The translations under genes and the position numbers were made by a program. From positions 1 to 64,000 of the IMG/VR virus record IMGVR_UViG_3300028920_000026: a stretch of DNA of 64,000 bases; one strand, written 5' to 3'. Below are positions 1-64,000 of the stretch, one piece after another (position 1 is the stretch's first letter; each line of letters starts with the position of its first letter). The DNA comes from a virus. The notes under the pieces are model-generated. The model saw only the letters and a list, made by a program, of their open reading frames with translations, made no database searches and had not been told where the DNA came from.

Positions 1-113
1 GAACGTTGCCAAGGTTGGTGTGTCCGCGTGTCTGTTGTTGTCAAGCGCCCTGCGGTGCGATCGAAGATCGAACTAGGATCGAGGTCGCCCGCAGGGCGCT
101 ACTCCTTTAAACG

Positions 114-398
114 ATGAACATTCAGATCCACAAATGGTATCACCTGAAGGCTACCAACGGGGACAACCTTGCAGAGATCGTCCCTGGGATGCTTGTTCGT
201 TTTTCTACAGGCAACGCAACCGGACTCGTCGTCTTTGTGTTGGACGATCATGCGATAGGTGTTGTTTGGAATCGGGTGCCGACTCCAAATGAGAAGGCTG
301 TCGTGGAATTGTCAAATTCTATTCAAGAAGACATTAACAGGGACATCCTAAATACCATCTGCGCTACCTCGGGTGCAACGCTCACCCCGCAAAATTAG
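114..398 (+). CDS. small WGW/PGD-family paralog (hypothetical)
   Basis: 94-aa ORF with core 'AEIVPGMLVRF...LVVFVLDD' matching the h-x-PG(D/M)-h-h motif shared by >30 small ORFs in the window. Confidence 0.4.
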   Translation: MNIQIHKWYHLKATNGDNLAEIVPGMLVRFSTGNATGLVVFVLDDHAIGVVWNRVPTPNEKAVVELSNSIQEDINRDILNTICATSGATLTPQN

Positions 399-410
399 AA
401 TGATTGTATC

Positions 411-1370
411 ATGTTAGGACTCTGTTGTCACTACCTTGTTCCTGGACGGAAGCCAGGCACGTACGTAAACCAGCTGCGTATGCGCCAGCTGCAGCTCGGC
501 AGGTTCAGGTGTGGTGATTACAGCGAAGACTTCATCCGCAATGCGTGGTACGAAAACCTAGCAACGCTCGTCGAACACCTTCCCGCCGTCTTTAAACGCT
601 ACAAGGTCTATAGGTTTCCGTCTGGCATCCTGCCCATGTGGGACCAGGTACCCGAACGCTTGTGGCGTGACGATGCCACAGTGCAATCCCAGTTTGCCGT
701 CATCGGCAGGCTCGTCGTTGTAAACGGTGTTCGTGCCACATTCCACCCAGGTCAGTTCTGCTCGCTGTCGAGCGACAACTGGAGCGTGCGTGAGGCATCG
801 GTCCGTGAACTAAATCACCATGCGTGGCAGTTCGACCAGATGATGTTGCCCGTCAGCCCGTACCACGCCATCAACGTTCACGGCGGCAAGCGCGGCTTCA
901 GCGACGTGCTAATTGCCAGCATCAACGATACTACGAGCACGTCTCCTTACGGTCCACTGTCCAGCTCTGCACGTGAACGTCTTACGTTCGAAAACGACGA
1001 ATGTAGCTACAGCACTGTCGACCTGCTTCGCATCTACAGGCATACAGGCGTACCCGTTGTCTTCGACTCTCACCATCATACGTTTAATACGGGTGGCATC
1101 AGCATGGTACTTGCGTCCAATGCAGCCAAGGAAACGTGGCGTGACGTCAAACCCCTGCAACACCTATCAAACTCTGATCCTGAACTTGCTTCTGACGCAC
1201 GCTTTCAGGCGCGGCGCGCACACAGTGAATTCATTCATCACATCCCAGAGTGCCAATTACATGATGTGCAAAATGACACAATAGATCTGGACGTAGAGGC
1301 AAAATGTAAAAACCTAGCAATAGACAAGATGCGTAAGGATTTTCAAATTCATGACGTATCTTTGCACTGA
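411..1370 (+). CDS. uvdE: UV DNA damage endonuclease, UvdE/UvsE family
   Basis: 319-aa ORF. Colinear UvdE blocks 'YRFPSGILP', 'VRATFHPGQF', 'AINVHGG', 'ERLTFENDECSYS', 'VPVVFDSHHH' match B. subtilis UvsE 'YRFSSSIVP', 'LRTSFHPNQF', 'INIHIGG', 'ERMTLENDDKTYT', 'VPFVFDFHHF'. Confidence 0.85.
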   Translation: MLGLCCHYLVPGRKPGTYVNQLRMRQLQLGRFRCGDYSEDFIRNAWYENLATLVEHLPAVFKRYKVYRFPSGILPMWDQVPERLWRDDATVQSQFAVIGRLVVVNGVRATFHPGQFCSLSSDNWSVREASVRELNHHAWQFDQMMLPVSPYHAINVHGGKRGFSDVLIASINDTTSTSPYGPLSSSARERLTFENDECSYSTVDLLRIYRHTGVPVVFDSHHHTFNTGGISMVLASNAAKETWRDVKPLQHLSNSDPELASDARFQARRAHSEFIHHIPECQLHDVQNDTIDLDVEAKCKNLAIDKMRKDFQIHDVSLH

Positions 1371-1564
1371 AATTGTTGCAGGTAAGCAAGCGAATCGTCC
1401 AAAATGAATTGTTGTGATAAGTGTGATTGCGAATTTACTCGTCGATACGTACGAAAATTTATGTGTGAACAACACTTGTGTTCAAACGAATGTAACTGTT
1501 GATGAGATTGAACCATACCAATCATTGCTTGAGGGATTACATAGCAATGCTTATGTAACTACCT

Positions 1565-1894
1565 GTGTTAAAAGCGCAAGGTAAGGAAACCGAACAGAAA
1601 ATGCGGCAGCTACCTATTATCGAAATGGCTACGAGTGAAGTTTCAGAGTCTGTGCCCTCGACCGTCTTCGAACAGACGGGATACCAGATCTTCTATCGGT
1701 ATCAACCGAGTATCTTCTTTTCAAACGTTCGTGACTTTACGGCAAAGAAGCTCCACGCATACGCTGACTCTACGTCGAATCCAGTCACACGCCTGAACAG
1801 GTACGCCCTCCTGAAGGATTATCTCGACGGCAACGTCGCGGTGTGTTGGTGCAACGGCGAACCAAAGTTCCAGCGACTCGAACGCGCAGCTTGA
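1565..1894 (+). CDS. hypothetical protein
   Basis: 109-aa ORF directly upstream of groEL; no recognisable motif and not GroES-like. Confidence 0.3.
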   Translation: MLKAQGKETEQKMRQLPIIEMATSEVSESVPSTVFEQTGYQIFYRYQPSIFFSNVRDFTAKKLHAYADSTSNPVTRLNRYALLKDYLDGNVAVCWCNGEPKFQRLERAA

Positions 1895-1925
1895 CCAACG
1901 AACGCGGAAGGAGTAAGATCCTTCC

Positions 1926-3524
1926 ATGGACGTTGAGAACGAACACACAAGCACGAACATCCTGTTTCGAGACGACGCAAAGGACGCACTCTTAAAGGGT
2001 GCGTCGACCGTCGCAGAAGCCGTCGGATGTACGATGGGTCCTCGTGGGAGGACGGTGCTGATCCAACAGGAGGGGAAGGCACCGATCCTGACGAAGGACG
2101 GCGTCACAGTCAGCAAGGCCGTCAGGCTCAAGGACCCGATCGCGCGCATGGGTGGTGACCTGCTCCGCGATGCAGCCAGCAGGACGAACGAGGTCGCTGG
2201 CGACGGAACGACCACAGCAACGGTCATCTCATACGCGTTGATGCGTGAAGGACACAAGCTTCTGTCCGCTGGGCACAACCCGCTCGAGCTGGTGAGGGAC
2301 CTCGAGCTCGCGAAGAACGCGGCGACGATGATGCTAAAGACTGCGGCACATCCAGTCAAGGATACCGACACGCTCCGCACCGTCGCCACGATCTCGGCGA
2401 ACGGCGATGAGGCGATCGGAGGCTTCATCGCCGATGCCCTCAACAAGGTCGGCAGGGATGGGATCGTCACCGTCGAGGACGCCAAGGGGACGACGACCTC
2501 GCTTGACGTGGTCGAGGGCACGCAGTTCGAGCGTGGCTACCTCAGCCCCTACTTCGTGACAAACAACGACAAGATGGTCGCCATCTATGATGGATGCGAC
2601 GTCCTCGTGACAGACAGACGGTTGGGTTCAATCACCGAGCTCATCCCTGTCCTCGAGAACTGCAGGTCAGGAAGGCCCCTGCTAATCATTGCTGATGATG
2701 TGGAACCAGAGGCGCTACAGGCGCTCGTCCTAAACAGGGTAAAGAACCGCCTCCGCGTGGTGGCGGTCAAGGCACCTGGCATCGGTCAGGCGAAGGGACA
2801 CATGTTGGACGACATCGCGACGCTCGTCGGCGGAACCGTCGTATCAGCAAAGAGAGGAATCGAGCTCAAAGATGCAGTTGCCCACCTAGGCCACACGAGA
2901 AAAGCCATTGTGAACGCCAAGGCTACCACCTTGGTGGGCACAGAAAAAACGAGTGAGGCCCTCGTGGGCCGGATTAAGGAGCTCAGGTCACAGCTGGAGG
3001 ACCCAACCCTTGATTCGGACGAGGAGGCGATCCTGAAGCTCCGGCTCGCGAGGTTGACGGGTTCTGTTGCTGTTATCAAGGTGGGCGGTGCCACTGAGCT
3101 CGAAATCTCCGAACGAAGGTATAGAATCGAGGACGCACTTAACGCGACGCGCGCGGCGGTGGAGGAGGGCTTCGTCCCGGGAGGCGGGATCGCGCTGTAC
3201 AACGTCGTCCAGGAACTAGGACAGGTCACCGACGGATCGACGCAGCTGATGATCGCAGGATGCCTTGAGCCACTCCGCCGCATCGCAGAAAACGCAGGCA
3301 TGAGCTTTGATGTCGTATCTCACCTCATATCGTCCACCCGGAGCGGTATACTGGATGCAGAGATCGGTATAGACGACTACGGGTGGGACGCTCGGAAGAA
3401 GGAAGTCAGGAAGTTCACTGATATCATCGATCCGGTCAAGGTCACGAGGACGGCGCTTGAGAACGCAGTTTCCGTAGCGATCGCATTTCTGTCGCTTGGG
3501 GCGGCTGTTTACGAGGAAGAATGA
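1926..3524 (+). CDS. groEL: GroEL/Hsp60-type chaperonin (no C-terminal GGM tail)
   Basis: 532-aa ORF with canonical GroEL blocks 'DGTTTATV', 'AVKAPGFG'-like 'AVKAPGIGQAK', 'VAVIKVGGATE', 'EEGFVPGGG'. It ends ...VYEEE with no Gly-Gly-Met repeats. Its stop overlaps the next start (ATGA). Confidence 0.95.
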   Translation: MDVENEHTSTNILFRDDAKDALLKGASTVAEAVGCTMGPRGRTVLIQQEGKAPILTKDGVTVSKAVRLKDPIARMGGDLLRDAASRTNEVAGDGTTTATVISYALMREGHKLLSAGHNPLELVRDLELAKNAATMMLKTAAHPVKDTDTLRTVATISANGDEAIGGFIADALNKVGRDGIVTVEDAKGTTTSLDVVEGTQFERGYLSPYFVTNNDKMVAIYDGCDVLVTDRRLGSITELIPVLENCRSGRPLLIIADDVEPEALQALVLNRVKNRLRVVAVKAPGIGQAKGHMLDDIATLVGGTVVSAKRGIELKDAVAHLGHTRKAIVNAKATTLVGTEKTSEALVGRIKELRSQLEDPTLDSDEEAILKLRLARLTGSVAVIKVGGATELEISERRYRIEDALNATRAAVEEGFVPGGGIALYNVVQELGQVTDGSTQLMIAGCLEPLRRIAENAGMSFDVVSHLISSTRSGILDAEIGIDDYGWDARKKEVRKFTDIIDPVKVTRTALENAVSVAIAFLSLGAAVYEEE

Positions 3525-3991
3525 GCATCGAAAAACATACGTTGAACAACGTTGACGACGTCAGCGTTCCACTAGGTTGGACTGTCACGCATACAGACCC
3601 CGTCATCATCCTGCATCCACGGGTGCTTCTTGCCGTGCTTGAGCACGCAGGAGCATACGATGCGATCTCCTGCCTCGACAATGAACAGAAGTCAGCGTTC
3701 AAGGATGCGCTTGACGACGCGGACGCAGCGTCTGTCATTGCAGACCTCTGGATCTGGATCAACAGAACGAGCATCGTGCTTGTTGCAATCTACATCCTAC
3801 TTGGGATGCTTGTCTACCTCTTTGGTTATGGGTACTTCGGCTTCAGCATCGGAATCGTCTGTACGACTATCATTATAGGCGTGATGTCTGCGCTATCGAT
3901 CGATCCATCTACCCAAATAAGAGACAGGAAGGTCCAACATGCAGCGGCATTGGCATCAGCGGGCAAAGAAAATGGTGTGGAAGGACAGTAG
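3521..3991 (+). CDS. membrane protein (2-3 TM)
   Basis: Start is coupled to the groEL stop. Hydrophobic stretches 'IVLVAIYILLGMLVYLFGYGYFGFSIGIVCTTIIIGV'. Confidence 0.5.
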   Translation: MSIEKHTLNNVDDVSVPLGWTVTHTDPVIILHPRVLLAVLEHAGAYDAISCLDNEQKSAFKDALDDADAASVIADLWIWINRTSIVLVAIYILLGMLVYLFGYGYFGFSIGIVCTTIIIGVMSALSIDPSTQIRDRKVQHAAALASAGKENGVEGQ

Positions 3992-4235
3992 TTATTTTGA
4001 CGTGCAAGACGAGTGCATTCTACCTGGCGACTATGTCGTAGTAAGAGACGCTCTTCGTTGTGGCATTGTAATAGCCTCCGTTCACTCAAACCAAGAAGCG
4101 TTCGCATCAAGCATGCACACCCAAGGGGCCCGCAAATGTGGGCCCCTTGTCTACTACGTCATGGGCAACAACGCTCGCATGTACGGACCGTTGTTTAGCT
4201 CTGACATTCAACTTGGTTACCTACCACGGAGCTGA
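3972..4235 (+). CDS. small PGD-family paralog
   Basis: Internal Met start chosen to avoid overlap with the upstream gene; motif 'ECILPGDYVVVRD'. Confidence 0.35.
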   Translation: MVWKDSSYFDVQDECILPGDYVVVRDALRCGIVIASVHSNQEAFASSMHTQGARKCGPLVYYVMGNNARMYGPLFSSDIQLGYLPRS

Positions 4236-4522
4236 TGCCCATCCGCAAAGTTCATCTCCACGGTCCGTATGCTCGATGAGAACTTGTGTACACGTTCACT
4301 GACGAGTCCAATTATGTGAACGACGTTCATACCCACAAGTTCAGACGAGATGACAAGCATCCTTGTCCCTTCTTTGAAGAACAACCCGCCTCGACGTTCC
4401 TTGAACGAACCCCACGACTTCATCTTTGTCTTGAAGGCGATGTAGTCGCCCGGTTCGAGCATCATCCAGTGGCCTTCTGTCCTGTACATCGGTCCGCCAA
4501 ACAATACGTAGATATCATGCAA
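4217..4522 (-). CDS. small PGD-family paralog
   Basis: 101 aa; motif 'MLEPGDYIAFKTK'. Confidence 0.4.
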   Translation of the reverse strand: MHDIYVLFGGPMYRTEGHWMMLEPGDYIAFKTKMKSWGSFKERRGGLFFKEGTRMLVISSELVGMNVVHIIGLVSERVHKFSSSIRTVEMNFADGHQLRGR

Positions 4523-4712
4523 TTGAAAATCAGTGAGTTGCGAACCATCATCAATGAAGAGTTAGACAGGTGCATCAGGTGGTCAGCTGGGATCACCGGT
4601 GGGGGAGGAAACGTCGGCAAGGGCGTCCAGCCCGCAGGACCGCCTGGAGCGTTGGGATCGCCTGAAGAGGAGGACGCGTTGACCATCGATCCTGAAGAAT
4701 CTGGGGAGGACC

Positions 4713-5480
4713 TCACGCTTCCATTATACCTAGACCGGCCTCGTGGATCATCGCTCTGATCGCTTCTCTGGCCAGCGCCTCGCCCCGAACATCATCACTA
4801 CCCTTAGCAAAGATCCCGACGGCTTCCTTGAGCTTGTTTTCGTTCTGCTGCAGGAATCGCAGGCCTTCAACGACCTTTGAGGTGACTGCTGCAGCCTTGT
4901 CGCCGAGGCGTTTCTTGACTACGTCCTGCTTCTCTTCGATCTTGTCGGCGCCTTTGCTCGCCATCGCAGCACCTTCGTCGATCGCAGCGCGGAGTGCGTC
5001 TCCGTTCTTAGAGACCCATGCCTTGAACTGTTTCAAGGCATCGACTGCCTGTTCGCCTCCCTTGGCGATCGCCTTCCCTGTTTTTGTGCCACCGACGCGT
5101 TTGATGCCCTTGCCGATCGTCTTTGCGACCTTGCCTCCTTGCATCAATAGCTTCAATCCCTTGGCAGGAACGTCACCGAACTCTGGGATGAGGGACACGA
5201 GTGATAGTGCTGCAAACAGCCACTCTCCTTCGATCGCGTACCACGCGGCGTTTGTAAGGTCGGCGATCTCACCGTAACCCGGGATGAAACCAGCGAGGTC
5301 GAGCGTCAGGTGTCCAGCACCCTTCAGGACGTCACCGAACGACAGCTCGTTGAGGATTCCGTACGTCCGCTCTAGGTGTTCGACGAGTCGATCAACATCG
5401 TCATGTGCTTCAAGGTTCGATACGATCTCATCGATGAGCTGAACCATGAGAGTACATATCGAGCCCACGACGAACGGCAC
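4713..5480 (-). CDS. hypothetical Lys/Ala/Gly-rich protein
   Basis: 255-aa ORF with an acidic N-terminal third and a K/A/G-rich C-terminal half ('KGLKLLMQGGKVAKTIGKGIKRVGGTKTGKAIAKGG'). Confidence 0.5.
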   Translation of the reverse strand: MPFVVGSICTLMVQLIDEIVSNLEAHDDVDRLVEHLERTYGILNELSFGDVLKGAGHLTLDLAGFIPGYGEIADLTNAAWYAIEGEWLFAALSLVSLIPEFGDVPAKGLKLLMQGGKVAKTIGKGIKRVGGTKTGKAIAKGGEQAVDALKQFKAWVSKNGDALRAAIDEGAAMASKGADKIEEKQDVVKKRLGDKAAAVTSKVVEGLRFLQQNENKLKEAVGIFAKGSDDVRGEALAREAIRAMIHEAGLGIMEA

Positions 5481-5612
5481 TCATGCCGTGCCCCGTCAGC
5501 GCACTCACCTCGTTTGGTAGCAACATATCATCAACAATGGACGTTCCACAAAGCCATAGGACGCAGCCGCCATAGCATCTCAACACCCACGAGATGAACC
5601 TTCTCAGCATGC

Positions 5613-5936
5613 ATGGATTATACCATGCGTGGCATAGTTAGAATCATGCTGAGGGAATACATTCGCCTCGTGATTGCAGAGGCTGGCTTCGAGCCGAACG
5701 GTCCAAAGGTCAGGAACGCACTGTCACCGGACGTTCAACTCGACCGCGACTCGATGGGTGCGATCAGCAAGACACAGGCAGATTGCGAGGATCCTGGGCT
5801 CGTTGATCACCTTCAGGATGCAGACATCGAGAACGATGATGATGTGTTTGGTCCAGTCCCTCCTGACTCAGACCCCGTCCACATCAGCCTCGATCCCTTC
5901 GTCAGGGGACACGATCCGGACATTAGAATCGGTTGA
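5613..5936 (+). CDS. hypothetical acidic protein
   Basis: 107-aa ORF with acidic C-terminus; no motif recognised. Confidence 0.3.
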   Translation: MDYTMRGIVRIMLREYIRLVIAEAGFEPNGPKVRNALSPDVQLDRDSMGAISKTQADCEDPGLVDHLQDADIENDDDVFGPVPPDSDPVHISLDPFVRGHDPDIRIG

Positions 5937-6204
5937 CATCTCCTCAACGACCGACTTGGTGAATATTCCAAATGTTCACTACTCACTGGACTTTTCTTCA
6001 ATATATGCTCTGATCATCTCATCAAGGCGATGTCGCTCCTGTAACATCTCAGTGAGCCTAAGCAGGCGAATCTTGTGTTGTCTGTTTGGAAATGTTGTTA
6101 TCGAACATCACGAACGCTCTGGCCAGCAGAACTTCAACACTACCGTTGTGTTCGTAAACACCTTAACGCACCAGACGATGGGCACTCCCTTGACGACAGC
6201 AAGA

Positions 6205-6555
6205 TCACCCTTCTTCATGAATCTCACCGTGGACAACCTGTTGTGCGAGCCTGTCGATCGTCGCACGTGCGTTCAGTATGTCTGAGAGCTCGAGCTTCCT
6301 GTAGGTCTTGAGACCGTCCATGATCGACACTGGCTTCCCGTTGGACCCGCCTTTGCCAAAGAATTCGATGGGCACGCCCTTCTGCGTTCCGTTTTCTCGA
6401 GCGTCTGTGACAACAAGCACGATACCGTCGTCTACACACAGGATCACATCTCCAGCACGAAACCTATGTGGATTCGGTGGAGGTGAGTGCGAGCGCTTTG
6501 TTTCCACAACAACTGTATCTTCGATTACGTTGGAACACCAATCTTCTGCCATCAC
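6205..6555 (-). CDS. PGD-family-like small protein
   Basis: 116 aa; 'FRAGDVILCVDDGIVLVV' resembles the family core (h-x-x-GD-h-h-h). Confidence 0.35.
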   Translation of the reverse strand: MMAEDWCSNVIEDTVVVETKRSHSPPPNPHRFRAGDVILCVDDGIVLVVTDARENGTQKGVPIEFFGKGGSNGKPVSIMDGLKTYRKLELSDILNARATIDRLAQQVVHGEIHEEG

Positions 6556-6597
6556 GTTTTACCTCAATCATCGAATAATACTACATGAACTGCATCA

Positions 6598-7107
6598 CTA
6601 CTCATTGTGTACAAAGTGATGACGTATGTATTCACCGAGTTGCTGGTATCTCATCAGTAGGTCGAGAAGGTCGACTTTTACGAATTCTTCATCGAATACT
6701 TCATAAATTGCTCCGAGTGCTTCACCAAGGAATTCAGTGCTAATCGGAGAAAATATGAACTCTAGCTTAGCGAGGTGGACGGCGCACATGATAATGGGTT
6801 CATCGTTCTTGCCGCGACTGCCGCTGATCCTGTAGTACGTTCCTTTTACGCGAAAAAACGTAGTGACGCCCCTTGGGAGGTGCTTGAACGACTTCTGCGC
6901 GTCGGTGTTGCCCATATTGGGAACGACAAGGTCGCCACGCCAGCATTCAAACTTTCGCGCTCGCTCATCCCAGATCGCATTTCCTCTTGGAATCTGGGTG
7001 ATTTCGCCGTAGGTATCCTGGATGTCTATGATGTCGTAGTCATCGCTGAGTGCATCTATGTCAATGTGCGTAAACGACTTATAACCTTTCGAGATAATAT
7101 CCAACAT
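6598..7107 (-). CDS. hypothetical protein
   Basis: ORF 6598..7239 trimmed to the internal Met 'MLDIISKGY' to limit overlap with the HD gene; no motif recognised. Confidence 0.4.
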   Translation of the reverse strand: MLDIISKGYKSFTHIDIDALSDDYDIIDIQDTYGEITQIPRGNAIWDERARKFECWRGDLVVPNMGNTDAQKSFKHLPRGVTTFFRVKGTYYRISGSRGKNDEPIIMCAVHLAKLEFIFSPISTEFLGEALGAIYEVFDEEFVKVDLLDLLMRYQQLGEYIRHHFVHNE

Positions 7108-7858
7108 CACGGTCCCTTTCGAGCTCACCGGACAGGACCCTTGTGCGTACACCATCGATGATATTACCGAGCCATTTTCCAGGGTTTCGATCTGGATGCA
7201 TGCTGAGCACTGCGGTGCCAAGTCCCTTAGGGAGAACATTCCTATCTTCGTCGATCTTCTTCACTTCTTCGACACGTTTGATGAGCTCATCAAGCTTCTG
7301 CAGGTGCCTCTGGTACCGAGCCTCGTTTTTTGTCGTCACGTCAGCTCGCACGAACCTGATGAGAGCAGGCAACCTTGGACCGCAATCTGTGATCAATCGT
7401 CGAACAGCAGAGTCTGTCCACTCACGAACGTTCTTGCAGTCAATGCGACCAGAGTGTCCGATGAGCCAGGCGATCTCTCGAGCCTCGCCCATGTTTTCGT
7501 CCCACAGCTTTGAACGCTCGATGATCTTCCAGAACATGTCCGAACTGACAGCCTCGTGCCCGTGGAACGATACCTCACCCTTGAGGCGCCTGATCGTTCT
7601 TGGCTTTCCGATGTCGTGGAACAATGCTGTCCATCGCTGGCTTGGAACAGGTGCTGCTTGAGCTACGACCTGCTTTGTGTGCAGCCAGAGGTCCTTGTGT
7701 TCCTTGCCGTCGCCGAACCCGATGATGTCAAACAGCTCTGGGAACAACGTAGACATGATGCCTTCGTTCCTCCACGCTTCGAGGACGTCCTTGTACATCG
7801 AGTGCTTGACGATCTCGTTATCGAGCGTCTCTTTGACAACGAGCTGCGTGTTCATCAT
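7079..7858 (-). CDS. HD-domain phosphohydrolase (resembles the C-terminal HD domain of CCA-adding enzymes)
   Basis: 259 aa. 'HTKQVVAQ...RWTALFHDIGKPRT...SFHGHEAVSS' parallels E. coli Cca HD-domain 'HTMMVLDQ...LCHDLGKGLT...FPGHEARG'. No nucleotidyltransferase head domain is present. Confidence 0.65.
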   Translation of the reverse strand: MMNTQLVVKETLDNEIVKHSMYKDVLEAWRNEGIMSTLFPELFDIIGFGDGKEHKDLWLHTKQVVAQAAPVPSQRWTALFHDIGKPRTIRRLKGEVSFHGHEAVSSDMFWKIIERSKLWDENMGEAREIAWLIGHSGRIDCKNVREWTDSAVRRLITDCGPRLPALIRFVRADVTTKNEARYQRHLQKLDELIKRVEEVKKIDEDRNVLPKGLGTAVLSMHPDRNPGKWLGNIIDGVRTRVLSGELERDRDVGYYLERL

Positions 7859-8061
7859 TCTACTCCACGCCCTAGAATCTCGTTGTGTGGGGTCGATGGT
7901 TCGTCGAGCGCCCCTGCTAGTTCTTCTTGAGCGGTAGCAACAAGCTGTTCAAGGTATTCGCGGTTTGCTTCGATGTAGCCGTTGCAGCGAAGGGCACTCT
8001 CAAGCGCCGTTGTCAGCTTAACCGCCAAGACTGTGTTCATCTTCCTCATTCCCAACCCCAA
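7855..8061 (-). CDS. hypothetical small protein
   Basis: 68-aa ORF whose stop abuts the HD gene start. Confidence 0.3.
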   Translation of the reverse strand: MGLGMRKMNTVLAVKLTTALESALRCNGYIEANREYLEQLVATAQEELAGALDEPSTPHNEILGRGVE

Positions 8062-8181
8062 CCCTTTTCAAAACCACCTGCAAGATTAGTTGGTCCAGGT
8101 TGTTACGTAGCTTGAGTAACAACAGAACGTCAACCTTGTGACACATTTCGAGCTCAATCATCTCTGAATCGCCACTCTTCG

Positions 8182-8454
8182 TCAGTTTGATCGCTCTAGA
8201 ATTTGCGTACGATGGGAACCAAGCAACCTCTCCACACGACATCGCTGAAGGTACTTTATGTTTCCATTCCAATCGTTCCAAGGATAGTCCTTGATCAGCT
8301 TGCTGAAGAGAGCAGCTGAGTTTGCTGCTGCGTTGATCGATGTGTACGCCGATGAATTGATGTAAATGATGTCGCCGACCTTAAACCTGTTTAGTTCCTC
8401 AACGAGCGTACTCTTCTGATCGTTGTGCCTCTTGCTATTCTGTCTCCTCACCAT
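8182..8454 (-). CDS. KOW/DUF2158-like small protein (FKVGD motif)
   Basis: 90 aa; 'FKVGDIIYINSSAY' resembles the YodC/DUF2158 signature and the PGD family. Confidence 0.45.
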   Translation of the reverse strand: MVRRQNSKRHNDQKSTLVEELNRFKVGDIIYINSSAYTSINAAANSAALFSKLIKDYPWNDWNGNIKYLQRCRVERLLGSHRTQILERSN

Positions 8455-8839
8455 ATGCGGCCTCCTGTTCGTGAAGTTTTTGGATGACCCTCTCGAGCTT
8501 TAACTGAAACTCAAGTAGTTCGAGGAGCCCGACCTTGCGACAGTGATCAAGATCTAAGATTACAGACATCCCGTTCTTGATTGTATCGCATATGGGTTCT
8601 TGCATCTTCGGAGGATAAAGAGCAGGAAACAGGCGACAACGAGCCCTATACCTTTCGTTTCCATCCTTATTGAACTTTTTGCCCCACTTTACGTCTTCCT
8701 TCCTCAGTTCCGCAATGTAGTAAAGCGCCCCTCGAGTAAACTGATCGTTGTCGGCTGCATATATCTGCACAAGATCACCGACCTTGAAGCCATCGAGCTC
8801 CTTGACCTTTCTCTTTCTTGTGGGTCCACGCGGTTTCAT
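8435..8839 (-). CDS. KOW/DUF2158-like small protein (FKVGD motif)
   Basis: 134 aa; 'FKVGDLVQIYAADNDQ'; adjacent paralog of 8182..8454. Confidence 0.45.
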   Translation of the reverse strand: MKPRGPTRKRKVKELDGFKVGDLVQIYAADNDQFTRGALYYIAELRKEDVKWGKKFNKDGNERYRARCRLFPALYPPKMQEPICDTIKNGMSVILDLDHCRKVGLLELLEFQLKLERVIQKLHEQEAAYGEETE

Positions 8840-9002
8840 ACATCAACGGTACAACACACACATGTTGTCTACAACTTTTGTTTGACGAAGCCTTCGATCA
8901 GGCTGTCGAGGCGCCTTCTTCTTTGTTGTATTTGATCGTCCTGTAGCGCTTCTTCGAACCCGGTGGTCGATGTTCGACAACCCTATAGATCGTTGCCTGC
9001 GT

Positions 9003-9326
9003 TCAGGTGGCCTTGTTCTTATCGCTGGCCGCGACGTAGCAACCGGAAGGTAGCTTCTCGTTTGGATCAAAGTCGATGTCATTCATTGGGTTGTCCTTTT
9101 GAGGATGCGAACCTTTGCATTGAACACATTCTTCTCTTTGAGGGTTTCCGTCCTGTCCAATGACAAGCAACTTGTTCAGAACACCGTTTGGGATAATGCT
9201 GACGATCAAGAAGGGCGTGCGTTTGCGAGTCCTCAAGTGGGTCTCAATCATGCAGTCTCCAGGCAACATATTCAATGCTTTGATTGCCTGTATCGGTGAT
9301 GTATTCCTACTGCGTGTGCCCATCAA
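9003..9326 (-). CDS. small PGD-family paralog
   Basis: 107 aa; 'NMLPGDCMIETHL'. Confidence 0.4.
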   Translation of the reverse strand: MMGTRSRNTSPIQAIKALNMLPGDCMIETHLRTRKRTPFLIVSIIPNGVLNKLLVIGQDGNPQREECVQCKGSHPQKDNPMNDIDFDPNEKLPSGCYVAASDKNKAT

Positions 9327-9477
9327 ACCAACCCGCTATCCACTGTGATTGTACAACCAAAGCTCACGGCGTATCCTTCCATCGTGTGAGAGCCTTGTGA
9401 CTGCGATGCACCTGTGCCTCTTTTTCGAGAAGATATCGTGTTCAACCGCAATGATGAGTTGGATCTTTAGCTATAAC

Positions 9478-9762
9478 CTACTGTTGGTCGTCGCCTGAAC
9501 CATCCCAGGAACAATGTCCTTCACCCGCAGCCTGTACCGTATCGCTGTGACAGATCCAGCGGGCGCAGCGCTGTCTGTTCCTCCAAGTATCACTGACGAA
9601 CTTTCCTTTCATCAGGCGAACGACGTCGACCGACCCTTCAGGGTCCCTCGCACACGGAACGACGGACACGATCATCTGACCACGTCCTTTGCCTGAGTGC
9701 CTGACCATGCCAGGCACAAGCTCCTCTGCATAACAGCTAAGTTGCCGTCGGCGTCGATTCAA
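9478..9762 (-). CDS. PGD-family variant
   Basis: 94 aa; 'ELVPGMVRHSGKGRGQMIVSVV'. Confidence 0.3.
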   Translation of the reverse strand: MNRRRRQLSCYAEELVPGMVRHSGKGRGQMIVSVVPCARDPEGSVDVVRLMKGKFVSDTWRNRQRCARWICHSDTVQAAGEGHCSWDGSGDDQQ

Positions 9763-9765
9763 GCG

Positions 9766-10221
9766 TCAGACCATCGGGGGTTGGTAGCCGCGGACGTCTG
9801 GATTCGTGCTGCCGGACATCCAGACGTTAAAAAGCGACGGGTCGTTCAATGCCTTGATGAGTGCCTCTGCACGCTTCCCGATTTTCATGCGACTGATCGA
9901 CTTCATCCCGCTAGCAGCCTTGTTCGCCATTGCCTTGATGAGGCGTTCGACCTCAGAAACACCCATACCCGAGGTAGCGAGTGCATTTGCTGCCTTGTTG
10001 GGGTCGAGGTGCTGGTTCGCGAAGTAACCCCTCAGTACGTCTGCCACGCCGGAATTCATGATCGCCTCGTCGTCCTCGGAGACGATGAATGCGGTAGTCC
10101 GCGTCAAGGACTCGATGCTTGGTCGATCCTCAAGTAACGCCTTGAGCGTGATTCCAACGTAGCCTTCGAGCAGCCTGAGTTCCTTGGGCGTTGCCATTCT
10201 TTCTTCTGTAATCGATTCCAT
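9766..10221 (-). CDS. hypothetical protein
   Basis: 151-aa ORF; no motif recognised. Confidence 0.45.
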   Translation of the reverse strand: MESITEERMATPKELRLLEGYVGITLKALLEDRPSIESLTRTTAFIVSEDDEAIMNSGVADVLRGYFANQHLDPNKAANALATSGMGVSEVERLIKAMANKAASGMKSISRMKIGKRAEALIKALNDPSLFNVWMSGSTNPDVRGYQPPMV

Positions 10222-10432
10222 GTGTTGCTCCGTGTATCTAGTACTTATCGGTCCGACGGCCCTTCTGTTGTCCTGTATCCTTATTGTATGTCACCTCGGT
10301 GGCTTCTGCATCGGACGATTGTGACACTCTCCTGCCTGTACCCTCGCATCGTGGACACTCGCGGAGCTCTCCTCTTGCAAAATAACGCCCTGTTCCTTGA
10401 CACGAGAGATATTCATTTGGATCGTACACCTG

Positions 10433-10506
10433 TGGGCCTCCTCGGATTCGAACCGAGACGCGCCCGGTTATGAGCCGGGTGCTCTGACCGATTGAGCTAG
10501 AGGCCC
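10433..10506 (-). tRNA. tRNA-Met (anticodon CAT)
   Basis: Reverse complement reads GGGCCTC-TA-GCTC-AATCGGTCA-GAGC-A-CCCGG-CTCATAA-CCGGG-CGCGT-CTCGG-TTCGAAT-CCGAG-GAGGCCC-A. It has a 7-bp acceptor stem, D, anticodon (CAU) and T arms, and a canonical GTTCGAATC T-loop. Confidence 0.85.
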
Positions 10507-10730
10507 GGAGTCTTAGTTTCCTGGACGAACTAGTAATGTGGACGAAAGGAAGCTGCATCCACGTCGTATGTTTACCGATCCAATCCTGTCGCCCTTCGCG
10601 AATGTTCTGATGCAAGGAACACTGATCACGTTCATTTCAATTGAGATCTCAATTGATTCATCGAACACTAGGCCCAATCAGAGCGCGATCCTTTCCAACA
10701 GGGCCTTTAGTTCTGCGTTCTTTGATACTG

Positions 10731-11081
10731 CTACATTCCCATGACAGCTTCGAACTCTTCTTTCGAAAGCTTTTCTCGTACAGACGCGACGAGTTCTGCC
10801 TTCTTACCTACCTCTACGTCGTCAAGGTCAACAGTCATCGGTGAACTATCGAAGGATTTAAGCAAATACGTTTTTCCGTCTGGAAGTGTGACTGCCCACA
10901 TTGAATGAATGACGACGTGGTCGCGGAAGTGCATTATATCTTTGGCGGTTACTGCTGCGCGCAACGTCGAAAACGTACCATAGTCTCTTGACGTATATCC
11001 ATCTGTCATCTGGAGCTGGTACACCCTCACGGGCTTGATTTCTTTATTCATAGCTTTCCTTGTTGTTTTTTGTGGAGACAC
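10731..11081 (-). CDS. hypothetical protein
   Basis: 116-aa ORF whose start overlaps the stop of the upstream gene. Confidence 0.4.
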   Translation of the reverse strand: MSPQKTTRKAMNKEIKPVRVYQLQMTDGYTSRDYGTFSTLRAAVTAKDIMHFRDHVVIHSMWAVTLPDGKTYLLKSFDSSPMTVDLDDVEVGKKAELVASVREKLSKEEFEAVMGM

Positions 11082-11407
11082 TCGTTGCAGAGCGTCTGCC
11101 TGTTGTAGGGTTCTTCGCTGCCACCTTGTGACTTCGGTGTGATGTACGTTGCTGACAACATCGACCCGTCGTCAGTGTAGACGTTCATGTGAGGATCCAT
11201 GTCGTTCTCTTCAACACGAACAATTGTTCCTTCGACTCCACATGCGTTGCAGTTGATGTTTCGCCTCAGGGTGACGAGCCGTGGAGTCGTGATACGCATG
11301 TTGATCTGCGTTCCTTGGACATCAACTGTTGTTTTGAGTGACCTGTCTGGTTCATCAGGAACGAGCGATACGAATTGCTCGACGCTGATCGTTCCAAGCA
11401 GCTTCAT
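11048..11407 (-). CDS. zinc-ribbon protein (CxxC...CxxC)
   Basis: 119 aa with 'CNACG' and 'CNEC' pairs; ATGA-coupled to the neighbouring gene. Confidence 0.45.
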   Translation of the reverse strand: MKLLGTISVEQFVSLVPDEPDRSLKTTVDVQGTQINMRITTPRLVTLRRNINCNACGVEGTIVRVEENDMDPHMNVYTDDGSMLSATYITPKSQGGSEEPYNRQTLCNECLHKKQQGKL

Positions 11408-11670
11408 CTGTACGTACCCGCCAACCGCGAAAGCAGCGTCCTGCGCTGCATCATGAGGCCGATGAACGTCCTATCTTTTTCGACGCTTCCGTTGATGTAC
11501 GGTATCATCTCAACGTCAACGCGATCGAGCTCAGTAAGGATCGCCTTTTGATGCATTTTGCGCAGTCCCTCAAGGTCCATGCTGTGGGCAACAAGGGCCT
11601 TCTTGACGGCTAGCGCTCCTTGCGCATCGACGATCACTTCGTTGCCATCAATGTTCACAATGCTAAACAC
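11404..11670 (-). CDS. hypothetical protein (has a decayed paralog at 12.3-12.5 kb)
   Basis: 88-aa ORF 'MFSIVNIDGNEVIVDAQGALAVKKALVAHSMDLEGLRK...'. Confidence 0.45.
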   Translation of the reverse strand: MFSIVNIDGNEVIVDAQGALAVKKALVAHSMDLEGLRKMHQKAILTELDRVDVEMIPYINGSVEKDRTFIGLMMQRRTLLSRLAGTYR

Positions 11671-11682
11671 GGGTCGTTCCTT

Positions 11683-11961
11683 TCATTGAGACGGAAGCGC
11701 TGTGAGCTCTCCTTCGCGATCAGGACGTTCGTAGAGTGCGGTCTTTGCTGCGATGGCGCACCTAGTGCACTCCCGCGTGAGTTCTTCAATGCGTATCCTG
11801 GCACTGCGAAGTTCGCGAAGCCAGTCTGCGATCTGTGCCTCCTGCTCAGCGAGGGCATGTTGTCCTCCAGCCCTCAGGGTTGAGGCGTGTTCGTCAACGA
11901 GATCGATGACGTGTTCCAAGGTTCTAGGCTCTTTTGGCCCTTCGCACGGGTCTGTATCCAT
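11683..11961 (-). CDS. hypothetical protein
   Basis: 92-aa ORF. Confidence 0.4.
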   Translation of the reverse strand: MDTDPCEGPKEPRTLEHVIDLVDEHASTLRAGGQHALAEQEAQIADWLRELRSARIRIEELTRECTRCAIAAKTALYERPDREGELTALPSQ

Positions 11962-12314
11962 CCTTCTTTCTCAATTATACGGCAGCAAACGAACATCTAC
12001 ACACCTCACGTGCTGAGCTGGTTTGTTGATTACTATGTGAGAATTTTACAACTACACCTTTGTCTATGTAGTCATCAAAGCTTCCAGTCGGTTGCTTGTC
12101 GACATCGGTAATCGATGTCGCTTCGACCACATTTCCCTCAACATCGAACCAAAACACTGATGGACACATTTGACTTTGTTTATATGAATACCAGGCTCTA
12201 AATGTCATCTTATTCCTTCTTCGAGATCTAATCTATCTGTAAGTCCCAGCGAGCCGTGCAAGAAGAATCCTACGTTGTGACGTCAGGTCAGTAAATACGA
12301 CATCCTTTTGGGCG

Positions 12315-12479
12315 TCATCTATACGTCAATCCTGTTAAGTTCATTGATGATTGCAGTACGATGCTTTTTACGCAGGTAATCGAGGTCCATACTGTGAGCA
12401 ACAAGTACCTTTTGATGACCAACGCGCCACGCGCATCAACAACAACAATACTGCCATCAATGATTACTGTGCTGAACAT
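12315..12479 (-). pseudogene. frameshifted, truncated paralog of gene 11404..11670
   Basis: Reverse-strand translation gives 'MFSTVIIDGSIVVVDARGALVIKR' then, in a second frame, 'AHSMDLDYLRKKHRTAIINELNRIDV*'. This is colinear with 'MFSIVNIDGNEVIVDAQGALAVKK/ALVAHSMDLEGLRKMHQKAILTELDRVDV', with one apparent 1-nt indel between the two segments. Confidence 0.4.
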
Positions 12480-12537
12480 TTTTCTTCTTTGACCTGTACC
12501 TATTTTCTAGTTCAATGATACACCAACATGCGAACGT

Positions 12538-12849
12538 CTACACCTCACGCAGCACTTGGAACCATATTGAACGTATGGGATACTCTTCCCTTGGAATGCT
12601 TCGCTGCATCACTGAGAACGTCATCGTGTCTACTCGAGCAATGATTATTATCGGTGACGGAAACGCCTGCAACACATCGTGTTGTGTCTCATGAGCAGCA
12701 TAGACAACGTCACCTGGCTGCAGTTCCGTGATGAAGACACGCTCCAGCGTGTTGTACGGATGACAGACCTCATCCTCGGAGAACAGCGATCCCTGAGAGG
12801 CGTCCAGTTTTTCATTGACCCACTCTACGTTGAACTTCGTTCTGAGCAT
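12538..12849 (-). CDS. small PGD-family paralog
   Basis: 103 aa; 'ELQPGDVVYAAHE'. Confidence 0.4.
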   Translation of the reverse strand: MLRTKFNVEWVNEKLDASQGSLFSEDEVCHPYNTLERVFITELQPGDVVYAAHETQHDVLQAFPSPIIIIARVDTMTFSVMQRSIPREEYPIRSIWFQVLREV

Positions 12850-13115
12850 CTGGCTCCTTGCCGCGTCAAGAGCTTCATGTTCTTGTAACGTGGGACCTCA
12901 TCGATGTTGAAGAGAATGAATTCCTTGTCTATGCATACGACAACGACCGGGCGAGCGTTGCTTTCCATCCTGACGTTCCTGCCCGGTGCGAGACCGATGA
13001 TCCCGTTCCCATCGAGGTAGACGTCAAGCACAACGTCGCCCGGCCTGAGATCGCTGGTCGGCACATGCTTCAAGCCTACGGTTTTCGCCAGCGCGGTGCC
13101 GTTGCGAATCGTCAC
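12825..13115 (-). CDS. small PGD-family paralog (non-ATG or internal start)
   Basis: C-terminal 97 aa of ORF 12825..13412 carry 'LRPGDVVLDVYLDGNGIIGLAPG'. The N-terminal 100 aa of the long ORF are low-complexity and probably not coding. Confidence 0.35.
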   Translation of the reverse strand: MTIRNGTALAKTVGLKHVPTSDLRPGDVVLDVYLDGNGIIGLAPGRNVRMESNARPVVVVCIDKEFILFNIDEVPRYKNMKLLTRQGARCSERSST

Positions 13116-13212
13116 TTCTCTTCTTTGTCTGTCTTCACCTTGGCTTCCTGTACTCGCTTCAGCGCAGCCGCCTTGTCGGGCTTCTCGATGACGACGCTTG
13201 GTGCCTTGCCTG

Positions 13213-13779
13213 TCACACGGTGAACGCGGTTGGTCTCCCAATCGATCTTTCAGGATACGGATACGCTGTAACTTTACCCTCGACGTAGACTGGAACCTCT
13301 TTACCTTCAACGACACAGCGCACCCAGGTCGCGATGCTGTTCTTTGATGCGAAGATCCCGTTTGGCTCGGGTTGCTCGACGACGCCTTCCTGGATTGCCC
13401 GTCCATGGGCATTTTGGCCGAACGGCCAGTAGATGCGCGACTGAAGCTGCAGCGGGTTCGTCAGTGAGGTATCGTATGGAAGCGGGAAACCGATGCTCGG
13501 GCAGTCACCCTCGATCACACTGGTATCACCTCTCCAGACGGTGTGTGTCGCTACGCTCTCGTTCCGTGCCTTGTAAAGCTGGATTGTGATGTCGCGCTCG
13601 AGCGAGAAATCGAGGTGTGGAATCGGCTGAGCCATCTGGTAGTGCATTTGCTGCAATTGGACAGCCTCTTGGTCCTTCTGTTCTGACGATTTCTTCACTT
13701 CGCAGGCAATCAGTGCCAGTGCTAGGACGACGACGCCTAACGCTGCGATCGCTGTATTCGTTGTTCCCGTAGTTTTCAT
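13213..13779 (-). CDS. lipoprotein (candidate o-spanin / outer-membrane lysis partner)
   Basis: 188 aa with a signal peptide and lipobox 'ALALIAC'. Its start overlaps the stop of the upstream TM/coiled-coil gene (ATGA). Confidence 0.5.
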   Translation of the reverse strand: MKTTGTTNTAIAALGVVVLALALIACEVKKSSEQKDQEAVQLQQMHYQMAQPIPHLDFSLERDITIQLYKARNESVATHTVWRGDTSVIEGDCPSIGFPLPYDTSLTNPLQLQSRIYWPFGQNAHGRAIQEGVVEQPEPNGIFASKNSIATWVRCVVEGKEVPVYVEGKVTAYPYPERSIGRPTAFTV

Positions 13780-14156
13780 CGTAGCTTCAACCTTTCTCGC
13801 TCGAGCCTGTTCTCGAGCGCCTTCCTCTGGTTCCTGAGCGCTTCGACGACGTCAGCGTCGTCATTTGCCTTTGCGATCTCAGCATCAAGACGCGCAATGT
13901 CCTGCTCGAGCGTAGCGATCGCCTCCTTGCGAGCTTCCTGGTACTGGTGAGACTCTACGGCGACCTCACGGTCGATGCGTGCCTCGACAGACCTCAGCAG
14001 CCAACCGACGAGCGTGATTGCTGAGATGAGCGCGAACGCGCTTGCTGTTGATCCTCCAATCAGGGCCCACGATGGGCCATCGTCTTTAATCGACATTTCA
14101 TCACTCCTTCTGGATCTACGATCCTTACAAAGCCCGCGACTGGGCGACACGTCCAC
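13776..14156 (-). CDS. candidate i-spanin (N-terminal TM + periplasmic coiled coil)
   Basis: 126 aa; TM 'WALIGGSTASAFALISAITLVGWLL' followed by a heptad-rich 'EARKEAIATLEQDIARLDAEIAKANDDADVVEALRNQRKALENRLERERLKL'. Confidence 0.5.
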   Translation of the reverse strand: MDVSPSRGLCKDRRSRRSDEMSIKDDGPSWALIGGSTASAFALISAITLVGWLLRSVEARIDREVAVESHQYQEARKEAIATLEQDIARLDAEIAKANDDADVVEALRNQRKALENRLERERLKLR

Positions 14157-14695
14157 TTGTCATCAACCTTGTCACAATTTACGTTATCGACGAGGTCCCT
14201 TATGAGTGCTCGCCCAGCGCGAGCTCCTCCTCGTCCTTCTTAATGATCGTTACAATCATGATTCTTTTATGCATTTTCGTTGTTTCTCATCACATTGAAC
14301 GAATGATGTTCCCGTACATGCCAAGTTCCGACGAAACCGTTAGGAAACATGTACGTTATCGTCGCCCAGTTACGTGGTTTTTTGTTTCTACATGAATCAC
14401 AAGGCACCAAACGCTTTGTGTAAGGTTCTTGTAAAAGACAAACATGTCTTCTGGTAGAAGCTCCTGAACATGACAATCATTGATGATAAGCATTTACTCA
14501 CCCCTAATGGCCTGAAACGTATCCATGTTCTGATTTCTGCATTGGGATACAGGGACGTCAGCGCGTGACAGTCCTGAATTGAGGTTCTTGTGTGTATCAA
14601 CAAAAGCGTCCAACCCCTTTTCTTTTGTGTTGGATCTTACGCCCAATACAAGTCACCAGGAAGTAAATCTCTTGCAGCAATGTTCTCGAAGAACA

Positions 14696-15043
14696 TCAAC
14701 ACAGACCAAACCTCTTTGCAAGGTCTCGCCCTGCCTTTGATGTCTTGTCGTCGTGATAGAACCGTTGTCCGGAGAAGCAGTCGGTTGTGTAGACCTGCAT
14801 CACCCTGCCTTGACTAAACCCGTAGTTGAACCTGTAGAACCACATCGGATCCTTATCGACCCTGACAAGGAACCTCTTGAACCAGCCTTCCCGCCCGTAG
14901 TCGTCGAGCGTACCCATGTAGATCATTGTTGCACCCAACCAGTCAACCTTGACGATGCGACCTGACCAACTCTTGACAAAGACGAGCCCACGGACGAGCT
15001 CGATCTTCAACGACTGGGCATGTTTGAGGTACCTGTCTTCCAT
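14696..15043 (-). CDS. hypothetical protein
   Basis: 115-aa ORF; first of four head-to-tail minus-strand ORFs (14696-16025) with abutting coordinates. Confidence 0.4.
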   Translation of the reverse strand: MEDRYLKHAQSLKIELVRGLVFVKSWSGRIVKVDWLGATMIYMGTLDDYGREGWFKRFLVRVDKDPMWFYRFNYGFSQGRVMQVYTTDCFSGQRFYHDDKTSKAGRDLAKRFGLC

Positions 15044-15460
15044 CTATGGAACGTCGTTTGTATTGATTGGGCTGATCTTTCGCGGTGTCGGCGGGTTTTT
15101 GAGGCCCGAAGCCTCAGCATATTCGAGCAGCGCCCTGTATTCGATGTTTGCCGTCTCTGCGTCCGTATAGTGGATGTTTCCCTCGAGATCGGTGTACACC
15201 CACTGCTCGTCTTCGAGTTCAACGCCCGTGTTGTCCATGTAGTCGAAGCTGCATTCGGGTAGCGGAAGCGAGTCGATGTTGTACGCAACGAGAAGGAAGT
15301 GGCTCCCGTTCCTGAAGAACTTATGCAGATAGTAGCCGTCCCTGTCGAGGGTATTCAGTGCATCCTCAAGGCGTTTTGCAATCGCTGCGTTGTCATCCGT
15401 CCCGAGCACGCTTTCGACGCGCCATTCCTTCTTTTCTTTGTTCAACTTGTCTCCCTTCAA
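15044..15460 (-). CDS. hypothetical protein
   Basis: 138-aa ORF; its stop abuts the downstream start. Confidence 0.4.
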   Translation of the reverse strand: MKGDKLNKEKKEWRVESVLGTDDNAAIAKRLEDALNTLDRDGYYLHKFFRNGSHFLLVAYNIDSLPLPECSFDYMDNTGVELEDEQWVYTDLEGNIHYTDAETANIEYRALLEYAEASGLKNPPTPRKISPINTNDVP

Positions 15461-15775
15461 TCACTTTACCCTCATGAACTTCTCGTAGTTGATGTGAGCA
15501 TCCTCGTCGGCGCCGAGCGCGAGAATCCTACCAGATACAGACAGAAAAGTGACGTCAACATGGTCGATCACCCTATTCGGATCTGGCGGTGTCTTCACGC
15601 ACGACAGGACGAGGAACGGTCCGTCCCGGAAGTCCTTCCTGTCCCTTTTTGAGAAGGACGAGAAATCGATCATGTCGCCCGGCACGAACCTGCCAAACGC
15701 GATCGCGTTCAGAGTCGCAAAGACGTACGTGTCATCGCGGAACAGCGGCACGGGTCGGCTCAGGACGCGGTCCAC
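15461..15775 (-). CDS. small PGD-family paralog
   Basis: 104 aa; 'GRFVPGDMIDFSSF'. Confidence 0.4.
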   Translation of the reverse strand: MDRVLSRPVPLFRDDTYVFATLNAIAFGRFVPGDMIDFSSFSKRDRKDFRDGPFLVLSCVKTPPDPNRVIDHVDVTFLSVSGRILALGADEDAHINYEKFMRVK

Positions 15776-16025
15776 CAGGCTTCTGCTTCTTTACCTCGGG
15801 TTCTGGATCAATCTTCTGATCGTTTGGAACGAGTTTCGGAACGTCCGAGACGAGCTCGACCGTCGAAACATCAAACGACATCATGTCAAGCGGCTTGCCG
15901 TCCTTCAGCTCACGTGGAGCGAGGGTGACACGATCGCAGCCGGTCAACCACTGTGTCTTCGCCATCGCCACGCCGCTGAAGCCCGTGATAGTGTCCCTGT
16001 ACGTCATCCCAAGTTCGATCTTCAT
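15732..16025 (-). CDS. hypothetical protein
   Basis: 97-aa ORF with a Pro/Lys-rich C-terminus. Confidence 0.35.
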   Translation of the reverse strand: MKIELGMTYRDTITGFSGVAMAKTQWLTGCDRVTLAPRELKDGKPLDMMSFDVSTVELVSDVPKLVPNDQKIDPEPEVKKQKPGGPRPEPTRAAVPR

Positions 16026-16157
16026 GTTCGTTTCTCCAGTCTTCGAAGTTACATTAGTTGATGAATACTACACCCTATGAGAAATTCGTTGCCAGAAGCC
16101 AGATTGCCGTCTTTATGTATCGATGGTAAACGATTCGTTTGGTTTCTGAGAGCATTG

Positions 16158-16230
16158 TGTCCCCGGCTGGACTCGAACCAGCGGCACCCAATTTAGGAAA
16201 CTGGTGCTCTATCCACTGAGCTACGGAGAC
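16158..16230 (-). tRNA. tRNA-Arg (anticodon CCT)
   Basis: Reverse complement reads GTCTCCG-TA-GCTC-AGTGGATA-GAGC-A-CCAGT-TTCCTAA-ATTGG-GTGCC-GCTGG-TTCGAGT-CCAGC-CGGGGAC-A. Cloverleaf with anticodon CCU. Confidence 0.85.
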
Positions 16231-16325
16231 AGACGCCGCGGCCGGACATATCGACCTCTCGCTGCGGTCTATCAGTTTACACGTCGCTGTGCGTGTCGGC
16301 CGCGCGGCCAGACGAGCAACCCCTT

Positions 16326-16850
16326 TTACCTTACCTTCCTGGCCTCTCGAGCTGCACGGCGGCCCTCTCGCTCCCTTCTCAGGGCCTCGCGCTCGGCTTG
16401 AATGGTCTCCTTTGAGCGGTTCTTCGAACCCTTCGGGCGACCTCTCCTCTTTTTGGGGGCATTCGGATCCACGGGCTCGCGCTCGATGACCCTGCGGCGA
16501 CCGTTCCTGACCGACTGGCGTGTCTCGAGGAACCTCTCTGGGTTCACACCGCGTGGAGGAAACCTGAACTGAAACCCGTTGACGACTCCGACCGCCCAGT
16601 TTGACGATGCTAGGTACTCACGGACCGGATCCCACAGCTTCAGCTCGCCGTTGGGAAAAGGGTCAGCCAGGAGGCGGTAAACGCGGGTGTCGAGCCACGG
16701 GTTGTCTGCGAGGACGAGTGCTCGACGCTCAATGATGATGTAGTCGCCCTTCTTAGCGAGGAAGCCAACGCCGCTAGGCGTATCAGCCTCCCAGTCGATA
16801 GCATCGTCCAGGTACGCAATGTCAGGCTTGCTCGCCTCCCTGCGTGCCAT
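16326..16850 (-). CDS. AT-hook DNA-binding protein
   Basis: ORF 16326..17114 trimmed to the internal Met 'MARREASKP' to avoid a 210-nt overlap. Contains 'PKKRRGRPKGSKNR' (AT-hook) and a basic coiled tail. Confidence 0.45.
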   Translation of the reverse strand: MARREASKPDIAYLDDAIDWEADTPSGVGFLAKKGDYIIIERRALVLADNPWLDTRVYRLLADPFPNGELKLWDPVREYLASSNWAVGVVNGFQFRFPPRGVNPERFLETRQSVRNGRRRVIEREPVDPNAPKKRRGRPKGSKNRSKETIQAEREALRREREGRRAAREARKVR

Positions 16851-16902
16851 TGCAATGTTGGAGTCCTCGGTCGCCTTCGACCAGTCCTCATCTGGATCAG
16901 AC

Positions 16903-17451
16903 TCAATACACTGAGTCGACGAAGTGGTCGTGCTCTGATCGTCCTCCGAGTCCCATGTATCCTTCCTCAGAGCAGTTTGGATTGACGGGTCCATAGTCGT
17001 CGTCGTCTGTGGAGTCTGACTCAACTCCTTGTTTTCCATCTTCGGTTTCATCGGTTCCGCTTTCATCCTCCTTAATGTACACCACCTCAGAGTTGTCTGC
17101 ACCGAGCACCGCAAGCTTGTGAGCCGCTTGGGCGAACGAGACGGCTACTGTACGAACGTCGTTGATCACCAACACGATGGCGTCTCGTGTGTCGATCGAT
17201 TCACGAAAGAACTGGATCGACGTGTTCCTTAGCGAGGTCTTCTCTTTGTTGACAAACGAGCACCACGCCTTGCACATGCCTGAGTTTTTATCGATCTCTG
17301 TGTTGATGTTGAACGCATGGTCATTGATGATGAACGTTGACTTGTACTTGATGGGGTTGAACCGCATGCGCTTGAACACGATGCCTGCGACTTTGAACTC
17401 GTCAGGTGCTCCAGCAATGACCTGACGGTCGATATAATTCGTTATCGACAT
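16903..17451 (-). CDS. hypothetical protein with acidic C-terminal tail
   Basis: 182 aa; C-terminus 'EDESGTDETEDGKQGVESDSTDDDDYG'. Confidence 0.4.
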   Translation of the reverse strand: MSITNYIDRQVIAGAPDEFKVAGIVFKRMRFNPIKYKSTFIINDHAFNINTEIDKNSGMCKAWCSFVNKEKTSLRNTSIQFFRESIDTRDAIVLVINDVRTVAVSFAQAAHKLAVLGADNSEVVYIKEDESGTDETEDGKQGVESDSTDDDDYGPVNPNCSEEGYMGLGGRSEHDHFVDSVY

Positions 17452-17517
17452 CTTTCTTCTCCTACACTTGGGCGGTCACGCACTCACACGTGACCGCCTT
17501 TATGATGCTTGCCGTAT

Positions 17518-26367: not shown

Positions 26368-26886
26368 TCAAGGCCGGACAGCAGTCCAAGCCGAGTAGAG
26401 ACAGAGACCCGAACATCGTCCGAAGAGCTGGCGATCCAGTTCGGTCGCTCGAACCATTGGCCAGAGAGCGTCCCATAGTCCGCACCCCAGCAGTCCACAT
26501 CGACACCGTCCACACACCACGAGCCCGAGCCCAGCACCGCGCGCCAAAACACCACTCCACCTCGCACCATCCAGAGAGACCAGGCACCCAGGGACGAGGT
26601 CGGTAGACTGCACCCACCCCCACCCCGACCGCAGGGCATCGTCCCTCTTGAACTTGAGCAAGTTGCTATCGCTCCTGTTGACGTATTCCACGGCAGAACC
26701 TCCGGTGAGGACGAAGTGATCGGGCCAGGTGGCAAGGGGGCGACAGGCGGGATCATCAACGGGGTGCAACGGACACACCCCTTGGGAGGCCTGTCCGCTG
26801 CTGTCCAACCAGCAGCGGATCCTGGCACGTGTAGGTTCAGAGAGCGTTCCAAACATGTCTAAACAGCGCACCCAAAGGGCTGCCAT
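26368..26886 (-). CDS. WGW/PGD-family paralog (long form, GC-rich divergent copy)
   Basis: 'RSGWGWVQSTDLVPGCLVS'. Confidence 0.45.
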   Translation of the reverse strand: MAALWVRCLDMFGTLSEPTRARIRCWLDSSGQASQGVCPLHPVDDPACRPLATWPDHFVLTGGSAVEYVNRSDSNLLKFKRDDALRSGWGWVQSTDLVPGCLVSLDGARWSGVLARGAGLGLVVCGRCRCGLLGCGLWDALWPMVRATELDRQLFGRCSGLCLYSAWTAVRP

Positions 26887-27443
26887 CGTTCCTGAAGGGT
26901 TGCCATTCCTCCTGACAGGTGGCCAAATGGTATAGCACTTGCAGCCAAGAGATGGATGTATTCAAATGTGGTTATTGCTGCAGTGCGTTGTGAGGATATT
27001 CGGGAGGGGGGTGAGCCATGCGCACACACACTTACACAAAATTACGCAATTGCAATTATTCAGCAGCGAAGTCTTTCGTGCTCTGCGCGTACTGCGGGTC
27101 CAGCGCCACATCCCCGGGGCGTGAGGGTGGTTTTACACCACGCGGTGCTTGGGCTTGCATCATCGACAACGACACTCGCATCGTTCTTCGAGCACTTGCA
27201 CCTGGGTGGAGAGCGCGCGGTTCCTCTGGTCGAGTACACCGTTCAGGACCATGGTTACGACAGTATCAGCGACATCGCCACGAGCAGCACAGAGAGCCGC
27301 CGGATCTCCGCTGCGTCTGCACACCTGCATCCTTCATGAGCATGTTCCTTTCACCTAGCTCTACTGTACCACTCTGGATGTCCTCCTGCACGGTGCTAGA
27401 CGTGCTCCAGAAAGGTAGAATGTACACAACAAAGGAGGCCCAT

Positions 27444-27620
27444 GTGTCAAAAAAGTTCTCGACTGGTAACGTTGTGATGCTCAATAGTGGAGGTCCGAAG
27501 ATGACGATCGTCGAAGTGTTCGACGCCTCAGACACAGCACGCTGTGTCTGGTTTTCGGGCGATTCCACGTTACATAGCGGCGTATTCATGCTGTGTCTGT
27601 TGACGAAACCGCTTGAGTAG
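27444..27620 (+). CDS. DUF2158/YodC-like small protein
   Basis: GTG start 5 nt after the RBS 'aaggagg'. 'VSKKFSTGNVVMLNSGGPKMTIVEV...CVWFSGD...HSGVF' follows the YodC pattern 'FKxGDxVxLKSGGPxMTV...CxWF'. Confidence 0.55.
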   Translation: MSKKFSTGNVVMLNSGGPKMTIVEVFDASDTARCVWFSGDSTLHSGVFMLCLLTKPLE

Positions 27621-28173
27621 CCGGACGACCGCGCACTTCCTGGTCAGAGGTGGATGCTCAGCGCGCGCTGAGCATCCACATGTTCACTTACGAATTGCTT
27701 GTTGATCGTCGAACACGACGTACGCAACACGTCGTCACACCCCGGCGCAACCATCTCCTTCGTGGATTGTATACGGCACGCGACGCTCGTGAGGAACAGC
27801 TCTCGTGACTGCGCCTGTTGCACTTCGGGCGCGTCTGCGCCCGCGCGCGAAGAGAAGCTCACGTGGGAGGAGCGCCCGGGTAGTTCGGCATCGTAGCGGC
27901 GGCGTACAAGACATGGGATCATTTGTACGCAGGAGTTCCAAGGTACGTTGCCAAAGCGAACACGTAGGAGTTTACCTGTAGCATCGCTCTCTCCTCTTCT
28001 TGTTCTTTTTGAAGTTTCTGCCGCGCTTGTGTTCCTGGGGTCGCGGACCCGTCGAGACGCCTGTTCCCTCTTTGACATCGAGGTCGAGAATCACTGTTCT
28101 CAGTACCTGCACGAAGGCGGACGTTGAGATGCGATCATCGAAGATCGCTTGCCAGACACGTTCGAATCGCTCG

Positions 28174-28479
28174 TCACGCACTGGGGATCTTGTGGGGGGT
28201 AAAGTTCCATGATTGCAGGTGCCCATGCTTGTGCATCTTTTTTGCGTATTCCAACAGCGTAAGAGCACATTTAGCACCAGCATGCAGCAGCACCTCTGTG
28301 CCGTCGGTAAGGATGTGCGCTGTGCCGTTTCCTGGTTCAGAATAACAGACAACACCGAGGGGTGCCTGCCCGTAGTACAGCGTCCACGAATCGGTATTCG
28401 AGTTATATTCGAAGTGAAAGCTAGCGTTGTCACCGGCTTCCAGCAGCAGCTGCGCGAAGGACTTGTTGTGATCAATCAT
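28174..28479 (-). CDS. hypothetical protein
   Basis: 101-aa ORF. Confidence 0.35.
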   Translation of the reverse strand: MIDHNKSFAQLLLEAGDNASFHFEYNSNTDSWTLYYGQAPLGVVCYSEPGNGTAHILTDGTEVLLHAGAKCALTLLEYAKKMHKHGHLQSWNFTPHKIPSA

Positions 28480-28534
28480 CAGAGGCTCTGGAGTTTAACG
28501 GTTCATGATGCGAAGATGTTCGTTTAATGTCGCC

Positions 28535-28570
28535 GTAGCCGTGACTGTAGCCGATACCGTAGCCGCGTCC
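28535..28570. repeat. 3 x 12-nt tandem repeat (GTAGCCGNNNCY)
   Basis: 'gtagccgtgact gtagccgatacc gtagccgcgtcc'; encodes 'GYGIGYSHGYG' on the minus strand within the weak ORF 28472..28693. Confidence 0.4.
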
Positions 28571-28682
28571 GCGTTCGCAGCCGTGCCCGATGGCGGCCTG
28601 CCGGAGCCTGTGCGCGAGGCCGCGCAGTGGGGCAGGGAGGGCCTCGGGGCGGAGAGCTAGGATGGTGCCTAGCAAGGTGGGG

Positions 28683-29063
28683 TCAGCAGGCATTGGCGTT
28701 CCTGACTACCATTCTCGTTATCAGTGTTGCCAGATCTTCTCGCTCCCCATCGTGGCTATTTGGTAGCCATCCCTTATGGTAGTCGCGGCGCGCTTTGGCC
28801 CTCTGGATCTCCAGACAACCCACCTCATTGTGACCAAGGCTATCAGGTATTTCCTCTTTGCTGAAAATTACCTTCACTGCTCCTGGAGGCCGTTTATTCG
28901 GCCCCCAATCTTTCCTTGTTTTATACCTCCCCAACCAATAATAGTTGTAAGGAGTGAGCAACCAATGCTCATTTCGCGCGTCTATCCAGTAACCATTGGA
29001 GTCGTGGGTGAGCACTAGGTGCTCGTATGAGCGATCATATATAATCATACAATGTAGGATCAC
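28683..29063 (-). CDS. hypothetical protein
   Basis: 126-aa ORF, Trp/Tyr-rich. Confidence 0.4.
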   Translation of the reverse strand: MILHCMIIYDRSYEHLVLTHDSNGYWIDARNEHWLLTPYNYYWLGRYKTRKDWGPNKRPPGAVKVIFSKEEIPDSLGHNEVGCLEIQRAKARRDYHKGWLPNSHDGEREDLATLITRMVVRNANAC

Positions 29064-29201
29064 TGTCGCCTCCTATGAGTACATGAGGCAACCAGTGCCC
29101 CACGGGTCGCTCGCAATTCGGCGACCAGTTGAGGACACATGACTCGTCGCCATGCGCCCTGCACAACGCCAAGACTGGGGGCGCTGTAGGCGCGCCACAC
29201 G

Positions 29202-29810
29202 TCAACAACCTTTGAGTACATAGCTTTCCTCCTCTTTAACGAGAGCGCGCACAACGCGCTCTCGTTCGGGCGTCCAGGGGATGCCGCGTCGTTCGAGCAA
29301 CCACTGCGCTGCGTTACCTCGTTTGCGAGCGAAACGCCCACGCTCCGTATTGGTGATCCGCGGGTCGGTTAGAAACGCCTCCCAGCGTGCCTCTTCGACC
29401 GCGTCCTGTTGGTGCCGCGCTACTTCTCGCGCCAGCGCTGCGCTGTAGCGCGGATAGAGCTCGACATGTTCGAAACTGGTAAGCGTGCCTACTACGATCG
29501 GCACGCCATCGACATCGACCGTGAAATTATACGTGATTTCGTCGAGCTGCGTGTCATATTCTTCGCGGCGCGCGGCACGGCGAGTTAGCGGCCATTCGCC
29601 GCCGTACGCGTCGGTCACTGCCAGCCTGACGAGCTTATCGTAGGTGGTAGGTGCGGGCAGCGGCCGCACGTCCACCGTTTCGCCGTTGCGGTTCGTGTGC
29701 GCGGTGCACACCACGCCGTCGTCGCGCAACACTAGGAATCTATCACCGGACATCTGTGTATCCCCCAGCGAAACCTCGCGCGGGGTCGCCATAGATTCCG
29801 GTGAGCCCAT
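29202..29810 (-). CDS. hypothetical protein (GC-rich island)
   Basis: 202-aa ORF; overlaps the upstream ORF. Confidence 0.4.
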   Translation of the reverse strand: MGSPESMATPREVSLGDTQMSGDRFLVLRDDGVVCTAHTNRNGETVDVRPLPAPTTYDKLVRLAVTDAYGGEWPLTRRAARREEYDTQLDEITYNFTVDVDGVPIVVGTLTSFEHVELYPRYSAALAREVARHQQDAVEEARWEAFLTDPRITNTERGRFARKRGNAAQWLLERRGIPWTPERERVVRALVKEEESYVLKGC

Positions 29811-30849
29811 TTTCTGGCCCCCAGACTTTTATGAAGTGTTCGACAAGCTCGGGCGACGTCGCACCCCCGAGGATGATCTTAGTCCCCTCGCGATTTTCTA
29901 TTCCAGCGAGATAGGCAATGCCGAGGTAGCACGCAGCGTCCGGCAACTCGGGTGTGTACTGTCCGCGCAAATCGACCACGTTGTGGAATTGGCCACCGCA
30001 CGTTCCGCAATCGCATAGACCGCGGTCGCCCCGCGAACCGTTTGCGCCACATGCGCAACGGAACAATGGGAACGTGTCCGCCTCACGAAGTGCGGCGACC
30101 GCAGCGGAGAAGTCCTCGGCATACTGAGCCTCACTCTTCGGTTCGAACGGCCGCGTCTTGGCCATTCGTGCGCGGTACCTGCGCACATCATCGCAGGTAA
30201 CGCCAGGGCATCGACCCGCCCAAGCGTGGGCGAGACAGTGGTCGCACGCAGCTGTGATTACCAGGTCACGGGGGATGCCGCGGTAACCACTCGGCGTGCG
30301 AACCCACCAACAAGCATCGACGTAGATGAGATCCGAAGGCTCTCGCGGCATCGAGTATAGCTCGGGCCAGTGCGCGGGGAGCACATTGAGTCGTCCTAGC
30401 TCGACGATGACCTGTCCGAGCGAGCTTCCCTCGAGGAAGCGCTCAGGCGAAAAACCGAAGCCCGGGTCGCCCGGTCGATGGTGGTCGAAGCGGCGGATGC
30501 CTGCCTGGGCGTCGATGCCCAACGACTCGAGTGCACCAGTCACGCCAGCGAGTTTGGAGACGATGAGGTCGTGCTCATCGTCGATTGCCGGTCCCCAGCA
30601 TTCGACGGCGGCGTAGTACACGCCATCGGTTACGGGTAGTTTCTCGACCGCGTAAGCCGTCCGCGGTGTCACACGCTCACCATCCGCGTTGAGTGCGTGA
30701 GCCACTAGCTCACCGCAATCGATTAGCAGCACCTCAATCTCCACCATTTCGGGGTCGTTCGCCCCGAGGATCCATACTCGTCTCATTTCTCGTCTCCTTT
30801 CGGTGGCGAGCACGCCACCCAAGTGTCCCCAATCTTTTGCTCCCACCAT
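29743..30849 (-). CDS. hypothetical Cys-rich protein (GC-rich island)
   Basis: 368 aa; 'CACGANGSRGDRGLCDCGTCGG' and 'CDHCLAHAWAGRCPGVTC' cysteine clusters. The start overlaps the next ORF (ATGA). Confidence 0.45.
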   Translation of the reverse strand: MVGAKDWGHLGGVLATERRREMRRVWILGANDPEMVEIEVLLIDCGELVAHALNADGERVTPRTAYAVEKLPVTDGVYYAAVECWGPAIDDEHDLIVSKLAGVTGALESLGIDAQAGIRRFDHHRPGDPGFGFSPERFLEGSSLGQVIVELGRLNVLPAHWPELYSMPREPSDLIYVDACWWVRTPSGYRGIPRDLVITAACDHCLAHAWAGRCPGVTCDDVRRYRARMAKTRPFEPKSEAQYAEDFSAAVAALREADTFPLFRCACGANGSRGDRGLCDCGTCGGQFHNVVDLRGQYTPELPDAACYLGIAYLAGIENREGTKIILGGATSPELVEHFIKVWGPENGLTGIYGDPARGFAGGYTDVR

Positions 30850-31010
30850 CTCACCGGATGGTGGCAGCCCTCGTCAAAAGCGCCGATGCCACCGCGGTAC
30901 TCCGCAGGATCGTCGCCCTCCCACACGGTGTGGGGCTCGTTGCACGAGCACCCGCACGGCGGGTCGAATTCGATTGCGCTTGGCGCAACGCGCCTCACTC
31001 GCCATTTCAT
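30783..31010 (-). CDS. hypothetical small Cys-containing protein
   Basis: 75 aa; 'PPCGCSCNEPH'. Confidence 0.35.
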   Translation of the reverse strand: MKWRVRRVAPSAIEFDPPCGCSCNEPHTVWEGDDPAEYRGGIGAFDEGCHHPVRWWEQKIGDTWVACSPPKGDEK

Positions 31011-31517
31011 TAAAACCCCTCGCTACGATGAAACTCGGCCTCGGCCTCGGCCTCCTGAGTCTTTTGTCGTTCTATTTCTAGAACGCTTACGCGAACTAGG
31101 CCGATCATACGCAGTGCACGGTCGTATATCTCAACTAAGGCTTTCAGCATCTCGTCATCTCCTCTCCTCGGACGTGGCGTCCGCTACTAGGCATGACCAA
31201 CTGGGAGTCCGTGCCTAGTGGCTGGCGTCAGTCTCCAATGTGAGTCGGCTCAGTCAGCCGAGGCATTGGCTCCGTCTTCACTACCCGCGGCTCACTACCC
31301 GGATGGGAGTGGCCCCAATGTCGAGCCAGTTGCCGCCGTGCGCGCTCAGCCGCCGAGGCGGTTTTGTGTTGGGAGTAGACGAGGCGACTGTGGTCGCCCG
31401 TCACGGCGTAGTTGTATGTGGTCATCGTCTCCTCTTCCTCGGACTAAGGTATTTCATGTCTCAGGTACGTGGTCATGCTCTCCTCCTTCGGGGCGTTGTC
31501 CCCGTCTGATGCCTTTA

Positions 31518-31754
31518 TCATGCGCGCTTGCTGTCGTAGCGCAGAACACCGTCATACTGGCTGAGTCTCGTCTGCGGCCAGCAGCAGCGCTGACGGCCGG
31601 CGTGTACCTCGACGAGGCACCGGGCGCCGACTCCGTGACGGACGGCATCGCAAATACCAAGGCGCTCGGCCTCCTCGACCGACTCAGCTGATCCGGTCCA
31701 GTAGTGGCGCGAGTCTTGCCAGTAGTCTACGACTACTACAGTATATTGGTTCAT
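31518..31754 (-). CDS. hypothetical small protein
   Basis: 78-aa ORF whose start is ATGA-coupled to the upstream ORF stop. Confidence 0.35.
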   Translation of the reverse strand: MNQYTVVVVDYWQDSRHYWTGSAESVEEAERLGICDAVRHGVGARCLVEVHAGRQRCCWPQTRLSQYDGVLRYDSKRA

Positions 31755-32224
31755 ACTGTGCGCTCCTTCGCCTGGAGCGCAGCAACCGCCAGGCGGCGGG
31801 CAACGAGCGCGTCTAGGTGTGGGTAGAGTCCTCCGAGCGAGTCCTGCTCACGCTGGCTCACTCCCTCCGAGGAGGAGATGCGGAGCATGCCCTCACGGTC
31901 GGGGGCGAGCGTAGCCGTCTCGCCGTCCCCACGGGTCAGGGTGACGGTTGGTGGGAGCGGCGGCAATCGCCGCCGAAGCCGTTCGACCTCGTCCCTCCGC
32001 TCGTCGCGGCTCGGCCCCCAAGGGCCGCGCTCCACGTGGAGCCAGTTGCGATTCTCCTCGCGGCGAGTGCCGCAATCGCGGCACTCAACGGTGATACACA
32101 CGCAGCCGTGCGCTGCTTTGTTCTCGTCGGAGCTCACGGGCCCCGAGAAGCACCGAGTGCTGGCTTCGAACGTATGTTCGTGGCTACACTCGTTCATGTG
32201 GATGTTTCTGATTCGCACGGTCAC
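31751..32224 (-). CDS. hypothetical zinc-finger-like protein
   Basis: 157 aa; 'CSHEH...CITVECRDCG'. Confidence 0.4.
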   Translation of the reverse strand: MTVRIRNIHMNECSHEHTFEASTRCFSGPVSSDENKAAHGCVCITVECRDCGTRREENRNWLHVERGPWGPSRDERRDEVERLRRRLPPLPPTVTLTRGDGETATLAPDREGMLRISSSEGVSQREQDSLGGLYPHLDALVARRLAVAALQAKERTV

Positions 32225-32692
32225 TCTCTCCTGATGAGGTTGGAGCCACTGGGTAGTGGCTCATGATTGCCTACCGCGATCGCGCGCAAGCACGCGAGGC
32301 GGGATGGAGAATCGCCATCCAGGGCCTTGTTGCAGACCTCTACCCAGTAGAGGTCTGCACGAGCCAGGGCTTGGGCCCGAAGTCTGAGGATGTCCTGCTC
32401 TGTCGCGTCCATCAGACCTCTACCCCCCACAGGGCAGACACCTCGCGGTAGTGGACGATTGCCGCTGCGATGTGAGAGCGCTTCTCTGTTGAGTCGGTGC
32501 GGGTCTGGCCGACATGGCCAACACACAGCCCCGTGCCCGGGTCCCAGATGGGGGTGTTGTCGTAGCCCGAGAGCCCAATGGCCTCGTTCTCAGCTGCCTG
32601 GATGGCAGCGAAAGCTTCACGAAGCACTCGCCGGCAGTCGGGTGCCAGGTCGCGAATGGTGTCTGGGTGTCTCATGTCATTCTCTCCTGGCG

Positions 32693-32893
32693 TCAGTCGC
32701 AGTACCCAGCGCGCCGGATGCGCTCCGTCTGGTCCAGTGACAGACCACGCCGCTTGATCTCCGCCTGCAACTGAGCGCGCTCAGTTGCGACGTCGCGCGT
32801 GGTGGTACACGCGCGGGCACAGCCCTCGCGGTCCACGGGTAGCGCGTCGAGCGCCAAAACTAGATCTGTGTCACTCATTTTCTGCGGTTTCAT
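32693..32893 (-). CDS. hypothetical small protein
   Basis: 66-aa ORF. Confidence 0.3.
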   Translation of the reverse strand: MKPQKMSDTDLVLALDALPVDREGCARACTTTRDVATERAQLQAEIKRRGLSLDQTERIRRAGYCD

Positions 32894-33374
32894 CGTGTTC
32901 TCCTACCCGAAAAACCGGCCCCGACTTGACTCGGGTTTCGGCGGGGCGGGGTATTGAGGGGCCGGTATCGACGTCCGTTCGTCGATCGTCGAGTCCTTGC
33001 GGCGATCCTGCACGTTGACCCATCAGGGCCGGACGAGACGATGCCATTGATGACTTCTTGAGCAGATTCTCCGGAGCGCTTTATGACAGTTATGGACGAT
33101 CCGAGAGGCGGGGTTCCTACAACAAAGACACCCCAGGAACCGTCTGCAAGTTTGACATAGCGTCCGTTGAACCTCCCCTGTTGTTCAAGGAATGAAATTG
33201 CCTCTTTATCAGCTCTTCCTTGCTCGACCACCAGACACACTTATTTTGATCAAAGTGCAATCCGATGCCGTACCTTCCAAGGCTTCCTTTCGGCGCACAA
33301 CGAGTGTCACCATCAATGATGAAACGTCGTCTTGCTTTGTGGTATCCAAACGTTGCCATAATATGACAATACAC
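32890..33374 (-). pseudogene. possible frameshifted staphylococcal-nuclease (SNase)-like gene
   Basis: ORF 33117..33374 carries the SNase hallmark 'RRFIIDGDTRCAP...RYGIGLHFDQ' (cf. 'IDGDT...RLIGIDAPE'). ORF 32890..33240, in a different frame, carries 'GRFNGRYVKLADGSWGVFVVG' (cf. 'DKYGRLLAYV..DG..VNE'). The two together would make one ~150-aa SNase with a single frameshift. Confidence 0.3.
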
Positions 33375-33413
33375 TAACTTGTATTGTGCTGCACGGATGG
33401 TTACATCGCAACC

Positions 33414-34244
33414 CTACGCCTCGAATTCGTACTTGAACTCGGCCTTCTTGTAGAGTCCGGTCCTCTCCATGCCGAGGACGACCTTCATGGCGTTGCAGCC
33501 AAATCGGTTCTTTTGGACCTCAGCGATGCGCTCACCCCAGAACTCTGAATTCTTCACCTCATCGATGAAGAGGTGAGCATGAGCGTCGACGGCATGTTTG
33601 ACGCTGTTTGGTCCTGCAAACTGCCCGCTTTTTGTCACGTGTCCGACGATGACGATGATCGGATGGACTCCGTTGTATCCCGTCTTGGCGAAGCTGGTGA
33701 GCTGTTCGATGACGCGGAGCTGCGTCTTCTGGATGATTCCGCCTGGACCATACATGCCGTCGTTGAATGTCTGCAGCGAGTCCAGGAGCAGGAACAGGTC
33801 CTTGCCTGGGTTGTTGTCGATCAGGTGTCGAGCGTGGTCGAGGATGCTCGAGTGCCCTGTCCAGTGCTTCTTCGACTTTTCAGGGACGAGCTTGGCGTCA
33901 ACCAGCTCGTCCTCGCCGCAGATGAACCCATTTTTCAACCCGAGACGCTCTGAGGTCATTTTGACCTGATAGAGCGATTCTTCCTTGCTGTTGAAAAGCG
34001 CCATGGCACCCTTCTGCCTGTGGATCGCATCCGCGAGCTGTAGGCACAGCGTCGTCTTGCCTGCACCGGGCGTACCGGTGAATAGGATCGTCATCGACGG
34101 TACCACGCCCTGCCCGCCGAACAACGCATCGACCCAGTTCAGTCCGAACGGAACCCGCCGCCGCATGTGTTCGGGGACCACGACGTCATTGATGTTGGTG
34201 CCCTTGTTGACACCGACCTCGCCGACATTGATTGTCATCGCCAC
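33414..34244 (-). CDS. RadA/Sms-like RecA-superfamily ATPase (Sak4-like short form)
   Basis: 276 aa; 'FGGQGVVPSMTILFTGTPGAGKTTLCLQLA' (Walker A in RadA context), 'LLLDSLQT' (Walker B), diagnostic 'VQKNRFG'. No N-terminal Zn finger and no C-terminal Lon domain. Confidence 0.8.
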   Translation of the reverse strand: MAMTINVGEVGVNKGTNINDVVVPEHMRRRVPFGLNWVDALFGGQGVVPSMTILFTGTPGAGKTTLCLQLADAIHRQKGAMALFNSKEESLYQVKMTSERLGLKNGFICGEDELVDAKLVPEKSKKHWTGHSSILDHARHLIDNNPGKDLFLLLDSLQTFNDGMYGPGGIIQKTQLRVIEQLTSFAKTGYNGVHPIIVIVGHVTKSGQFAGPNSVKHAVDAHAHLFIDEVKNSEFWGERIAEVQKNRFGCNAMKVVLGMERTGLYKKAEFKYEFEA

Positions 34245-34357
34245 ATGGTTGCCTCTTCTTGCCTGTCTGGAACCAATCTACCACGGCTAGATTGGTTCTA
34301 CACGTTTATTGTTTTACCACATTCGTAAAATCGTGATTTAAGAATACCTTTTATGCC

Positions 34358-34645
34358 TTGTTCGGTAGCACTATGCGGTTTACGTATGTTTGGGATATAC
34401 TTGAGACCATGTTGGGTATAGACGATCAACAACAGCTTCGTCAACATAGACACGAATTTGAGTACGTGACGGGCCTCGACGAACACGGGTTCGTCAACTT
34501 CTATTTTAACAATGAGGTTGTGGCTACCCTCTCATCAACGATGGGAGAATGGCGCATTCTTTTTCATCAGGTGTGGTTTACCCAGCTTGTTGCCGAAGAA
34601 ACGCTCATTGACATAGCGAACGTGTACTACGAGAAGAAAAAATGA
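34358..34645 (+). CDS. hypothetical protein
   Basis: 95-aa ORF whose stop overlaps the lipoprotein start (ATGA). Confidence 0.4.
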   Translation: MFGSTMRFTYVWDILETMLGIDDQQQLRQHRHEFEYVTGLDEHGFVNFYFNNEVVATLSSTMGEWRILFHQVWFTQLVAEETLIDIANVYYEKKK

Positions 34646-35256
34646 AAAAAACAATAATGATACTACCAATCATGCTCTTGCTCGTTGGCTGTGCCGGCGA
34701 CAAGGAACGTGCGCCGAACATATCAACCTTGTACGAAACGGGTGGAACACCATCGTATGTTGGTTCTACAGGAGGTGCCGCGGGTCTTCCAATATCCCTT
34801 GAGGGTGGTACCGCAGGCACGGGCGAGTTATTTGGAGGAACTTCAGGTGTTGGCGCTGAGCCCTCTAAAGGCGGCGTCGGTGTGGCGGGCGGGGTTTCCA
34901 TGGGCGGTTCAACAGGTGGAAACGAAACTGGTGGCGTTCAGGATACCGGAGGCGCACCCCCGGGTGGTGTGGTGGTAACCCCTGGTGGCGCATCGGGAGG
35001 CCCTCCTGGGGGCTTTGGTGGGCTCGAGGACGGTTCAGGAGGTATAGGTGGTGCTGGTGGAGAACCGGTCGAGTGCCCGGTGGGCGGTGCTGGTGGGGTT
35101 GTAGTTGAAGTTGACGGAAGCTACAACTGCAATTCTAAATCTCCGGACTCTGATCTGGACGAGTGCTGGGACGCTGTGTACCCATGCCTGCACGAGGGAG
35201 AATGGTTCGAAAAGGGTGATGGTTCGGGATTCTGGACGTATTGCGTGTGTGCCTAA
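34642..35256 (+). CDS. glycine-rich lipoprotein with C-terminal Cys-rich domain
   Basis: 204 aa; signal + lipobox 'LLLVGC'; ~120 aa of G/T/S/P-rich repeats; C-terminus 'ECPVGG...CNSKSPDSDLDECWDAVYPCLHEGEW...YCVCA'. Confidence 0.6.
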   Translation: MKKTIMILPIMLLLVGCAGDKERAPNISTLYETGGTPSYVGSTGGAAGLPISLEGGTAGTGELFGGTSGVGAEPSKGGVGVAGGVSMGGSTGGNETGGVQDTGGAPPGGVVVTPGGASGGPPGGFGGLEDGSGGIGGAGGEPVECPVGGAGGVVVEVDGSYNCNSKSPDSDLDECWDAVYPCLHEGEWFEKGDGSGFWTYCVCA

Positions 35257-35457
35257 CAATCCAGGAAGGTATACTAAGACCATGGCACGCTACGACGATG
35301 GAACGAACAAGATCAATTGACAGAGACTATTTGTCGAATTTTCACCGCGGGTTCAGGATTAACACTCGGGTGTTTATGTCTATCGAAAAATTCAATGTTG
35401 AAACGCTACGGACCGCTGCGAAAATGATCGACGCCTTCGCAGAAATAAAGATAATCA

Positions 35458-35742
35458 TTGCGAATTAATGCAAAAAAAGGAAGAAACAGAGTGTCTCGAC
35501 GGGTAGTCCTCCTCGACAAGTCCCGTCACATGATGAAGAAGGCCGACGTCGAGCGAGAGATCTCATGCCTGCTTGACGGTCGGCGTGTGAAGGTCACGTC
35601 CGAGGTGCGAAAGGGACGCTCGTACGCTCACTGTGTCATCGGCGAGTGGGAGTACGAAGGCGAGGCCAAGAACATTGACTGGGCATACCGTGCCCTGCTT
35701 CAGAAGATCAGGGACGAAAAGAAGAACGGCCTCTTGGTGTAG
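35458..35742 (+). CDS. hypothetical basic protein
   Basis: 94-aa ORF. Confidence 0.35.
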   Translation: MRINAKKGRNRVSRRVVLLDKSRHMMKKADVEREISCLLDGRRVKVTSEVRKGRSYAHCVIGEWEYEGEAKNIDWAYRALLQKIRDEKKNGLLV

Positions 35743-35820
35743 ACTACGCGGTACCGTTGTAAGGTCTTCCTATCGAGCGGACGGCAAGCCGCTTTACAAC
35801 CAAACGGGGAACCGACAGGC

Positions 35821-37074
35821 ATGTCAGACACGTCCAAGAATGCAATGAGTATCACGAACTTCGTCGCCCTGGCGAAGATCCTCCCGCCGTGGACATCAAT
35901 CCTGCTACGAGCGGATCACGGGGTCGGGAAGTCTCAGGTCATCGCGCAGGTTGCAGACTACTTCAGGATGGAAGAGTTCGGTGGCGAAGGCTTTCCTCTC
36001 ATCGACATTAGGCTGGGGCAGGTCACCGAGGGCGACATACTCGGTCTTCCCAGTACCGATGGGAACGTCACGAGGTTCAACCCTCCCGACTGGGTACAGC
36101 GTGCATGTGACGCACCAGCGATGCTTTTCTTGGATGAGATCAACCGCGCGACGATTGAGGTCATGCAGGCCGCGTTCGAACTCGTGTTGGACAGACGACT
36201 CCAAGGCAGGACGCTTCATCCACAGACCCGGGTCGCGGCGGCCGTCAATACCGGCGCCTCCTACACGGTCAACGAGATGGACCCTGCGCTGTTGGATCGC
36301 TTCTGGACGATCGACCTTGTTCCGAACGTTGGCGAGTGGTTGGACTGGGCGTTAAAGAGCCCAGAGATGATCGATACCATCATTGACTTCATCCGCCAGA
36401 ACCAGGCGATGCTCGATCCCCCGAAGGACGGAGGCATCTTGGGTTCGGTCCAGGCCTCACGACGCAGCTGGCACCGCCTCTCGGTCGCCTTGAAGCATGC
36501 TGGTATCGAAGAGGACGCTACGAACAACATGTTCTTTAACATGTGCAGGGGATTCGTCGGACAGGAGGCGACGATCGCATTCGTTGACTTTGCCAAGAAC
36601 CACGATACTCGGATCGATCCAGTCGACGTAATGACGAAGCTCGTCACGAAGGTCGTCAGCGGCCAGAAGATCGATGATATCGACCAGATCGGTAAGGACA
36701 ACGATCCGAACGTCTACAACGAGGTCCTTGTCAAGAAGATCGAGCGCTCGGCGCAGGACAAGCTCAATGGCGTCATCGCAAAGGTTGCTGAGTGGATTCA
36801 CAATGAGTGCTCGAAGAAGGGTAAGGGTCTTAGCCACAAGCAGGGCGTCACCCTTGCGAAGTTCATGTCTCTCCTTCCTGATGAGCTACGCATCTCCATG
36901 TGGACGAAGCTCATTGAGACAGGCATAGATGACATGAAGTTCTCTTCCTCGGTTCACAGGTACGGCGCTCCTGCGGTGATGGGATGCTTTGGTGTTCCAA
37001 TGGGCAAGGCGGGCGTCGGAGTCACACCGACGATACCAGGAATCTTTAAGGACGCCGCAAAGAAGGCGTCCTAA
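35821..37074 (+). CDS. AAA+ ATPase, MoxR/AAA_5 family
   Basis: 417 aa; Walker A 'ADHGVGKSQV'; Walker B + sensor 'MLFLDEINRATIEVMQAAFELV'; '...AAAVNTG...DPALLDRF' arrangement typical of MoxR/RavA. Confidence 0.8.
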   Translation: MSDTSKNAMSITNFVALAKILPPWTSILLRADHGVGKSQVIAQVADYFRMEEFGGEGFPLIDIRLGQVTEGDILGLPSTDGNVTRFNPPDWVQRACDAPAMLFLDEINRATIEVMQAAFELVLDRRLQGRTLHPQTRVAAAVNTGASYTVNEMDPALLDRFWTIDLVPNVGEWLDWALKSPEMIDTIIDFIRQNQAMLDPPKDGGILGSVQASRRSWHRLSVALKHAGIEEDATNNMFFNMCRGFVGQEATIAFVDFAKNHDTRIDPVDVMTKLVTKVVSGQKIDDIDQIGKDNDPNVYNEVLVKKIERSAQDKLNGVIAKVAEWIHNECSKKGKGLSHKQGVTLAKFMSLLPDELRISMWTKLIETGIDDMKFSSSVHRYGAPAVMGCFGVPMGKAGVGVTPTIPGIFKDAAKKAS

Positions 37075-37161
37075 GTCTCTCTGGGGCGAGGGCGACGTCG
37101 CCTGTCGCGTGGTTGCTTGCCGCACACCTCGCCCTGGTTTTTTCATCGATCGTCGATCGTC

Positions 37162-37569
37162 ATGTCAGACAAAAAGCAGTCAGGAACGTTCAACCCGAAC
37201 CTCACGCAGGTTGAGAGGTTCCTTCTACACCAGATCATGCACAGGATGGGCGTAATCCCGCTTGAGTATGCGGCCATCGACGTTGCGCGCATACTCAAGA
37301 CGCTGCCCGACGATCAGGCCCGGATGCTTCGCAGGAAGTTTCGGAAGTTTTGGCGCACGGGCATGAAGCGCGAAAAGGCTCAGGCTCAAAAGCACCACCA
37401 GCGCAACAAAACTGCGCTTGCTCGCGAGCTTGAAGCGATCGATCGTCGCTACGGCGTAGGCTCAGCGAATCCGTCGCGTGCTGCACGACGGCACAGGAAA
37501 ACACGGGTCATAGACGCTGTTGCTGGTGAAGTAGTTCGTTGTATCCTTGCGTTGAAGCAGGAGGACTGA
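37162..37569 (+). CDS. hypothetical basic protein
   Basis: Start taken at internal 'MSDKKQSG'; Arg/Lys-rich. Confidence 0.4.
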   Translation: MSDKKQSGTFNPNLTQVERFLLHQIMHRMGVIPLEYAAIDVARILKTLPDDQARMLRRKFRKFWRTGMKREKAQAQKHHQRNKTALARELEAIDRRYGVGSANPSRAARRHRKTRVIDAVAGEVVRCILALKQED

Positions 37570-37570
37570 C

Positions 37571-38110
37571 CTATTCGTCGCCCGTCGCCGGGATGACCAT
37601 GCTAAGCGACCGTGGGACCACGAGTCGCCCGTTGAGCAGGAAGGCGTGTACCTCCGCCTTGAGCATATGTTCGACGTTGTTTACGTCTCTACCCTTGCGA
37701 GTCGCCTCGCGGACGCCAACGTAGACGAGGATCGAACCCTTCTTAGCGTATGTTCCACCTCCCCAGTCGTCCTGTTCGATTGTCTGAATTTCACCTTTCG
37801 GACACTGGAGTGAGGTGTGAGCCAACCTTGCGTCGGTGCGAAGGGAGAACATGATTCCCGGCTGTAGGACAATCCTGTAGGCCTCGATGAGGTCGGCGGG
37901 CATCCTGTGGAACTGGTTGTAGTAGCGTTCTGCGTCTTCTAGGATGATGCCTTGCTGCTTCCTAAACAGGATGAACTTGTCGCTCCTGGGATTGCGCATG
38001 CGTGGTACATCCTTTTCCCACTTCACGGTGCGAGAGATCCGTGATCTGTTTCCTAGGTTGCACTTCGCTCCGATAGCGTACTCTACCCGCCGCCGCCCGT
38101 CCTTTGGCAT
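37571..38110 (-). CDS. hypothetical protein
   Basis: 179-aa minus-strand ORF embedded between plus-strand blocks. Confidence 0.4.
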   Translation of the reverse strand: MPKDGRRRVEYAIGAKCNLGNRSRISRTVKWEKDVPRMRNPRSDKFILFRKQQGIILEDAERYYNQFHRMPADLIEAYRIVLQPGIMFSLRTDARLAHTSLQCPKGEIQTIEQDDWGGGTYAKKGSILVYVGVREATRKGRDVNNVEHMLKAEVHAFLLNGRLVVPRSLSMVIPATGDE

Positions 38111-38150
38111 GCTTCTATCCTAACATACGTGTAGTCGAGATGCATGTGAT

Positions 38151-38163
38151 TGATATGATATCA
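38151..38163. promoter_or_regulatory. palindrome TGATATGATATCA overlapping a TATGAT -10-like box 6 nt before the ATG of 38166
   Basis: Perfect 13-nt palindrome in the divergent region between 37571..38110(-) and 38166..38489(+). 'TGaTATGAT' resembles an extended -10 and has the same spacing to ATG as the TATACT-N6-ATG motif. Confidence 0.4.
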
Positions 38164-38165
38164 TC

Positions 38166-38489
38166 ATGTCAGACCAACACGCCAACCTCCTCGCTGCAGC
38201 TGAGGGGCACTATGCGCTGTACGTTTCGTGTGGCAACGGGTTTGAGTTCTACAGAGGATTCGTTGATGCGTGTCTCGTTGCAGGCGTCGACCCGGGTCGC
38301 ATCCAGGCGATTGAGATGAAGGTGACCGCGCAGGTCAAGGGCATCGCGAAGGAGACGGCAGAAGGTGAGTTCAGCGATGAAGAAGAGCTTACCCCCGAGG
38401 ACGTGAAGGAGCTCGAGGAGATCGTCGGCTGGATCGGAGGGAACGATCCGTTCTTTCAGGACGAGATGTCTGGATCTCCGACGCAGTGA
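38166..38489 (+). CDS. hypothetical acidic protein
   Basis: 107 aa; first gene of the plus-strand cassette array. Confidence 0.45.
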   Translation: MSDQHANLLAAAEGHYALYVSCGNGFEFYRGFVDACLVAGVDPGRIQAIEMKVTAQVKGIAKETAEGEFSDEEELTPEDVKELEEIVGWIGGNDPFFQDEMSGSPTQ

Positions 38490-38505
38490 CTGCATACATA
38501 TCTTC

Positions 38506-38739
38506 ATGATCACCGAACAGCAGTTCCTTACGAAGCGCATCACGATGCTCCCACGCCGCGGAGCAGAGAAGGAACACACCTGGATGGTGATCGAAAGCGA
38601 TCTGCCAGAAGCATGGCTTGTTGGCAAGCCTCGTGCCGTGGTACGAACGTACTCTGATCTCAAGACAGGCTACACCTGGACGTTCAACGTACGCTGGATG
38701 AAGGGACGCGCGTGTCCCGTGTTGAGGGTATATCGGTGA
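38506..38739 (+). CDS. hypothetical small protein
   Basis: 77-aa ORF. Confidence 0.35.
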   Translation: MITEQQFLTKRITMLPRRGAEKEHTWMVIESDLPEAWLVGKPRAVVRTYSDLKTGYTWTFNVRWMKGRACPVLRVYR

Positions 38740-38954
38740 GTGACGTTGTTCCACTGGAATGGTATCGTAGACACACAATGCTAAGACACAGCTACGACTT
38801 TCAGTGTCGGTGTCCCGACTGTTGCCAGCACGAACGCAACGTTGCTTCTAACATTGCGTATGAAAAAGAGAAAAAGAAGTCGGGCGTTCGATCCAAGACG
38901 TCGAAGGAGATCCTGATGTCAGGATTCGGTGACAACAACCCAAACGCATGGTAG
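38712..38954 (+). CDS. hypothetical Cys-containing small protein
   Basis: 80 aa; 'CRCPDCCQHE'. Confidence 0.35.
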   Translation: MSRVEGISVSDVVPLEWYRRHTMLRHSYDFQCRCPDCCQHERNVASNIAYEKEKKKSGVRSKTSKEILMSGFGDNNPNAW

Positions 38955-38963
38955 GGTGGAACC

Positions 38964-39407
38964 ATGACAAGCAACCAACCCGATCAGTACGGTTTCGTCG
39001 TCATCGGAGAGCACACGGCGTGCGTCGACGGTGACCATCGCTACAGCACCAAGGTCCTTGTTCGCCTCGATGGTGACGGAGACGTGAACATCAACATCCT
39101 CGAGAATGGAGCAGCCAATGGCATGGATGGTCCAGGCGACGCCACGGGCTTTCGCTGCACCGGTACGCGTGTCATTCCTCGAGCAACTCCCCAGCAGGTC
39201 GCCAAGGCGGTTCGCGAGGTATGTTCCTCAGACGAGGTCATGAAGCGCTACGGGAAGGCAACGAAGAAGTTCAAGTGGGGTCTTACTTCCGCATCACAGG
39301 TCATGAACCGAGGCATCTCAGTCCGAGTTGTCACCAACGCTTTCAACCAATACCGCGAGATGTACGGCGACGAAGGAAGCAGTAGACGAGCTCGGTTCGC
39401 TTGCTGA
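38964..39407 (+). CDS. hypothetical protein
   Basis: 147 aa; start preceded by the motif variant 'GGTAGGGTGGAACCATGa'. Confidence 0.45.
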   Translation: MTSNQPDQYGFVVIGEHTACVDGDHRYSTKVLVRLDGDGDVNINILENGAANGMDGPGDATGFRCTGTRVIPRATPQQVAKAVREVCSSDEVMKRYGKATKKFKWGLTSASQVMNRGISVRVVTNAFNQYREMYGDEGSSRRARFAC

Positions 39408-39558
39408 TGGAGGTCTTCACACGACAGACGTACAGGGGTCAGACAGACTGACATCAAGCATAGGAATGATTGAACGGGAGCACTTTGGTGCTCCCGTTTC
39501 TTTTTAGATCTCTCTGGTGTACTTGAAGAACTGGATTGTGGTACACTGTGGACACAAG

Positions 39559-39798
39559 ATGGAACATGGACCAACAACTACAGGCCCACAGACAAAGCTC
39601 GAATTCGAAAAGGAGATGTGCGATCTTCTAGCACGTCTGGAGGAAAACATCGAGGGAAACTACCAGAAACAGGTACAGAATATCACGAGGCAGATGACGG
39701 CGTTGGTGCGGAAGACCTACAAAGACAACCCAGAGTTCCTTCGAGGGATGATGCCAATGGACTGGCTCAAGGCGTTTGTGAATGGAGAATTGAAATGA
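39559..39798 (+). CDS. hypothetical small protein
   Basis: Start taken at 'MEHGPTTT', preceded by 'GGTACACTgtggacacaagATGG'. Confidence 0.4.
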   Translation: MEHGPTTTGPQTKLEFEKEMCDLLARLEENIEGNYQKQVQNITRQMTALVRKTYKDNPEFLRGMMPMDWLKAFVNGELK

Positions 39799-39965
39799 AG
39801 CACGCAGAGAAATATAAACTGCTTCGGCACTTCGATGGCGAGTGTATAAACCGCGTGAAGGATCGTTGGCATACGAGCTCGAAGAATGATTCCACCGGAC
39901 TCTTCTCACGGCTCGGTACCCTATACAACGACGGTACCGGTGCAAAGTTCCAGCCCGTGGAGTAA
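39795..39965 (+). CDS. hypothetical small protein
   Basis: 56 aa; ATGA-coupled to the upstream gene. Confidence 0.35.
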   Translation: MKHAEKYKLLRHFDGECINRVKDRWHTSSKNDSTGLFSRLGTLYNDGTGAKFQPVE

Positions 39966-39974
39966 ACTAAGACC

Positions 39975-40163
39975 ATGGAACGCAAGCTGATCATCGAATC
40001 GTCCCCCGCAGCCATCCAGGCTGTGTGGAGCGAGCTCACTGCGCTTCTCGACGACCTCAAAGTCGACTACAAGGACAAGAGCGGTGGTGCTGCGATGGTA
40101 ACCTCCTGCGAGGCGAGCCGCGATGCACTTCGCAACGACCCGGTTACAATAGAGCTGGGATAG
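39975..40163 (+). CDS. hypothetical small protein
   Basis: 62-aa ORF. Confidence 0.35.
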   Translation: MERKLIIESSPAAIQAVWSELTALLDDLKVDYKDKSGGAAMVTSCEASRDALRNDPVTIELG

Positions 40164-40292
40164 ATCGATCGCCCGTCAGCCTGCGCGGGAAGCCAAAACA
40201 ACGGTGTGCAGGATTGGCGGGGTTAGGATAAACTGAGAATCAACGGCAAGCAACAGCCAACAACGCAACAACGACAGATAAGGATACACACC

Positions 40293-41000
40293 ATGAGCGA
40301 CAACAACACCAACACGATTTCCGACATCGACGCCGCACTCGCCGCCGCCAAGGCAGCCAAGGGTACCGAGAGCACTGAGAGCGCTCCGTCGAGCACTCTC
40401 GAAGTTTCGGCCAAACCGAAGATGACGGACGAAGAGAAGGCGGCCGCCAAGGCAGCCAAGGACGCAGAGCGCGAGGCCAAGAAGGCAGAACGCGCAGCGG
40501 CTCGCGAGGCGAAGCTGGCCGAGTACCGCGCTGGCGTTGAGCAGCGCAAGGCAGAGCGTGCAGCCAAGAAAGCTGAGCGCGAGTCGGCTCGAGCTGCCCG
40601 TGTTCCTCACCTGGCCAAGGTCCAGAAGGCCGCGGAGAACCTCCCGGAGTTGTCGGATGCCGCGGAAGAGGTCTTGAGCAGCCTCGAAGGCCTGAGTGCG
40701 GCGAACATTAGCTGCATCCTAGCACACGCAGACCATCACCTCCGCGAGTCGCAGACCAAGGCGTCAATCGGTGTGGTGCTTGAGGTCGGCCAGCTGGTCA
40801 AAATTACCTCTGGCCCGGCGCAGTACCTCGGTCAGACCGGCACGGTGAGCAAGGTGCAGCGCATCCGCTGCCTGGTCGACGTCCCCGGCTTCAACAAGCC
40901 TGCCTACCTCTTCCTCGCGGACGTCGAGGTGGTCGAGGCCGATGGTGAGTCGCTCGAAGAGGACAATGGCGAGGAGACTGCGGAAGCGGTCGCTAGCTGA
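40293..41000 (+). CDS. histone-H1-like (Lys/Ala-rich) DNA-binding protein with C-terminal KOW-like motif
   Basis: 235 aa. ~120 aa of 'AAKAAKDAEREAKKAERAAAREAKLAEYRAG...' are followed by 'VGQLVKITSGPAQYLGQTGTVSKVQ' (KOW pattern GxxVxIxxGpxxGxxGxV) and an acidic tail. Start preceded by 'aaGGATACAcACCATGa'. Confidence 0.55.
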   Translation: MSDNNTNTISDIDAALAAAKAAKGTESTESAPSSTLEVSAKPKMTDEEKAAAKAAKDAEREAKKAERAAAREAKLAEYRAGVEQRKAERAAKKAERESARAARVPHLAKVQKAAENLPELSDAAEEVLSSLEGLSAANISCILAHADHHLRESQTKASIGVVLEVGQLVKITSGPAQYLGQTGTVSKVQRIRCLVDVPGFNKPAYLFLADVEVVEADGESLEEDNGEETAEAVAS

Positions 41001-41133
41001 CAACAACAACACGGTACAGTGAGAAGAGCTCGGTCGAAAGGCTGGGCTCGACTCGTTTCTTTTTGCACGACACGCCGTATACAACGCGCGCCGGACTCCG
41101 TGCCGTGGCGAACGCCAAGTGGTACCTTGAACC

Positions 41134-41334
41134 ATGACCGTAGGACAACTGATCAAAAAGCTCCAAGCATTCGACCCAGACATGATCATTCGTGTTCGTT
41201 CAGGCGAAGGCGATCATTCCGAGACCCTTGAAGGGCACGAGATAGAGCTCGTCGAGGACAACGAGGTGTGGGATGAAGAATTACAGAATGACGTCCTGCT
41301 TCCACCGTACGTCGAAATCGATGTGTCAACCTGA
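41134..41334 (+). CDS. hypothetical small protein
   Basis: 66 aa; start preceded by 'GGTACCTTGAACCATGa'. Confidence 0.4.
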   Translation: MTVGQLIKKLQAFDPDMIIRVRSGEGDHSETLEGHEIELVEDNEVWDEELQNDVLLPPYVEIDVST

Positions 41335-41341
41335 TCCCAGA

Positions 41342-41614
41342 ATGGTACCTCACGCTTGGACGGACGCTGAACGCAACACCCTCGACGCGATCGACACCTG
41401 CATCTGTGAGGTCAAGAACCTCGCTGCCTCCGTCAGCAGCGAGGTGTGCCATCGCTGCGACTTCGACCACGAACATGAGTCGATGCAGGCCCAACTCATC
41501 CATTCGCTGTGTCCGATCTGCAAGGCAGAGCTGATCCTCGACAAGATCGGTGAAGGGCCAGACCACCGCTGTATTGAAGAGATCGGCAAAAAACACACCT
41601 CGAGCCTGATGTAG
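41342..41614 (+). CDS. hypothetical Cys/His-rich small protein
   Basis: Start at 'MVPHAW'; 'CICE...CHRCDFDHEHES...CPICK' Zn-binding-like. Confidence 0.4.
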   Translation: MVPHAWTDAERNTLDAIDTCICEVKNLAASVSSEVCHRCDFDHEHESMQAQLIHSLCPICKAELILDKIGEGPDHRCIEEIGKKHTSSLM

Positions 41615-41643
41615 CACGATCCTGGAAAGAGTAAGGTACAGCT

Positions 41644-41907
41644 ATGATTATCACCGGGGTCGTGATGTGTGGGGAGAGTCGCTTCGTCCGTGTGTCGGAG
41701 GATTCCCAGGTAAAGAGGTATCGAGTCGAGGCAAACGTGTTGCCCTACTTCAGCAGGCAACCAAAACCAGGAGCCGTATGGACCCATCAAGTCGGGACTG
41801 CTCCTGCATTAGAGGACTGGGACTCGATCGAGTCGAGGAACCAGTACGAGTCCAACATCTACGGGTTCCGCGGGCCCGCTGCCGAGTTTCCGTACGTGAC
41901 TAGCTAA
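41644..41907 (+). CDS. hypothetical small protein
   Basis: 87-aa ORF. Confidence 0.4.
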   Translation: MIITGVVMCGESRFVRVSEDSQVKRYRVEANVLPYFSRQPKPGAVWTHQVGTAPALEDWDSIESRNQYESNIYGFRGPAAEFPYVTS

Positions 41908-42223
41908 CACAGGTGTTGTTGGTTTCAGAAACACATGACAACCGTAAACACAACGTTGACAAGAGCTGTGGGAATCACAGGGAAACCCAACGAACAGGTT
42001 CGACACCGCTCGTGAGGCGTGCGATTTCTGTGGAACGAAGTCGCTCCTCACGATCGACACGACAGTCTGGAACGTGAGGCTCATCACAAAGTATCGCCCT
42101 GAACAGGGCGAAGCCCACACGCCAGAGATGGACAACAACGAGTGGTTCTACCTCTACAAGGGACGATGGGCCCGAGCCGAGCCGATGTCGTTTTGGCTGT
42201 TGGGGAAGTAGGATAGACCCACA

Positions 42224-42763
42224 ATGGCGGCAAGAAAGAAGCTTGGAGACGGGAGCGCAATTGCTCCCGCACCAAAACCCAGGAACAAGCGTTCGACACC
42301 TCTTCCACGCGACCTTCGTCGTGAAGCGCTGGAAGAGATGAATCCTAGCGACCTCTCGATCGTTGACCAGGTGTGGCTTGCTACGCGGTGGGACAACCTA
42401 GGAGCCACGATCGGCGGATTCCTACTGGGCGGACTCGTCCCTCTGGCGGCATACGCTGAAGCTCACTACGTCGTGGACAAGGTGCGGTGGTGGTGGGATC
42501 CACACAGCATCCTCGTCGCAGGTTGTCTGGCATTCAGCGTCTACACGGTGTACTTCTGGGGCCTCAAGGCCTTCGAGGACGTCAAGGTAAAGTCTGTCGG
42601 GTTCATGCTGGCGATCGAAGGCATCATGGTCTTCAGCCCGCTGAAGTGGTTGGCGATCACCTGCCTCGTCTACCTGATCGTCATCAACGGCATCGCCACC
42701 GGCGTTGGGATGTCCTTGGACCGCTGGCGCAAGGTCAAGGGCAACCGCAAGAAGGCCTTTTAG
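42224..42763 (+). CDS. membrane protein (4 TM)
   Basis: 179 aa; four hydrophobic helices; start preceded by 'GGTAGGATAGACCCACAATGG'. Confidence 0.5.
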   Translation: MAARKKLGDGSAIAPAPKPRNKRSTPLPRDLRREALEEMNPSDLSIVDQVWLATRWDNLGATIGGFLLGGLVPLAAYAEAHYVVDKVRWWWDPHSILVAGCLAFSVYTVYFWGLKAFEDVKVKSVGFMLAIEGIMVFSPLKWLAITCLVYLIVINGIATGVGMSLDRWRKVKGNRKKAF

Positions 42764-42894
42764 ACCCACACGAGCCCATCTCGAGGGCCCCTTGGGCTCC
42801 ATTAAGGTAATCTAAGGCCCTCGAGAAGCGCCTCGAGCCGTCAAACAGCCATCTGCACAGGTGTCAGACGGAACTCACCAAGGTATACTGCGGT

Positions 42895-43053
42895 CATGGC
42901 TGGACGGATTAAAACAATTCACCTCATCACCTACCTCCCTCTCATCGTACGAGAGTACGGGTGGGCAACCTACATCAGAGCGTGCTGGGTCTCTGCGAAA
43001 GGCGGGACCTTTCTCGAAGCGGTGCGACCCAATTTTTGGAGTGGTAAGGTCTA
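42895..43053 (+). CDS. hypothetical small protein (52 aa)
   Basis: Start chosen because 'aaGGTATACTgcggtcATGG' directly precedes it; ends 4 nt before the next motif/ATG. Confidence 0.3.
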
Positions 43054-43059
43054 ACCATG
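43046..43059 (+). promoter_or_regulatory. GGTCTAACC-ATG start motif variant
   Basis: 'aaggtctaaccATG'; the same variant occurs at 43568..43581 and 44658..44671. Confidence 0.4.
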
Positions 43060-43329
43060 GCAACAACTGATCCCAACGACTTCTACAAGCGAAAGCTGCA
43101 GCTCATTGAAGAGGCGCTCGTGCTGCTAAACAAGCTCACCACGACCATCCAGGCGCTCTCTACGTGTGAGCGTCACGATGCAGCAGTCCCGGACGACGAC
43201 CTGCTGGAATACCTCGACGAGGTTTACGGCGAAGGAGAAGACGAGACACAGCTCTTCGAGCTCTTCGATCGCCTGGCTGGCGAGCGCGGCGCGGTCAAGG
43301 CGATGGTTGATTTATCAGACGCTATTTAG
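43057..43329 (+). CDS. hypothetical small acidic protein
   Basis: 90 aa; 'taaGGTCTAACCATGGCAAC' start context. Confidence 0.45.
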   Translation: MATTDPNDFYKRKLQLIEEALVLLNKLTTTIQALSTCERHDAAVPDDDLLEYLDEVYGEGEDETQLFELFDRLAGERGAVKAMVDLSDAI

Positions 43330-43348
43330 TCCTGAAAGGAAAAGAAAA

Positions 43349-43501
43349 ATGTCAGAGAAAGAACAGCTCGTGTGGGAGTTGCAGGTACTTGTTGTCTTAG
43401 AAAAAGATAAGGCAGCAAACAGCACCAAGTACAGCGGTGTGTACAACAAACGTGCCAATGTACTTGAACAAGCACTTGAAATTGTGCAAAGGTATGCTTG
43501 A
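43349..43501 (+). CDS. hypothetical small protein (50 aa)
   Basis: 'aaaggaaaagaaaaATG' Shine-Dalgarno-type start, unlike its neighbours. Confidence 0.35.
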   Translation: MSEKEQLVWELQVLVVLEKDKAANSTKYSGVYNKRANVLEQALEIVQRYA

Positions 43502-43578
43502 AGAAGCGCTCAAAGACCCACTCCTTTGTACCCATATGACACGGTGAGGCCAACAGCCCACAGTGGTAGAGTCTAACC

Positions 43579-43728
43579 ATGGCAACGGCAATCGAAGAGC
43601 TCGCTGAGGCTGAGTTCCAGATCGTAGACATCACATTCCTCGCTCCATGCTGTGAGATCTGCGGGCAAACGCTCGACCCTGGTGTCCAGGAGTGGTGGGC
43701 CACGCTTTCATCCAGACTGCTACGATGA
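43579..43728 (+). CDS. hypothetical small CxxC protein (49 aa)
   Basis: 'gtaGAGTCTAACCATGGCAAC' context; 'CCEICGQ'. Confidence 0.4.
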   Translation: MATAIEELAEAEFQIVDITFLAPCCEICGQTLDPGVQEWWATLSSRLLR

Positions 43729-43788
43729 CGTCTTCGCAAGAACTATGCGAACCGGCGGAGAATTTCCAGACACCTTCGAGTACACCTG

Positions 43789-43962
43789 ATGTTCGCATTC
43801 CTGACATCAATCCTGATCATCGCAGCGCTGGCGTTCATAGTCGTCGCGTTGTGCAACAACACCGCCCAAGACTTCATCGTCACGTTTGTGGTGATCATTG
43901 TAGGTGGTATCATCATCGTGGGCGGTACGGTCATCACTGTAGTGTTGATTTTTGTTCTCTAA
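43789..43962 (+). CDS. small hydrophobic membrane peptide (57 aa, 2 TM)
   Basis: 'MFAFLTSILIIAALAFIVVALCNN...FVVIIVGGIIIVGGTVITVVLIFVL'; not in the supplied ORF list (<60 aa). Confidence 0.45.
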   Translation: MFAFLTSILIIAALAFIVVALCNNTAQDFIVTFVVIIVGGIIIVGGTVITVVLIFVL

Positions 43963-44012
43963 CCAATGAGATTTTGATGAAAATCACCCCTCCATGAGGT
44001 AGGGTAACAACC

Positions 44013-44282
44013 ATGAGGCAATACAACGCATCAATGGTGTCCTGGAACGGAACGAATGGCGCGGTCGACATCACTGACATCCCTGGACACGGCACCTCGC
44101 TGGCGTTCAGGCCAGGAGCAAACTTCGAACTCAGATCTTCGAAGACGGAGATGGTCGTCACGATGTACTACCAGAGGCAGCTTACGTACGACGGCGAGGT
44201 CGTCGGCTGGATCTACAACGGTGCGACGTACGATTATTACAACAAAGCAACGGACATTACCGTGATAGTCGTTAACGACTAA
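44013..44282 (+). CDS. hypothetical small protein
   Basis: 89 aa; 'GGTAGGGTAACAACCATGa' context. Confidence 0.45.
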   Translation: MRQYNASMVSWNGTNGAVDITDIPGHGTSLAFRPGANFELRSSKTEMVVTMYYQRQLTYDGEVVGWIYNGATYDYYNKATDITVIVVND

Positions 44283-44435
44283 GGTAGATTGCAGCCATGA
44301 TGGAACACCCTCACCTCAAGATCTTCAACGCGTTCCGATCGTTCGTCGCGCAGGTGCTGCAGGAAGGAGCACGCTCGCGGAGATGAACTCAACAAGATCG
44401 TCTCATACCTCAATGACTTCGACCTTGCGGACGGC

Positions 44436-44666
44436 GTGTTGGTCACGCTGTACCAACGCTACGAGTTCATCTGCTCGCTCGAACGTGAGTACGGTGAGGA
44501 CTACGAGGCGCAGGACTGGTACGATCCCATGGAGACCATGTTGATGGAATTCATGAAGGAGGCGACCAACCCGTGGAACTACGGACCAGGAGAGACATCC
44601 AAAGTAAGCGTAAATATCAGCGCCATTGCAGCGGTGTTGGCAGAACGTATAAAGGATAAAGTCTAA
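44436..44666 (+). CDS. hypothetical small acidic protein
   Basis: 76-aa ORF; the overlapping minus-strand ORF 44403..44675 was judged spurious. Confidence 0.35.
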   Translation: MLVTLYQRYEFICSLEREYGEDYEAQDWYDPMETMLMEFMKEATNPWNYGPGETSKVSVNISAIAAVLAERIKDKV

Positions 44667-44668
44667 CC

Positions 44669-44968
44669 ATGGCAAACATGCGATTCAAAAGGATTGAAGC
44701 AACGGACGTCCCCGCGAAGGTCACTGCATTGGGCTACGACTGGGAGAAGGACTACATTGTAGACGGTCCTGCAACCCACTACGGGTGTTTCGACGACCTA
44801 CATGCGCTGGTATTTCCCAGCAGTTCTTGTCCTGGAGGGTGTCTCATCCTCGCCGTGAGTGAGGATGAAATGGAGCGCCTTTCGCCGTGTGAGTACTACA
44901 TTGAGTCGGAAATGACGATCGAAAGGCTGGAGAAAGAGGGGCTCCCGACTCGACGAACGCTGCTTTAA
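44669..44968 (+). CDS. hypothetical small protein
   Basis: 99 aa; 'aaaGTCTAACCATGGCAAAC' context. Confidence 0.45.
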   Translation: MANMRFKRIEATDVPAKVTALGYDWEKDYIVDGPATHYGCFDDLHALVFPSSSCPGGCLILAVSEDEMERLSPCEYYIESEMTIERLEKEGLPTRRTLL

Positions 44969-45032
44969 GGTCGTCGACTACGTAAGCGGCGTAGCATCGC
45001 TGGCCAGTGCGGACGGAGACGCAGACGAGGCG

Positions 45033-45242
45033 ATGCCTGGACGTGGTACCTCTGATTGGGTCGGAGACGAGGGAAACTACACTCACAAGGAGTACAGCGA
45101 CATCGAGCTCGAAACGATCCCACCTCAGCCTCGCACGGGCGCGATCCCAGACGAGGCGAAATGGCACTTCGGTGCTGTTACTCAGAACGTTGATCCGAAG
45201 AACATCGCGGTCCCGCCACCCCGCCGCAACCGTGCAGCGTAA
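45033..45242 (+). CDS. hypothetical small protein
   Basis: 69-aa ORF. Confidence 0.3.
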   Translation: MPGRGTSDWVGDEGNYTHKEYSDIELETIPPQPRTGAIPDEAKWHFGAVTQNVDPKNIAVPPPRRNRAA

Positions 45243-45266
45243 TCGTCTGGGTGGTATTGTACCACC

Positions 45267-45773
45267 ATGGCAGCCAACAAAGTTCCCCCGCAGCAGCTAA
45301 CGACCGAAGACGACCTCACGCTCCTCATGACAGTCACGGAGCCTGACGAGGCGGCCTACGAAGACTGGGTCGATGAAGAGACAGGCGAGGTCCTCTGGTG
45401 TGCCAACGAGCGCGCCGATGAGTGTCGCCTGCACCCTGTTTTCGTCGCCCGTCAAGCGGACGAGCTGCGTGCACGCAGCGAATGGACGACGAAGCTCTTG
45501 GATGATCCGCTGGGTCTCCTTAACGAGCTCATTGATGCATACGTCAAGGAACACGCGGACGCAGACGCATGTCGTGACCTCGGCATAGGTCCAAATGATG
45601 TAGAGATGTTCTATGATCTTGCTGAGTCGTTCTTCTTTAGTGAGACCCGTTGGCGCGAGGTGCTCGACTACGTAGATGATGAATTCTACGACGAGCCTCT
45701 CAACAAGGCGTTCGTCCAACGAATGGTCGCTGAGCAGCTGCACAGTGCCTTGGCGGATCAGTTGAGATACTGA
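45267..45773 (+). CDS. hypothetical acidic protein
   Basis: 168 aa, highly acidic; 'tGGTATTGTACCACCATGG' context. Confidence 0.45.
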   Translation: MAANKVPPQQLTTEDDLTLLMTVTEPDEAAYEDWVDEETGEVLWCANERADECRLHPVFVARQADELRARSEWTTKLLDDPLGLLNELIDAYVKEHADADACRDLGIGPNDVEMFYDLAESFFFSETRWREVLDYVDDEFYDEPLNKAFVQRMVAEQLHSALADQLRY

Positions 45774-45915
45774 AGGATGAAGAAACCCAGCGCGAGTTGT
45801 GGCTGATGGTGTTCACGGTGGCGATGCAAAGCCTGCGTCAATCCCAAATTCCTGCTAGTACGAAGTACTCCGACCCTCGACATAAATCGTCACCATGACG
45901 CCAACGATCACAAGA

Positions 45916-45932
45916 GGTATACTGAGACCATG
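45916..45932 (+). promoter_or_regulatory. GGTATACT-N6-ATG start motif (leaderless-type promoter/initiation element)
   Basis: 'ggtatactgagaccATG'; -10-like TATACT exactly 6 nt before the start codon. Confidence 0.5.
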
Positions 45933-46220
45933 GACAGCAAGGAACTCATCGAACTCATCAAGGCTGCGGAATGTAAACCCTACGCGTACAGCGGGAGAGG
46001 GATGTTCGGAAGGCAGTGTATTGCATTCAATACAGACATGTCGTCGATCGTCGCGCTCGCCACGATCGTACAGGTAGCATGCGACGTCTATGATGATGTT
46101 GGCGACATTCGAGAAGCCGCAGAGGCGATTGAGAACGCGCAATCTGACGGTATGGGTATGAACAGTGTGATCTACTTTCCGGCGTATGAGTGGATCGAAG
46201 ACCACGAGGAAGAGGGCTAA
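45930..46220 (+). CDS. hypothetical small protein
   Basis: 96 aa; canonical 'gaGGTATACTGAGACCATGG'. Confidence 0.5.
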   Translation: MDSKELIELIKAAECKPYAYSGRGMFGRQCIAFNTDMSSIVALATIVQVACDVYDDVGDIREAAEAIENAQSDGMGMNSVIYFPAYEWIEDHEEEG

Positions 46221-46242
46221 GGGCTGGGGCATAGTGCTGACC

Positions 46243-46563
46243 ATGGAAATGATCGAGCTGCTGCAGAGGTTGAAGACGTACGCTGAAGTCTACGGGCTCG
46301 TCTACCGCGACAGCACCAGGTTCAAGGAGATCTGGAGCGACATCGACGCGGAGGATTGGATCGAGTGTGGCATCATCGGCGTAGCATTCTATGAACTGGA
46401 CGGGCTGTCTCCCCAGGGTGTCGTCTTCGTCAAGGCGAACGGCACTGTGGAGGCGCTTACCAAGTGGAGCATTGACATGATGGAGGATCGCATCGAAGAC
46501 GTCACTTTTTGCTTCCTACACTGGGAGGCTATGTTTCGACCGCGCCTCCATGCAGAGAATTGA
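46243..46563 (+). CDS. hypothetical protein
   Basis: Start taken at 'MEMIELLQRL', preceded by 'GCATAGTGCTGACCATGG' (motif variant). Confidence 0.4.
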   Translation: MEMIELLQRLKTYAEVYGLVYRDSTRFKEIWSDIDAEDWIECGIIGVAFYELDGLSPQGVVFVKANGTVEALTKWSIDMMEDRIEDVTFCFLHWEAMFRPRLHAEN

Positions 46564-46583
46564 GAAATGAGGTAGGATCTACC

Positions 46584-46748
46584 ATGCTCGACAAAGACGA
46601 TACGTTTGACCCATTCAAGTGGTTCTTCGGGATGTTCGCATCTTTCGGGTGCGGATTTGTGGTCGTGTGGGTGGTCTCGGCATTGGCTTCATTGGCTCTC
46701 ATCGCCGCCCTCATTTACCTGATTGTCAAGTTTGCCGGAACCCTGTGA
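46584..46748 (+). CDS. small membrane peptide (54 aa)
   Basis: 'MLDKDDTFDPFKWFFGMFASFGCGFVVVWVVSALASLALIAALIYLIVKF'; 'GGTAGGATCTACCATG' context. Confidence 0.45.
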   Translation: MLDKDDTFDPFKWFFGMFASFGCGFVVVWVVSALASLALIAALIYLIVKFAGTL

Positions 46749-46782
46749 GTGCCCTAGCCTTCGGGTTGAGGTATACTGACTC

Positions 46783-46989
46783 ATGATCCGTGACACCCAG
46801 ATCAGACGCGCAGCGGACGAGCTCTTCTACAAGGGCAGGTACGTGGGAAACTCGCTCCTCGCAGCGGCGGGAGAGATCCTGCTCAAGGAGTATAATATCG
46901 CTCAGCATCCAACGTGTAGCAACAGTGCAGCGTCGGCTGCCGTCTACATGCCGCCTCACACTCCAGGTGTCCCTGCTTTGAAGCGGTGA
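46783..46989 (+). CDS. hypothetical small protein
   Basis: 68 aa; 'gaGGTATACTgactcATG'. Confidence 0.45.
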   Translation: MIRDTQIRRAADELFYKGRYVGNSLLAAAGEILLKEYNIAQHPTCSNSAASAAVYMPPHTPGVPALKR

Positions 46990-47006
46990 CGAATCGACCT
47001 CGAAAG

Positions 47007-47023
47007 AGTATACTAAGATCATG
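47007..47023 (+). promoter_or_regulatory. GGTATACT-N6-ATG start motif
   Basis: 'gagtatactaagatcATG'. Confidence 0.5.
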
Positions 47024-47224
47024 GAGAAAACAGTCACTGTCGACCTCGTAACACCAACACTTCACCAGCGCGTCGTTCTTCGTGCGCTTAGCACCGTCTG
47101 CCTGCGCGATCCGGTCGCCGCAGCGTACGACCGACACGCTGCCTTCGTCTACCACGGAGCACCGTTCAGCGAATCCGCCTGGGATTGCGTCCGCTTGCAC
47201 GCTGAGAAGATCGGCGTAGCTTAA
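47021..47224 (+). CDS. hypothetical small protein
   Basis: 67 aa; 'gaGTATACTAAGATCATGG'. Confidence 0.45.
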   Translation: MEKTVTVDLVTPTLHQRVVLRALSTVCLRDPVAAAYDRHAAFVYHGAPFSESAWDCVRLHAEKIGVA

Positions 47225-47291
47225 CAACGATCGTTTAAAAGTTCATAGCAACACTGTGACGCCGTTGGCGTCCAGTGGTTAAGGTAGAACC

Positions 47292-47519
47292 ATGGGTAGG
47301 GAAGAAAAGATCAAGGCGCTGAAGGACATTCTCATGTCCTGCGGAGACACCCAGGACTTTCTCGAGCTCGTTGCTGACATGTACGACGAGTTCAACACTG
47401 AGAACCTTGACCCGAAGTGGGATGACTACGAGCCTCAGAAGCTCGACGCAGACGCTGCGTCGAAGCTCATCAGAGAGTGTGCCGCGGGGGTTGGCGTGTT
47501 GGAACAGACGTGGTTGTGA
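47292..47519 (+). CDS. hypothetical small acidic protein
   Basis: 75 aa; 'ttaaGGTAGAACCATGG'. Confidence 0.45.
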   Translation: MGREEKIKALKDILMSCGDTQDFLELVADMYDEFNTENLDPKWDDYEPQKLDADAASKLIRECAAGVGVLEQTWL

Positions 47520-47530
47520 GACAACAGGAG

Positions 47531-47595
47531 AGGCCCTCTCGGGTCTCTCTCGAGACCTTTCTTGGGTCCTAGGTAGGATTCCATACGTACGCCTC
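47531..47595 (+). repeat. ~65-nt intergenic repeat containing TAGGTAGGATTCCATACGTACG (copy 1)
   Basis: Shares 'ccctctcggg' and an exact 22-mer with 51281..51345. Confidence 0.45.
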
Positions 47596-47645
47596 AGGCC
47601 CTCACGAGGGCAGCCTCGAGGCATGTGCCGCGGACCCCCATAGGG

Positions 47646-47662
47646 GATATACTAAGATCATG
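47646..47662 (+). promoter_or_regulatory. GGTATACT-N6-ATG start motif
   Basis: 'ggatatactaagatcATG'. Confidence 0.5.
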
Positions 47663-47848
47663 GCAACCAACGTACAGAAGGCGCAGAAGCTCAGTGAGCT
47701 CGCAGAGGTCATCGCAAAGAATCGTCCATCCGAAAAACAGATTCGAGAGGCGTGCAGAAGCATCGCTCGCCAGTTTGGCGTTAGGGTGAAGGACGTCCGC
47801 GGGTTGGTGGACGCAGCGGTTGCGCTGTACAACGGAAGGATCCAATGA
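47660..47848 (+). CDS. small protein, founder of a 3-member paralog set (ACR..A..G..V.DV.GLVD motif)
   Basis: 62 aa; '...EKQIREACRSIARQFGVRVKDVRGLVDAAVALY'; canonical 'GGATATACTAAGATCATGGCAAC'. Confidence 0.5.
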   Translation: MATNVQKAQKLSELAEVIAKNRPSEKQIREACRSIARQFGVRVKDVRGLVDAAVALYNGRIQ

Positions 47849-48123
47849 TTGACATAGGAACGATGAGAGACATCTTCTCCCGACTTGGCTACACTGTCGT
47901 TGACAACAACGCGGCAACGAAACCAGATTCTGATGCGTTCATCGTCGTGGTGCCAGATGACAAGGTAGGTGAAGTCATCGCTAAGGTCATCCAAGAGGCG
48001 CTCATTGCAGCAAACGAAAATGGGCACTTCAATCTTGACACAGTTGATGAGGTCGTTTCAGCTGTGTCGTACATGAATGTTTGTCAAGGTTCTTCAGGTC
48101 AGTTTCTGCTCTACTCTACGTGA
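47845..48123 (+). CDS. hypothetical small protein
   Basis: 92 aa; ATGA-coupled to the upstream gene. Confidence 0.45.
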   Translation: MIDIGTMRDIFSRLGYTVVDNNAATKPDSDAFIVVVPDDKVGEVIAKVIQEALIAANENGHFNLDTVDEVVSAVSYMNVCQGSSGQFLLYST

Positions 48124-48179
48124 TCGATCGTCGCACGTCGACACACGACGGCACGCAAGGGTTGGTGTGTTTCCGGTTC

Positions 48180-48204
48180 AATCATGGTAGACTAAAACCA
48201 TCAA
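48180..48204 (+). repeat. conserved 25-mer AATCATGGTAGAYTARAACCATCAA (copy 1 of 2)
   Basis: Identical except for 2 nt to 49029..49053; each lies ~40-60 nt upstream of a gene start in the cassette array. Confidence 0.45.
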
Positions 48205-48231
48205 CTGGGTGTGACGGACACATCCCTTGAG

Positions 48232-48248
48232 AGTATACTGAGACCATG
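48232..48248 (+). promoter_or_regulatory. GGTATACT-N6-ATG start motif
   Basis: 'gagtatactgagaccATG'. Confidence 0.5.
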
Positions 48249-48527
48249 ATGGACAGGAAACTCGCGGAACGACTTCTCACGATCCTGGACGAGTTTGCAA
48301 GCAAGCATGATCTCGTCTACGATCCCGATGAGTTCGATGCAGAAAGTCTCATAGGGGCATTCAACGCTGGTGAGGAACTTCCATGCGTCAACAGCATGCC
48401 GTTCGAAGGTTATGAGGTCCTCTGGATCAATTATGACGGAAAGTTAGAATACTTTTCGGGTCCTTCGCTCCGGCATAAAATAGCAGACGTCGAAAGCTTC
48501 GATCCGAACAAAGTAATAATCCCGTAA
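48246..48527 (+). CDS. hypothetical small protein
   Basis: 93 aa; 'gaGAGTATACTGAGACCATGa'. Confidence 0.45.
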   Translation: MMDRKLAERLLTILDEFASKHDLVYDPDEFDAESLIGAFNAGEELPCVNSMPFEGYEVLWINYDGKLEYFSGPSLRHKIADVESFDPNKVIIP

Positions 48528-48757
48528 GGACTCGATGGACAAGACATTCGCGCTCGTCGAGCTATACGACGTACACACGTGGTAATGCGTGGTTGCCAAG
48601 CCAGAGGAGGATCCGGGAGTGGGGTCCCCTGCCTCACTAAGGTGTGATGGTAGAAACCCGACTAAACCAACCAGATGATACCATCGGGATCCTAGGACAA
48701 CCCTCAGGGGGGTCGGACATCCTGTGCTGCCGAAACGGGTGTGGTACGGTACGACCA

Positions 48758-48948
48758 ATGGAAAAAACAATCACGATCGAACTAATCAAAAGTTTCTGCA
48801 AGACTACGGTGACCTCGCTGAGTTCATTACAAAGCATCTGAGCAACAGGTGCAGGAAGCGTGTAGAGACATTGCCAAGCAGTTCAACGTCAGTGTAAAGG
48901 ATGTTCGTGGGGTGGTGGACACTGCGATTACACTCTATGAGAAGTAAC
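48758..48948 (+). pseudogene. decayed paralog of gene 47660..47848 (two frameshifts)
   Basis: Three successive frames read 'MEKTITIELIKSFC' / 'KDYGDLAEFITKHLS' / 'EQQVQEACRDIAKQFNVSVKDVRGVVDTAITLYEK*'. This is colinear with 'MATNVQKAQKLSELAEVIAKNRPSEKQIREACRSIARQFGVRVKDVRGLVDAAVALYNGRIQ'. Its upstream motif is also degenerate ('GGTACGGTACGACCAATGG'). Confidence 0.45.
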
Positions 48949-49028
48949 GGTCCCTACCGAGATTCATTCAGTCGAACTCAGGATTTGATCGATCAACGAC
49001 ACACTACAGGCCAGTGCCGCGGCAGCCT

Positions 49029-49053
49029 AATCATGGTAGATTAGAACCATCAA
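49029..49053 (+). repeat. conserved 25-mer AATCATGGTAGAYTARAACCATCAA (copy 2 of 2)
   Basis: See 48180..48204. Confidence 0.45.
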
Positions 49054-49055
49054 AG

Positions 49056-49074
49056 GGGAGCGGCGGACGCTCCC
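49056..49074 (+). terminator. hairpin gggagcg-gcgga-cgctccc
   Basis: Precedes the ATG of 49091. Confidence 0.35.
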
Positions 49075-49090
49075 TTGGAAGGCAACCACG

Positions 49091-49354
49091 ATGGATCAAG
49101 ATGTACGAAAGAGACTTCACGAGATTTACCGTAACCTCGACGAGCTCCTCACCGAGCTCAAAGACACCATGCGGTCGGAGCCCGACCTTCAACCCTACTA
49201 CGAACCTGCCAGGGCGTACTGGCTGGCATCGTTGGATGTCGGTCTGAATGCAGCCGAGTATGTCACCTTCAACCCGACTTTCTCCGGTATGCTCGAGGAC
49301 CTCGGCATCATGGACTACGACGGTGAGTTCATCGAGTGCGAAGAGGAATGCTGA
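49091..49354 (+). CDS. hypothetical small acidic protein
   Basis: 87 aa; preceded by the hairpin 49056..49074. Confidence 0.45.
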   Translation: MDQDVRKRLHEIYRNLDELLTELKDTMRSEPDLQPYYEPARAYWLASLDVGLNAAEYVTFNPTFSGMLEDLGIMDYDGEFIECEEEC

Positions 49355-49382
49355 AGCATCAGCTCGGAATCTAGCACGGGTG

Positions 49383-49402
49383 CCCCTGGCTTCGGCCAGG
49401 GG
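49383..49402 (+). terminator. UUCG-tetraloop hairpin (terminator/insulator-like) preceding a start motif
   Basis: 'cccctggc-ttcg-gccagggg'. Confidence 0.45.
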
Positions 49403-49417
49403 TATACTCTAACCATG
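49401..49417 (+). promoter_or_regulatory. GGTATACT-N6-ATG start motif
   Basis: 'ggtatactctaaccATG' immediately 3' of hairpin 49383..49402. Confidence 0.5.
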
Positions 49418-49603
49418 GCATTCAGGAACAACAACGGCGACGTGATTCGCATCAACCTCGTGTCCAACGCGTTCTGCGTCAACAACGGGCCCTACGTCCA
49501 GTGGGAGCGCGCGACGATTGAAGGCCTCTGCAGCCAGCTTACGAGCAGCACTGATTGGGTACGCATCCCGTCTGGAACAGGCATCTTCACTCCCGCTTGG
49601 TGA
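49415..49603 (+). CDS. hypothetical small protein
   Basis: 62 aa; hairpin + 'GGTATACTctaaccATGG'. Confidence 0.45.
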   Translation: MAFRNNNGDVIRINLVSNAFCVNNGPYVQWERATIEGLCSQLTSSTDWVRIPSGTGIFTPAW

Positions 49604-49628
49604 GGATGAACGGTCGTCGATCGATGTC

Positions 49629-49648
49629 TGACACGGGAAACCCCGTGT
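49629..49648 (+). terminator. hairpin preceding a start motif
   Basis: 'gacacggg-aaac-cccgtgtc'. Confidence 0.45.
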
Positions 49649-49665
49649 CGGTCCCCACCTTCGAA

Positions 49666-49682
49666 GGTATACTGAGACCATG
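49666..49682 (+). promoter_or_regulatory. GGTATACT-N6-ATG start motif
   Basis: 'ggtatactgagaccATG'. Confidence 0.5.
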
Positions 49683-49994
49683 GAAAAACGCAAGCCAAGC
49701 GAGTTCGCGCTAGGAGACATCGTCAAGATGACGTCTTACGATGGCAAGGGTTTCTGCGGACGGGATCCTCACCCGAAACCCTACGATGTTGGCAAGGAGT
49801 ATCTAATCCTCAAGGTGAAGTACAACGATGGAAGCGACTTCGTGCCCATGGAAGGCGAAACGCAGGAAGACCTCGCCTTCACAGTCATGGACTGCCAGTG
49901 CCTCGATGGTACAGAGCGCAAGGTACAGCTCGTTGATCACGAGGTGGAGCTGGTCTCAGATCTACTCAGGGGCTTCTTCTTTGAGTGTGAGTGA
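49680..49994 (+). CDS. hypothetical small protein
   Basis: 104 aa; hairpin + 'aaGGTATACTGAGACCATGG'. Confidence 0.5.
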   Translation: MEKRKPSEFALGDIVKMTSYDGKGFCGRDPHPKPYDVGKEYLILKVKYNDGSDFVPMEGETQEDLAFTVMDCQCLDGTERKVQLVDHEVELVSDLLRGFFFECE

Positions 49995-50049
49995 GTCCTG
50001 AAAAAAGCTTCGACCGCGCAGTAGCGTGGTCGTGTGGTTGCCAATGCCT

Positions 50050-50095
50050 GAGAAGGTGGGGGCTTGGGCACTTCGGTTCGGGTCCCCACCTTCTC
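50050..50095 (+). terminator. long hairpin (12-bp stem) with internal cUUCGg
   Basis: 'gagaaggtgggg...cttcgg...ccccaccttctc' after the stop of 49680..49994. Confidence 0.45.
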
Positions 50096-50153
50096 ATTCC
50101 TTCACCGTTTCCCCGAGGGCTGTAGCCGTCTCGTGTTGTATACGGCCTGCGAG

Positions 50154-50170
50154 GGTATACTAAGACCATC
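50154..50170 (+). promoter_or_regulatory. GGTATACT-N6 motif with start codon mutated to ATC, followed by a ~65-nt leader
   Basis: 'gggtatactaagaccATC'; the real ATG is 67 nt downstream, after a second 'ggtataaagaatcATGG'. Confidence 0.45.
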
Positions 50171-50234
50171 GGACAGGAACGGCGCGGGAAGCGTCGGCGG
50201 ATGAAACTCAACCCACACGAAGGTATAAAGAATC
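50171..50234 (+). repeat. duplicated 5' leader (copy 1) between the ATC-mutated motif and the real ATG
   Basis: 'ggacaggaacggcgcgg.aag...ggcg..ATGaa.c.caacccacacgaaggtataaagaa.c' is ~90% identical to 52593..52658. Confidence 0.45.
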
Positions 50235-50567
50235 ATGGCAAACGGCACACACAAGGCAATGTTCCTCTCACTCGCCAGCCTCCTCACCGGCAGCATCTTG
50301 ATGTTCTGCGCGGTCTATTCTGGAACGCATCACTCTCCCGTATCGGTCCCGACGTACGAGGACACGGTCACCCAACCTGTTCCAGTCGAGGTCACCCCCG
50401 ACGTCACCGAGGTCGAGACGGTCACCATCTCGGTTAAGGCACCTCCAAAGCGTGGCAGTGTCATGAAGCTCGGCGAGAGCCGCAAGGTCACGGGTCGGTG
50501 CTGGAAACAGGCCCTCGAGCAAGGCGGCAGTCCAGACGCCCCGAACGTCATCGTCTGCGACCTCTGA
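50235..50567 (+). CDS. secreted/membrane-anchored small protein (paralog of 52659..52985)
   Basis: 110 aa; N-terminal hydrophobic 'AMFLSLASLLTGSILMFCAVYSG'; C-terminus '...GRCWKQALEQGGSPDAPNVIVCDL' parallels the paralog '...KRCFEHVMAQQGRPRARSVIVCE'. Confidence 0.55.
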   Translation: MANGTHKAMFLSLASLLTGSILMFCAVYSGTHHSPVSVPTYEDTVTQPVPVEVTPDVTEVETVTISVKAPPKRGSVMKLGESRKVTGRCWKQALEQGGSPDAPNVIVCDL

Positions 50568-50579
50568 ACACAACCACAC

Positions 50580-50601
50580 GGGACCGGCACGTGCCGGTCC
50601 C
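50580..50601 (+). terminator. perfect 22-nt palindromic hairpin GGGACCGGCACGTGCCGGTCCC
   Basis: Directly after the stop of 50235..50567 and 10 nt before the TATACT motif. Near-identical copies occur at 52030..52057 and 52334..52355. Confidence 0.5.
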
Positions 50602-50611
50602 TCTCCCTCGG

Positions 50612-50628
50612 GATATACTGAGACCATG
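50612..50628 (+). promoter_or_regulatory. GGTATACT-N6-ATG start motif
   Basis: 'ggatatactgagaccATG'. Confidence 0.5.
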
Positions 50629-51183
50629 GAAACGGCAACCATGATGACCCCACAGCCTACCCTTGAGGCCGTCCTTGCGGCTCTCAACACGCAGCGTGGC
50701 CTGGAACGTGGCATCACCCTGATCGCCAAGCGACAGACGCCCGATGAACGGATCGAGTTCACCACGAAGTACGACAACGATCGGGGCTTCGAGGCATGGG
50801 CGGCACGCAAGGGGACCCGCATCGCAAACGCCGTCCTTGATGATGGCGCCCGCCTGACTCCTGGGTCATCATGGTGGGCCTTCGCACAGAAGGTGCTCCG
50901 TCGCAACAAATACCAGCTTCTGGAAGAGGCATGGAAGAAGTGGTGGCAAAAGAACTCTGCGCTCGTCACCCCCGGCACGGGCATCGAGCTGGCACACGGG
51001 TTCACCCTATCGGACGGGTCAAAGGTGCGGCACAACCACATGCTCCTCTTCATGGCCTTCGAGCCCGATCCTGAGGGTCACCACGAGGGACACATCGTCT
51101 TCCTCAACAAGGACGGCGTGCCCAAACGGGAGCATCCCAGCTACCTCTTCCGGCGCGTCAAACAGATCCTGATACCTGCATAG
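50626..51183 (+). CDS. hypothetical protein
   Basis: 185 aa; begins 'METATMM' from the same 'ATGGAAACGGCAACC' start as 51681; palindromic hairpin + 'GGATATACTGAGACCATGG'. Confidence 0.5.
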   Translation: METATMMTPQPTLEAVLAALNTQRGLERGITLIAKRQTPDERIEFTTKYDNDRGFEAWAARKGTRIANAVLDDGARLTPGSSWWAFAQKVLRRNKYQLLEEAWKKWWQKNSALVTPGTGIELAHGFTLSDGSKVRHNHMLLFMAFEPDPEGHHEGHIVFLNKDGVPKREHPSYLFRRVKQILIPA

Positions 51184-51280
51184 GGCTGGCTGGTAACGAT
51201 CGTCGATCGCCCGCTCGTCACGCGAGCAAAATGAAAAAGCTGGTACACGGTGGCTGCCGTTAAAATTTGACCATTCACGA

Positions 51281-51345
51281 GCCCTCTCGGGACCCTCTCA
51301 AGGGCCTTGGAAGGGCTTAGGTAGGATTCCATACGTACGTCAAAG
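51281..51345 (+). repeat. ~65-nt intergenic repeat containing TAGGTAGGATTCCATACGTACG (copy 2)
   Basis: See 47531..47595. Confidence 0.45.
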
Positions 51346-51362
51346 GACCCTTGCGGGGGTCC
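51345..51362 (+). terminator. hairpin ggaccc-ttgcg-ggggtcc
   Basis: Precedes the RBS and ATG of 51374. Confidence 0.35.
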
Positions 51363-51373
51363 GGGGGAGAAAG

Positions 51374-51607
51374 ATGAAAGACAGCGAACGACGGCTATTG
51401 AACGTGATCAACGTCCACGGGCACTCACCTAGGCGCGTGCGCAAGGCGTGTCGAAATGTAGCCCGCCGCCTCGGGATCGACAAGCAGTACGTCCAAGACG
51501 TTGTCGCGAGGGTCTTTGTAGCGTACTCACTCGACGGCACCGTGCTGCACCTCACGTACTGTGGTGCGGTACAAGGAATGCCGAGTTGTTTTTGGAGATC
51601 GTCCTGA
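51374..51607 (+). CDS. small protein, paralog of 47660..47848
   Basis: 77 aa; 'VRKACRNVARRLGIDKQYVQDVVARVF'; uses an SD-type start 'ggagaaagATG' after the hairpin 51345..51362. Confidence 0.45.
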   Translation: MKDSERRLLNVINVHGHSPRRVRKACRNVARRLGIDKQYVQDVVARVFVAYSLDGTVLHLTYCGAVQGMPSCFWRSS

Positions 51608-51666
51608 TGACCCCTTCGCACCAAGTTAAGGAAGCGAACAGCGTGGTGCGCTAACCACCACGAAGG

Positions 51667-51683
51667 GGTATACTAAGACCATG
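51667..51683 (+). promoter_or_regulatory. GGTATACT-N6-ATG start motif
   Basis: 'gggtatactaagaccATG'. Confidence 0.5.
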
Positions 51684-51965
51684 GAAACGGCAACCACCAA
51701 GTCAACCAAGCTCCGGAAAATCTACCTGCGCGGTCCCAAGGGCGACACCAAGAAGGTGCTCGTGCTCCTGGCCGGTGTCCTCTACGAGGCCGAATACACG
51801 GTGTCCTGCTACGAAGACCTCGGTGGTGACAAGTGTGAGGTCCTTGATGTCACTGATACCTACATCCACGTACGCCTTGGCACCGGCGTGGAAAACATCT
51901 TCACCCGGCAAGCGCTGGCCGCCGCACCCGCCCAGCTCGAGCTACCCTTCGCGGTCGCGGCCTAA
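51681..51965 (+). CDS. hypothetical small protein
   Basis: 94 aa; 'GGGGTATACTAAGACCATGGAAACGGCAACC'. Confidence 0.5.
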   Translation: METATTKSTKLRKIYLRGPKGDTKKVLVLLAGVLYEAEYTVSCYEDLGGDKCEVLDVTDTYIHVRLGTGVENIFTRQALAAAPAQLELPFAVAA

Positions 51966-52029
51966 CAACACCCGCAACAGTGTGCCCCGACTGAAGTCGG
52001 GGCACACTACTGGGACCATGGACCTCTGA

Positions 52030-52057
52030 GAATGGACCGGCACGTGCCGGTCCATTC
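52030..52057 (+). terminator. palindromic hairpin gaatGGACCGGCACGTGCCGGTCCattc
   Basis: Copy of the 50580 palindrome with an extended stem; precedes the TATACT motif of 52079. Confidence 0.5.
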
Positions 52058-52064
52058 CCTCAAG

Positions 52065-52081
52065 GGTATACTAAGACCATG
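52065..52081 (+). promoter_or_regulatory. GGTATACT-N6-ATG start motif
   Basis: 'gggtatactaagaccATG'. Confidence 0.5.
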
Positions 52082-52318
52082 GAAGCAACCAAACAAGCGG
52101 TAAAAGGAATCACTCGAGCAATCAAGTCACAGGTCGAAAGAATGGATGATTTCTTTAGAGATTGTTTGGACCTGTATGACGTTGATGATGCCAGCGTTCT
52201 GGAAATCAATCCGGAAGAGTTCTCCAAGATGGTCATTGATGCTGTCACCGAGGAACTCAACGGAGATCTGAGTGAGGTCTTCAAGGATTGGATGGAGCGC
52301 TATCAGGAAGATATCTAA
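52079..52318 (+). CDS. hypothetical small acidic protein
   Basis: 79 aa; palindromic hairpin + 'aGGGTATACTAAGACCATGG'. Confidence 0.5.
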   Translation: MEATKQAVKGITRAIKSQVERMDDFFRDCLDLYDVDDASVLEINPEEFSKMVIDAVTEELNGDLSEVFKDWMERYQEDI

Positions 52319-52333
52319 ACCAGAGGACCACAC

Positions 52334-52355
52334 GGGACCGGCATGTGCCGGTCCC
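52334..52355 (+). terminator. palindromic hairpin GGGACCGGCATGTGCCGGTCCC
   Basis: Third copy (one central substitution), directly after the stop of 52079..52318. Confidence 0.5.
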
Positions 52356-52575
52356 TCTCCTGGCTTTGAGAGAGTGAAAGGAAGAAGGACAGTTCGGGTT
52401 TTTCTTCAACACCAACGGAAACTGTGACGTGATCACTCTTTCAGACCATTGATGACGTTGACGAACTGGAGTCTGTGGGTACACCACTAATATTCCTCCC
52501 TCATTTTCACTCCTCTAATCCTAGTTGGTGGGGGAGAAATCCCCCACCTTCACCGTGTCCCCTACTTTTCAAGGG

Positions 52576-52592
52576 GATATACTAAGACCATC
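52576..52592 (+). promoter_or_regulatory. GGTATACT-N6 motif with ATC, followed by the duplicated leader
   Basis: 'ggatatactaagaccATC'; second copy of the 50154 arrangement. Confidence 0.45.
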
Positions 52593-52658
52593 GGACAGGA
52601 ACGGCGCGGAAGGCTCCGGCGCTGATGAAGACCAACCCACACGAAGGTATAAAGAACC
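52593..52658 (+). repeat. duplicated 5' leader (copy 2)
   Basis: See 50171..50234. Confidence 0.45.
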
Positions 52659-52985
52659 ATGGCAACCAACGGAATCAACAAGGTCCTTTCAATCGTAGTC
52701 CTCTTCGCCGGCGCAGCAGCCCTGGCACTCTCACTCGGGTTCATCAACAACAGCAACGCTCAAGAAGTCGACACAGACGCGCTGTATCCGACACGGGATG
52801 AGGTCACACGCCCTGTCCCCAAGGGTGAGGTCACCATCACATCCATCACTGTCACTGAGCACCCCAAAAAGGTGCCTGCCACACGGAAGGCGTCCTACAC
52901 GAAACCGGTCCAAAAGCGCTGCTTCGAGCACGTCATGGCCCAGCAGGGTCGTCCCAGAGCTCGCAGCGTCATCGTCTGTGAGTGA
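52659..52985 (+). CDS. secreted small protein (paralog of 50235..50567)
   Basis: 108 aa; signal-like 'VLSIVVLFAGAAALALSLGFINNSNAQE'; shares the duplicated ~70-nt leader with its paralog. Confidence 0.55.
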   Translation: MATNGINKVLSIVVLFAGAAALALSLGFINNSNAQEVDTDALYPTRDEVTRPVPKGEVTITSITVTEHPKKVPATRKASYTKPVQKRCFEHVMAQQGRPRARSVIVCE

Positions 52986-52998
52986 TCACCTTCATCCG

Positions 52999-53022
52999 GT
53001 GTCCTCCCCTTCGGGGGAGGAC
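52999..53022 (+). terminator. UUCG-tetraloop hairpin
   Basis: 'gtcctcccc-ttcg-ggggaggac'; after the stop of 52659..52985, overlapping the next CATACT box. Confidence 0.45.
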
Positions 53023-53035
53023 ATACTAAGACCAT
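53019..53035 (+). promoter_or_regulatory. CATACT-N6-ATG start motif overlapping a hairpin stem
   Basis: 'gacatactaagaccATG'. Confidence 0.45.
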
Positions 53036-53212
53036 GGAAACAATCACAGCAAGATCTACACGGTCTTCTGATGCCGAAAGGATCGGCGCACGCTGTATAC
53101 GGCACGCCCAAAGGGGGCCCCACTACTCGTCGAGAGGATCCTCGATGCATGATGGGGCCCCCTTTTTACGTCGAGGAGAGCACACAGAGGGCCCCCTTGA
53201 GAGCCCCCTATG
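53033..53212 (+). CDS. hypothetical small basic protein (59 aa)
   Basis: hairpin + 'CATACTAAGACCATGG'; its 3' end runs into the CCCCCTTGAGAG repeats. Confidence 0.35.
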
Positions 53213-53248
53213 AAGCCCCCTTGAGAGCCCCCTCTTGGGGCCCCCTTG
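53188..53248. repeat. tandem array of ~5 x 12-nt CCCCCTTGAGAG-like units (GGGCCCCC-rich)
   Basis: 'gcccccttgagag ccccctatgaag cccccttgagag ccccctcttggg gcccccttgcat'; two more GGGGCCCC palindromes lie upstream at ~53114 and ~53154; sits at the plus-to-minus strand-switch. Confidence 0.5.
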
Positions 53249-53362
53249 CATAAACCTTTGTGGGGCCTCTGGTGCGGCGGCCAGCGCTTAGGCCGTTCAC
53301 ACACGACACGGGAAATTTCGGCCAGAATTCAATCCTTCTGGCGCATCAAGAGTGGACAGCTC

Positions 53363-53698
53363 TTATGCATAGCGTATCGTGAGGCGACGGTGTTGGAAGG
53401 CAGTGTTTTCAACCGTAGGTTCGTCCTCCTGTTCAGGTTTGATCCTCACGATGTGGTACCTAAAGAAGGGTTCCGCGTTGATGTGACGAAGGGCGCGGCC
53501 GCGCAGGTACGTGATCTCGATCCAGCCTCTCTTGCTGTGTTCGACCCCTATGATGAGGTAGAGGTAGCCTTTGAACTCGTCACCGATGAAGACGTCACCC
53601 GGTCTGATGTCAATCGCTTCGACGACTGCACCAAAGATCGTCCGATGATCACTCACGTTCACCACGCCCCAACACGAGCACGCTCTGGGTGGTGGCAA
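53363..53698 (-). CDS. small PGD-family paralog
   Basis: 'DIRPGDVFIGDEF'. Confidence 0.4.
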   Translation of the reverse strand: MPPPRACSCWGVVNVSDHRTIFGAVVEAIDIRPGDVFIGDEFKGYLYLIIGVEHSKRGWIEITYLRGRALRHINAEPFFRYHIVRIKPEQEDEPTVENTAFQHRRLTIRYA

Positions 53699-53816
53699 AC
53701 GCTTTGACCTTTGTCCTTCTGTATGATGAGAATCATTTCATCGAGTGATTCCACGCACACGTATTCACCGGACAGGCGACCGGCGATGTTCATGTTCCTG
53801 CTCCTCAGCGACGTCT

Positions 53817-54026
53817 TCACGTGCACCTCAATACGTGGTATAGCCCATCCTTCGAGTAGAGGACATCGTAGAACATTCCGTTGTGAAACGCTGTATACCA
53901 GCAGTCGTTTCCGTCGTACATCGAGCTGATCGCAACGATGAACCACTGCATGATCGCTACGTCGTCGGGTCCTGCCCACCCGACGACAAAGTCTCCTGGC
54001 AGGAAGTCACTTTCCTTGGCGATCAT
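53817..54026 (-). CDS. small PGD-family paralog
   Basis: 'DFLPGDFVVGWAG'. Confidence 0.4.
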   Translation of the reverse strand: MIAKESDFLPGDFVVGWAGPDDVAIMQWFIVAISSMYDGNDCWYTAFHNGMFYDVLYSKDGLYHVLRCT

Positions 54027-54331
54027 CGCTCCATCAACGGTTTGATCTTGTAAAAGATCGACTGGAAGCTCTTCTCTGTCCTCTTGGCCGCGGCCTGCGG
54101 GCTCTCACCCGTCCCGTTCGCCAGTGGGTATTCCTCGCTGCGGTCCTTGCTCGTCGGACAGATCGCCGCTGTGTACGTTCCGGGCTGCGTCCCTGGGACG
54201 ACGATCAGCAGCACGTGGTCGAGCCTGTACAGCTGCCTCCCAGCGTTGTCCGTCCTGTAGAACGGGAACGTCCTCTTGCAAAACTTCAGCTCGTCCGGCC
54301 AACCTTCCGGTGCCTTCGGTCTCTTGCTCAT
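54023..54331 (-). CDS. hypothetical protein
   Basis: Start taken at internal 'MSKRPKAPEGW'; its stop overlaps the next start. Confidence 0.4.
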   Translation of the reverse strand: MSKRPKAPEGWPDELKFCKRTFPFYRTDNAGRQLYRLDHVLLIVVPGTQPGTYTAAICPTSKDRSEEYPLANGTGESPQAAAKRTEKSFQSIFYKIKPLMER

Positions 54332-54528
54332 GTGTTTATCCTCTTGACCTTCTTGCCTGCGTCGAACCCGATCAGCTTCACCTTGCCCCTGTGCAGGTAC
54401 AGGATCGGCACAGTGTCGTCGGTGTCTGTGCGTCTTAGCGTCTCCTTCACAGCGAGGACAAGTATGGTCCTCCATGAATTTACCACGATCAGGTCTCCCG
54501 GGAGGCAGTCAGCGGCCAACATCCACAC
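54328..54528 (-). CDS. small PGD-family paralog
   Basis: 'DCLPGDLIVVNSW'. Confidence 0.4.
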   Translation of the reverse strand: MWMLAADCLPGDLIVVNSWRTILVLAVKETLRRTDTDDTVPILYLHRGKVKLIGFDAGKKVKRINT

Positions 54529-55540
54529 GTCCCACCAACCTCGGATGCGGCACGGTGTGCCTGTATGTGTTCACCGCGTCGGCAAGGACGTTGAACGCGG
54601 CCCTTGGATCCTCGCTCGGGTCTGCCCTGTCCCCAAGGGCCACGAGGTACATGTCCGACTCTGCGAGGTTCCACTCTCCCTGCATCAGCCGCAGGCGTCC
54701 CCTCTCGAGGAGCAGGTTCGGCACCCGAGAGTGCCAGATTGCCTCTTCAATGATGCAGAGTGCCTGCTGGACGTTTCTGAGGGCTCCCATCGCCCTCGCC
54801 GCCCTTAGCCGCCCACGCCAGTAGAAGTCTCCGCTCAAAGGTGGGACCTTCAGGAACGCCTTGGCGGCCTCCTCGAACCTGCTCCTGAAGAGGAGCTCGT
54901 CCCCGATGTAGTAGTCCCGGGCTGGGTCGTTCGTCTTCCACGCGTGGAGTATGCGGAGGTTCCTGTCGTCTTCGACCCCGCGGCCTCCGGACGACATGTG
55001 GACCACGCGGAGTGTTCCGGGAGGGACCTTGACGATCGCGGATGTCCGTGGTACGTCGAGGCACTCATGGACGGGCCGGATCCACTTGAACCCGTCGTCC
55101 TTGCGAACGATCCTGTCCCTGTAGAACGCCTGCAGGCACCGGGTTCTATCGCCGTTCCAGCTGTACTCGTAGAGGAGCGCTCCGACGACGGGCCTGGGCT
55201 CGTCTTCCCGCATCTCCTCCAACATGTCGACAACGTAGGGCAGCTTCTTAGGATCAGACAGGTCGTCGTCTGAATCGAACCAAAGCTGCCACGCCTTTGT
55301 TCCTGCGTCGTGTGCCAGAGTTCGCGCTGCACTGAAGTCGGATAGAAACCCATCGCTATCGAGCAGAAATGAGCCATCGATGAACACGTCTGCCCTGTCC
55401 TCCGCCAGCTCGCGCGTTCCGTCAAGTGAACCTGTATCAACAATGACGACTTCGTTTACGTATGGTTGGACCTGGTCGAGCATGTATGCGAGGTTCTCGC
55501 GGTCATCCCTTGCGATGACGCATAGCGACGTTTCGTTCAT
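54509..55540 (-). CDS. family-2 glycosyltransferase (GT-A fold) with helical C-terminal domain
   Basis: Start at 'MNETSLCVIARDD'; 'VVIVDTGSLDGT' (GT2 DxGSxDxT block); DxD 'WFDSDDDLSD'; C-terminal TPR-like helical region. Confidence 0.65.
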   Translation of the reverse strand: MNETSLCVIARDDRENLAYMLDQVQPYVNEVVIVDTGSLDGTRELAEDRADVFIDGSFLLDSDGFLSDFSAARTLAHDAGTKAWQLWFDSDDDLSDPKKLPYVVDMLEEMREDEPRPVVGALLYEYSWNGDRTRCLQAFYRDRIVRKDDGFKWIRPVHECLDVPRTSAIVKVPPGTLRVVHMSSGGRGVEDDRNLRILHAWKTNDPARDYYIGDELLFRSRFEEAAKAFLKVPPLSGDFYWRGRLRAARAMGALRNVQQALCIIEEAIWHSRVPNLLLERGRLRLMQGEWNLAESDMYLVALGDRADPSEDPRAAFNVLADAVNTYRHTVPHPRLVGRVDVGR

Positions 55541-55616
55541 TGTCCACACCCCACAAGGGGCATGAACACGATCCACACGCGTTTGCTTACGTATGCCATT
55601 GTATATGTCTTCTTTG

Positions 55617-55757
55617 TTATGGGCCCGTATCCGTGAGCCAGGTGATAGAAGCGTTACACTTGGTGATGCTGACGTTGGTGCACAACCACATGTGTTCCGC
55701 TAGAACATCACCTGGAACAACATCGCCTGCGTAGATCTTGGATGTTGGAACATTCAT
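55617..55757 (-). CDS. small PGD-family paralog (46 aa form)
   Basis: The C-terminus of ORF 55617..56135 carries 'MNVPTSKIYAGDVVPGDVLAEHMW'; the N-terminal part of that ORF is low-complexity and conflicts with plus-strand ORFs. Confidence 0.3.
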   Translation of the reverse strand: MNVPTSKIYAGDVVPGDVLAEHMWLCTNVSITKCNASITWLTDTGP

Positions 55758-56020
55758 TGCCTGACGACGACCATCATGTCTGTTGGATTGTACGTGATGC
55801 TTGCCGTCGTCCCGTCGCGTTCCAGCCACGTGATCCTGAACCTGATTTTGCTGCGTCTTCCAGCGCTTCCGGCGTTTACGATCGTGCGTTTTACAGAAAT
55901 CGCAAGCCGGTTGATTCCTGCTGCGAGGTCCCCTGGATGTGCGTCCTTTGCCTTGATGTCTACCCTTCCAACAGTAAACCTTTCGCGTGTCGCCTACACC
56001 CGTGTATGGTATCCTGACCC

Positions 56021-56416
56021 ATGCAGACGTTCCTTCCGTTTCCCGACTTCCGGCGTTCTCTCCGGACCCTCGACTACCGTCGCCTCGGAAAGCAGCGCGT
56101 CGAAGGCATGCAGCTGCTCCAGGGTTCGTGGTCAAACCATCCTGCTTCGAAGATGTGGCGTGGGTACGAGTTCCAGCTCGCGGAGTACACGCTGCTTGCG
56201 TGCATCGAGTGGGTGAAGCTAGGCTACAACGATTCCTGCTTCAACAAGGTCATGGCGATTCAGGACACGCTCGAGGATACGAGCCTGCCTCCTTGGTTCG
56301 GGAACGCTGCGTTTCATCGTTCGCACCAGAGCAACCTCGTTCGCAAGATGCCCGAACGCTATGCGTCCCTGTTCTCGGGCGTTCCGGATGATCTGCCTTA
56401 CGTGTGGCCTGTCTGA
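56021..56416 (+). CDS. conserved hypothetical protein ('MQTFLPFPDF...LGKQRVE' family)
   Basis: 131 aa; an N-terminal block 'MQTFLPFPDFRRSLRTLDYRRLGKQRVEGMQLLQ' that I recall from a widespread bacterial/phage family, but I cannot name the family with confidence. Confidence 0.45.
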   Translation: MQTFLPFPDFRRSLRTLDYRRLGKQRVEGMQLLQGSWSNHPASKMWRGYEFQLAEYTLLACIEWVKLGYNDSCFNKVMAIQDTLEDTSLPPWFGNAAFHRSHQSNLVRKMPERYASLFSGVPDDLPYVWPV

Positions 56417-56628
56417 TCGGGCAACGCCTTGATGATTTCAAGCCTCGTCCTCCTCAATGACGAGAACGGGACCAACCGCATACCTACGAGGAGCGTCAGG
56501 TCGACGACCTTGACGTGTGACCTATACACGACGCAGAGCACCAACCCCATGTAGATCTTTGGGCCGTCCTGGATCCTGACGAGCATGTCTCCGGGCTCGA
56601 CGTCGGTTATCGGGATGTTCTTAATCAC
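56398..56628 (-). CDS. small PGD-family paralog
   Basis: 'DVEPGDMLVRIQD'. Confidence 0.4.
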   Translation of the reverse strand: MIKNIPITDVEPGDMLVRIQDGPKIYMGLVLCVVYRSHVKVVDLTLLVGMRLVPFSSLRRTRLEIIKALPDQTGHT

Positions 56629-56863
56629 AAGTCGAAAACACCCTTACGAAGGTGTTTGACGCGAAGAGCGTCCTTTGTACGCTCCCGTCAGTCCGCAGCC
56701 ATAGGACGCTGACGCTGTTGCTTGGACCGTCCACCGTTCCATTGGTGAGCGCCAGCTCCCCCGACGAGAACAACCCGACCCTTAGGTCGCCGGGCAGGAT
56801 CTCCTTCGGTTCCTTGTACGTCGTCCCCTGGAGGAAATCGTCGTCCTCGTCACGTGTGCTCAT
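56621..56863 (-). CDS. small PGD-family paralog
   Basis: 'EILPGDLRVGLFS'. Confidence 0.4.
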   Translation of the reverse strand: MSTRDEDDDFLQGTTYKEPKEILPGDLRVGLFSSGELALTNGTVDGPSNSVSVLWLRTDGSVQRTLFASNTFVRVFSTCD

Positions 56864-57115
56864 CGTTCCATCTGTTGACGGTGTCTCCTCCTAGGAACTG
56901 GCACTCGATCAGGCCAGAACCTATCGTGAGGAGCGATACCCTGATCCTGTTTGGTCTTGGTCGCTTCACGCTGACGACGAGCGAGGGCAACACGAACTAG
57001 AAGACGGTGTTCGTTGCCGTGATCAGGTCACCCGGAACGAGCATGTATGCTCTTGTAGCGTGGAACATAATCAGCTATACTTCAGCGTCTCGTCGTCAGC
57101 GACTTCTGCCTATAC

Positions 57116-57379
57116 TCAGTACCTGAATGGGTACCTGCTCCCTTGGGTCCTGCGCTGTTGGACCTTTGCTCGGACAAACCCGACCGCCTTGCACCCGAGA
57201 TGGATAGCCTCAGCCGGCCAGAGCACGAATGCCAGGATGAAGGTTGCGTAGTACATGAGCGTTTCGCGCAGATCTAGGGCGGGCGTCCTAGGATTTGTGA
57301 ATTGGTACCCTACGATTGCCGCCTTGAGGGTGCCCACGATGAGTGCGCCCGTGATGTAGATCTGTATCAACTGTTCCAT
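57116..57379 (-). CDS. small membrane protein (2 TM)
   Basis: 87 aa; 'IYITGALIVGTLKAAIVGY' and 'YYATFILAFVLWPAEAI'. Confidence 0.4.
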   Translation of the reverse strand: MEQLIQIYITGALIVGTLKAAIVGYQFTNPRTPALDLRETLMYYATFILAFVLWPAEAIHLGCKAVGFVRAKVQQRRTQGSRYPFRY

Positions 57380-57414
57380 CCGAAGATCCTACCCTCGCCA
57401 TGCGTAGAATGCAC

Positions 57415-57678
57415 CTATTGTTCACACCTGATGACTTCGACGTTATCGTAGGCTCCGTGACGCATCGAAACAACCCTACCACGGCAGGTGAGCCACACGA
57501 TCTTAACGGTCGACCTTGCGGGTGCGTCAAACGCCATCGTTTCTAAGACGTACCTTGCGGATGATACGGCGAGAAAGCAACCGATATTTTTGGCCATGTC
57601 ACCGGGCTGTACGTGGGCGAACTTTATCAACACGCAGACCTCAGCACGTAGTACGTCGGCGTAGGGTTGAAGTGACAC
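57415..57678 (-). CDS. small PGD-family paralog
   Basis: 'HVQPGDMAKNIGC'. Confidence 0.35.
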   Translation of the reverse strand: MSLQPYADVLRAEVCVLIKFAHVQPGDMAKNIGCFLAVSSARYVLETMAFDAPARSTVKIVWLTCRGRVVSMRHGAYDNVEVIRCEQ

Positions 57679-57839
57679 TGTGTGACTGTCCCATCGTCCA
57701 TCAGGACGACGTACGTCCCCTGTCGTGGATGGAAACCTCGCGGGAGTTCGATGTACCCTTCTGCTGGGAGGCTGGTGAACGTCATGATGAAATCGGCCTC
57801 GCGCGTGACCTTGTCACGCGCGAACGTACCCGTCGACAA
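57627..57839 (-). CDS. PGD-family-like small protein (degenerate motif)
   Basis: 'FHPRQGTYVVLMDDG'. Confidence 0.3.
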   Translation of the reverse strand: MSTGTFARDKVTREADFIMTFTSLPAEGYIELPRGFHPRQGTYVVLMDDGTVTQCHFNPTPTYYVLRSAC

Positions 57840-57861
57840 TGCGACAACGAGCGCCGTGGTG

Positions 57862-58059
57862 TCACTTCAACCCGGCGATGAACTGTCCGGACACGATGTC
57901 TCTGAGCCTCATTGTCGTCGTATCATACTCTTCCATCTTGTCGATCCTAATCCTACCACATGACTTCTGCACGTACGATGTCACGGGTAGTCCTTCTCCA
58001 ATGTCGTCTTTAAAGATGATTACGTTTCCAGGGACTATGAACCTTCCTCGCTTCTCCAC
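57862..58059 (-). CDS. small PGD-family paralog
   Basis: 'FIVPGNVIIFKDD'. Confidence 0.4.
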   Translation of the reverse strand: MEKRGRFIVPGNVIIFKDDIGEGLPVTSYVQKSCGRIRIDKMEEYDTTTMRLRDIVSGQFIAGLK

Positions 58060-58307
58060 CCGCTTCCCTTTATCATCGACACCTTCGCGTGTGACGCTAT
58101 GCTGCTATGCGCCAACACGCCGTTCGGCCAGATCGCGAAGATGCGCGTTCGCATTGTGTTTATTCGTTCGATCGCAATGACAAGCGCAAGGCTGTTCGAG
58201 TGCGCCGGTATCCAGATGTCTCCTGGTTCGAGCTCAAATGCGTAGTCGAGGAACTTGCCCATGATGTTTAGCTCGGCCGTGTCGGCGTCATGATCCAAAA
58301 AACCCAT
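58035..58307 (-). CDS. small PGD-family paralog
   Basis: 'ELEPGDIWIPAHS'. Confidence 0.4.
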   Translation of the reverse strand: MGFLDHDADTAELNIMGKFLDYAFELEPGDIWIPAHSNSLALVIAIERINTMRTRIFAIWPNGVLAHSSIASHAKVSMIKGSGWRSEEGS

Positions 58308-58492
58308 GCGATCGGTATTGTCGCCGTCTTTACGGCTCCGTTGCCAAGCAACACGACGTCAACGACCTTTTCGTGATTGTTGTCTCCCCAGCGTATTTTG
58401 GATTTCGAGAGCAGGAGCGATGCAACGCCTGATTCTTCGATGATTACGTCACCGGGGCAGGCTATCTCGATCCTCATGCGATCGACGCTCAC
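58268..58492 (-). CDS. small PGD-family paralog
   Basis: 'IACPGDVIIEESG'. Confidence 0.4.
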   Translation of the reverse strand: MSVDRMRIEIACPGDVIIEESGVASLLLSKSKIRWGDNNHEKVVDVVLLGNGAVKTATIPIAWVFWIMTPTRPS

Positions 58493-58628
58493 CTGATCAC
58501 CTCGTACTCTGTTTTCGCACCGAGCTGCATTGCCTTATTCCTCGCCGAGTACTTCGCGTTTTTGATGCGACCGTTTACAAGAAAAGGTCAGATCATCCTG
58601 TACATCAGCGGATTGGCTTTGTTGGACG

Positions 58629-58862
58629 TCACAGCCTGTGTTCCTTTACAACTTTGTACTTCCTGTCTCCGAAGATGAGCGCCCTCATGAGTTGTCCCTT
58701 TTCAAGGTGGACGATGATGCGCGCGTCTGGATTATTGTGGTATATCGCAGGATCGGTGAACACGGCAACGATCAGCTTTGTCGTAGGTACAGCATTACCC
58801 TGGCAGAAGTAGATCGTATCACCAGGAACGAGCTCATCTCCTCTTATCGCCACCGTTTGCAA
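58629..58862 (-). CDS. small PGD-family paralog
   Basis: 'ELVPGDTIYFCQG'. Confidence 0.4.
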   Translation of the reverse strand: MQTVAIRGDELVPGDTIYFCQGNAVPTTKLIVAVFTDPAIYHNNPDARIIVHLEKGQLMRALIFGDRKYKVVKEHRL

Positions 58863-59106
58863 TCACGAGCCTCTTTCTTCCCAACCACCCAGGGACAATG
58901 AACAACACGTCCTGCGTTCTGTTGAATTTCCACACAACGCCGTTTTCGAGCACCAAGAATGTATCGACGATCATCTCATCGTCGACGTTGTATTGGAACT
59001 TTGCAATGAGTAAGAGCGGGCGCAACGACGAATTAAAAGCGAAGAAGATATCACCTGGTACAAGTAATCTTGAACTGATGAATTCCCACTCGTTGGTCGA
59101 AAACAT
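58834..59106 (-). CDS. small PGD-family paralog
   Basis: 'LLVPGDIFFAFNS'. Confidence 0.4.
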   Translation of the reverse strand: MFSTNEWEFISSRLLVPGDIFFAFNSSLRPLLLIAKFQYNVDDEMIVDTFLVLENGVVWKFNRTQDVLFIVPGWLGRKRLVIANGGDKRR

Positions 59107-59274
59107 ATGCTCATCCTACACTGAACCTGCATCGAGTGCATTCGTTCTCACCGTGCATGATAAAGGTGTTGCTGCTCCTCTTTGGCGTCCTATTACTCAC
59201 GTCCAATCATCATCGGGTTGTTCGAGCCCATCGTGTCTGATGATGTAAATGGGCTCGTCATCAGAGAACGAAAA

Positions 59275-59505
59275 TCAAGAGACACATCCGTTTTTTAATA
59301 GAAAGCCAACGATACTGTATTCTTCGGTGTAGTTGCCTGGTCCATACATCACTTTGTGTGTTTCAAAGTACACCGTCAATACGAACTCGAAGATAGAATT
59401 CGTTCTGATGCAATCACCAGGACACAGCTCCCTCGCCTTGACGCGGCTCTCGGTCGGCCAGGTGATCATGGTTTCATAATCGAGGTGCGAACTGATCAGT
59501 TTCAA
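59275..59505 (-). CDS. small PGD-family paralog
   Basis: 'ELCPGDCIRTNSI'. Confidence 0.4.
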   Translation of the reverse strand: MKLISSHLDYETMITWPTESRVKARELCPGDCIRTNSIFEFVLTVYFETHKVMYGPGNYTEEYSIVGFLLKNGCVS

Positions 59506-59695
59506 AGTTGTACTTTTCGATCACGCCGGACGGGAAGAACAGCAGGAACTCGATGCATTCGATTGAGTAGCTGCTGACGATTCCATCGTCGTCTACTTCG
59601 CAGATGAACCCTTCTGCTGCAACGCCAAGCGACAGCCCTCTGAACGTACCTATGACGTCACCAGGTATAATCTCACTTGCGAAGGCGTTGTTCAC
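59474..59695 (-). CDS. small PGD-family paralog
   Basis: 'EIIPGDVIGTFRG'. Confidence 0.4.
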   Translation of the reverse strand: MNNAFASEIIPGDVIGTFRGLSLGVAAEGFICEVDDDGIVSSYSIECIEFLLFFPSGVIEKYNFETDQFAPRL

Positions 59696-60003
59696 TGTAC
59701 GATGATCCTTTCGACGACAAACGTCCCGACATGCGTTTCTCTTGCGATCCTCCCACGCCAGATGTATGTTATGTTGACATAACCGTCATCAAGCAGGATG
59801 ATTTCAATAATGAATTGGATCTCTCCTTCGTTGATGACCGCGTCACCTGGATGCAGGTCACTCGTTTTGACAGTACTCAGCCTGCTTTTCAACTTTGAAT
59901 TCCGCATTGGAAGTGAATGTTGACGTCCTGACGGCACCCGAGCTCGTAAGCCGCGTAAGCGTGATTGACTTCGGCATGCTTCCGAGGTTGTGTCGCATCC
60001 CAA
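59692..60003 (-). CDS. small PGD-family paralog
   Basis: 'DLHPGDAVINEGE'. Confidence 0.4.
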   Translation of the reverse strand: MGCDTTSEACRSQSRLRGLRARVPSGRQHSLPMRNSKLKSRLSTVKTSDLHPGDAVINEGEIQFIIEIILLDDGYVNITYIWRGRIARETHVGTFVVERIIVQ

Positions 60004-60136
60004 GCACGAGCGACCTTCGTGTGTTTGCGGCGCTGAACATCGTCCCGCCCGTCAGGAGGACATCACCCGGTACGATCTCGTGCAGCTCCTTTATGTGGAA
60101 TGATACGTCTATCACGCAGCAATCATACACCAACAC
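59858..60136 (-). CDS. small PGD-family paralog
   Basis: 'EIVPGDVLLTGGT'. Confidence 0.4.
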   Translation of the reverse strand: MLVYDCCVIDVSFHIKELHEIVPGDVLLTGGTMFSAANTRRSLVLGMRHNLGSMPKSITLTRLTSSGAVRTSTFTSNAEFKVEKQAEYCQNE

Positions 60137-60461
60137 GGGGCGTTCTACACACTATGCACATGATGTGTATATGCCGTACAATCGTCGCATGGGTTTCATT
60201 GAGACGGCGTTCGTGCGGGGGTTCGTTTGAATTTCTTATCGCATGGATCATCTGTGCTGTTCTCGGTGTCCTGTTCGACGACGAGGAGCTGGAGGCATCA
60301 ACGTCAGAACGATGATCTCGAACATGTGGCCGATCGTAACCAGCGTCCTCGCTGTTTACACGCATCGAGTGATCACTGTGAAATAAATCAGCACTTCGGT
60401 TGTATACTGTGCATCACGGTGTAACAATCTAGGCACTTATCAGCAACAGGAGGAAATCGAT

Positions 60462-61187
60462 ATGGCAAGGACCGCAAAGGTACCCGCAAAGAAGGCAACG
60501 ACGATGACGAAGCTAGCTGATGAGATCTATGACTTCGGTGCGTGCGTCGAATCGAAGAACTACGTGGCATCGAAAAGGACGCTTCAGCAGGCGTGGGACG
60601 ATTGCACAAACCCGATGTGGATGATCAGTGCGTGGATCATCGCGCTCGTCGCAGATCCTGCTCAGATTGACGAGCTGTGTGATGCTGTGAATCGTGCATT
60701 CGACGATTATGAAGAGAAGATGGTCGATGATGCGTTGACCGCGCCGAAATGGCTGCTTGAGGAGACATTCAAAGATTTGAGATCAGTAATATGGGGGGAT
60801 GGTCCATCGCGTGCTGAAGTGCGTGAAAAAGTCAAGGAGATCTTCGATAGAGACGATTTTGACTGCAGCATGCTTCGTGAAGCATTCAATGACGCCATCA
60901 AGCGTAACTTTCCAGTAAATTTTGATCCAGATTTTGTGGAACCCAAGGATTCGTGGGATTTGTACGGCGTGTACACGTATTATGATCGTCCTTGTTTCCA
61001 CACCGTCATTAATAATGTGTTTGACGTTTTGCCCGCGGGCACCTCGATAAGTGACAAAGATATGTGTGACATCCTACGTGAGTACCTTGAATGTCCAGAG
61101 CGCTGGCTCTTTACCGAGGCACACAGGATCCTCGTAAAGGAGACGAGGCGCCGCAAGCATCAGACGCGTACCGAAACCCGCTACTGA
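60462..61187 (+). CDS. hypothetical protein
   Basis: 241-aa ORF; SD-like 'aggaggaaatcgatATG'. Confidence 0.5.
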   Translation: MARTAKVPAKKATTMTKLADEIYDFGACVESKNYVASKRTLQQAWDDCTNPMWMISAWIIALVADPAQIDELCDAVNRAFDDYEEKMVDDALTAPKWLLEETFKDLRSVIWGDGPSRAEVREKVKEIFDRDDFDCSMLREAFNDAIKRNFPVNFDPDFVEPKDSWDLYGVYTYYDRPCFHTVINNVFDVLPAGTSISDKDMCDILREYLECPERWLFTEAHRILVKETRRRKHQTRTETRY

Positions 61188-61257
61188 TCGTCCAAGCAGT
61201 CAGGAAAGACAGGTGCTCAGGTGTGCACCTCGGCTCCGTGAAGGGTAGGATGGTCGT

Positions 61258-61926
61258 ATGGTTGCACCCGAGTACAGTCTGACGCAGGTGATACCTGGCG
61301 TCTTCCTGCTGAAGTTTGATGATCATATCGAGCTCTGCGCGCACTTCCTGCGCTTCCAGGAGTTCTACGAGAGCGAGAATCCAGAGTTCTTTCGGAGGAA
61401 TTTCCAGCTTATTGACTACATCAAGCGGTATGCTCGTCGCAAGGGAAAGCGTGGAGCGTTTACGTACTTTGGTGACTGGAATGGATTCAACGTTCCGGTT
61501 GATGTGATCACCGAGCTCGTCACACAGATCCCAGATTTCAATGATCACGACCTGTTCATGGCGGGTGTCGCTCGTTGGTGTGCAACGCACACAACAGCTT
61601 CGAACAGGAAGGCATACCTCATCGGTGCCTCAAACGAGTCGAAGGAAGACACGCTTGATCACGAGTACGCTCATGGTTTCTGGTACGTCAATGATGACTA
61701 TCGGGCCGAGCAGCTGGCGAACCTAGCAGCGCTGAAGGACATCGATCCGTTGGTGTTCCTCGAGCTTCAAAGGGCACTTAAACGGATCGGCTACAACGAT
61801 GACGTCATTCCAGACGAGATGCAGGCGTTTGTCTCGACCGGCCTCCGGACGGGAATGAACGTTGACGATCAGCTGCGGATGCCTTTCATCAGGACATACA
61901 TGAGGTTCAAAACAGATGTCGATTAA
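61258..61926 (+). CDS. hypothetical protein with HExxH motif (possible Zn-metallopeptidase-like)
   Basis: 222 aa; 'LDHEYAHGFWY' contains HEYAH, with no further context. Confidence 0.4.
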   Translation: MVAPEYSLTQVIPGVFLLKFDDHIELCAHFLRFQEFYESENPEFFRRNFQLIDYIKRYARRKGKRGAFTYFGDWNGFNVPVDVITELVTQIPDFNDHDLFMAGVARWCATHTTASNRKAYLIGASNESKEDTLDHEYAHGFWYVNDDYRAEQLANLAALKDIDPLVFLELQRALKRIGYNDDVIPDEMQAFVSTGLRTGMNVDDQLRMPFIRTYMRFKTDVD

Positions 61927-62290
61927 ACTAGAGACGCGCTGGGTCGTTCCGATCTGCAGACCACGTGATGCTCGCGAATCGTGTGTCTATGCAGTCGAAA
62001 AGGACTCGTACTTTGAAGTTCACATCGACATGTACGGTGACTTTGAGGCGTCTGTTCGATGGTCTCGCGATAAGTGTGAGTTTGAAGACCTACTTCGACG
62101 TCCGTACGATCTTGTGTGTTGGGTCATAGACGCATCATCCACGGACATCGGCGTACAGATCGAGGCTGCTCTATCGGACAATGAGGTCATGTTGAACAAC
62201 GTCGCTGTCGATGTGCCAGCTTCGGAACCTAACCTGGTGCTGAGGAATTGTGGTTCCGATGATGAGCCTTCGTGTACCACGCTGCGCTAG
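61916..62290 (+). CDS. hypothetical protein
   Basis: 124-aa ORF overlapping the upstream stop. Confidence 0.4.
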   Translation: MSIKLETRWVVPICRPRDARESCVYAVEKDSYFEVHIDMYGDFEASVRWSRDKCEFEDLLRRPYDLVCWVIDASSTDIGVQIEAALSDNEVMLNNVAVDVPASEPNLVLRNCGSDDEPSCTTLR

Positions 62291-62335
62291 GTAGTATGGT
62301 AGGTCTATCACAAGGCGACCAGGGAGGTTTCAGTG

Positions 62336-62491
62336 ATGTTGGAAGGAATCGCAATGTTTTTGTTCGGGTTCACCGCCGGTATGCTTGCTCGTTCCCTATT
62401 CAAGGACGGAAAGCAGGAGCTCAGGCCCCAACCTGAGCCTCCGTGTGAGGACCTACAGCACACTCGAGCAGGAGAGCTTCGGCTCGAGTGA
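62336..62491 (+). CDS. small membrane peptide (51 aa)
   Basis: 'agggaggtttcagtgATG' strong RBS; 'MLEGIAMFLFGFTAGMLARSLF'. Confidence 0.4.
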   Translation: MLEGIAMFLFGFTAGMLARSLFKDGKQELRPQPEPPCEDLQHTRAGELRLE

Positions 62492-62558
62492 TGATGGTTC
62501 TTTTTGCTGTGTCGAAGGAGTGCGCCACGCGCATCCTCGCGTTGAAGAGGAGGGACTC

Positions 62559-62882
62559 GTGAACCTCACGGAGCTACTCACACAATTCTACTCTCGTCAG
62601 GGTTGGTTCTCCGGAATCAATCTAAATGGAGAGGCGTGCTGGAACACGAGAACACTCGCCTGCGAACACATTGAACACCAGCTGGGGAGGTCATTAACCG
62701 ACACTGAGCAGACTGTGCTCAGCCTGAGTATCGGCTACGGTCCAACACCAAGCTTGCCTCAGGACGCTCGGGAGCTGGCGTTCAAGCGACTGTGGCCAGA
62801 TTCGCCGCGCCGGATGATTGGCTACAAGACGCACCCGCCCGACCAGGTAGTCCAAGCGCTTCAAGGGAGGAGTGATGTTTGA
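62559..62882 (+). CDS. hypothetical protein
   Basis: GTG start 7 nt after 'aggaggga'; C-terminal part of ORF 62385..62882. Confidence 0.35.
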   Translation: MNLTELLTQFYSRQGWFSGINLNGEACWNTRTLACEHIEHQLGRSLTDTEQTVLSLSIGYGPTPSLPQDARELAFKRLWPDSPRRMIGYKTHPPDQVVQALQGRSDV

Positions 62883-63059
62883 CCTGTCCACTTTTGTGAT
62901 CCTTGGTGTTGTCCTAGGGATTGTCGGGGTCGCCGCCATTAATGTTGGGCGTTTTTGATGCTCGCTGTGATGCTCGCTGTGTGCGCCCGAGACTATCGTC
63001 ATCGAAATCGCACTGAATGCAACGAAGAATGTCTGCAACGCAAGGGCTAAAGAAGGCTC

Positions 63060-63446
63060 ATGGGTGAAGAATTCATCAAGAAGGTACGTGAAAGCATAAA
63101 CAGCGGGTCTTCAGACCCGAACATGTTTCAACATCCGTGCCAGGACGCTTTCGATGTGCTTTCGACCGTTTCTGACGTCATGCGGGAGTGTGGCGTCCAC
63201 GCTCGCGTGATCGACGATGCGGGACGCATCAAGCTTGTCATCTCAACGCTCAAGCGCTACGTTGAACTGATCTCCATCAACACACATACAGCATCGCCGT
63301 GGTCCGTTACGTTTGCGTCAGCAGGCAGTGTGACGGAGTGCCTCATCAAGAACAGGAGTGACCTTGAAGCGCTCTGCATTGAGTTTGCCGGATCGCTATT
63401 GTCGATCGCAAGGGGAGAGGCACGTTCGAATTCATCGTCTCAGTGA
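63060..63446 (+). CDS. hypothetical protein
   Basis: 128-aa ORF. Confidence 0.4.
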   Translation: MGEEFIKKVRESINSGSSDPNMFQHPCQDAFDVLSTVSDVMRECGVHARVIDDAGRIKLVISTLKRYVELISINTHTASPWSVTFASAGSVTECLIKNRSDLEALCIEFAGSLLSIARGEARSNSSSQ

Positions 63447-63546
63447 TCATCTGCATCATCGCGTTTGTGTGTTGGGTTCCGATCCAGCATACGTTCAACA
63501 GGCAGATGCAACGCGACATTGACGCGGCTCGGTGTGGAGGAGAGGA

Positions 63547-64000
63547 ATGACAGACAAAAAGCGACCGAAGGTTTACCTTGCTGGGCCGGACGTGTTTCGT
63601 ACAGACGCAAAGGAACATGGGCGACGACTCATCCAGGCGTGTGATGGATGGGGGTTCGAGGGCCTATACCCGCTCGACAACGAGGTAAACATCACTGGTG
63701 CCAAGTACGAAGACGGCAGAAGGATCGCAAAGGCGAATCGATTGATGATTGTAGAGTGTGATGCAGTCGTCGCGAACCTGGCACTATTCAGAGGCCCGTC
63801 TGCGGATGTTGGGACCGTCTGGGAATGTGCATATGCCTACGGACTCGGGAAGTTTGTATTCGGTTACGGGTGTGATGGTGTAAAGTACAGAGACAGGGTC
63901 ATCGGCAGCATTCCGCACGACGGCATGATCGTTGAGGATTTCAGCGCGTTCGACAACATCATAATTGAACACGCGCTCGATGAGTGGGTCCAGTTGTTCG
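63547..64000 (+). CDS. nucleoside 2-deoxyribosyltransferase-like protein (partial, runs off window end)
   Basis: 'KVYLAGPDVFRTDAKEHG...' and 'DAVVANLALFRGPSADVGTVWECAYAYGLGKFVFGY' match the NDT/Rcl family signature (YLAGP.F ... D.GT..E.G.A..LGKPV). Confidence 0.65.
   Translation, partial: MTDKKRPKVYLAGPDVFRTDAKEHGRRLIQACDGWGFEGLYPLDNEVNITGAKYEDGRRIAKANRLMIVECDAVVANLALFRGPSADVGTVWECAYAYGLGKFVFGYGCDGVKYRDRVIGSIPHDGMIVEDFSAFDNIIIEHALDEWVQLF

Follow-up and report, generated by a model that had tools for sequence, protein, structure and literature searches.

The leaders of two paralogous jumbo-phage genes consist of stacked promoter modules of the surrounding gene array

Results

An array of small genes, each with its own promoter module

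The DNA analysed here (the window) comprises positions 1 to 64,000 of IMG/VR virus record IMGVR_UViG_3300028920_000026 and belongs to a jumbo-phage genome of approximately 331 kb. Between 35 and 53 kb, its + strand is an array of small genes, each with its own promoter module of approximately 38 nt and the consensus GTG-N20-TAnnnT-N4-CC-ATG, in which the GTG is fixed exactly 20 nt upstream and CCAT is invariant at the start. The promoter box family has 14 matches against 0.02 expected, far above chance. A scan for canonical sigma-70 promoters found nothing. Since the A of the ATG is the expected transcription start for a -10 box at such a distance, we infer, from geometry alone, that the array mRNAs are leaderless. 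Nineteen modules in the array have the ATG and 4 have ATC in its place. Five related IMG/VR phage contigs (77 kb in total) contain 27 unique modules, every one with ATG and none with ATC, and an exact scan of IMG/VR for the box followed by ATC gave no match.

Array genes encoding unrelated proteins have the promoter and the first 16 CDS nt in common, and across the array these modules have been kept or homogenised to a far greater degree than coding sequence. Hairpins of -16 to -23.5 kcal/mol adjoin or overlap the GTG...TATACT modules, and one palindrome is present three times. Some variation exists: ATG replaces the upstream GTG in the promoter at 45895, 5-nt spacers precede ordinary genes (46770 here; TAGTAT-AAACC-ATG three times in the relatives), and so do TATAAC/TATAAA hexamers in this phage family. 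The array also contains genes with a Shine-Dalgarno (SD) ribosome-binding site (47845, 49091, and 51374), and GroEL of this phage is likewise SD-led, carrying GGAAGGAG 12 nt before its ATG. A megablast search of the region against GenBank phages gave no match, and UvdE and GroEL searched against GTDB genomes were uninformative about the host. The only close strains of the phage are 99.96-99.99% identical, so that no cassette exchange events can be scored.

Two cassettes encode paralogous small proteins

Two of the ATC modules precede related genes, in cassettes A and B (Table 1). Both start, as the first-pass annotation reported, with the promoter box followed by ATC (GGTATACTAAGACC-ATC at 50154-50171 in A; positions 52576-52593 in B, where the box reads GATATACTAAGACC and not GGTATACT as given there), and the second, degenerate box described in that annotation is present in both copies as GGTATAAAGAAyCATGG.

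Table 1. Features of cassettes A and B and of the two other ATC modules
Feature	Position	Strand	Details
Third ATC module	48165..48225	+	TAGACT-AAAACC-ATC; ATC 48200; hairpin 48207-25
Fourth ATC module	49014..49093	+	TAGATT-AGAACC-ATC; ATC 49049; hairpin 49056-74; SD GGAAGG 49077-82
GC-rich hairpin 5' of A	50056..50092	+	GTGGGGG...CCCCAC; RNA fold -23.5 kcal/mol; partly homologous to hairpin upstream of B; presumed terminator of preceding gene
P1 of A	50133..50170	+	GTG 50133-35, N20, TATACT 50156-61, AAGACC, ATC 50168-70; geometry as in the 19 ATG modules; box match
Leader A, 67 nt	50168..50234	+	block identical to B at 50168-87 (20 nt)
Leader A hairpin	50180-96	+	CGGCGC-GGGAA-GCGTCG; fold
Leader A out-of-frame ATG	50201-03	+	occupies GTG position of P2
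Leader A SD-like GAAGG	50219-23	+	
Leader A degenerate box	50224-29 (TATAAA)	+	5-nt spacer GAATC
CDS A, 110 aa	50235..50567	+	hydrophobic 9-27; P/T/V/E-rich linker; Cys89...Cys108 C-terminal loop
Palindrome 3' of A	50581..50600	+	GGACCGGCACGTGCCGGTCC, perfect; central GTG is upstream element of next promoter; -20.9 kcal/mol
Hairpin 5' of B	52527..52548	+	GGTGGGGG-AGAAAT-CCCCCACC; -20.0 kcal/mol
P1 of B	52555..52592	+	GTG, N20, TATACT 52578-83, AAGACC, ATC 52590-92; box match, module geometry
Leader B, 69 nt	52590..52658	+	20-nt block identical to A
Leader B parts	52602-24; 52625-27; 52643-47; 52648-53	+	hairpin; out-of-frame ATG; GAAGG; TATAAA + GAACC
CDS B, 108 aa	52659..52985	+	hydrophobic 9-27; Cys88...Cys107
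Hairpin 3' of B	53002..53021	+	overlaps -10 box of next promoter; -16.1 kcal/mol

Because an in-frame TAA lies inside the TATAAA box (50226-28), main ORF A cannot start further upstream; its GC3 of 0.77 resembles that of neighbouring genes. ORFs initiated at the ATC differ in length (A, 89 codons; B, 11 codons) and hence are not conserved. Minus-strand ORFs of 64 aa across both leaders were likewise discarded, being alike only where the DNA is conserved.

The two proteins are paralogous (35% amino acid identity, E 3e-9), as had been proposed. Each has the single N-terminal hydrophobic segment (Kyte-Doolittle 2.1 for A and 2.4 for B) and the conserved C-terminal tail, RC(W/F)...VIVC(D/E), with which these approximately 110-aa products were originally described. 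The first 8 residues carry a net charge of +1, the core is 19 residues long, and candidate signal-peptidase sites fall between VYS and G in A and between SNA and QE, after residue 34, in B. On these heuristic grounds, A and B are predicted to be small exported or membrane-anchored proteins, the core being long enough that it could serve as a membrane anchor. Calling them secreted effectors goes further than this, being a heuristic drawn from a hydrophobic N-terminus and a cysteine pair. Two AlphaFold2 runs (mean pLDDT 51.6 and 59.2) gave no structure beyond an N-terminal helix and a C-terminal hairpin, the helix spanning residues 4-30 in the low-confidence model of A.

Neither protein matched Pfam, PHROGs, or the PDB, and a word-indexed protein search returned only the protein itself; a full HMMER scan gave 3-4 remote homologues among 1.84 billion cluster representatives, and exact protein B is also encoded on a 331-kb ENA contig. 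A and B define a tiny, new phage family with the tail signature RCW...LEQGGRPGA..V.VC(D/E). All homologues found elsewhere are SD-led, suggesting that a leaderless state may never have existed for this gene; the conversion from a leaderless state put forward earlier is possible, but unproven.

The leader is a pair of promoter modules

The two leaders are identical at 61 of 70 aligned positions (87%, close to the approximately 90% first stated), compared to 47% nucleotide identity for the codon-aligned coding sequences. Third codon positions are 38% identical versus 33.5% expected from composition, placing synonymous sites near saturation. At the CDS rate, the leader identity has a probability of 3e-12, confirming that the leader is preserved far better than neutral drift allows. 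Exact scans of IMG/VR found no other leader copies, and the only hit among JGI metagenomes, within an MBL-hydrolase-like gene, was due to chance. With only two copies in these collections, purifying selection and gene conversion are inseparable, and covariation is without power. The 5' half of the leader shows a borderline similarity (score 14; null 8.6 +/- 1.4, null maximum 15) to the sequence that precedes the closest homologue in another phage.

The 3' half of the leader aligns to array promoter regions (Smith-Waterman score 18 versus a shuffle null of 10.2 +/- 1.5), its ATG stands exactly 20 nt 5' of TATAAA, and the conserved 5' 20 nt behave like initial transcribed sequence, common to unrelated array genes. 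The leader is two tandem array-type promoter modules with a variable GC hairpin between them: P1, of the consensus form GTG-N20-TATACT-AAGACC-ATC, and a degenerate P2, (g)ATG-N20-TATAAA-GAAyC-ATG. What had been taken for an insertion is, in its 3' half, a degenerate copy of the array's own promoter/start module. P1 fits the leaderless fusion in hexamer and spacing but has ATC at +1; P2 ends in ATG, but its hexamer is TATAAA and its spacer 5 nt long. Cassettes A and B are, therefore, not standard leaderless-fusion members, though they are module-built.

It is possible, though we think it unlikely, that both promoters are active, P1 giving a leadered mRNA and P2 a leaderless one from the main ATG, for two modes of expression or two infection times. 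P2 does hold all three elements at the right distances and is identical between A and B at 29 of 30 positions. Its 5-nt spacer, a hexamer without the final T, and an upstream ATG for GTG (as at 45895) each precede ordinary genes in this phage or its family, and an undoubted tandem pair exists at 48165/48211. However, P2 is off consensus in all three elements at once (GTG to ATG, TATACT to TATAAA, spacer 6 to 5 nt), including the -7 T, a base normally needed for sigma-70-type -10 recognition, and this combination of defects occurs in no other box of the window or the relatives.

The upstream reading frame and RNA structure

The ATGs within the leaders open frames of 78 (A) and 58 (B) codons. 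These cross the main start in another reading frame and end at different stops, which does not fit the short upstream ORF first described. Compared to codon-shuffled controls, these lengths are ordinary (P 0.18 and 0.26). The ATG has no SD and sits where the second module would have its -35-like GTG; outside the conserved DNA, its frame shows no conservation. A regulatory uORF or leader peptide, and with it the suggested uORF control, is not supported by these observations.

A structured cis-regulatory RNA fared no better. Minimum-free-energy z-scores of the leaders are -0.17 and +0.55, none of the 10 consensus pairs in the A/B fold is compensatory (with just two copies, a comparison of low power), and Rfam gave no match in the leaders at E <= 10.

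These results bear on the proposal that the leader is an acquired post-transcriptional control element, either a regulatory uORF or a factor-bound structured RNA, for secreted effectors. Several observations are in keeping with it: the leader is strongly conserved, the upstream AUG is present in both copies, and a GC hairpin occupies the same place in A and B, with different 3' arms. A hairpin also follows all four ATC modules of the array, and two pairs are compensatory between those at 48200 and 49049. Set against the ordinary folding energies and frame lengths, the missing SD, and a leader with no further copy in IMG/VR or JGI metagenomes, such an element seems to us very improbable.

Further ATC modules in the array

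Cassettes A and B had been singled out as the only genes converted from leaderless to leadered. This is not the case, given the two further ATC modules and the SD-led genes of the array. The module at 48200 is paired in tandem (48165/48211) with the leaderless promoter of gene 48246, which is intact and of consensus form, and the homologous module at 49049 feeds an SD-led gene of 87 aa with its ATG at 49091; 7 stem pairs were compared between their hairpins for the compensatory changes mentioned above. The 48200 arrangement represents an intermediate stage.

A further reading is that the leader has no function of its own and owes its similarity to recombination or gene conversion among repeated promoter cassettes, the ATC module being a promoter left behind when a gene upstream collapsed. 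Promoter-early stem-loop (PeSL) cassettes provide a precedent (PMC2839356), and the sharing of array cassettes, first 16 nt of CDS included, between unrelated genes points the same way. Homologous ATC modules precede genes 48246 and 49091, which appear unrelated (translations judged by eye), and the paralogue pair 47660/51374 (37% identity) shares an upstream block of approximately 70 nt with a core identical at 22 of 22 positions. Moreover, deleting the C of ATC in copy A opens a mini-ORF of 11 codons (ATG...TGA), and gaTGAaactcaacccacacg is similar to the stop and spacer that follow gene A. The perfect tracts between the leaders, however, are only 34 and approximately 30 nt long with a diverged core between them, suggesting constraint on two blocks rather than one recent conversion tract, and both copies retain the ATC and the same degenerate P2, as expected if the arrangement is used. 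We therefore regard a functionless leader as rather doubtful.

Discussion

The first-pass annotation described the boxes with their ATC, the leader, the second box, and the paralogy correctly, but not a "short" uORF or the "only genes" of their kind. Of its interpretation, the paralogues, the disabled start, and the conservation of the leader are supported; insertion, uORF control, and a structured leader are not.

With confidence a little better than even, we favour a reading in which A and B, two old paralogues, each carry a consensus P1 silenced by ATC and a degenerate P2 in tandem, with the gene read from an internal ATG via GAAGG. Transcription from the upstream P1 would yield an mRNA with a 67- or 69-nt 5' UTR. 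The ATC at its +1 would block ribosomes from starting at the mRNA 5' end; otherwise, such a start would cross the true start in the wrong frame. The main ATG would be initiated internally, with GAAGG, derived from the aAGG-TATACT of the promoter consensus, presumably acting as a weak, long-spaced SD; that it is weak and lies 10-11 nt from the ATG counts against this reading. P2 is probably inactive, although the second box may still give rise to some residual leaderless mRNA. The uORF ATG would be a relic of the upstream element of P2 and the small hairpin a relic of that normally preceding modules, and the leader would be conserved because it consists of promoter and start modules, which are kept or homogenised across the array. 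In mycobacteria, only ATG or GTG at +1 works in leaderless initiation and ATC is the negative control (PMC4633059), in agreement with the early claim that the promoter-embedded start is disabled; mycobacteria are the sole system tested systematically.

More speculatively, and with little confidence on our part, there may be a rule by which modules not fused to a gene start have C at +3 in place of G (4 of 4 such modules here; 0 of 27 modules in the relatives), disarming spurious 5'-end translation. The two exported-protein genes would then be deliberately SD-dependent, uncoupling their timing or level from those of approximately 20 leaderless neighbours, for example, if phage or host alters the ratio of leaderless to SD-led translation in the course of infection.

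We see the stacked-promoter cassettes as a small, explainable variation and not as a novel control element or regulatory principle. If our reading is true, the array would be a natural experiment on leaderless translation, with approximately 20 fused promoter/start genes and four cases silenced by a single base. It would provide in-genome evidence that a 5'-terminal ATG suffices for ribosome recruitment and must go when unwanted, and that a leaderless gene can turn SD-led via the AAGG already in the promoter consensus. In practical terms, the gain is modest: better annotation of gene starts and promoters in uncultured jumbo phages of approximately 280-330 kb.

Tandem promoters that give one gene alternative 5' ends are a general arrangement in bacteria and phages, and the cassettes resemble it in having two promoter-like modules 67-69 nt apart before one ORF. 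Unlike in ordinary tandem promoters, the upstream start is disarmed for translation and the downstream promoter is degenerate, both promoters being putative.

Leaderless genes with a -10 box 6-7 bp before the start codon are found in Actinobacteria (Shell et al. 2015, PMC4633059) and Deinococcus-Thermus (PMC12340547). The array shares with these a TAnnnT-type hexamer 6 nt before an ATG that is both expected transcription start and start codon, and neither has an SD or a canonical -35. In contrast, the phage consensus extends over approximately 38 nt, with its fixed GTG at a distance of exactly 20 nt and CCAT unvarying at the start; A and B are exceptions in that +1 reads ATC.

The PeSL cassettes of T4-type phages (Arbiol et al. 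2010, PMC2839356; PMC4122927) offer a further parallel; recombination between the array cassettes is conjectural. Whereas PeSLs use sigma-70 -35/-10 elements and end in an SD and start codon, the array cassette ends in the start codon itself. As in PeSLs, repeated composites of promoter and GC stem-loop lie on either side of small ORFan genes within a plastic part of the genome, and indeed such composites are found between the small genes of the array. The stem-loops overlap promoter elements at varying positions, and cassettes are common to unrelated genes, suggesting modular shuffling.

Finally, phiKZ and AR9 share with this phage a very large size and a strongly conserved promoter motif that drives many early transcription units (PMC8244752, PMC5312081). 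Early phiKZ transcripts have 31-40-nt UTRs, with no leaderless transcript detected, and AR9 UTRs span 26-491 nt (PMC8244752, PMC5312081), whereas in the array described here genes normally have leaderless geometry and a leader is exceptional.

A promoter module ending in the start codon recurs through the small-gene array

The + strand block at 35-53 kb is built of small genes, each on its own promoter module ending in a start codon. The box at the heart of the module, GGTATACTAAGACCATGG, occurs 14 times at ≤3 mismatches, only on the + strand and only between 35.2 and 53.0 kb, while 0.02 occurrences are expected by chance. In its fuller form the module consists of GTG, exactly 20 nt, a TAnnnT hexamer, four bases, CC and AT(G/C), with TC replacing CC in two promoters (46986 and 47625). 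It ends in ATG in 19 cases and in ATC in 4; the ORF opened by an ATG module is 49-185 codons long in 17 cases and only 12 and 29 codons long in the other two. The 6 nt between hexamer and ATG match the spacing of leaderless genes in Actinobacteria and Deinococcus-Thermus (PMC4633059, PMC12340547), and no canonical -35/-10 promoter was found with the array modules. GC-rich hairpins (-16 to -23.5 kcal/mol) lie upstream of the modules or overlap them. Five IMG/VR contigs, including one of 324 kb and one of 278 kb, also contain the module; one of the five encodes a homologue, 59% identical, of the 185-aa gene located between cassettes A and B, the two paralogous genes considered below. All 27 unique modules in 77 kb of these related contigs carry ATG, and none carries ATC.

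Several further features of the array were noted (see table). At the head of the block, a perfect consensus module opens a leaderless 12-codon ORF (MARYDDGTNKIN, then a stop) followed by >100 nt without an obvious gene, making this ORF a candidate leaderless leader peptide. The 20-nt palindrome GGACCGGCA(C/T)GTGCCGGTCC is present in three copies, in two of which its central GTG also serves the following promoter as upstream element. The array ends at a tandem repeat of the 12-nt unit GAGAGCCCCCTT (approximately 4-5 copies).

Positions of features in the window
Feature	Position	Strand
UvdE UV-damage endonuclease	411-1370	
GroEL-like chaperonin	1926-3524	
tRNA-Met	10432-10506	-
tRNA-Arg(CCT)	16157-16230	-
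881-aa ORF with vault domains	17518-20163	-
Consensus module with 12-codon ORF	35247-35320	+
22-nt repeat TAGGTAGGATTCCATACGTACG	47570-47591; 51318-51339	+
Additional ATC modules	48165-48202; 49014-49051	+
These ATC modules with their downstream elements	48165-48225; 49014-49093	+
Promoter regions aligning with leader 3' block (examples)	49645-49683; 51646-51684	+
Cassette A	50148-50567	+
Leader A (upstream ATG 50201, main ATG 50235)	50168-50234	+
Palindrome copies	50581; 52034; 52335	+
Common promoter and CDS start, 185-aa and 94-aa genes	50612-50641; 51667-51696	+
Cassette B	52575-52985	+
Leader B (upstream ATG 52625, main ATG 52659)	52590-52658	+
12-nt tandem repeat	53176-53248	+

The conserved leaders consist of array modules in tandem

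Both cassettes are present as described in the first-pass annotation, details aside, with ATC after each box (GGTATACTAAGACC in A, GATATACTAAGACC in B). The proteins are 35% identical and the codon-aligned DNA 47%, showing that the duplication is old; third codon positions are 38% identical, compared to 33.5% expected from composition. The leaders, of 67 nt and 69 nt, are identical at 61 of 70 positions, far better kept than neutral DNA (P ~3e-12). They contain two perfect blocks, one running from TATACT through +20 and the other of approximately 30 nt ending at ATGGCAA; the 13-15-nt core between them has diverged and contains a 2-nt indel.

The 3' block, CAACCCACACGAAGG-TATAAA-GAAyC-ATGGCAA, aligns with array promoter regions, with a score of 18 versus 10.2 ± 1.5 in shuffles. 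The ATG that had been taken as a uORF start precedes TATAAA at a distance of exactly 20 nt, which places it at the GTG position of the module, where the ordinary array promoter at 45895 likewise has ATG. The 20-nt 5' block is similar to the purine-rich stretches with which other array genes begin, and the small leader hairpin sits where hairpins normally precede modules. Taken together, these correspondences show that the leader is two array modules in tandem, the first (P1) intact but for its ATC and the second (P2) degraded in all three elements. Conservation of the 5' block region is not peculiar to A and B: the 185-aa and 94-aa proteins have no detectable similarity, and their genes have both the promoter and the 16 initial coding nucleotides in common (ATGGAAACGGCAACCA, METAT), so promoter cassettes reach into the transcribed region.

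We observed no positive sign of a structured element or a uORF in the leader. The upstream ATG opens 78 (A) and 58 (B) codons out of frame through the true start, no unusual length compared with codon-shuffled sequence (P 0.18 and 0.26), and similarity of the two upstream-frame peptides stops where the DNA similarity stops. Folding is no better than for shuffled sequence (z -0.17 for leader A, +0.55 for B), Rfam has no matches in either leader, and the consensus fold shows no compensatory pairs, which with two copies only is weak evidence. The features noted at first pass are real, but taking them for an inserted regulatory leader with a uORF goes too far.

ATC modules occur elsewhere in the array

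A and B had also been considered the only genes converted from leaderless to leadered, yet two more array modules have ATC at +1. Downstream of the one at 48165 come first a hairpin and then gene 48246's intact consensus promoter, the module and this promoter forming a clear tandem pair. The one at 49014 is followed by a homologous hairpin, in which 2 of 7 stem pairs are compensatory, and downstream of it an 87-aa gene has GGAAGG 8 nt before its ATG. The two ATC modules have AATCATGGTAGAyTAraACCATCAA in common, which encodes a three-codon MVD plus stop overlapping the -10 box; in the second, the ATC (49049) and the ATG at 49091 share a reading frame.

A second paralogue pair, at 47660 and 51374 (37% identity), repeats the pattern: a conserved upstream block comes before an intact leaderless module or an SD. 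Plausibly, all these cases form a series from tandem modules through a decaying second module (A and B) to a plain SD-led gene. The upstream block of the second pair, of approximately 70 nt and including the exact repeat TAGGTAGGATTCCATACGTACG, may represent a second promoter or operator class. The encoded proteins are small and helix-turn-helix-like, as judged by eye only.

In the mechanism we propose, P1 transcription would start at the A of ATC. Leaderless initiation in mycobacteria is supported only by ATG or GTG at +1, ATC serving as negative control (PMC4633059); by analogy, the 5' end of the P1 mRNA would be silent for translation. This would matter because an ATG there would drive ribosomes in the wrong frame across the true start; the resulting ORF would run for 89 codons in cassette A and for 11 in cassette B. 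Protein synthesis would initiate from the internal ATG, with the AAGG of the promoter consensus 10-11 nt upstream, a long spacing similar to that of the putative GroEL SD of the same phage. P2 may still yield residual leaderless transcripts; its 5-nt spacer is tolerated singly in this phage family, as is a hexamer without the final T.

Cassette proteins and their genomic setting

The main frames of A and B have the codon bias of neighbouring genes (GC3 0.77 and 0.70). Each protein combines a single N-terminal hydrophobic stretch with a P/T/V/E-rich linker and a C-terminal loop that a conserved cysteine pair closes, and both are probably exported. The only elements in the AlphaFold2 models are a helix and a terminal hairpin, both of low confidence. 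Pfam, PHROG and PDB contain no relatives, and an exhaustive HMMER search through 1.84 billion representatives gave three full-length relatives and one weak one (P0008), which have (K/R)RC(W/F/Y)...LEQ(G/Q)GRPGA..V.VC(D/E) in common. The three full-length relatives lie in small-gene arrays on phage-like contigs; their genes are SD-led (GGAGGTGA, GGAGGT), and the leaderless module is absent from all three contigs. Two phage-like Logan contigs with homologues, L017 (630-3347; SRR17165148) and L020 (SRR6747804), show a repeated cassette of their own upstream of the small genes that were examined. In L017 it has the form cGGAAATC-N14-GTAT-N6-9-GGTGGAGGTGATACG-ATG, an SD-led counterpart of the leaderless array.

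The A/B region matches a stretch of a 331,213-bp metagenomic contig (ENA ERZ27252253 k141_1101516) at 99.99% identity, and two Logan contigs of SRR8554435 match it at 99.96-99.98%. Both of the latter stop inside the leader, approximately 25 nt or less from the main ATG, a position that would fit an assembly break at a repeat. Genes in the window include those for a GroEL-like chaperonin, a UvdE endonuclease, an AAA ATPase and two tRNAs, together with an ORF whose Pfam matches (MVP_shoulder, 1.7e-26; Vault_3, 1.5e-10) identify its product as a jumbo phage-encoded protein resembling major vault protein. No close relative was found among GenBank phages, and the best interpretation of the source is an uncultured jumbo phage.

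Comparison with known systems

All pieces of this arrangement are of known kinds: -10-adjacent leaderless genes, tandem promoters, and recurrent cassettes of promoter plus stem-loop, as in the PeSLs of T4-type phages (PMC2839356). The studied jumbo phages phiKZ and AR9 have leadered transcripts, unlike the leaderless geometry inferred here. What is new is the combination of leaderless genes, promoter-stem-loop cassettes and tandem promoters within a jumbo phage, along with an apparent habit of placing ATC at +1 wherever a module is not a gene start; the A/B arrangement is a modest variation on known kinds.

What the first reader, a model, noticed from the sequence alone, without database searches (positions are those of the whole stretch)
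53363..60136. Tandem array II of the PGD family: ~20 consecutive 65-105-aa paralogs with drifting composition
From 53.3 to 60.1 kb nearly every minus-strand ORF carries h-x-PGD-h-h 10-25 residues from its N-terminus: IRPGDVFIG, FLPGDFVVG, CLPGDLIVV, VEPGDMLVR, ILPGDLRVG, IVPGNVIIF, LEPGDIWIP, ACPGDVIIE, LVPGDTIYF, LVPGDIFFA, LCPGDCIRT, IIPGDVIGT, LHPGDAVIN, IVPGDVLLT. The run is interrupted only by a GT2 glycosyltransferase, an MQTFLP-family gene and a small membrane protein. GC falls from about 58% to about 45% toward the right end, and sequence outside the motif is almost unique to each copy. This is the signature of birth-and-death evolution or diversifying selection.
Basis: seen in the sequence. 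Interest (0 to 1): 0.8.

Follow-up and report, generated by a model that had tools for sequence, protein, structure and literature searches.

The report
Phage array of tiny barrel-protein paralogs
A 6.8-kb stretch of a huge (at least 331 kb) uncultured phage genome carries about 19 back-to-back genes for very divergent copies of one tiny beta-barrel protein that matches no described family; the array is real and coding, but its function is unknown and expansions of this general kind are already known in giant phages.

Summary
On the minus strand of 53363-60136, 18 small ORFs carry h-x-PG[DN]-h-h 7-24 residues from the N-terminus and 32-79 residues before the stop. The plus strand has none, Markov simulations give 0.07, and 759 kb of control metagenomic DNA gives none. 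One further ORF fits the family without the motif, and 12 more members lie at 4-26 kb.

All 30 candidates score best in their own frame under a codon model trained on the window's long genes. The P, G and D codons use every synonymous codon, so conservation is at protein level, not DNA level.

Pfam and PHROGs give no match. A profile search of 1.84 billion proteins found one outside member, in another lake phage.

Copies are 13-16% identical on average (best pairs 29-31%), and neighbours are no closer than distant copies. Three copies look decayed.

Best reading: an old lineage-specific expansion of a binding scaffold with variable loops, probably host-takeover proteins. That functional step is inference only.

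The parts
59858..60136 (-). Family member (IVPGDVLLT), 92 aa, first gene of the array next to the divergent intergenic region
   Evidence: Motif; own frame best under codon model; in alignments A1/A2; called as a gene in Logan contig L001
59692..59907 (-). Family member (LHPGDAVIN), 71 aa (66 aa if started at 59892)
   Evidence: leave-one-out HMM score 20.2 bits; 31% identical to 53363-53665
59474..59695 (-). Family member (IIPGDVIGT), 73 aa, pI 4.1; 4-nt start/stop overlap with upstream gene
59275..59469 (-). Family member (LCPGDCIRT), 64 aa, ends just after the L-x-x-G turn; not called by the automatic gene caller
   Evidence: (15.9 bits)
58834..59106 (-). Family member (LVPGDIFFA), 90 aa
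   Evidence: identical to P0002
58629..58862 (-). Family member (LVPGDTIYF), 77 aa; the copy whose structure was predicted
58268..58492 (-). Family member (ACPGDVIIE), 74 aa
   Evidence: (16.9 bits)
58035..58262 (-). Family member (LEPGDIWIP), 75 aa (87-90 aa with upstream starts)
   Evidence: P0003
57862..58059 (-). Outlier member (IVPGNVIIF), 65 aa; membership weakest
   Evidence: Motif variant PGN; leave-one-out only 3.3 bits; AlphaFold model poor, pLDDT 60; coding frame best
57627..57839 (-). 70-aa ORF without PGD but with the C-terminal family pattern (YVVLMDDGTV...YYVLR); probable degenerate member
   Evidence: Sequence; own frame best; HMM not significant
57415..57633 (-). Family member (VQPGDMAKN), 72 aa (87 aa from 57678)
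   Evidence: 29% identical to 55754-55993, pairwise E 5e-7
57116..57379 (-). Interrupting 87-aa hydrophobic (membrane-like) protein, not a family member
   Evidence: Translation; no Pfam match
56850..57068 (-). Family member (LVPGDLITA) broken by an in-frame TAG at 56997-56999; the read-through translation has all family blocks; probable pseudogene
   Evidence: TAG is an ordinary stop for 7 family members, so recoding is unlikely
56621..56863 (-). Family member (ILPGDLRVG), 80 aa, pI 4.4
56398..56628 (-). Family member (VEPGDMLVR), 76 aa
56021..56416 (+). Opposite-strand pyrimidine-dimer DNA glycosylase-like gene (MQTFLP...) that splits the array
   Evidence: Pfam Pyr_excise E 9.5e-15
55754..55993 (-). 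Family member (AHPGDLAAG), 79 codons, no ATG/GTG/TTG upstream of the motif; possibly beheaded by the adjacent opposite-strand gene
   Evidence: (E 1.3e-4 before it was added to the model)
55617..55757 (-). Truncated member (VVPGDVLAE), 46 aa, stops at the L-x-x-G turn; ATGA overlap with the upstream copy
54509..55576 (-). Interrupting family-2 glycosyltransferase
   Evidence: Pfam Glycos_transf_2 E 2.9e-7; homologues in other uncultured contigs
54328..54522 (-). Family member (CLPGDLIVV), 64 aa
54023..54331 (-). 102-aa non-family ORF inside the array
   Evidence: no Pfam match
53817..54026 (-). Family member (FLPGDFVVG), 69 aa, pI 4.2
53363..53665 (-). Last family member (IRPGDVFIG), 100 aa with a C-terminal extension
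53110..53165 (.). 25-nt inverted repeat with A-run and T-run flanks between the convergent plus-strand block and the end of the array; likely bidirectional terminator
   Evidence: I2
60137..60461 (.). 325-nt divergent intergenic region from which the array (leftward) and the plus-strand genes (rightward) start; promoter inferred, not shown
   Evidence: only weak sigma-70-like matches
3972..26093 (.). Minus strand: 4217-4489, 9003-9323, 9478-9765 (PGM), 12538-12849, 12825-13115, 14637-14696 (truncated), 15461-15751, 22459-22656, 22918-23190, 23181-23507 (PGT), 24753-25010, 25863-26093. Plus strand: 3972-4235

Best explanation
Array II is a densely packed, probably operon-like run of about 19 paralogous genes. 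There are 18 with the motif and 1 without; 3 appear defective. Together with 12-13 dispersed copies at 4-26 kb they form an old lineage-specific expansion of a previously undescribed single-domain protein (typically 64-100 aa) in a huge phage.

Each protein is a six-stranded small beta-barrel of the SH3/KOW type, with the topology of the N-terminal domain of EF-P/eIF5A. The only conserved positions are turn formers (the P-G-D before strand 2 and the Gly of the L-x-x-G hairpin) and alternating hydrophobic core residues. What is conserved is therefore the scaffold, not an active site or a common ligand surface.

The loop after the PGD strand carries 0-17 inserted residues and the long hairpin tip 0-21. 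Surface charge varies widely (pI 4.1-12.0).

Most likely mechanism (inferred, not shown): the copies are non-enzymatic binding modules. Each would recognise a different partner through its variable loops and surface, and they would be made together as accessory host-takeover or counter-defence proteins.

My sub-confidences: real coding paralog family 0.95; small beta-barrel fold 0.85; ancient rather than recent expansion 0.8; binder repertoire for host takeover or anti-defence 0.3.
For: Real and coding:
- Motif enrichment is 18 versus 0.07 expected, with zero hits in 759 kb of control loci.
- 30 of 30 candidates score highest in their own frame, out of six, under a codon model trained on the window's long genes, with GC3>GC1>GC2.
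- 12 array II members (59275-59469 was not called) were called independently by the gene caller on a Logan contig.
- The P, G and D codons use all synonymous codons at genome-like frequencies, so selection acts on the protein.

Homology beyond the motif:
- Leave-one-out HMM scores are positive for all 25 copies tested, 3-25 bits.
- With the motif masked, pairwise scores exceed shuffled controls (p 1e-7).
- The best pairs are 29-31% identical over 62-69 residues.
- The same five sequence blocks recur in the alignments.

Fold:
- AlphaFold2 on the 28-paralog alignment gave pLDDT 91.3 and pTM 0.76, all-beta.
- Foldseek on PDB agrees.
- BFVD holds many 60-80-aa uncharacterised phage proteins with TM 0.7-0.8.

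No catalytic or known family:
- No Pfam or PHROGs match.
- The PDB profile search returned only motif-level chance hits.

Old expansion:
- Mean identity is 13-16%.
- There is no adjacency effect, p=0.87.
- There are no DNA repeats beyond the motif.

Operon-like packing:
- Most junctions overlap by 4-50 nt or have gaps of at most 47 nt.
- The array is bounded by a 325-nt divergent region and a hairpin terminator.

Variable loops and charge.

Precedent: phage G carries about 35 copies of a zinc ribbon (PMC7824862).
Against: - Function is entirely inferred. No partner, no expression data and no informative neighbour exist; nearly all surrounding genes lack any Pfam match.
- The confident fold rests on one model driven by the paralog alignment. 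The outlier copy 57862-58059 modelled poorly (pLDDT 60).
- Leave-one-out scores are low, and most of that signal comes from the motif used to pick the members.
- A variable surface is also what neutral drift of dispensable proteins would produce, and three decayed copies show that constraint on individual copies is weak.
- No promoter was demonstrated.
- The opposite-strand glycosylase gene interrupts any single transcript.
Confidence: 0.6

Rival explanations
1. Translation or RNA-directed function. The proteins would be stand-alone mimics or derivatives of the EF-P/eIF5A N-terminal KOW-like domain. They would dock on ribosomes, tRNA or RNA and modulate host or phage translation.
Against: Profile-profile comparison with an EF-P domain I alignment gives probability 0.4%. 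The hairpin tip that carries the essential modified Lys/Arg (KPGKG) in EF-P is the most variable part here, with no conserved basic residue. Domains II and III are absent. pI ranges from 4.1 to 12.0, so there is no shared nucleic-acid-binding charge. Foldseek E-values are weak, about 1e-2.
Confidence: 0.07
2. Active genomic accordion under diversifying selection. Copies would be continually born by tandem duplication and driven apart by an arms race with host defences.
For: Tandem arrangement, extreme divergence and three decayed copies. Variable loops sit on a fixed scaffold. Accordion-like expansions are known in poxviruses and giant viruses (my own knowledge).
Against: There are no young duplicates; the best pair is 31% identical. 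There is no adjacency effect (p 0.87) and no separation between arrays. There are no DNA repeats and synonymous sites are saturated. Two assemblies are essentially identical across the array, with 2 SNPs in 11 kb. dN/dS cannot be estimated.
Confidence: 0.2
3. Artefact. The ORFs would be non-coding, and the motif would come from a repeated DNA element or from compositional bias.
For: Many copies start with GTG or TTG, about half lack a visible Shine-Dalgarno sequence, and several overlap. The family has almost no database relatives.
Against: The codon model picks the annotated frame in 30 of 30 cases. The motif codons are synonymously randomised. The motif is strand- and frame-specific, 18 versus 0. 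The fold prediction is confident. An independent member, P0027, scored 36 bits in another phage of different GC. The controls are empty.
Confidence: 0.02
4. Virion-associated proteins. The copies would be packaged internal or ejection proteins, or capsid or tail decoration modules.
Against: There are no structural genes nearby. No signal or propeptide motifs are shared. Heterogeneous charge and decayed copies argue against stoichiometric structural roles.
Confidence: 0.08

Closest known systems
N-terminal KOW-like domain of EF-P / eIF5A (Pfam EFP_N, PF08207)
   Different: No detectable sequence relationship (hhalign probability 0.4%). No KPGKG loop with a modifiable Lys/Arg. No OB domains II/III. 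Present in about 30 copies rather than as a single essential gene.
Generic SH3/KOW/Tudor small beta-barrels (for example the NusG and L24 KOW motif, and the PcrA/UvrD Tudor domain)
   Different: No Pfam KOW or SH3 match for any of the 28 members. There is an extra N-terminal strand, and the loops are long and variable.
Uncharacterised 60-80-aa phage proteins in BFVD (for example A0A6H0X4E4 of Klebsiella phage KpS8 and A0A1W6DXP1 of Salmonella phage LPST10)
   Same: Best structural matches overall (TM 0.69-0.78, E about 1e-3), the same size, phage-encoded, function unknown.
   Different: Only 8-20% identity. No sequence-level hit in GenBank phages. Whether they carry the PGD motif, and their copy number per genome, could not be checked here.
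Lineage-specific expansion of about 35 zinc-ribbon proteins in Bacillus megaphage G (Iyer et al. 2021, PMC7824862)
   Same: The same phenomenon: a giant phage carries tens of copies of one tiny domain of unknown role.
   Different: A different fold (zinc ribbon versus beta-barrel), a different phage lineage, and no shared sequence.
Multigene families and 'genomic accordions' of poxviruses and giant viruses (my own knowledge)
   Same: Tandem paralog arrays in large viral genomes, with decaying copies.
   Different: Those expansions include recent, similar copies and copy-number variation. Here every copy is ancient and there is no copy-number evidence.

Membership tests
EF-P / eIF5A family | N-terminal KOW-like six-stranded barrel | tested here: met
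EF-P / eIF5A family | Significant match to the family sequence profile | tested here: not met
   Pfam EFP_N matched 1 of 28 members, at E 0.12; hhalign against the EF-P domain I alignment gave probability 0.4%; the PDB profile search returned no EF-P
EF-P / eIF5A family | Conserved basic residue (KPGKG or Arg) at the hairpin tip for post-translational modification | tested here: not met
   The equivalent loop is the most variable region, with 0-21 inserted residues and no conserved K/R
EF-P / eIF5A family | Additional OB-fold domain(s) II/III | tested here: not met
   The proteins are 46-108 aa single domains
KOW motif proteins (PF00467) | Match to the KOW profile | tested here: not met
   No KOW hit for any of 28 members at E<=1
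Tandem paralog array / lineage-specific expansion | Three or more homologous genes adjacent on one strand | tested here: met
   18 motif-bearing ORFs in 6.8 kb, all on the minus strand
Tandem paralog array / lineage-specific expansion | Homology supported beyond a short motif | tested here: met
   Motif-masked pair scores exceed shuffles, p 1e-7; best pairs E 5e-7 and 4e-6; shared predicted fold blocks. The signal is weak for some copies and for the outlier
Tandem paralog array / lineage-specific expansion | Absent or few copies in related genomes | tested here: inconclusive
   No members within 10 kb of the MVP homologue in 13 IMG/VR loci, nor in 100 kb of LR756500/LR756501. However, these relatives are distant (37-43% MVP identity) and the profile has little power for untrained members
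Actively duplicating 'accordion' family | Recent, similar copies; neighbours more alike than distant copies | tested here: not met
   Maximum identity 31%; adjacency permutation p 0.87; no DNA repeats
Diversity-generating retroelement target | Template/variable DNA repeat pair and a reverse transcriptase | tested here: not met
   No long direct repeats in 52.5-61 kb; no reverse transcriptase among the ORFs scanned against Pfam
Stop-codon-recoded phage genes (TAG reassignment) | TAG avoided as a terminator and common in-frame | tested here: not met
   TAG terminates 7 of 27 family ORFs and 23 of 80 ORFs of at least 150 aa; no suppressor tRNA in the window; one in-frame TAG noted among the family copies

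The most novel reading that the evidence does not exclude
The roughly 30 copies form a hard-wired repertoire of mini-binders. One rigid EF-P-domain-I-like barrel would display two hypervariable loops, and each copy would neutralise a different host defence or housekeeping protein. This would be a phage counterpart of scaffold-based recognition repertoires, and a natural library of 7-10 kDa binding proteins. A rarer variant of this reading is that some copies occupy the ribosomal EF-P site.
Probability: 0.12. Interest if true: 0.75.

Novelty: new member of a known kind. Interest (0 to 1): 0.42.

Why it matters
Huge phages devote much of their extra DNA to small ORFs that nobody can name. This work shows that about 30 such ORFs in one 64-kb stretch are one family with one fold. 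That turns about 8 kb of 'dark matter' into a single testable object.

If the copies are binders with different targets, the array would be a compact catalogue of host-takeover or anti-defence specificities and a source of small stable scaffolds. If they are dispensable, the array documents how giant phage genomes inflate.

The family is absent from Pfam and PHROGs. It shows how structure prediction from within-genome paralogs alone can classify orphan genes.

Tried and rejected
- Nucleotide search of the array against GenBank phages: no match.
- tblastn of a member against the same collection: nothing below E=3.
- PHROGs and Pfam scans of members: nothing significant.
- Word-indexed search of 5.8 billion proteins with the family alignment: only self hits.
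- Exhaustive profile search of 1.84 billion representatives:
  - It returned self hits.
  - It found one genuine outside member, P0027.
  - It also listed repeat proteins (9x NlpC/P60, WD40, ankyrin) that merely accumulate motif-level matches.
- Search with P0027 alone: only itself.
- Relatives sought through the embedded glycosyltransferase:
  - IMG/VR: none.
  - GTDB genomes: none.
  - Metagenomes: 80 loci, no family member.
  - L008 (GT2 40% identical): one weak candidate.
  - L022 (44% identical): a tandem pair with A-G-D-L-V and similar blocks by eye, but hhalign probability is 0.5%, so it is not claimed.
- Relatives sought through the vault-like protein: 13 IMG/VR loci and two 50-kb pieces of LR756500/LR756501, no members.
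- TAG recoding as an explanation for the interrupted copy: rejected.
- EF-P homology: rejected at sequence level.
- Promoter and terminator scans inside the array were close to the shuffle-based expectation (promoter-like 10 found versus 4.5 expected; terminator-like 8 versus 5.4) and gave no convincing minus-strand sites.
- Literature searches found no description of this family.
- The AlphaFold DB fold library was not available.

Full report
**Source of the window**

The window is 100% identical to parts of ENA contig k141_1101516 (331,213 bp, ERZ27252253). It differs from Logan contigs of SRR8554435 by 2 mismatches in 11 kb.

It encodes these recognisable proteins:
- an 881-aa major-vault-protein-like protein
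- a GroEL-like chaperonin
- UvdE
- a pyrimidine-dimer glycosylase
- a family-2 glycosyltransferase

It also carries two tRNAs.

In GenBank phages the vault-like protein matches only the 462-735-kb 'huge phages' LR756500, LR756501 and LR756503, at about 40% identity. It also matches 13 IMG/VR contigs at 35-43%. The window therefore belongs to an uncultured huge phage. Most other ORFs have no Pfam match.

**Check of the observation**

A context-aware regex hits 18 times on the minus strand of 53363-60136 and never on the plus strand. 500 Markov simulations gave a mean of 0.07 and a maximum of 2.

As an external control, 80 metagenomic loci (759 kb, 7,693 ORFs) gave no regex hit in small ORFs and no family-HMM hit at E<=1.

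The motif lies 7-24 residues from the start. It lies 48-79 residues before the stop in intact copies.

GC declines from about 0.58-0.64 to 0.44-0.52 towards the right end.

The array is bounded on the right by a 325-nt divergent intergenic region (60137-60461). On the left it is bounded by a 25-nt inverted repeat flanked by A and T runs (53110-53165).

**Are the ORFs genes?**

A codon log-odds model trained on 13 long genes of the window ranks the proposed frame first of six for all 30 candidates. GC3>GC1>GC2 holds in nearly all of them.

Across 28 copies the Pro, Gly and Asp codons of the motif use every synonymous codon in genome-like proportions. The only DNA repeats in the region are the 14-24 nt that encode the motif, at 75-85% identity. 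The motif is therefore kept by selection on protein, not by a DNA element, recent duplication or gene conversion.

Most gene junctions overlap by 4-50 nt or are separated by at most 47 nt, including ATGA and GTGA overlaps. An automatic gene caller had already called 12 of the copies.

**One family, one fold**

MAFFT alignments (A1, A2) show a common architecture in addition to PGD:
- a hydrophobic strand (h-h-V-h-h)
- a strand ending in L-x-x-G
- a terminal h-x-V-h-R/K strand

Mean identity is only 13-16%. Even so, leave-one-out HMMs score every held-out copy positively, 3-25 bits. Motif-masked pair scores exceed shuffles (p 1e-7). The best pairs reach 29-31% identity, with pairwise E of 5e-7 and 4e-6.

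AlphaFold2 on the 28-paralog alignment gave a confident all-beta model for 58629-58862: pLDDT 91.3, pTM 0.76, six strands.

Fold comparisons:
- Foldseek agrees, with TM 0.60-0.67.
- In the viral structure library the best matches are 60-80-aa uncharacterised proteins of many phages, with TM 0.69-0.78.

The weakest copy (57862-58059, PGN) modelled poorly (pLDDT 60), so its membership is less secure.

**Not EF-P**

The following results argue against EF-P membership:
- Pfam EFP_N appears once, at E 0.12.
- A profile search of PDB sequences finds only PDZ and methyltransferase 'L-R-P-G-D-x-I/V' look-alikes at E>0.4.
- hhalign against an EF-P domain I alignment, built from sequences verified, gives probability 0.4%.
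- The hairpin that bears the modified Lys/Arg in EF-P is here the most variable loop.
- The proteins consist of a single domain.

The resemblance is at fold level only.

**Distribution**

Pfam and PHROGs have no match. GenBank phages have none.

The exhaustive profile search of 1.84 billion representatives returned three kinds of hit:
- the training copies
- repeat proteins that accumulate motif matches
- one genuine outsider, P0027 (70 aa, E 6e-4)

P0027 lies on a 3.8-kb contig of 43% GC from other metagenomes; its Logan run SRR11849211 is cited in a paper on Swedish waters. That contig carries a second copy at its edge.

Untrained members score only 3-25 bits, so this search has little power. 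The family may be more widespread than it appears.

No members were found in any of these:
- within 10 kb of the vault-like gene in 13 distant relatives
- in 100 kb of LR756500/LR756501
- around 80 glycosyltransferase relatives

Two leads remain open. Contig L022 has a tandem pair with A-G-D-L-V and similar blocks, but the statistics do not support membership.

**Evolutionary mode**

Adjacent copies are no more alike than random pairs (p 0.87). Array II copies are no closer to each other than to the 4-26 kb copies. No young duplicates exist.

Three copies are damaged:
- 56850-57068 has an in-frame TAG. TAG is a normal terminator here and there is no suppressor tRNA.
- 55617-55757 is cut to 46 aa.
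- 55754-55993 has no canonical start. It abuts the opposite-strand glycosylase gene, which may have beheaded it; this is an inference.

The expansion is therefore old and slowly eroding. Diversifying selection cannot be tested at this divergence.

**Mechanism**

Shown: this is a coding paralog family with a conserved scaffold. The conserved residues are turn and core formers. Loops vary by 0-17 and 0-21 inserted residues, and pI spans 4.1-12.0. No enzymatic signature is present.

Inferred: the copies are non-catalytic binding modules with different partners. They would be made together from tightly packed transcription units and would serve host takeover or counter-defence. I put this functional step at about 0.3.

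Rivals are an EF-P-site or RNA role (0.07), an active accordion under an arms race (0.2), virion proteins (0.08) and artefact (0.02).

**Novelty**

The protein family is undescribed, but the phenomenon is known. Phage G carries about 35 zinc-ribbon copies (PMC7824862), and small barrels are common orphan proteins in phages. This is a new member of a known kind, of moderate interest.

Noticed in passing
window 35271-53035, + strand (14 sites, e.g. 50157, 50615, 51670, 52068, 52579, 53023): The 13-mer ATACTAAGACCAT occurs 14 times with at most 2 mismatches, all on the plus strand; 0.57 are expected by chance. Its final AT plus the next G form the ATG of plus-strand ORFs (for example 52079 and 50626). 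At least two of the copies (52579, 53023) follow a GC-rich hairpin (for example GTCCTCCCC-TTCG-GGGGAGGAC at 52999-53022). It looks like a phage-specific promoter or initiation signal, possibly for leaderless mRNAs, used in the 34-53 kb block but not in the PGD arrays.
   Followed up: partly
window 17518-20163 (-): An 881-aa protein has major-vault-protein shoulder and repeat domains (Pfam E 1.7e-26). It is conserved at 35-43% identity in the 462-735-kb huge phages LR756500/LR756501 and in 13 IMG/VR contigs of very different GC (0.24-0.65).
   Followed up: partly
window 56997-56999 within 56850-57068 (-): An in-frame TAG interrupts an otherwise complete family member. TAG is a normal stop elsewhere and no suppressor tRNA is present, so this is a probable nonsense pseudogene.
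   Followed up: yes
window 55994-56416: A pyrimidine-dimer glycosylase-like gene sits on the opposite strand inside the array. Its 3' end overlaps member 56398-56628 by 19 nt, and its start lies 25 nt from a family copy that has lost its start codon. This suggests a later insertion that split the operon.
   Followed up: partly
window 53110-53238: A 25-nt inverted repeat (AAAGGGGGCCCC...GGGGCCCCCTTT) lies between convergent gene blocks. It is followed by a tandem 24-nt repeat, GCCCCCTTGAGAGCCCCCT x2, at 53191-53238.
   Followed up: no
window 411-3524 (+); 10432-10506 and 16157-16230 (-): The window carries a UvdE UV endonuclease and a GroEL-like chaperonin (42-44% identical to bacterial and phage GroL). 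It also carries tRNA-Met(CAT) and tRNA-Arg(CCT) among the small minus-strand genes.
   Followed up: no
L004 1-243 and 2955-3167 (JGI 3300037042 contig, 3.8 kb, GC 0.43): A different phage-like contig carries two family members, VEPGDFII and IVPGDYFA. The first lies at the contig edge where the automatic caller had placed two opposite-strand ORFs.
   Followed up: partly
Contig of P0029 (NCBI GCA_041443045.1, 40.9 kb); no DNA held: Upstream of a glycosyltransferase 46% identical to the one inside array II lie 17 consecutive co-directional genes of 65-100 aa. This may be a homologous array in a related phage.
   Followed up: no
L022 27-581 (JGI 3300051214 contig, GC 0.36): Two tandem 82-88-aa paralogs (38% identical) lie next to RtcB and a GT2 44% identical to the window's. 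They have an h-x-A-G-D-L-V start and family-like strand blocks, but hhalign against the family is not significant.
   Followed up: yes
window 57270 and 59767: These are the only two differences from the Logan assembly across 11 kb. One is L37P in the small membrane protein and the other is a synonymous change in member 59692-59907.
   Followed up: yes
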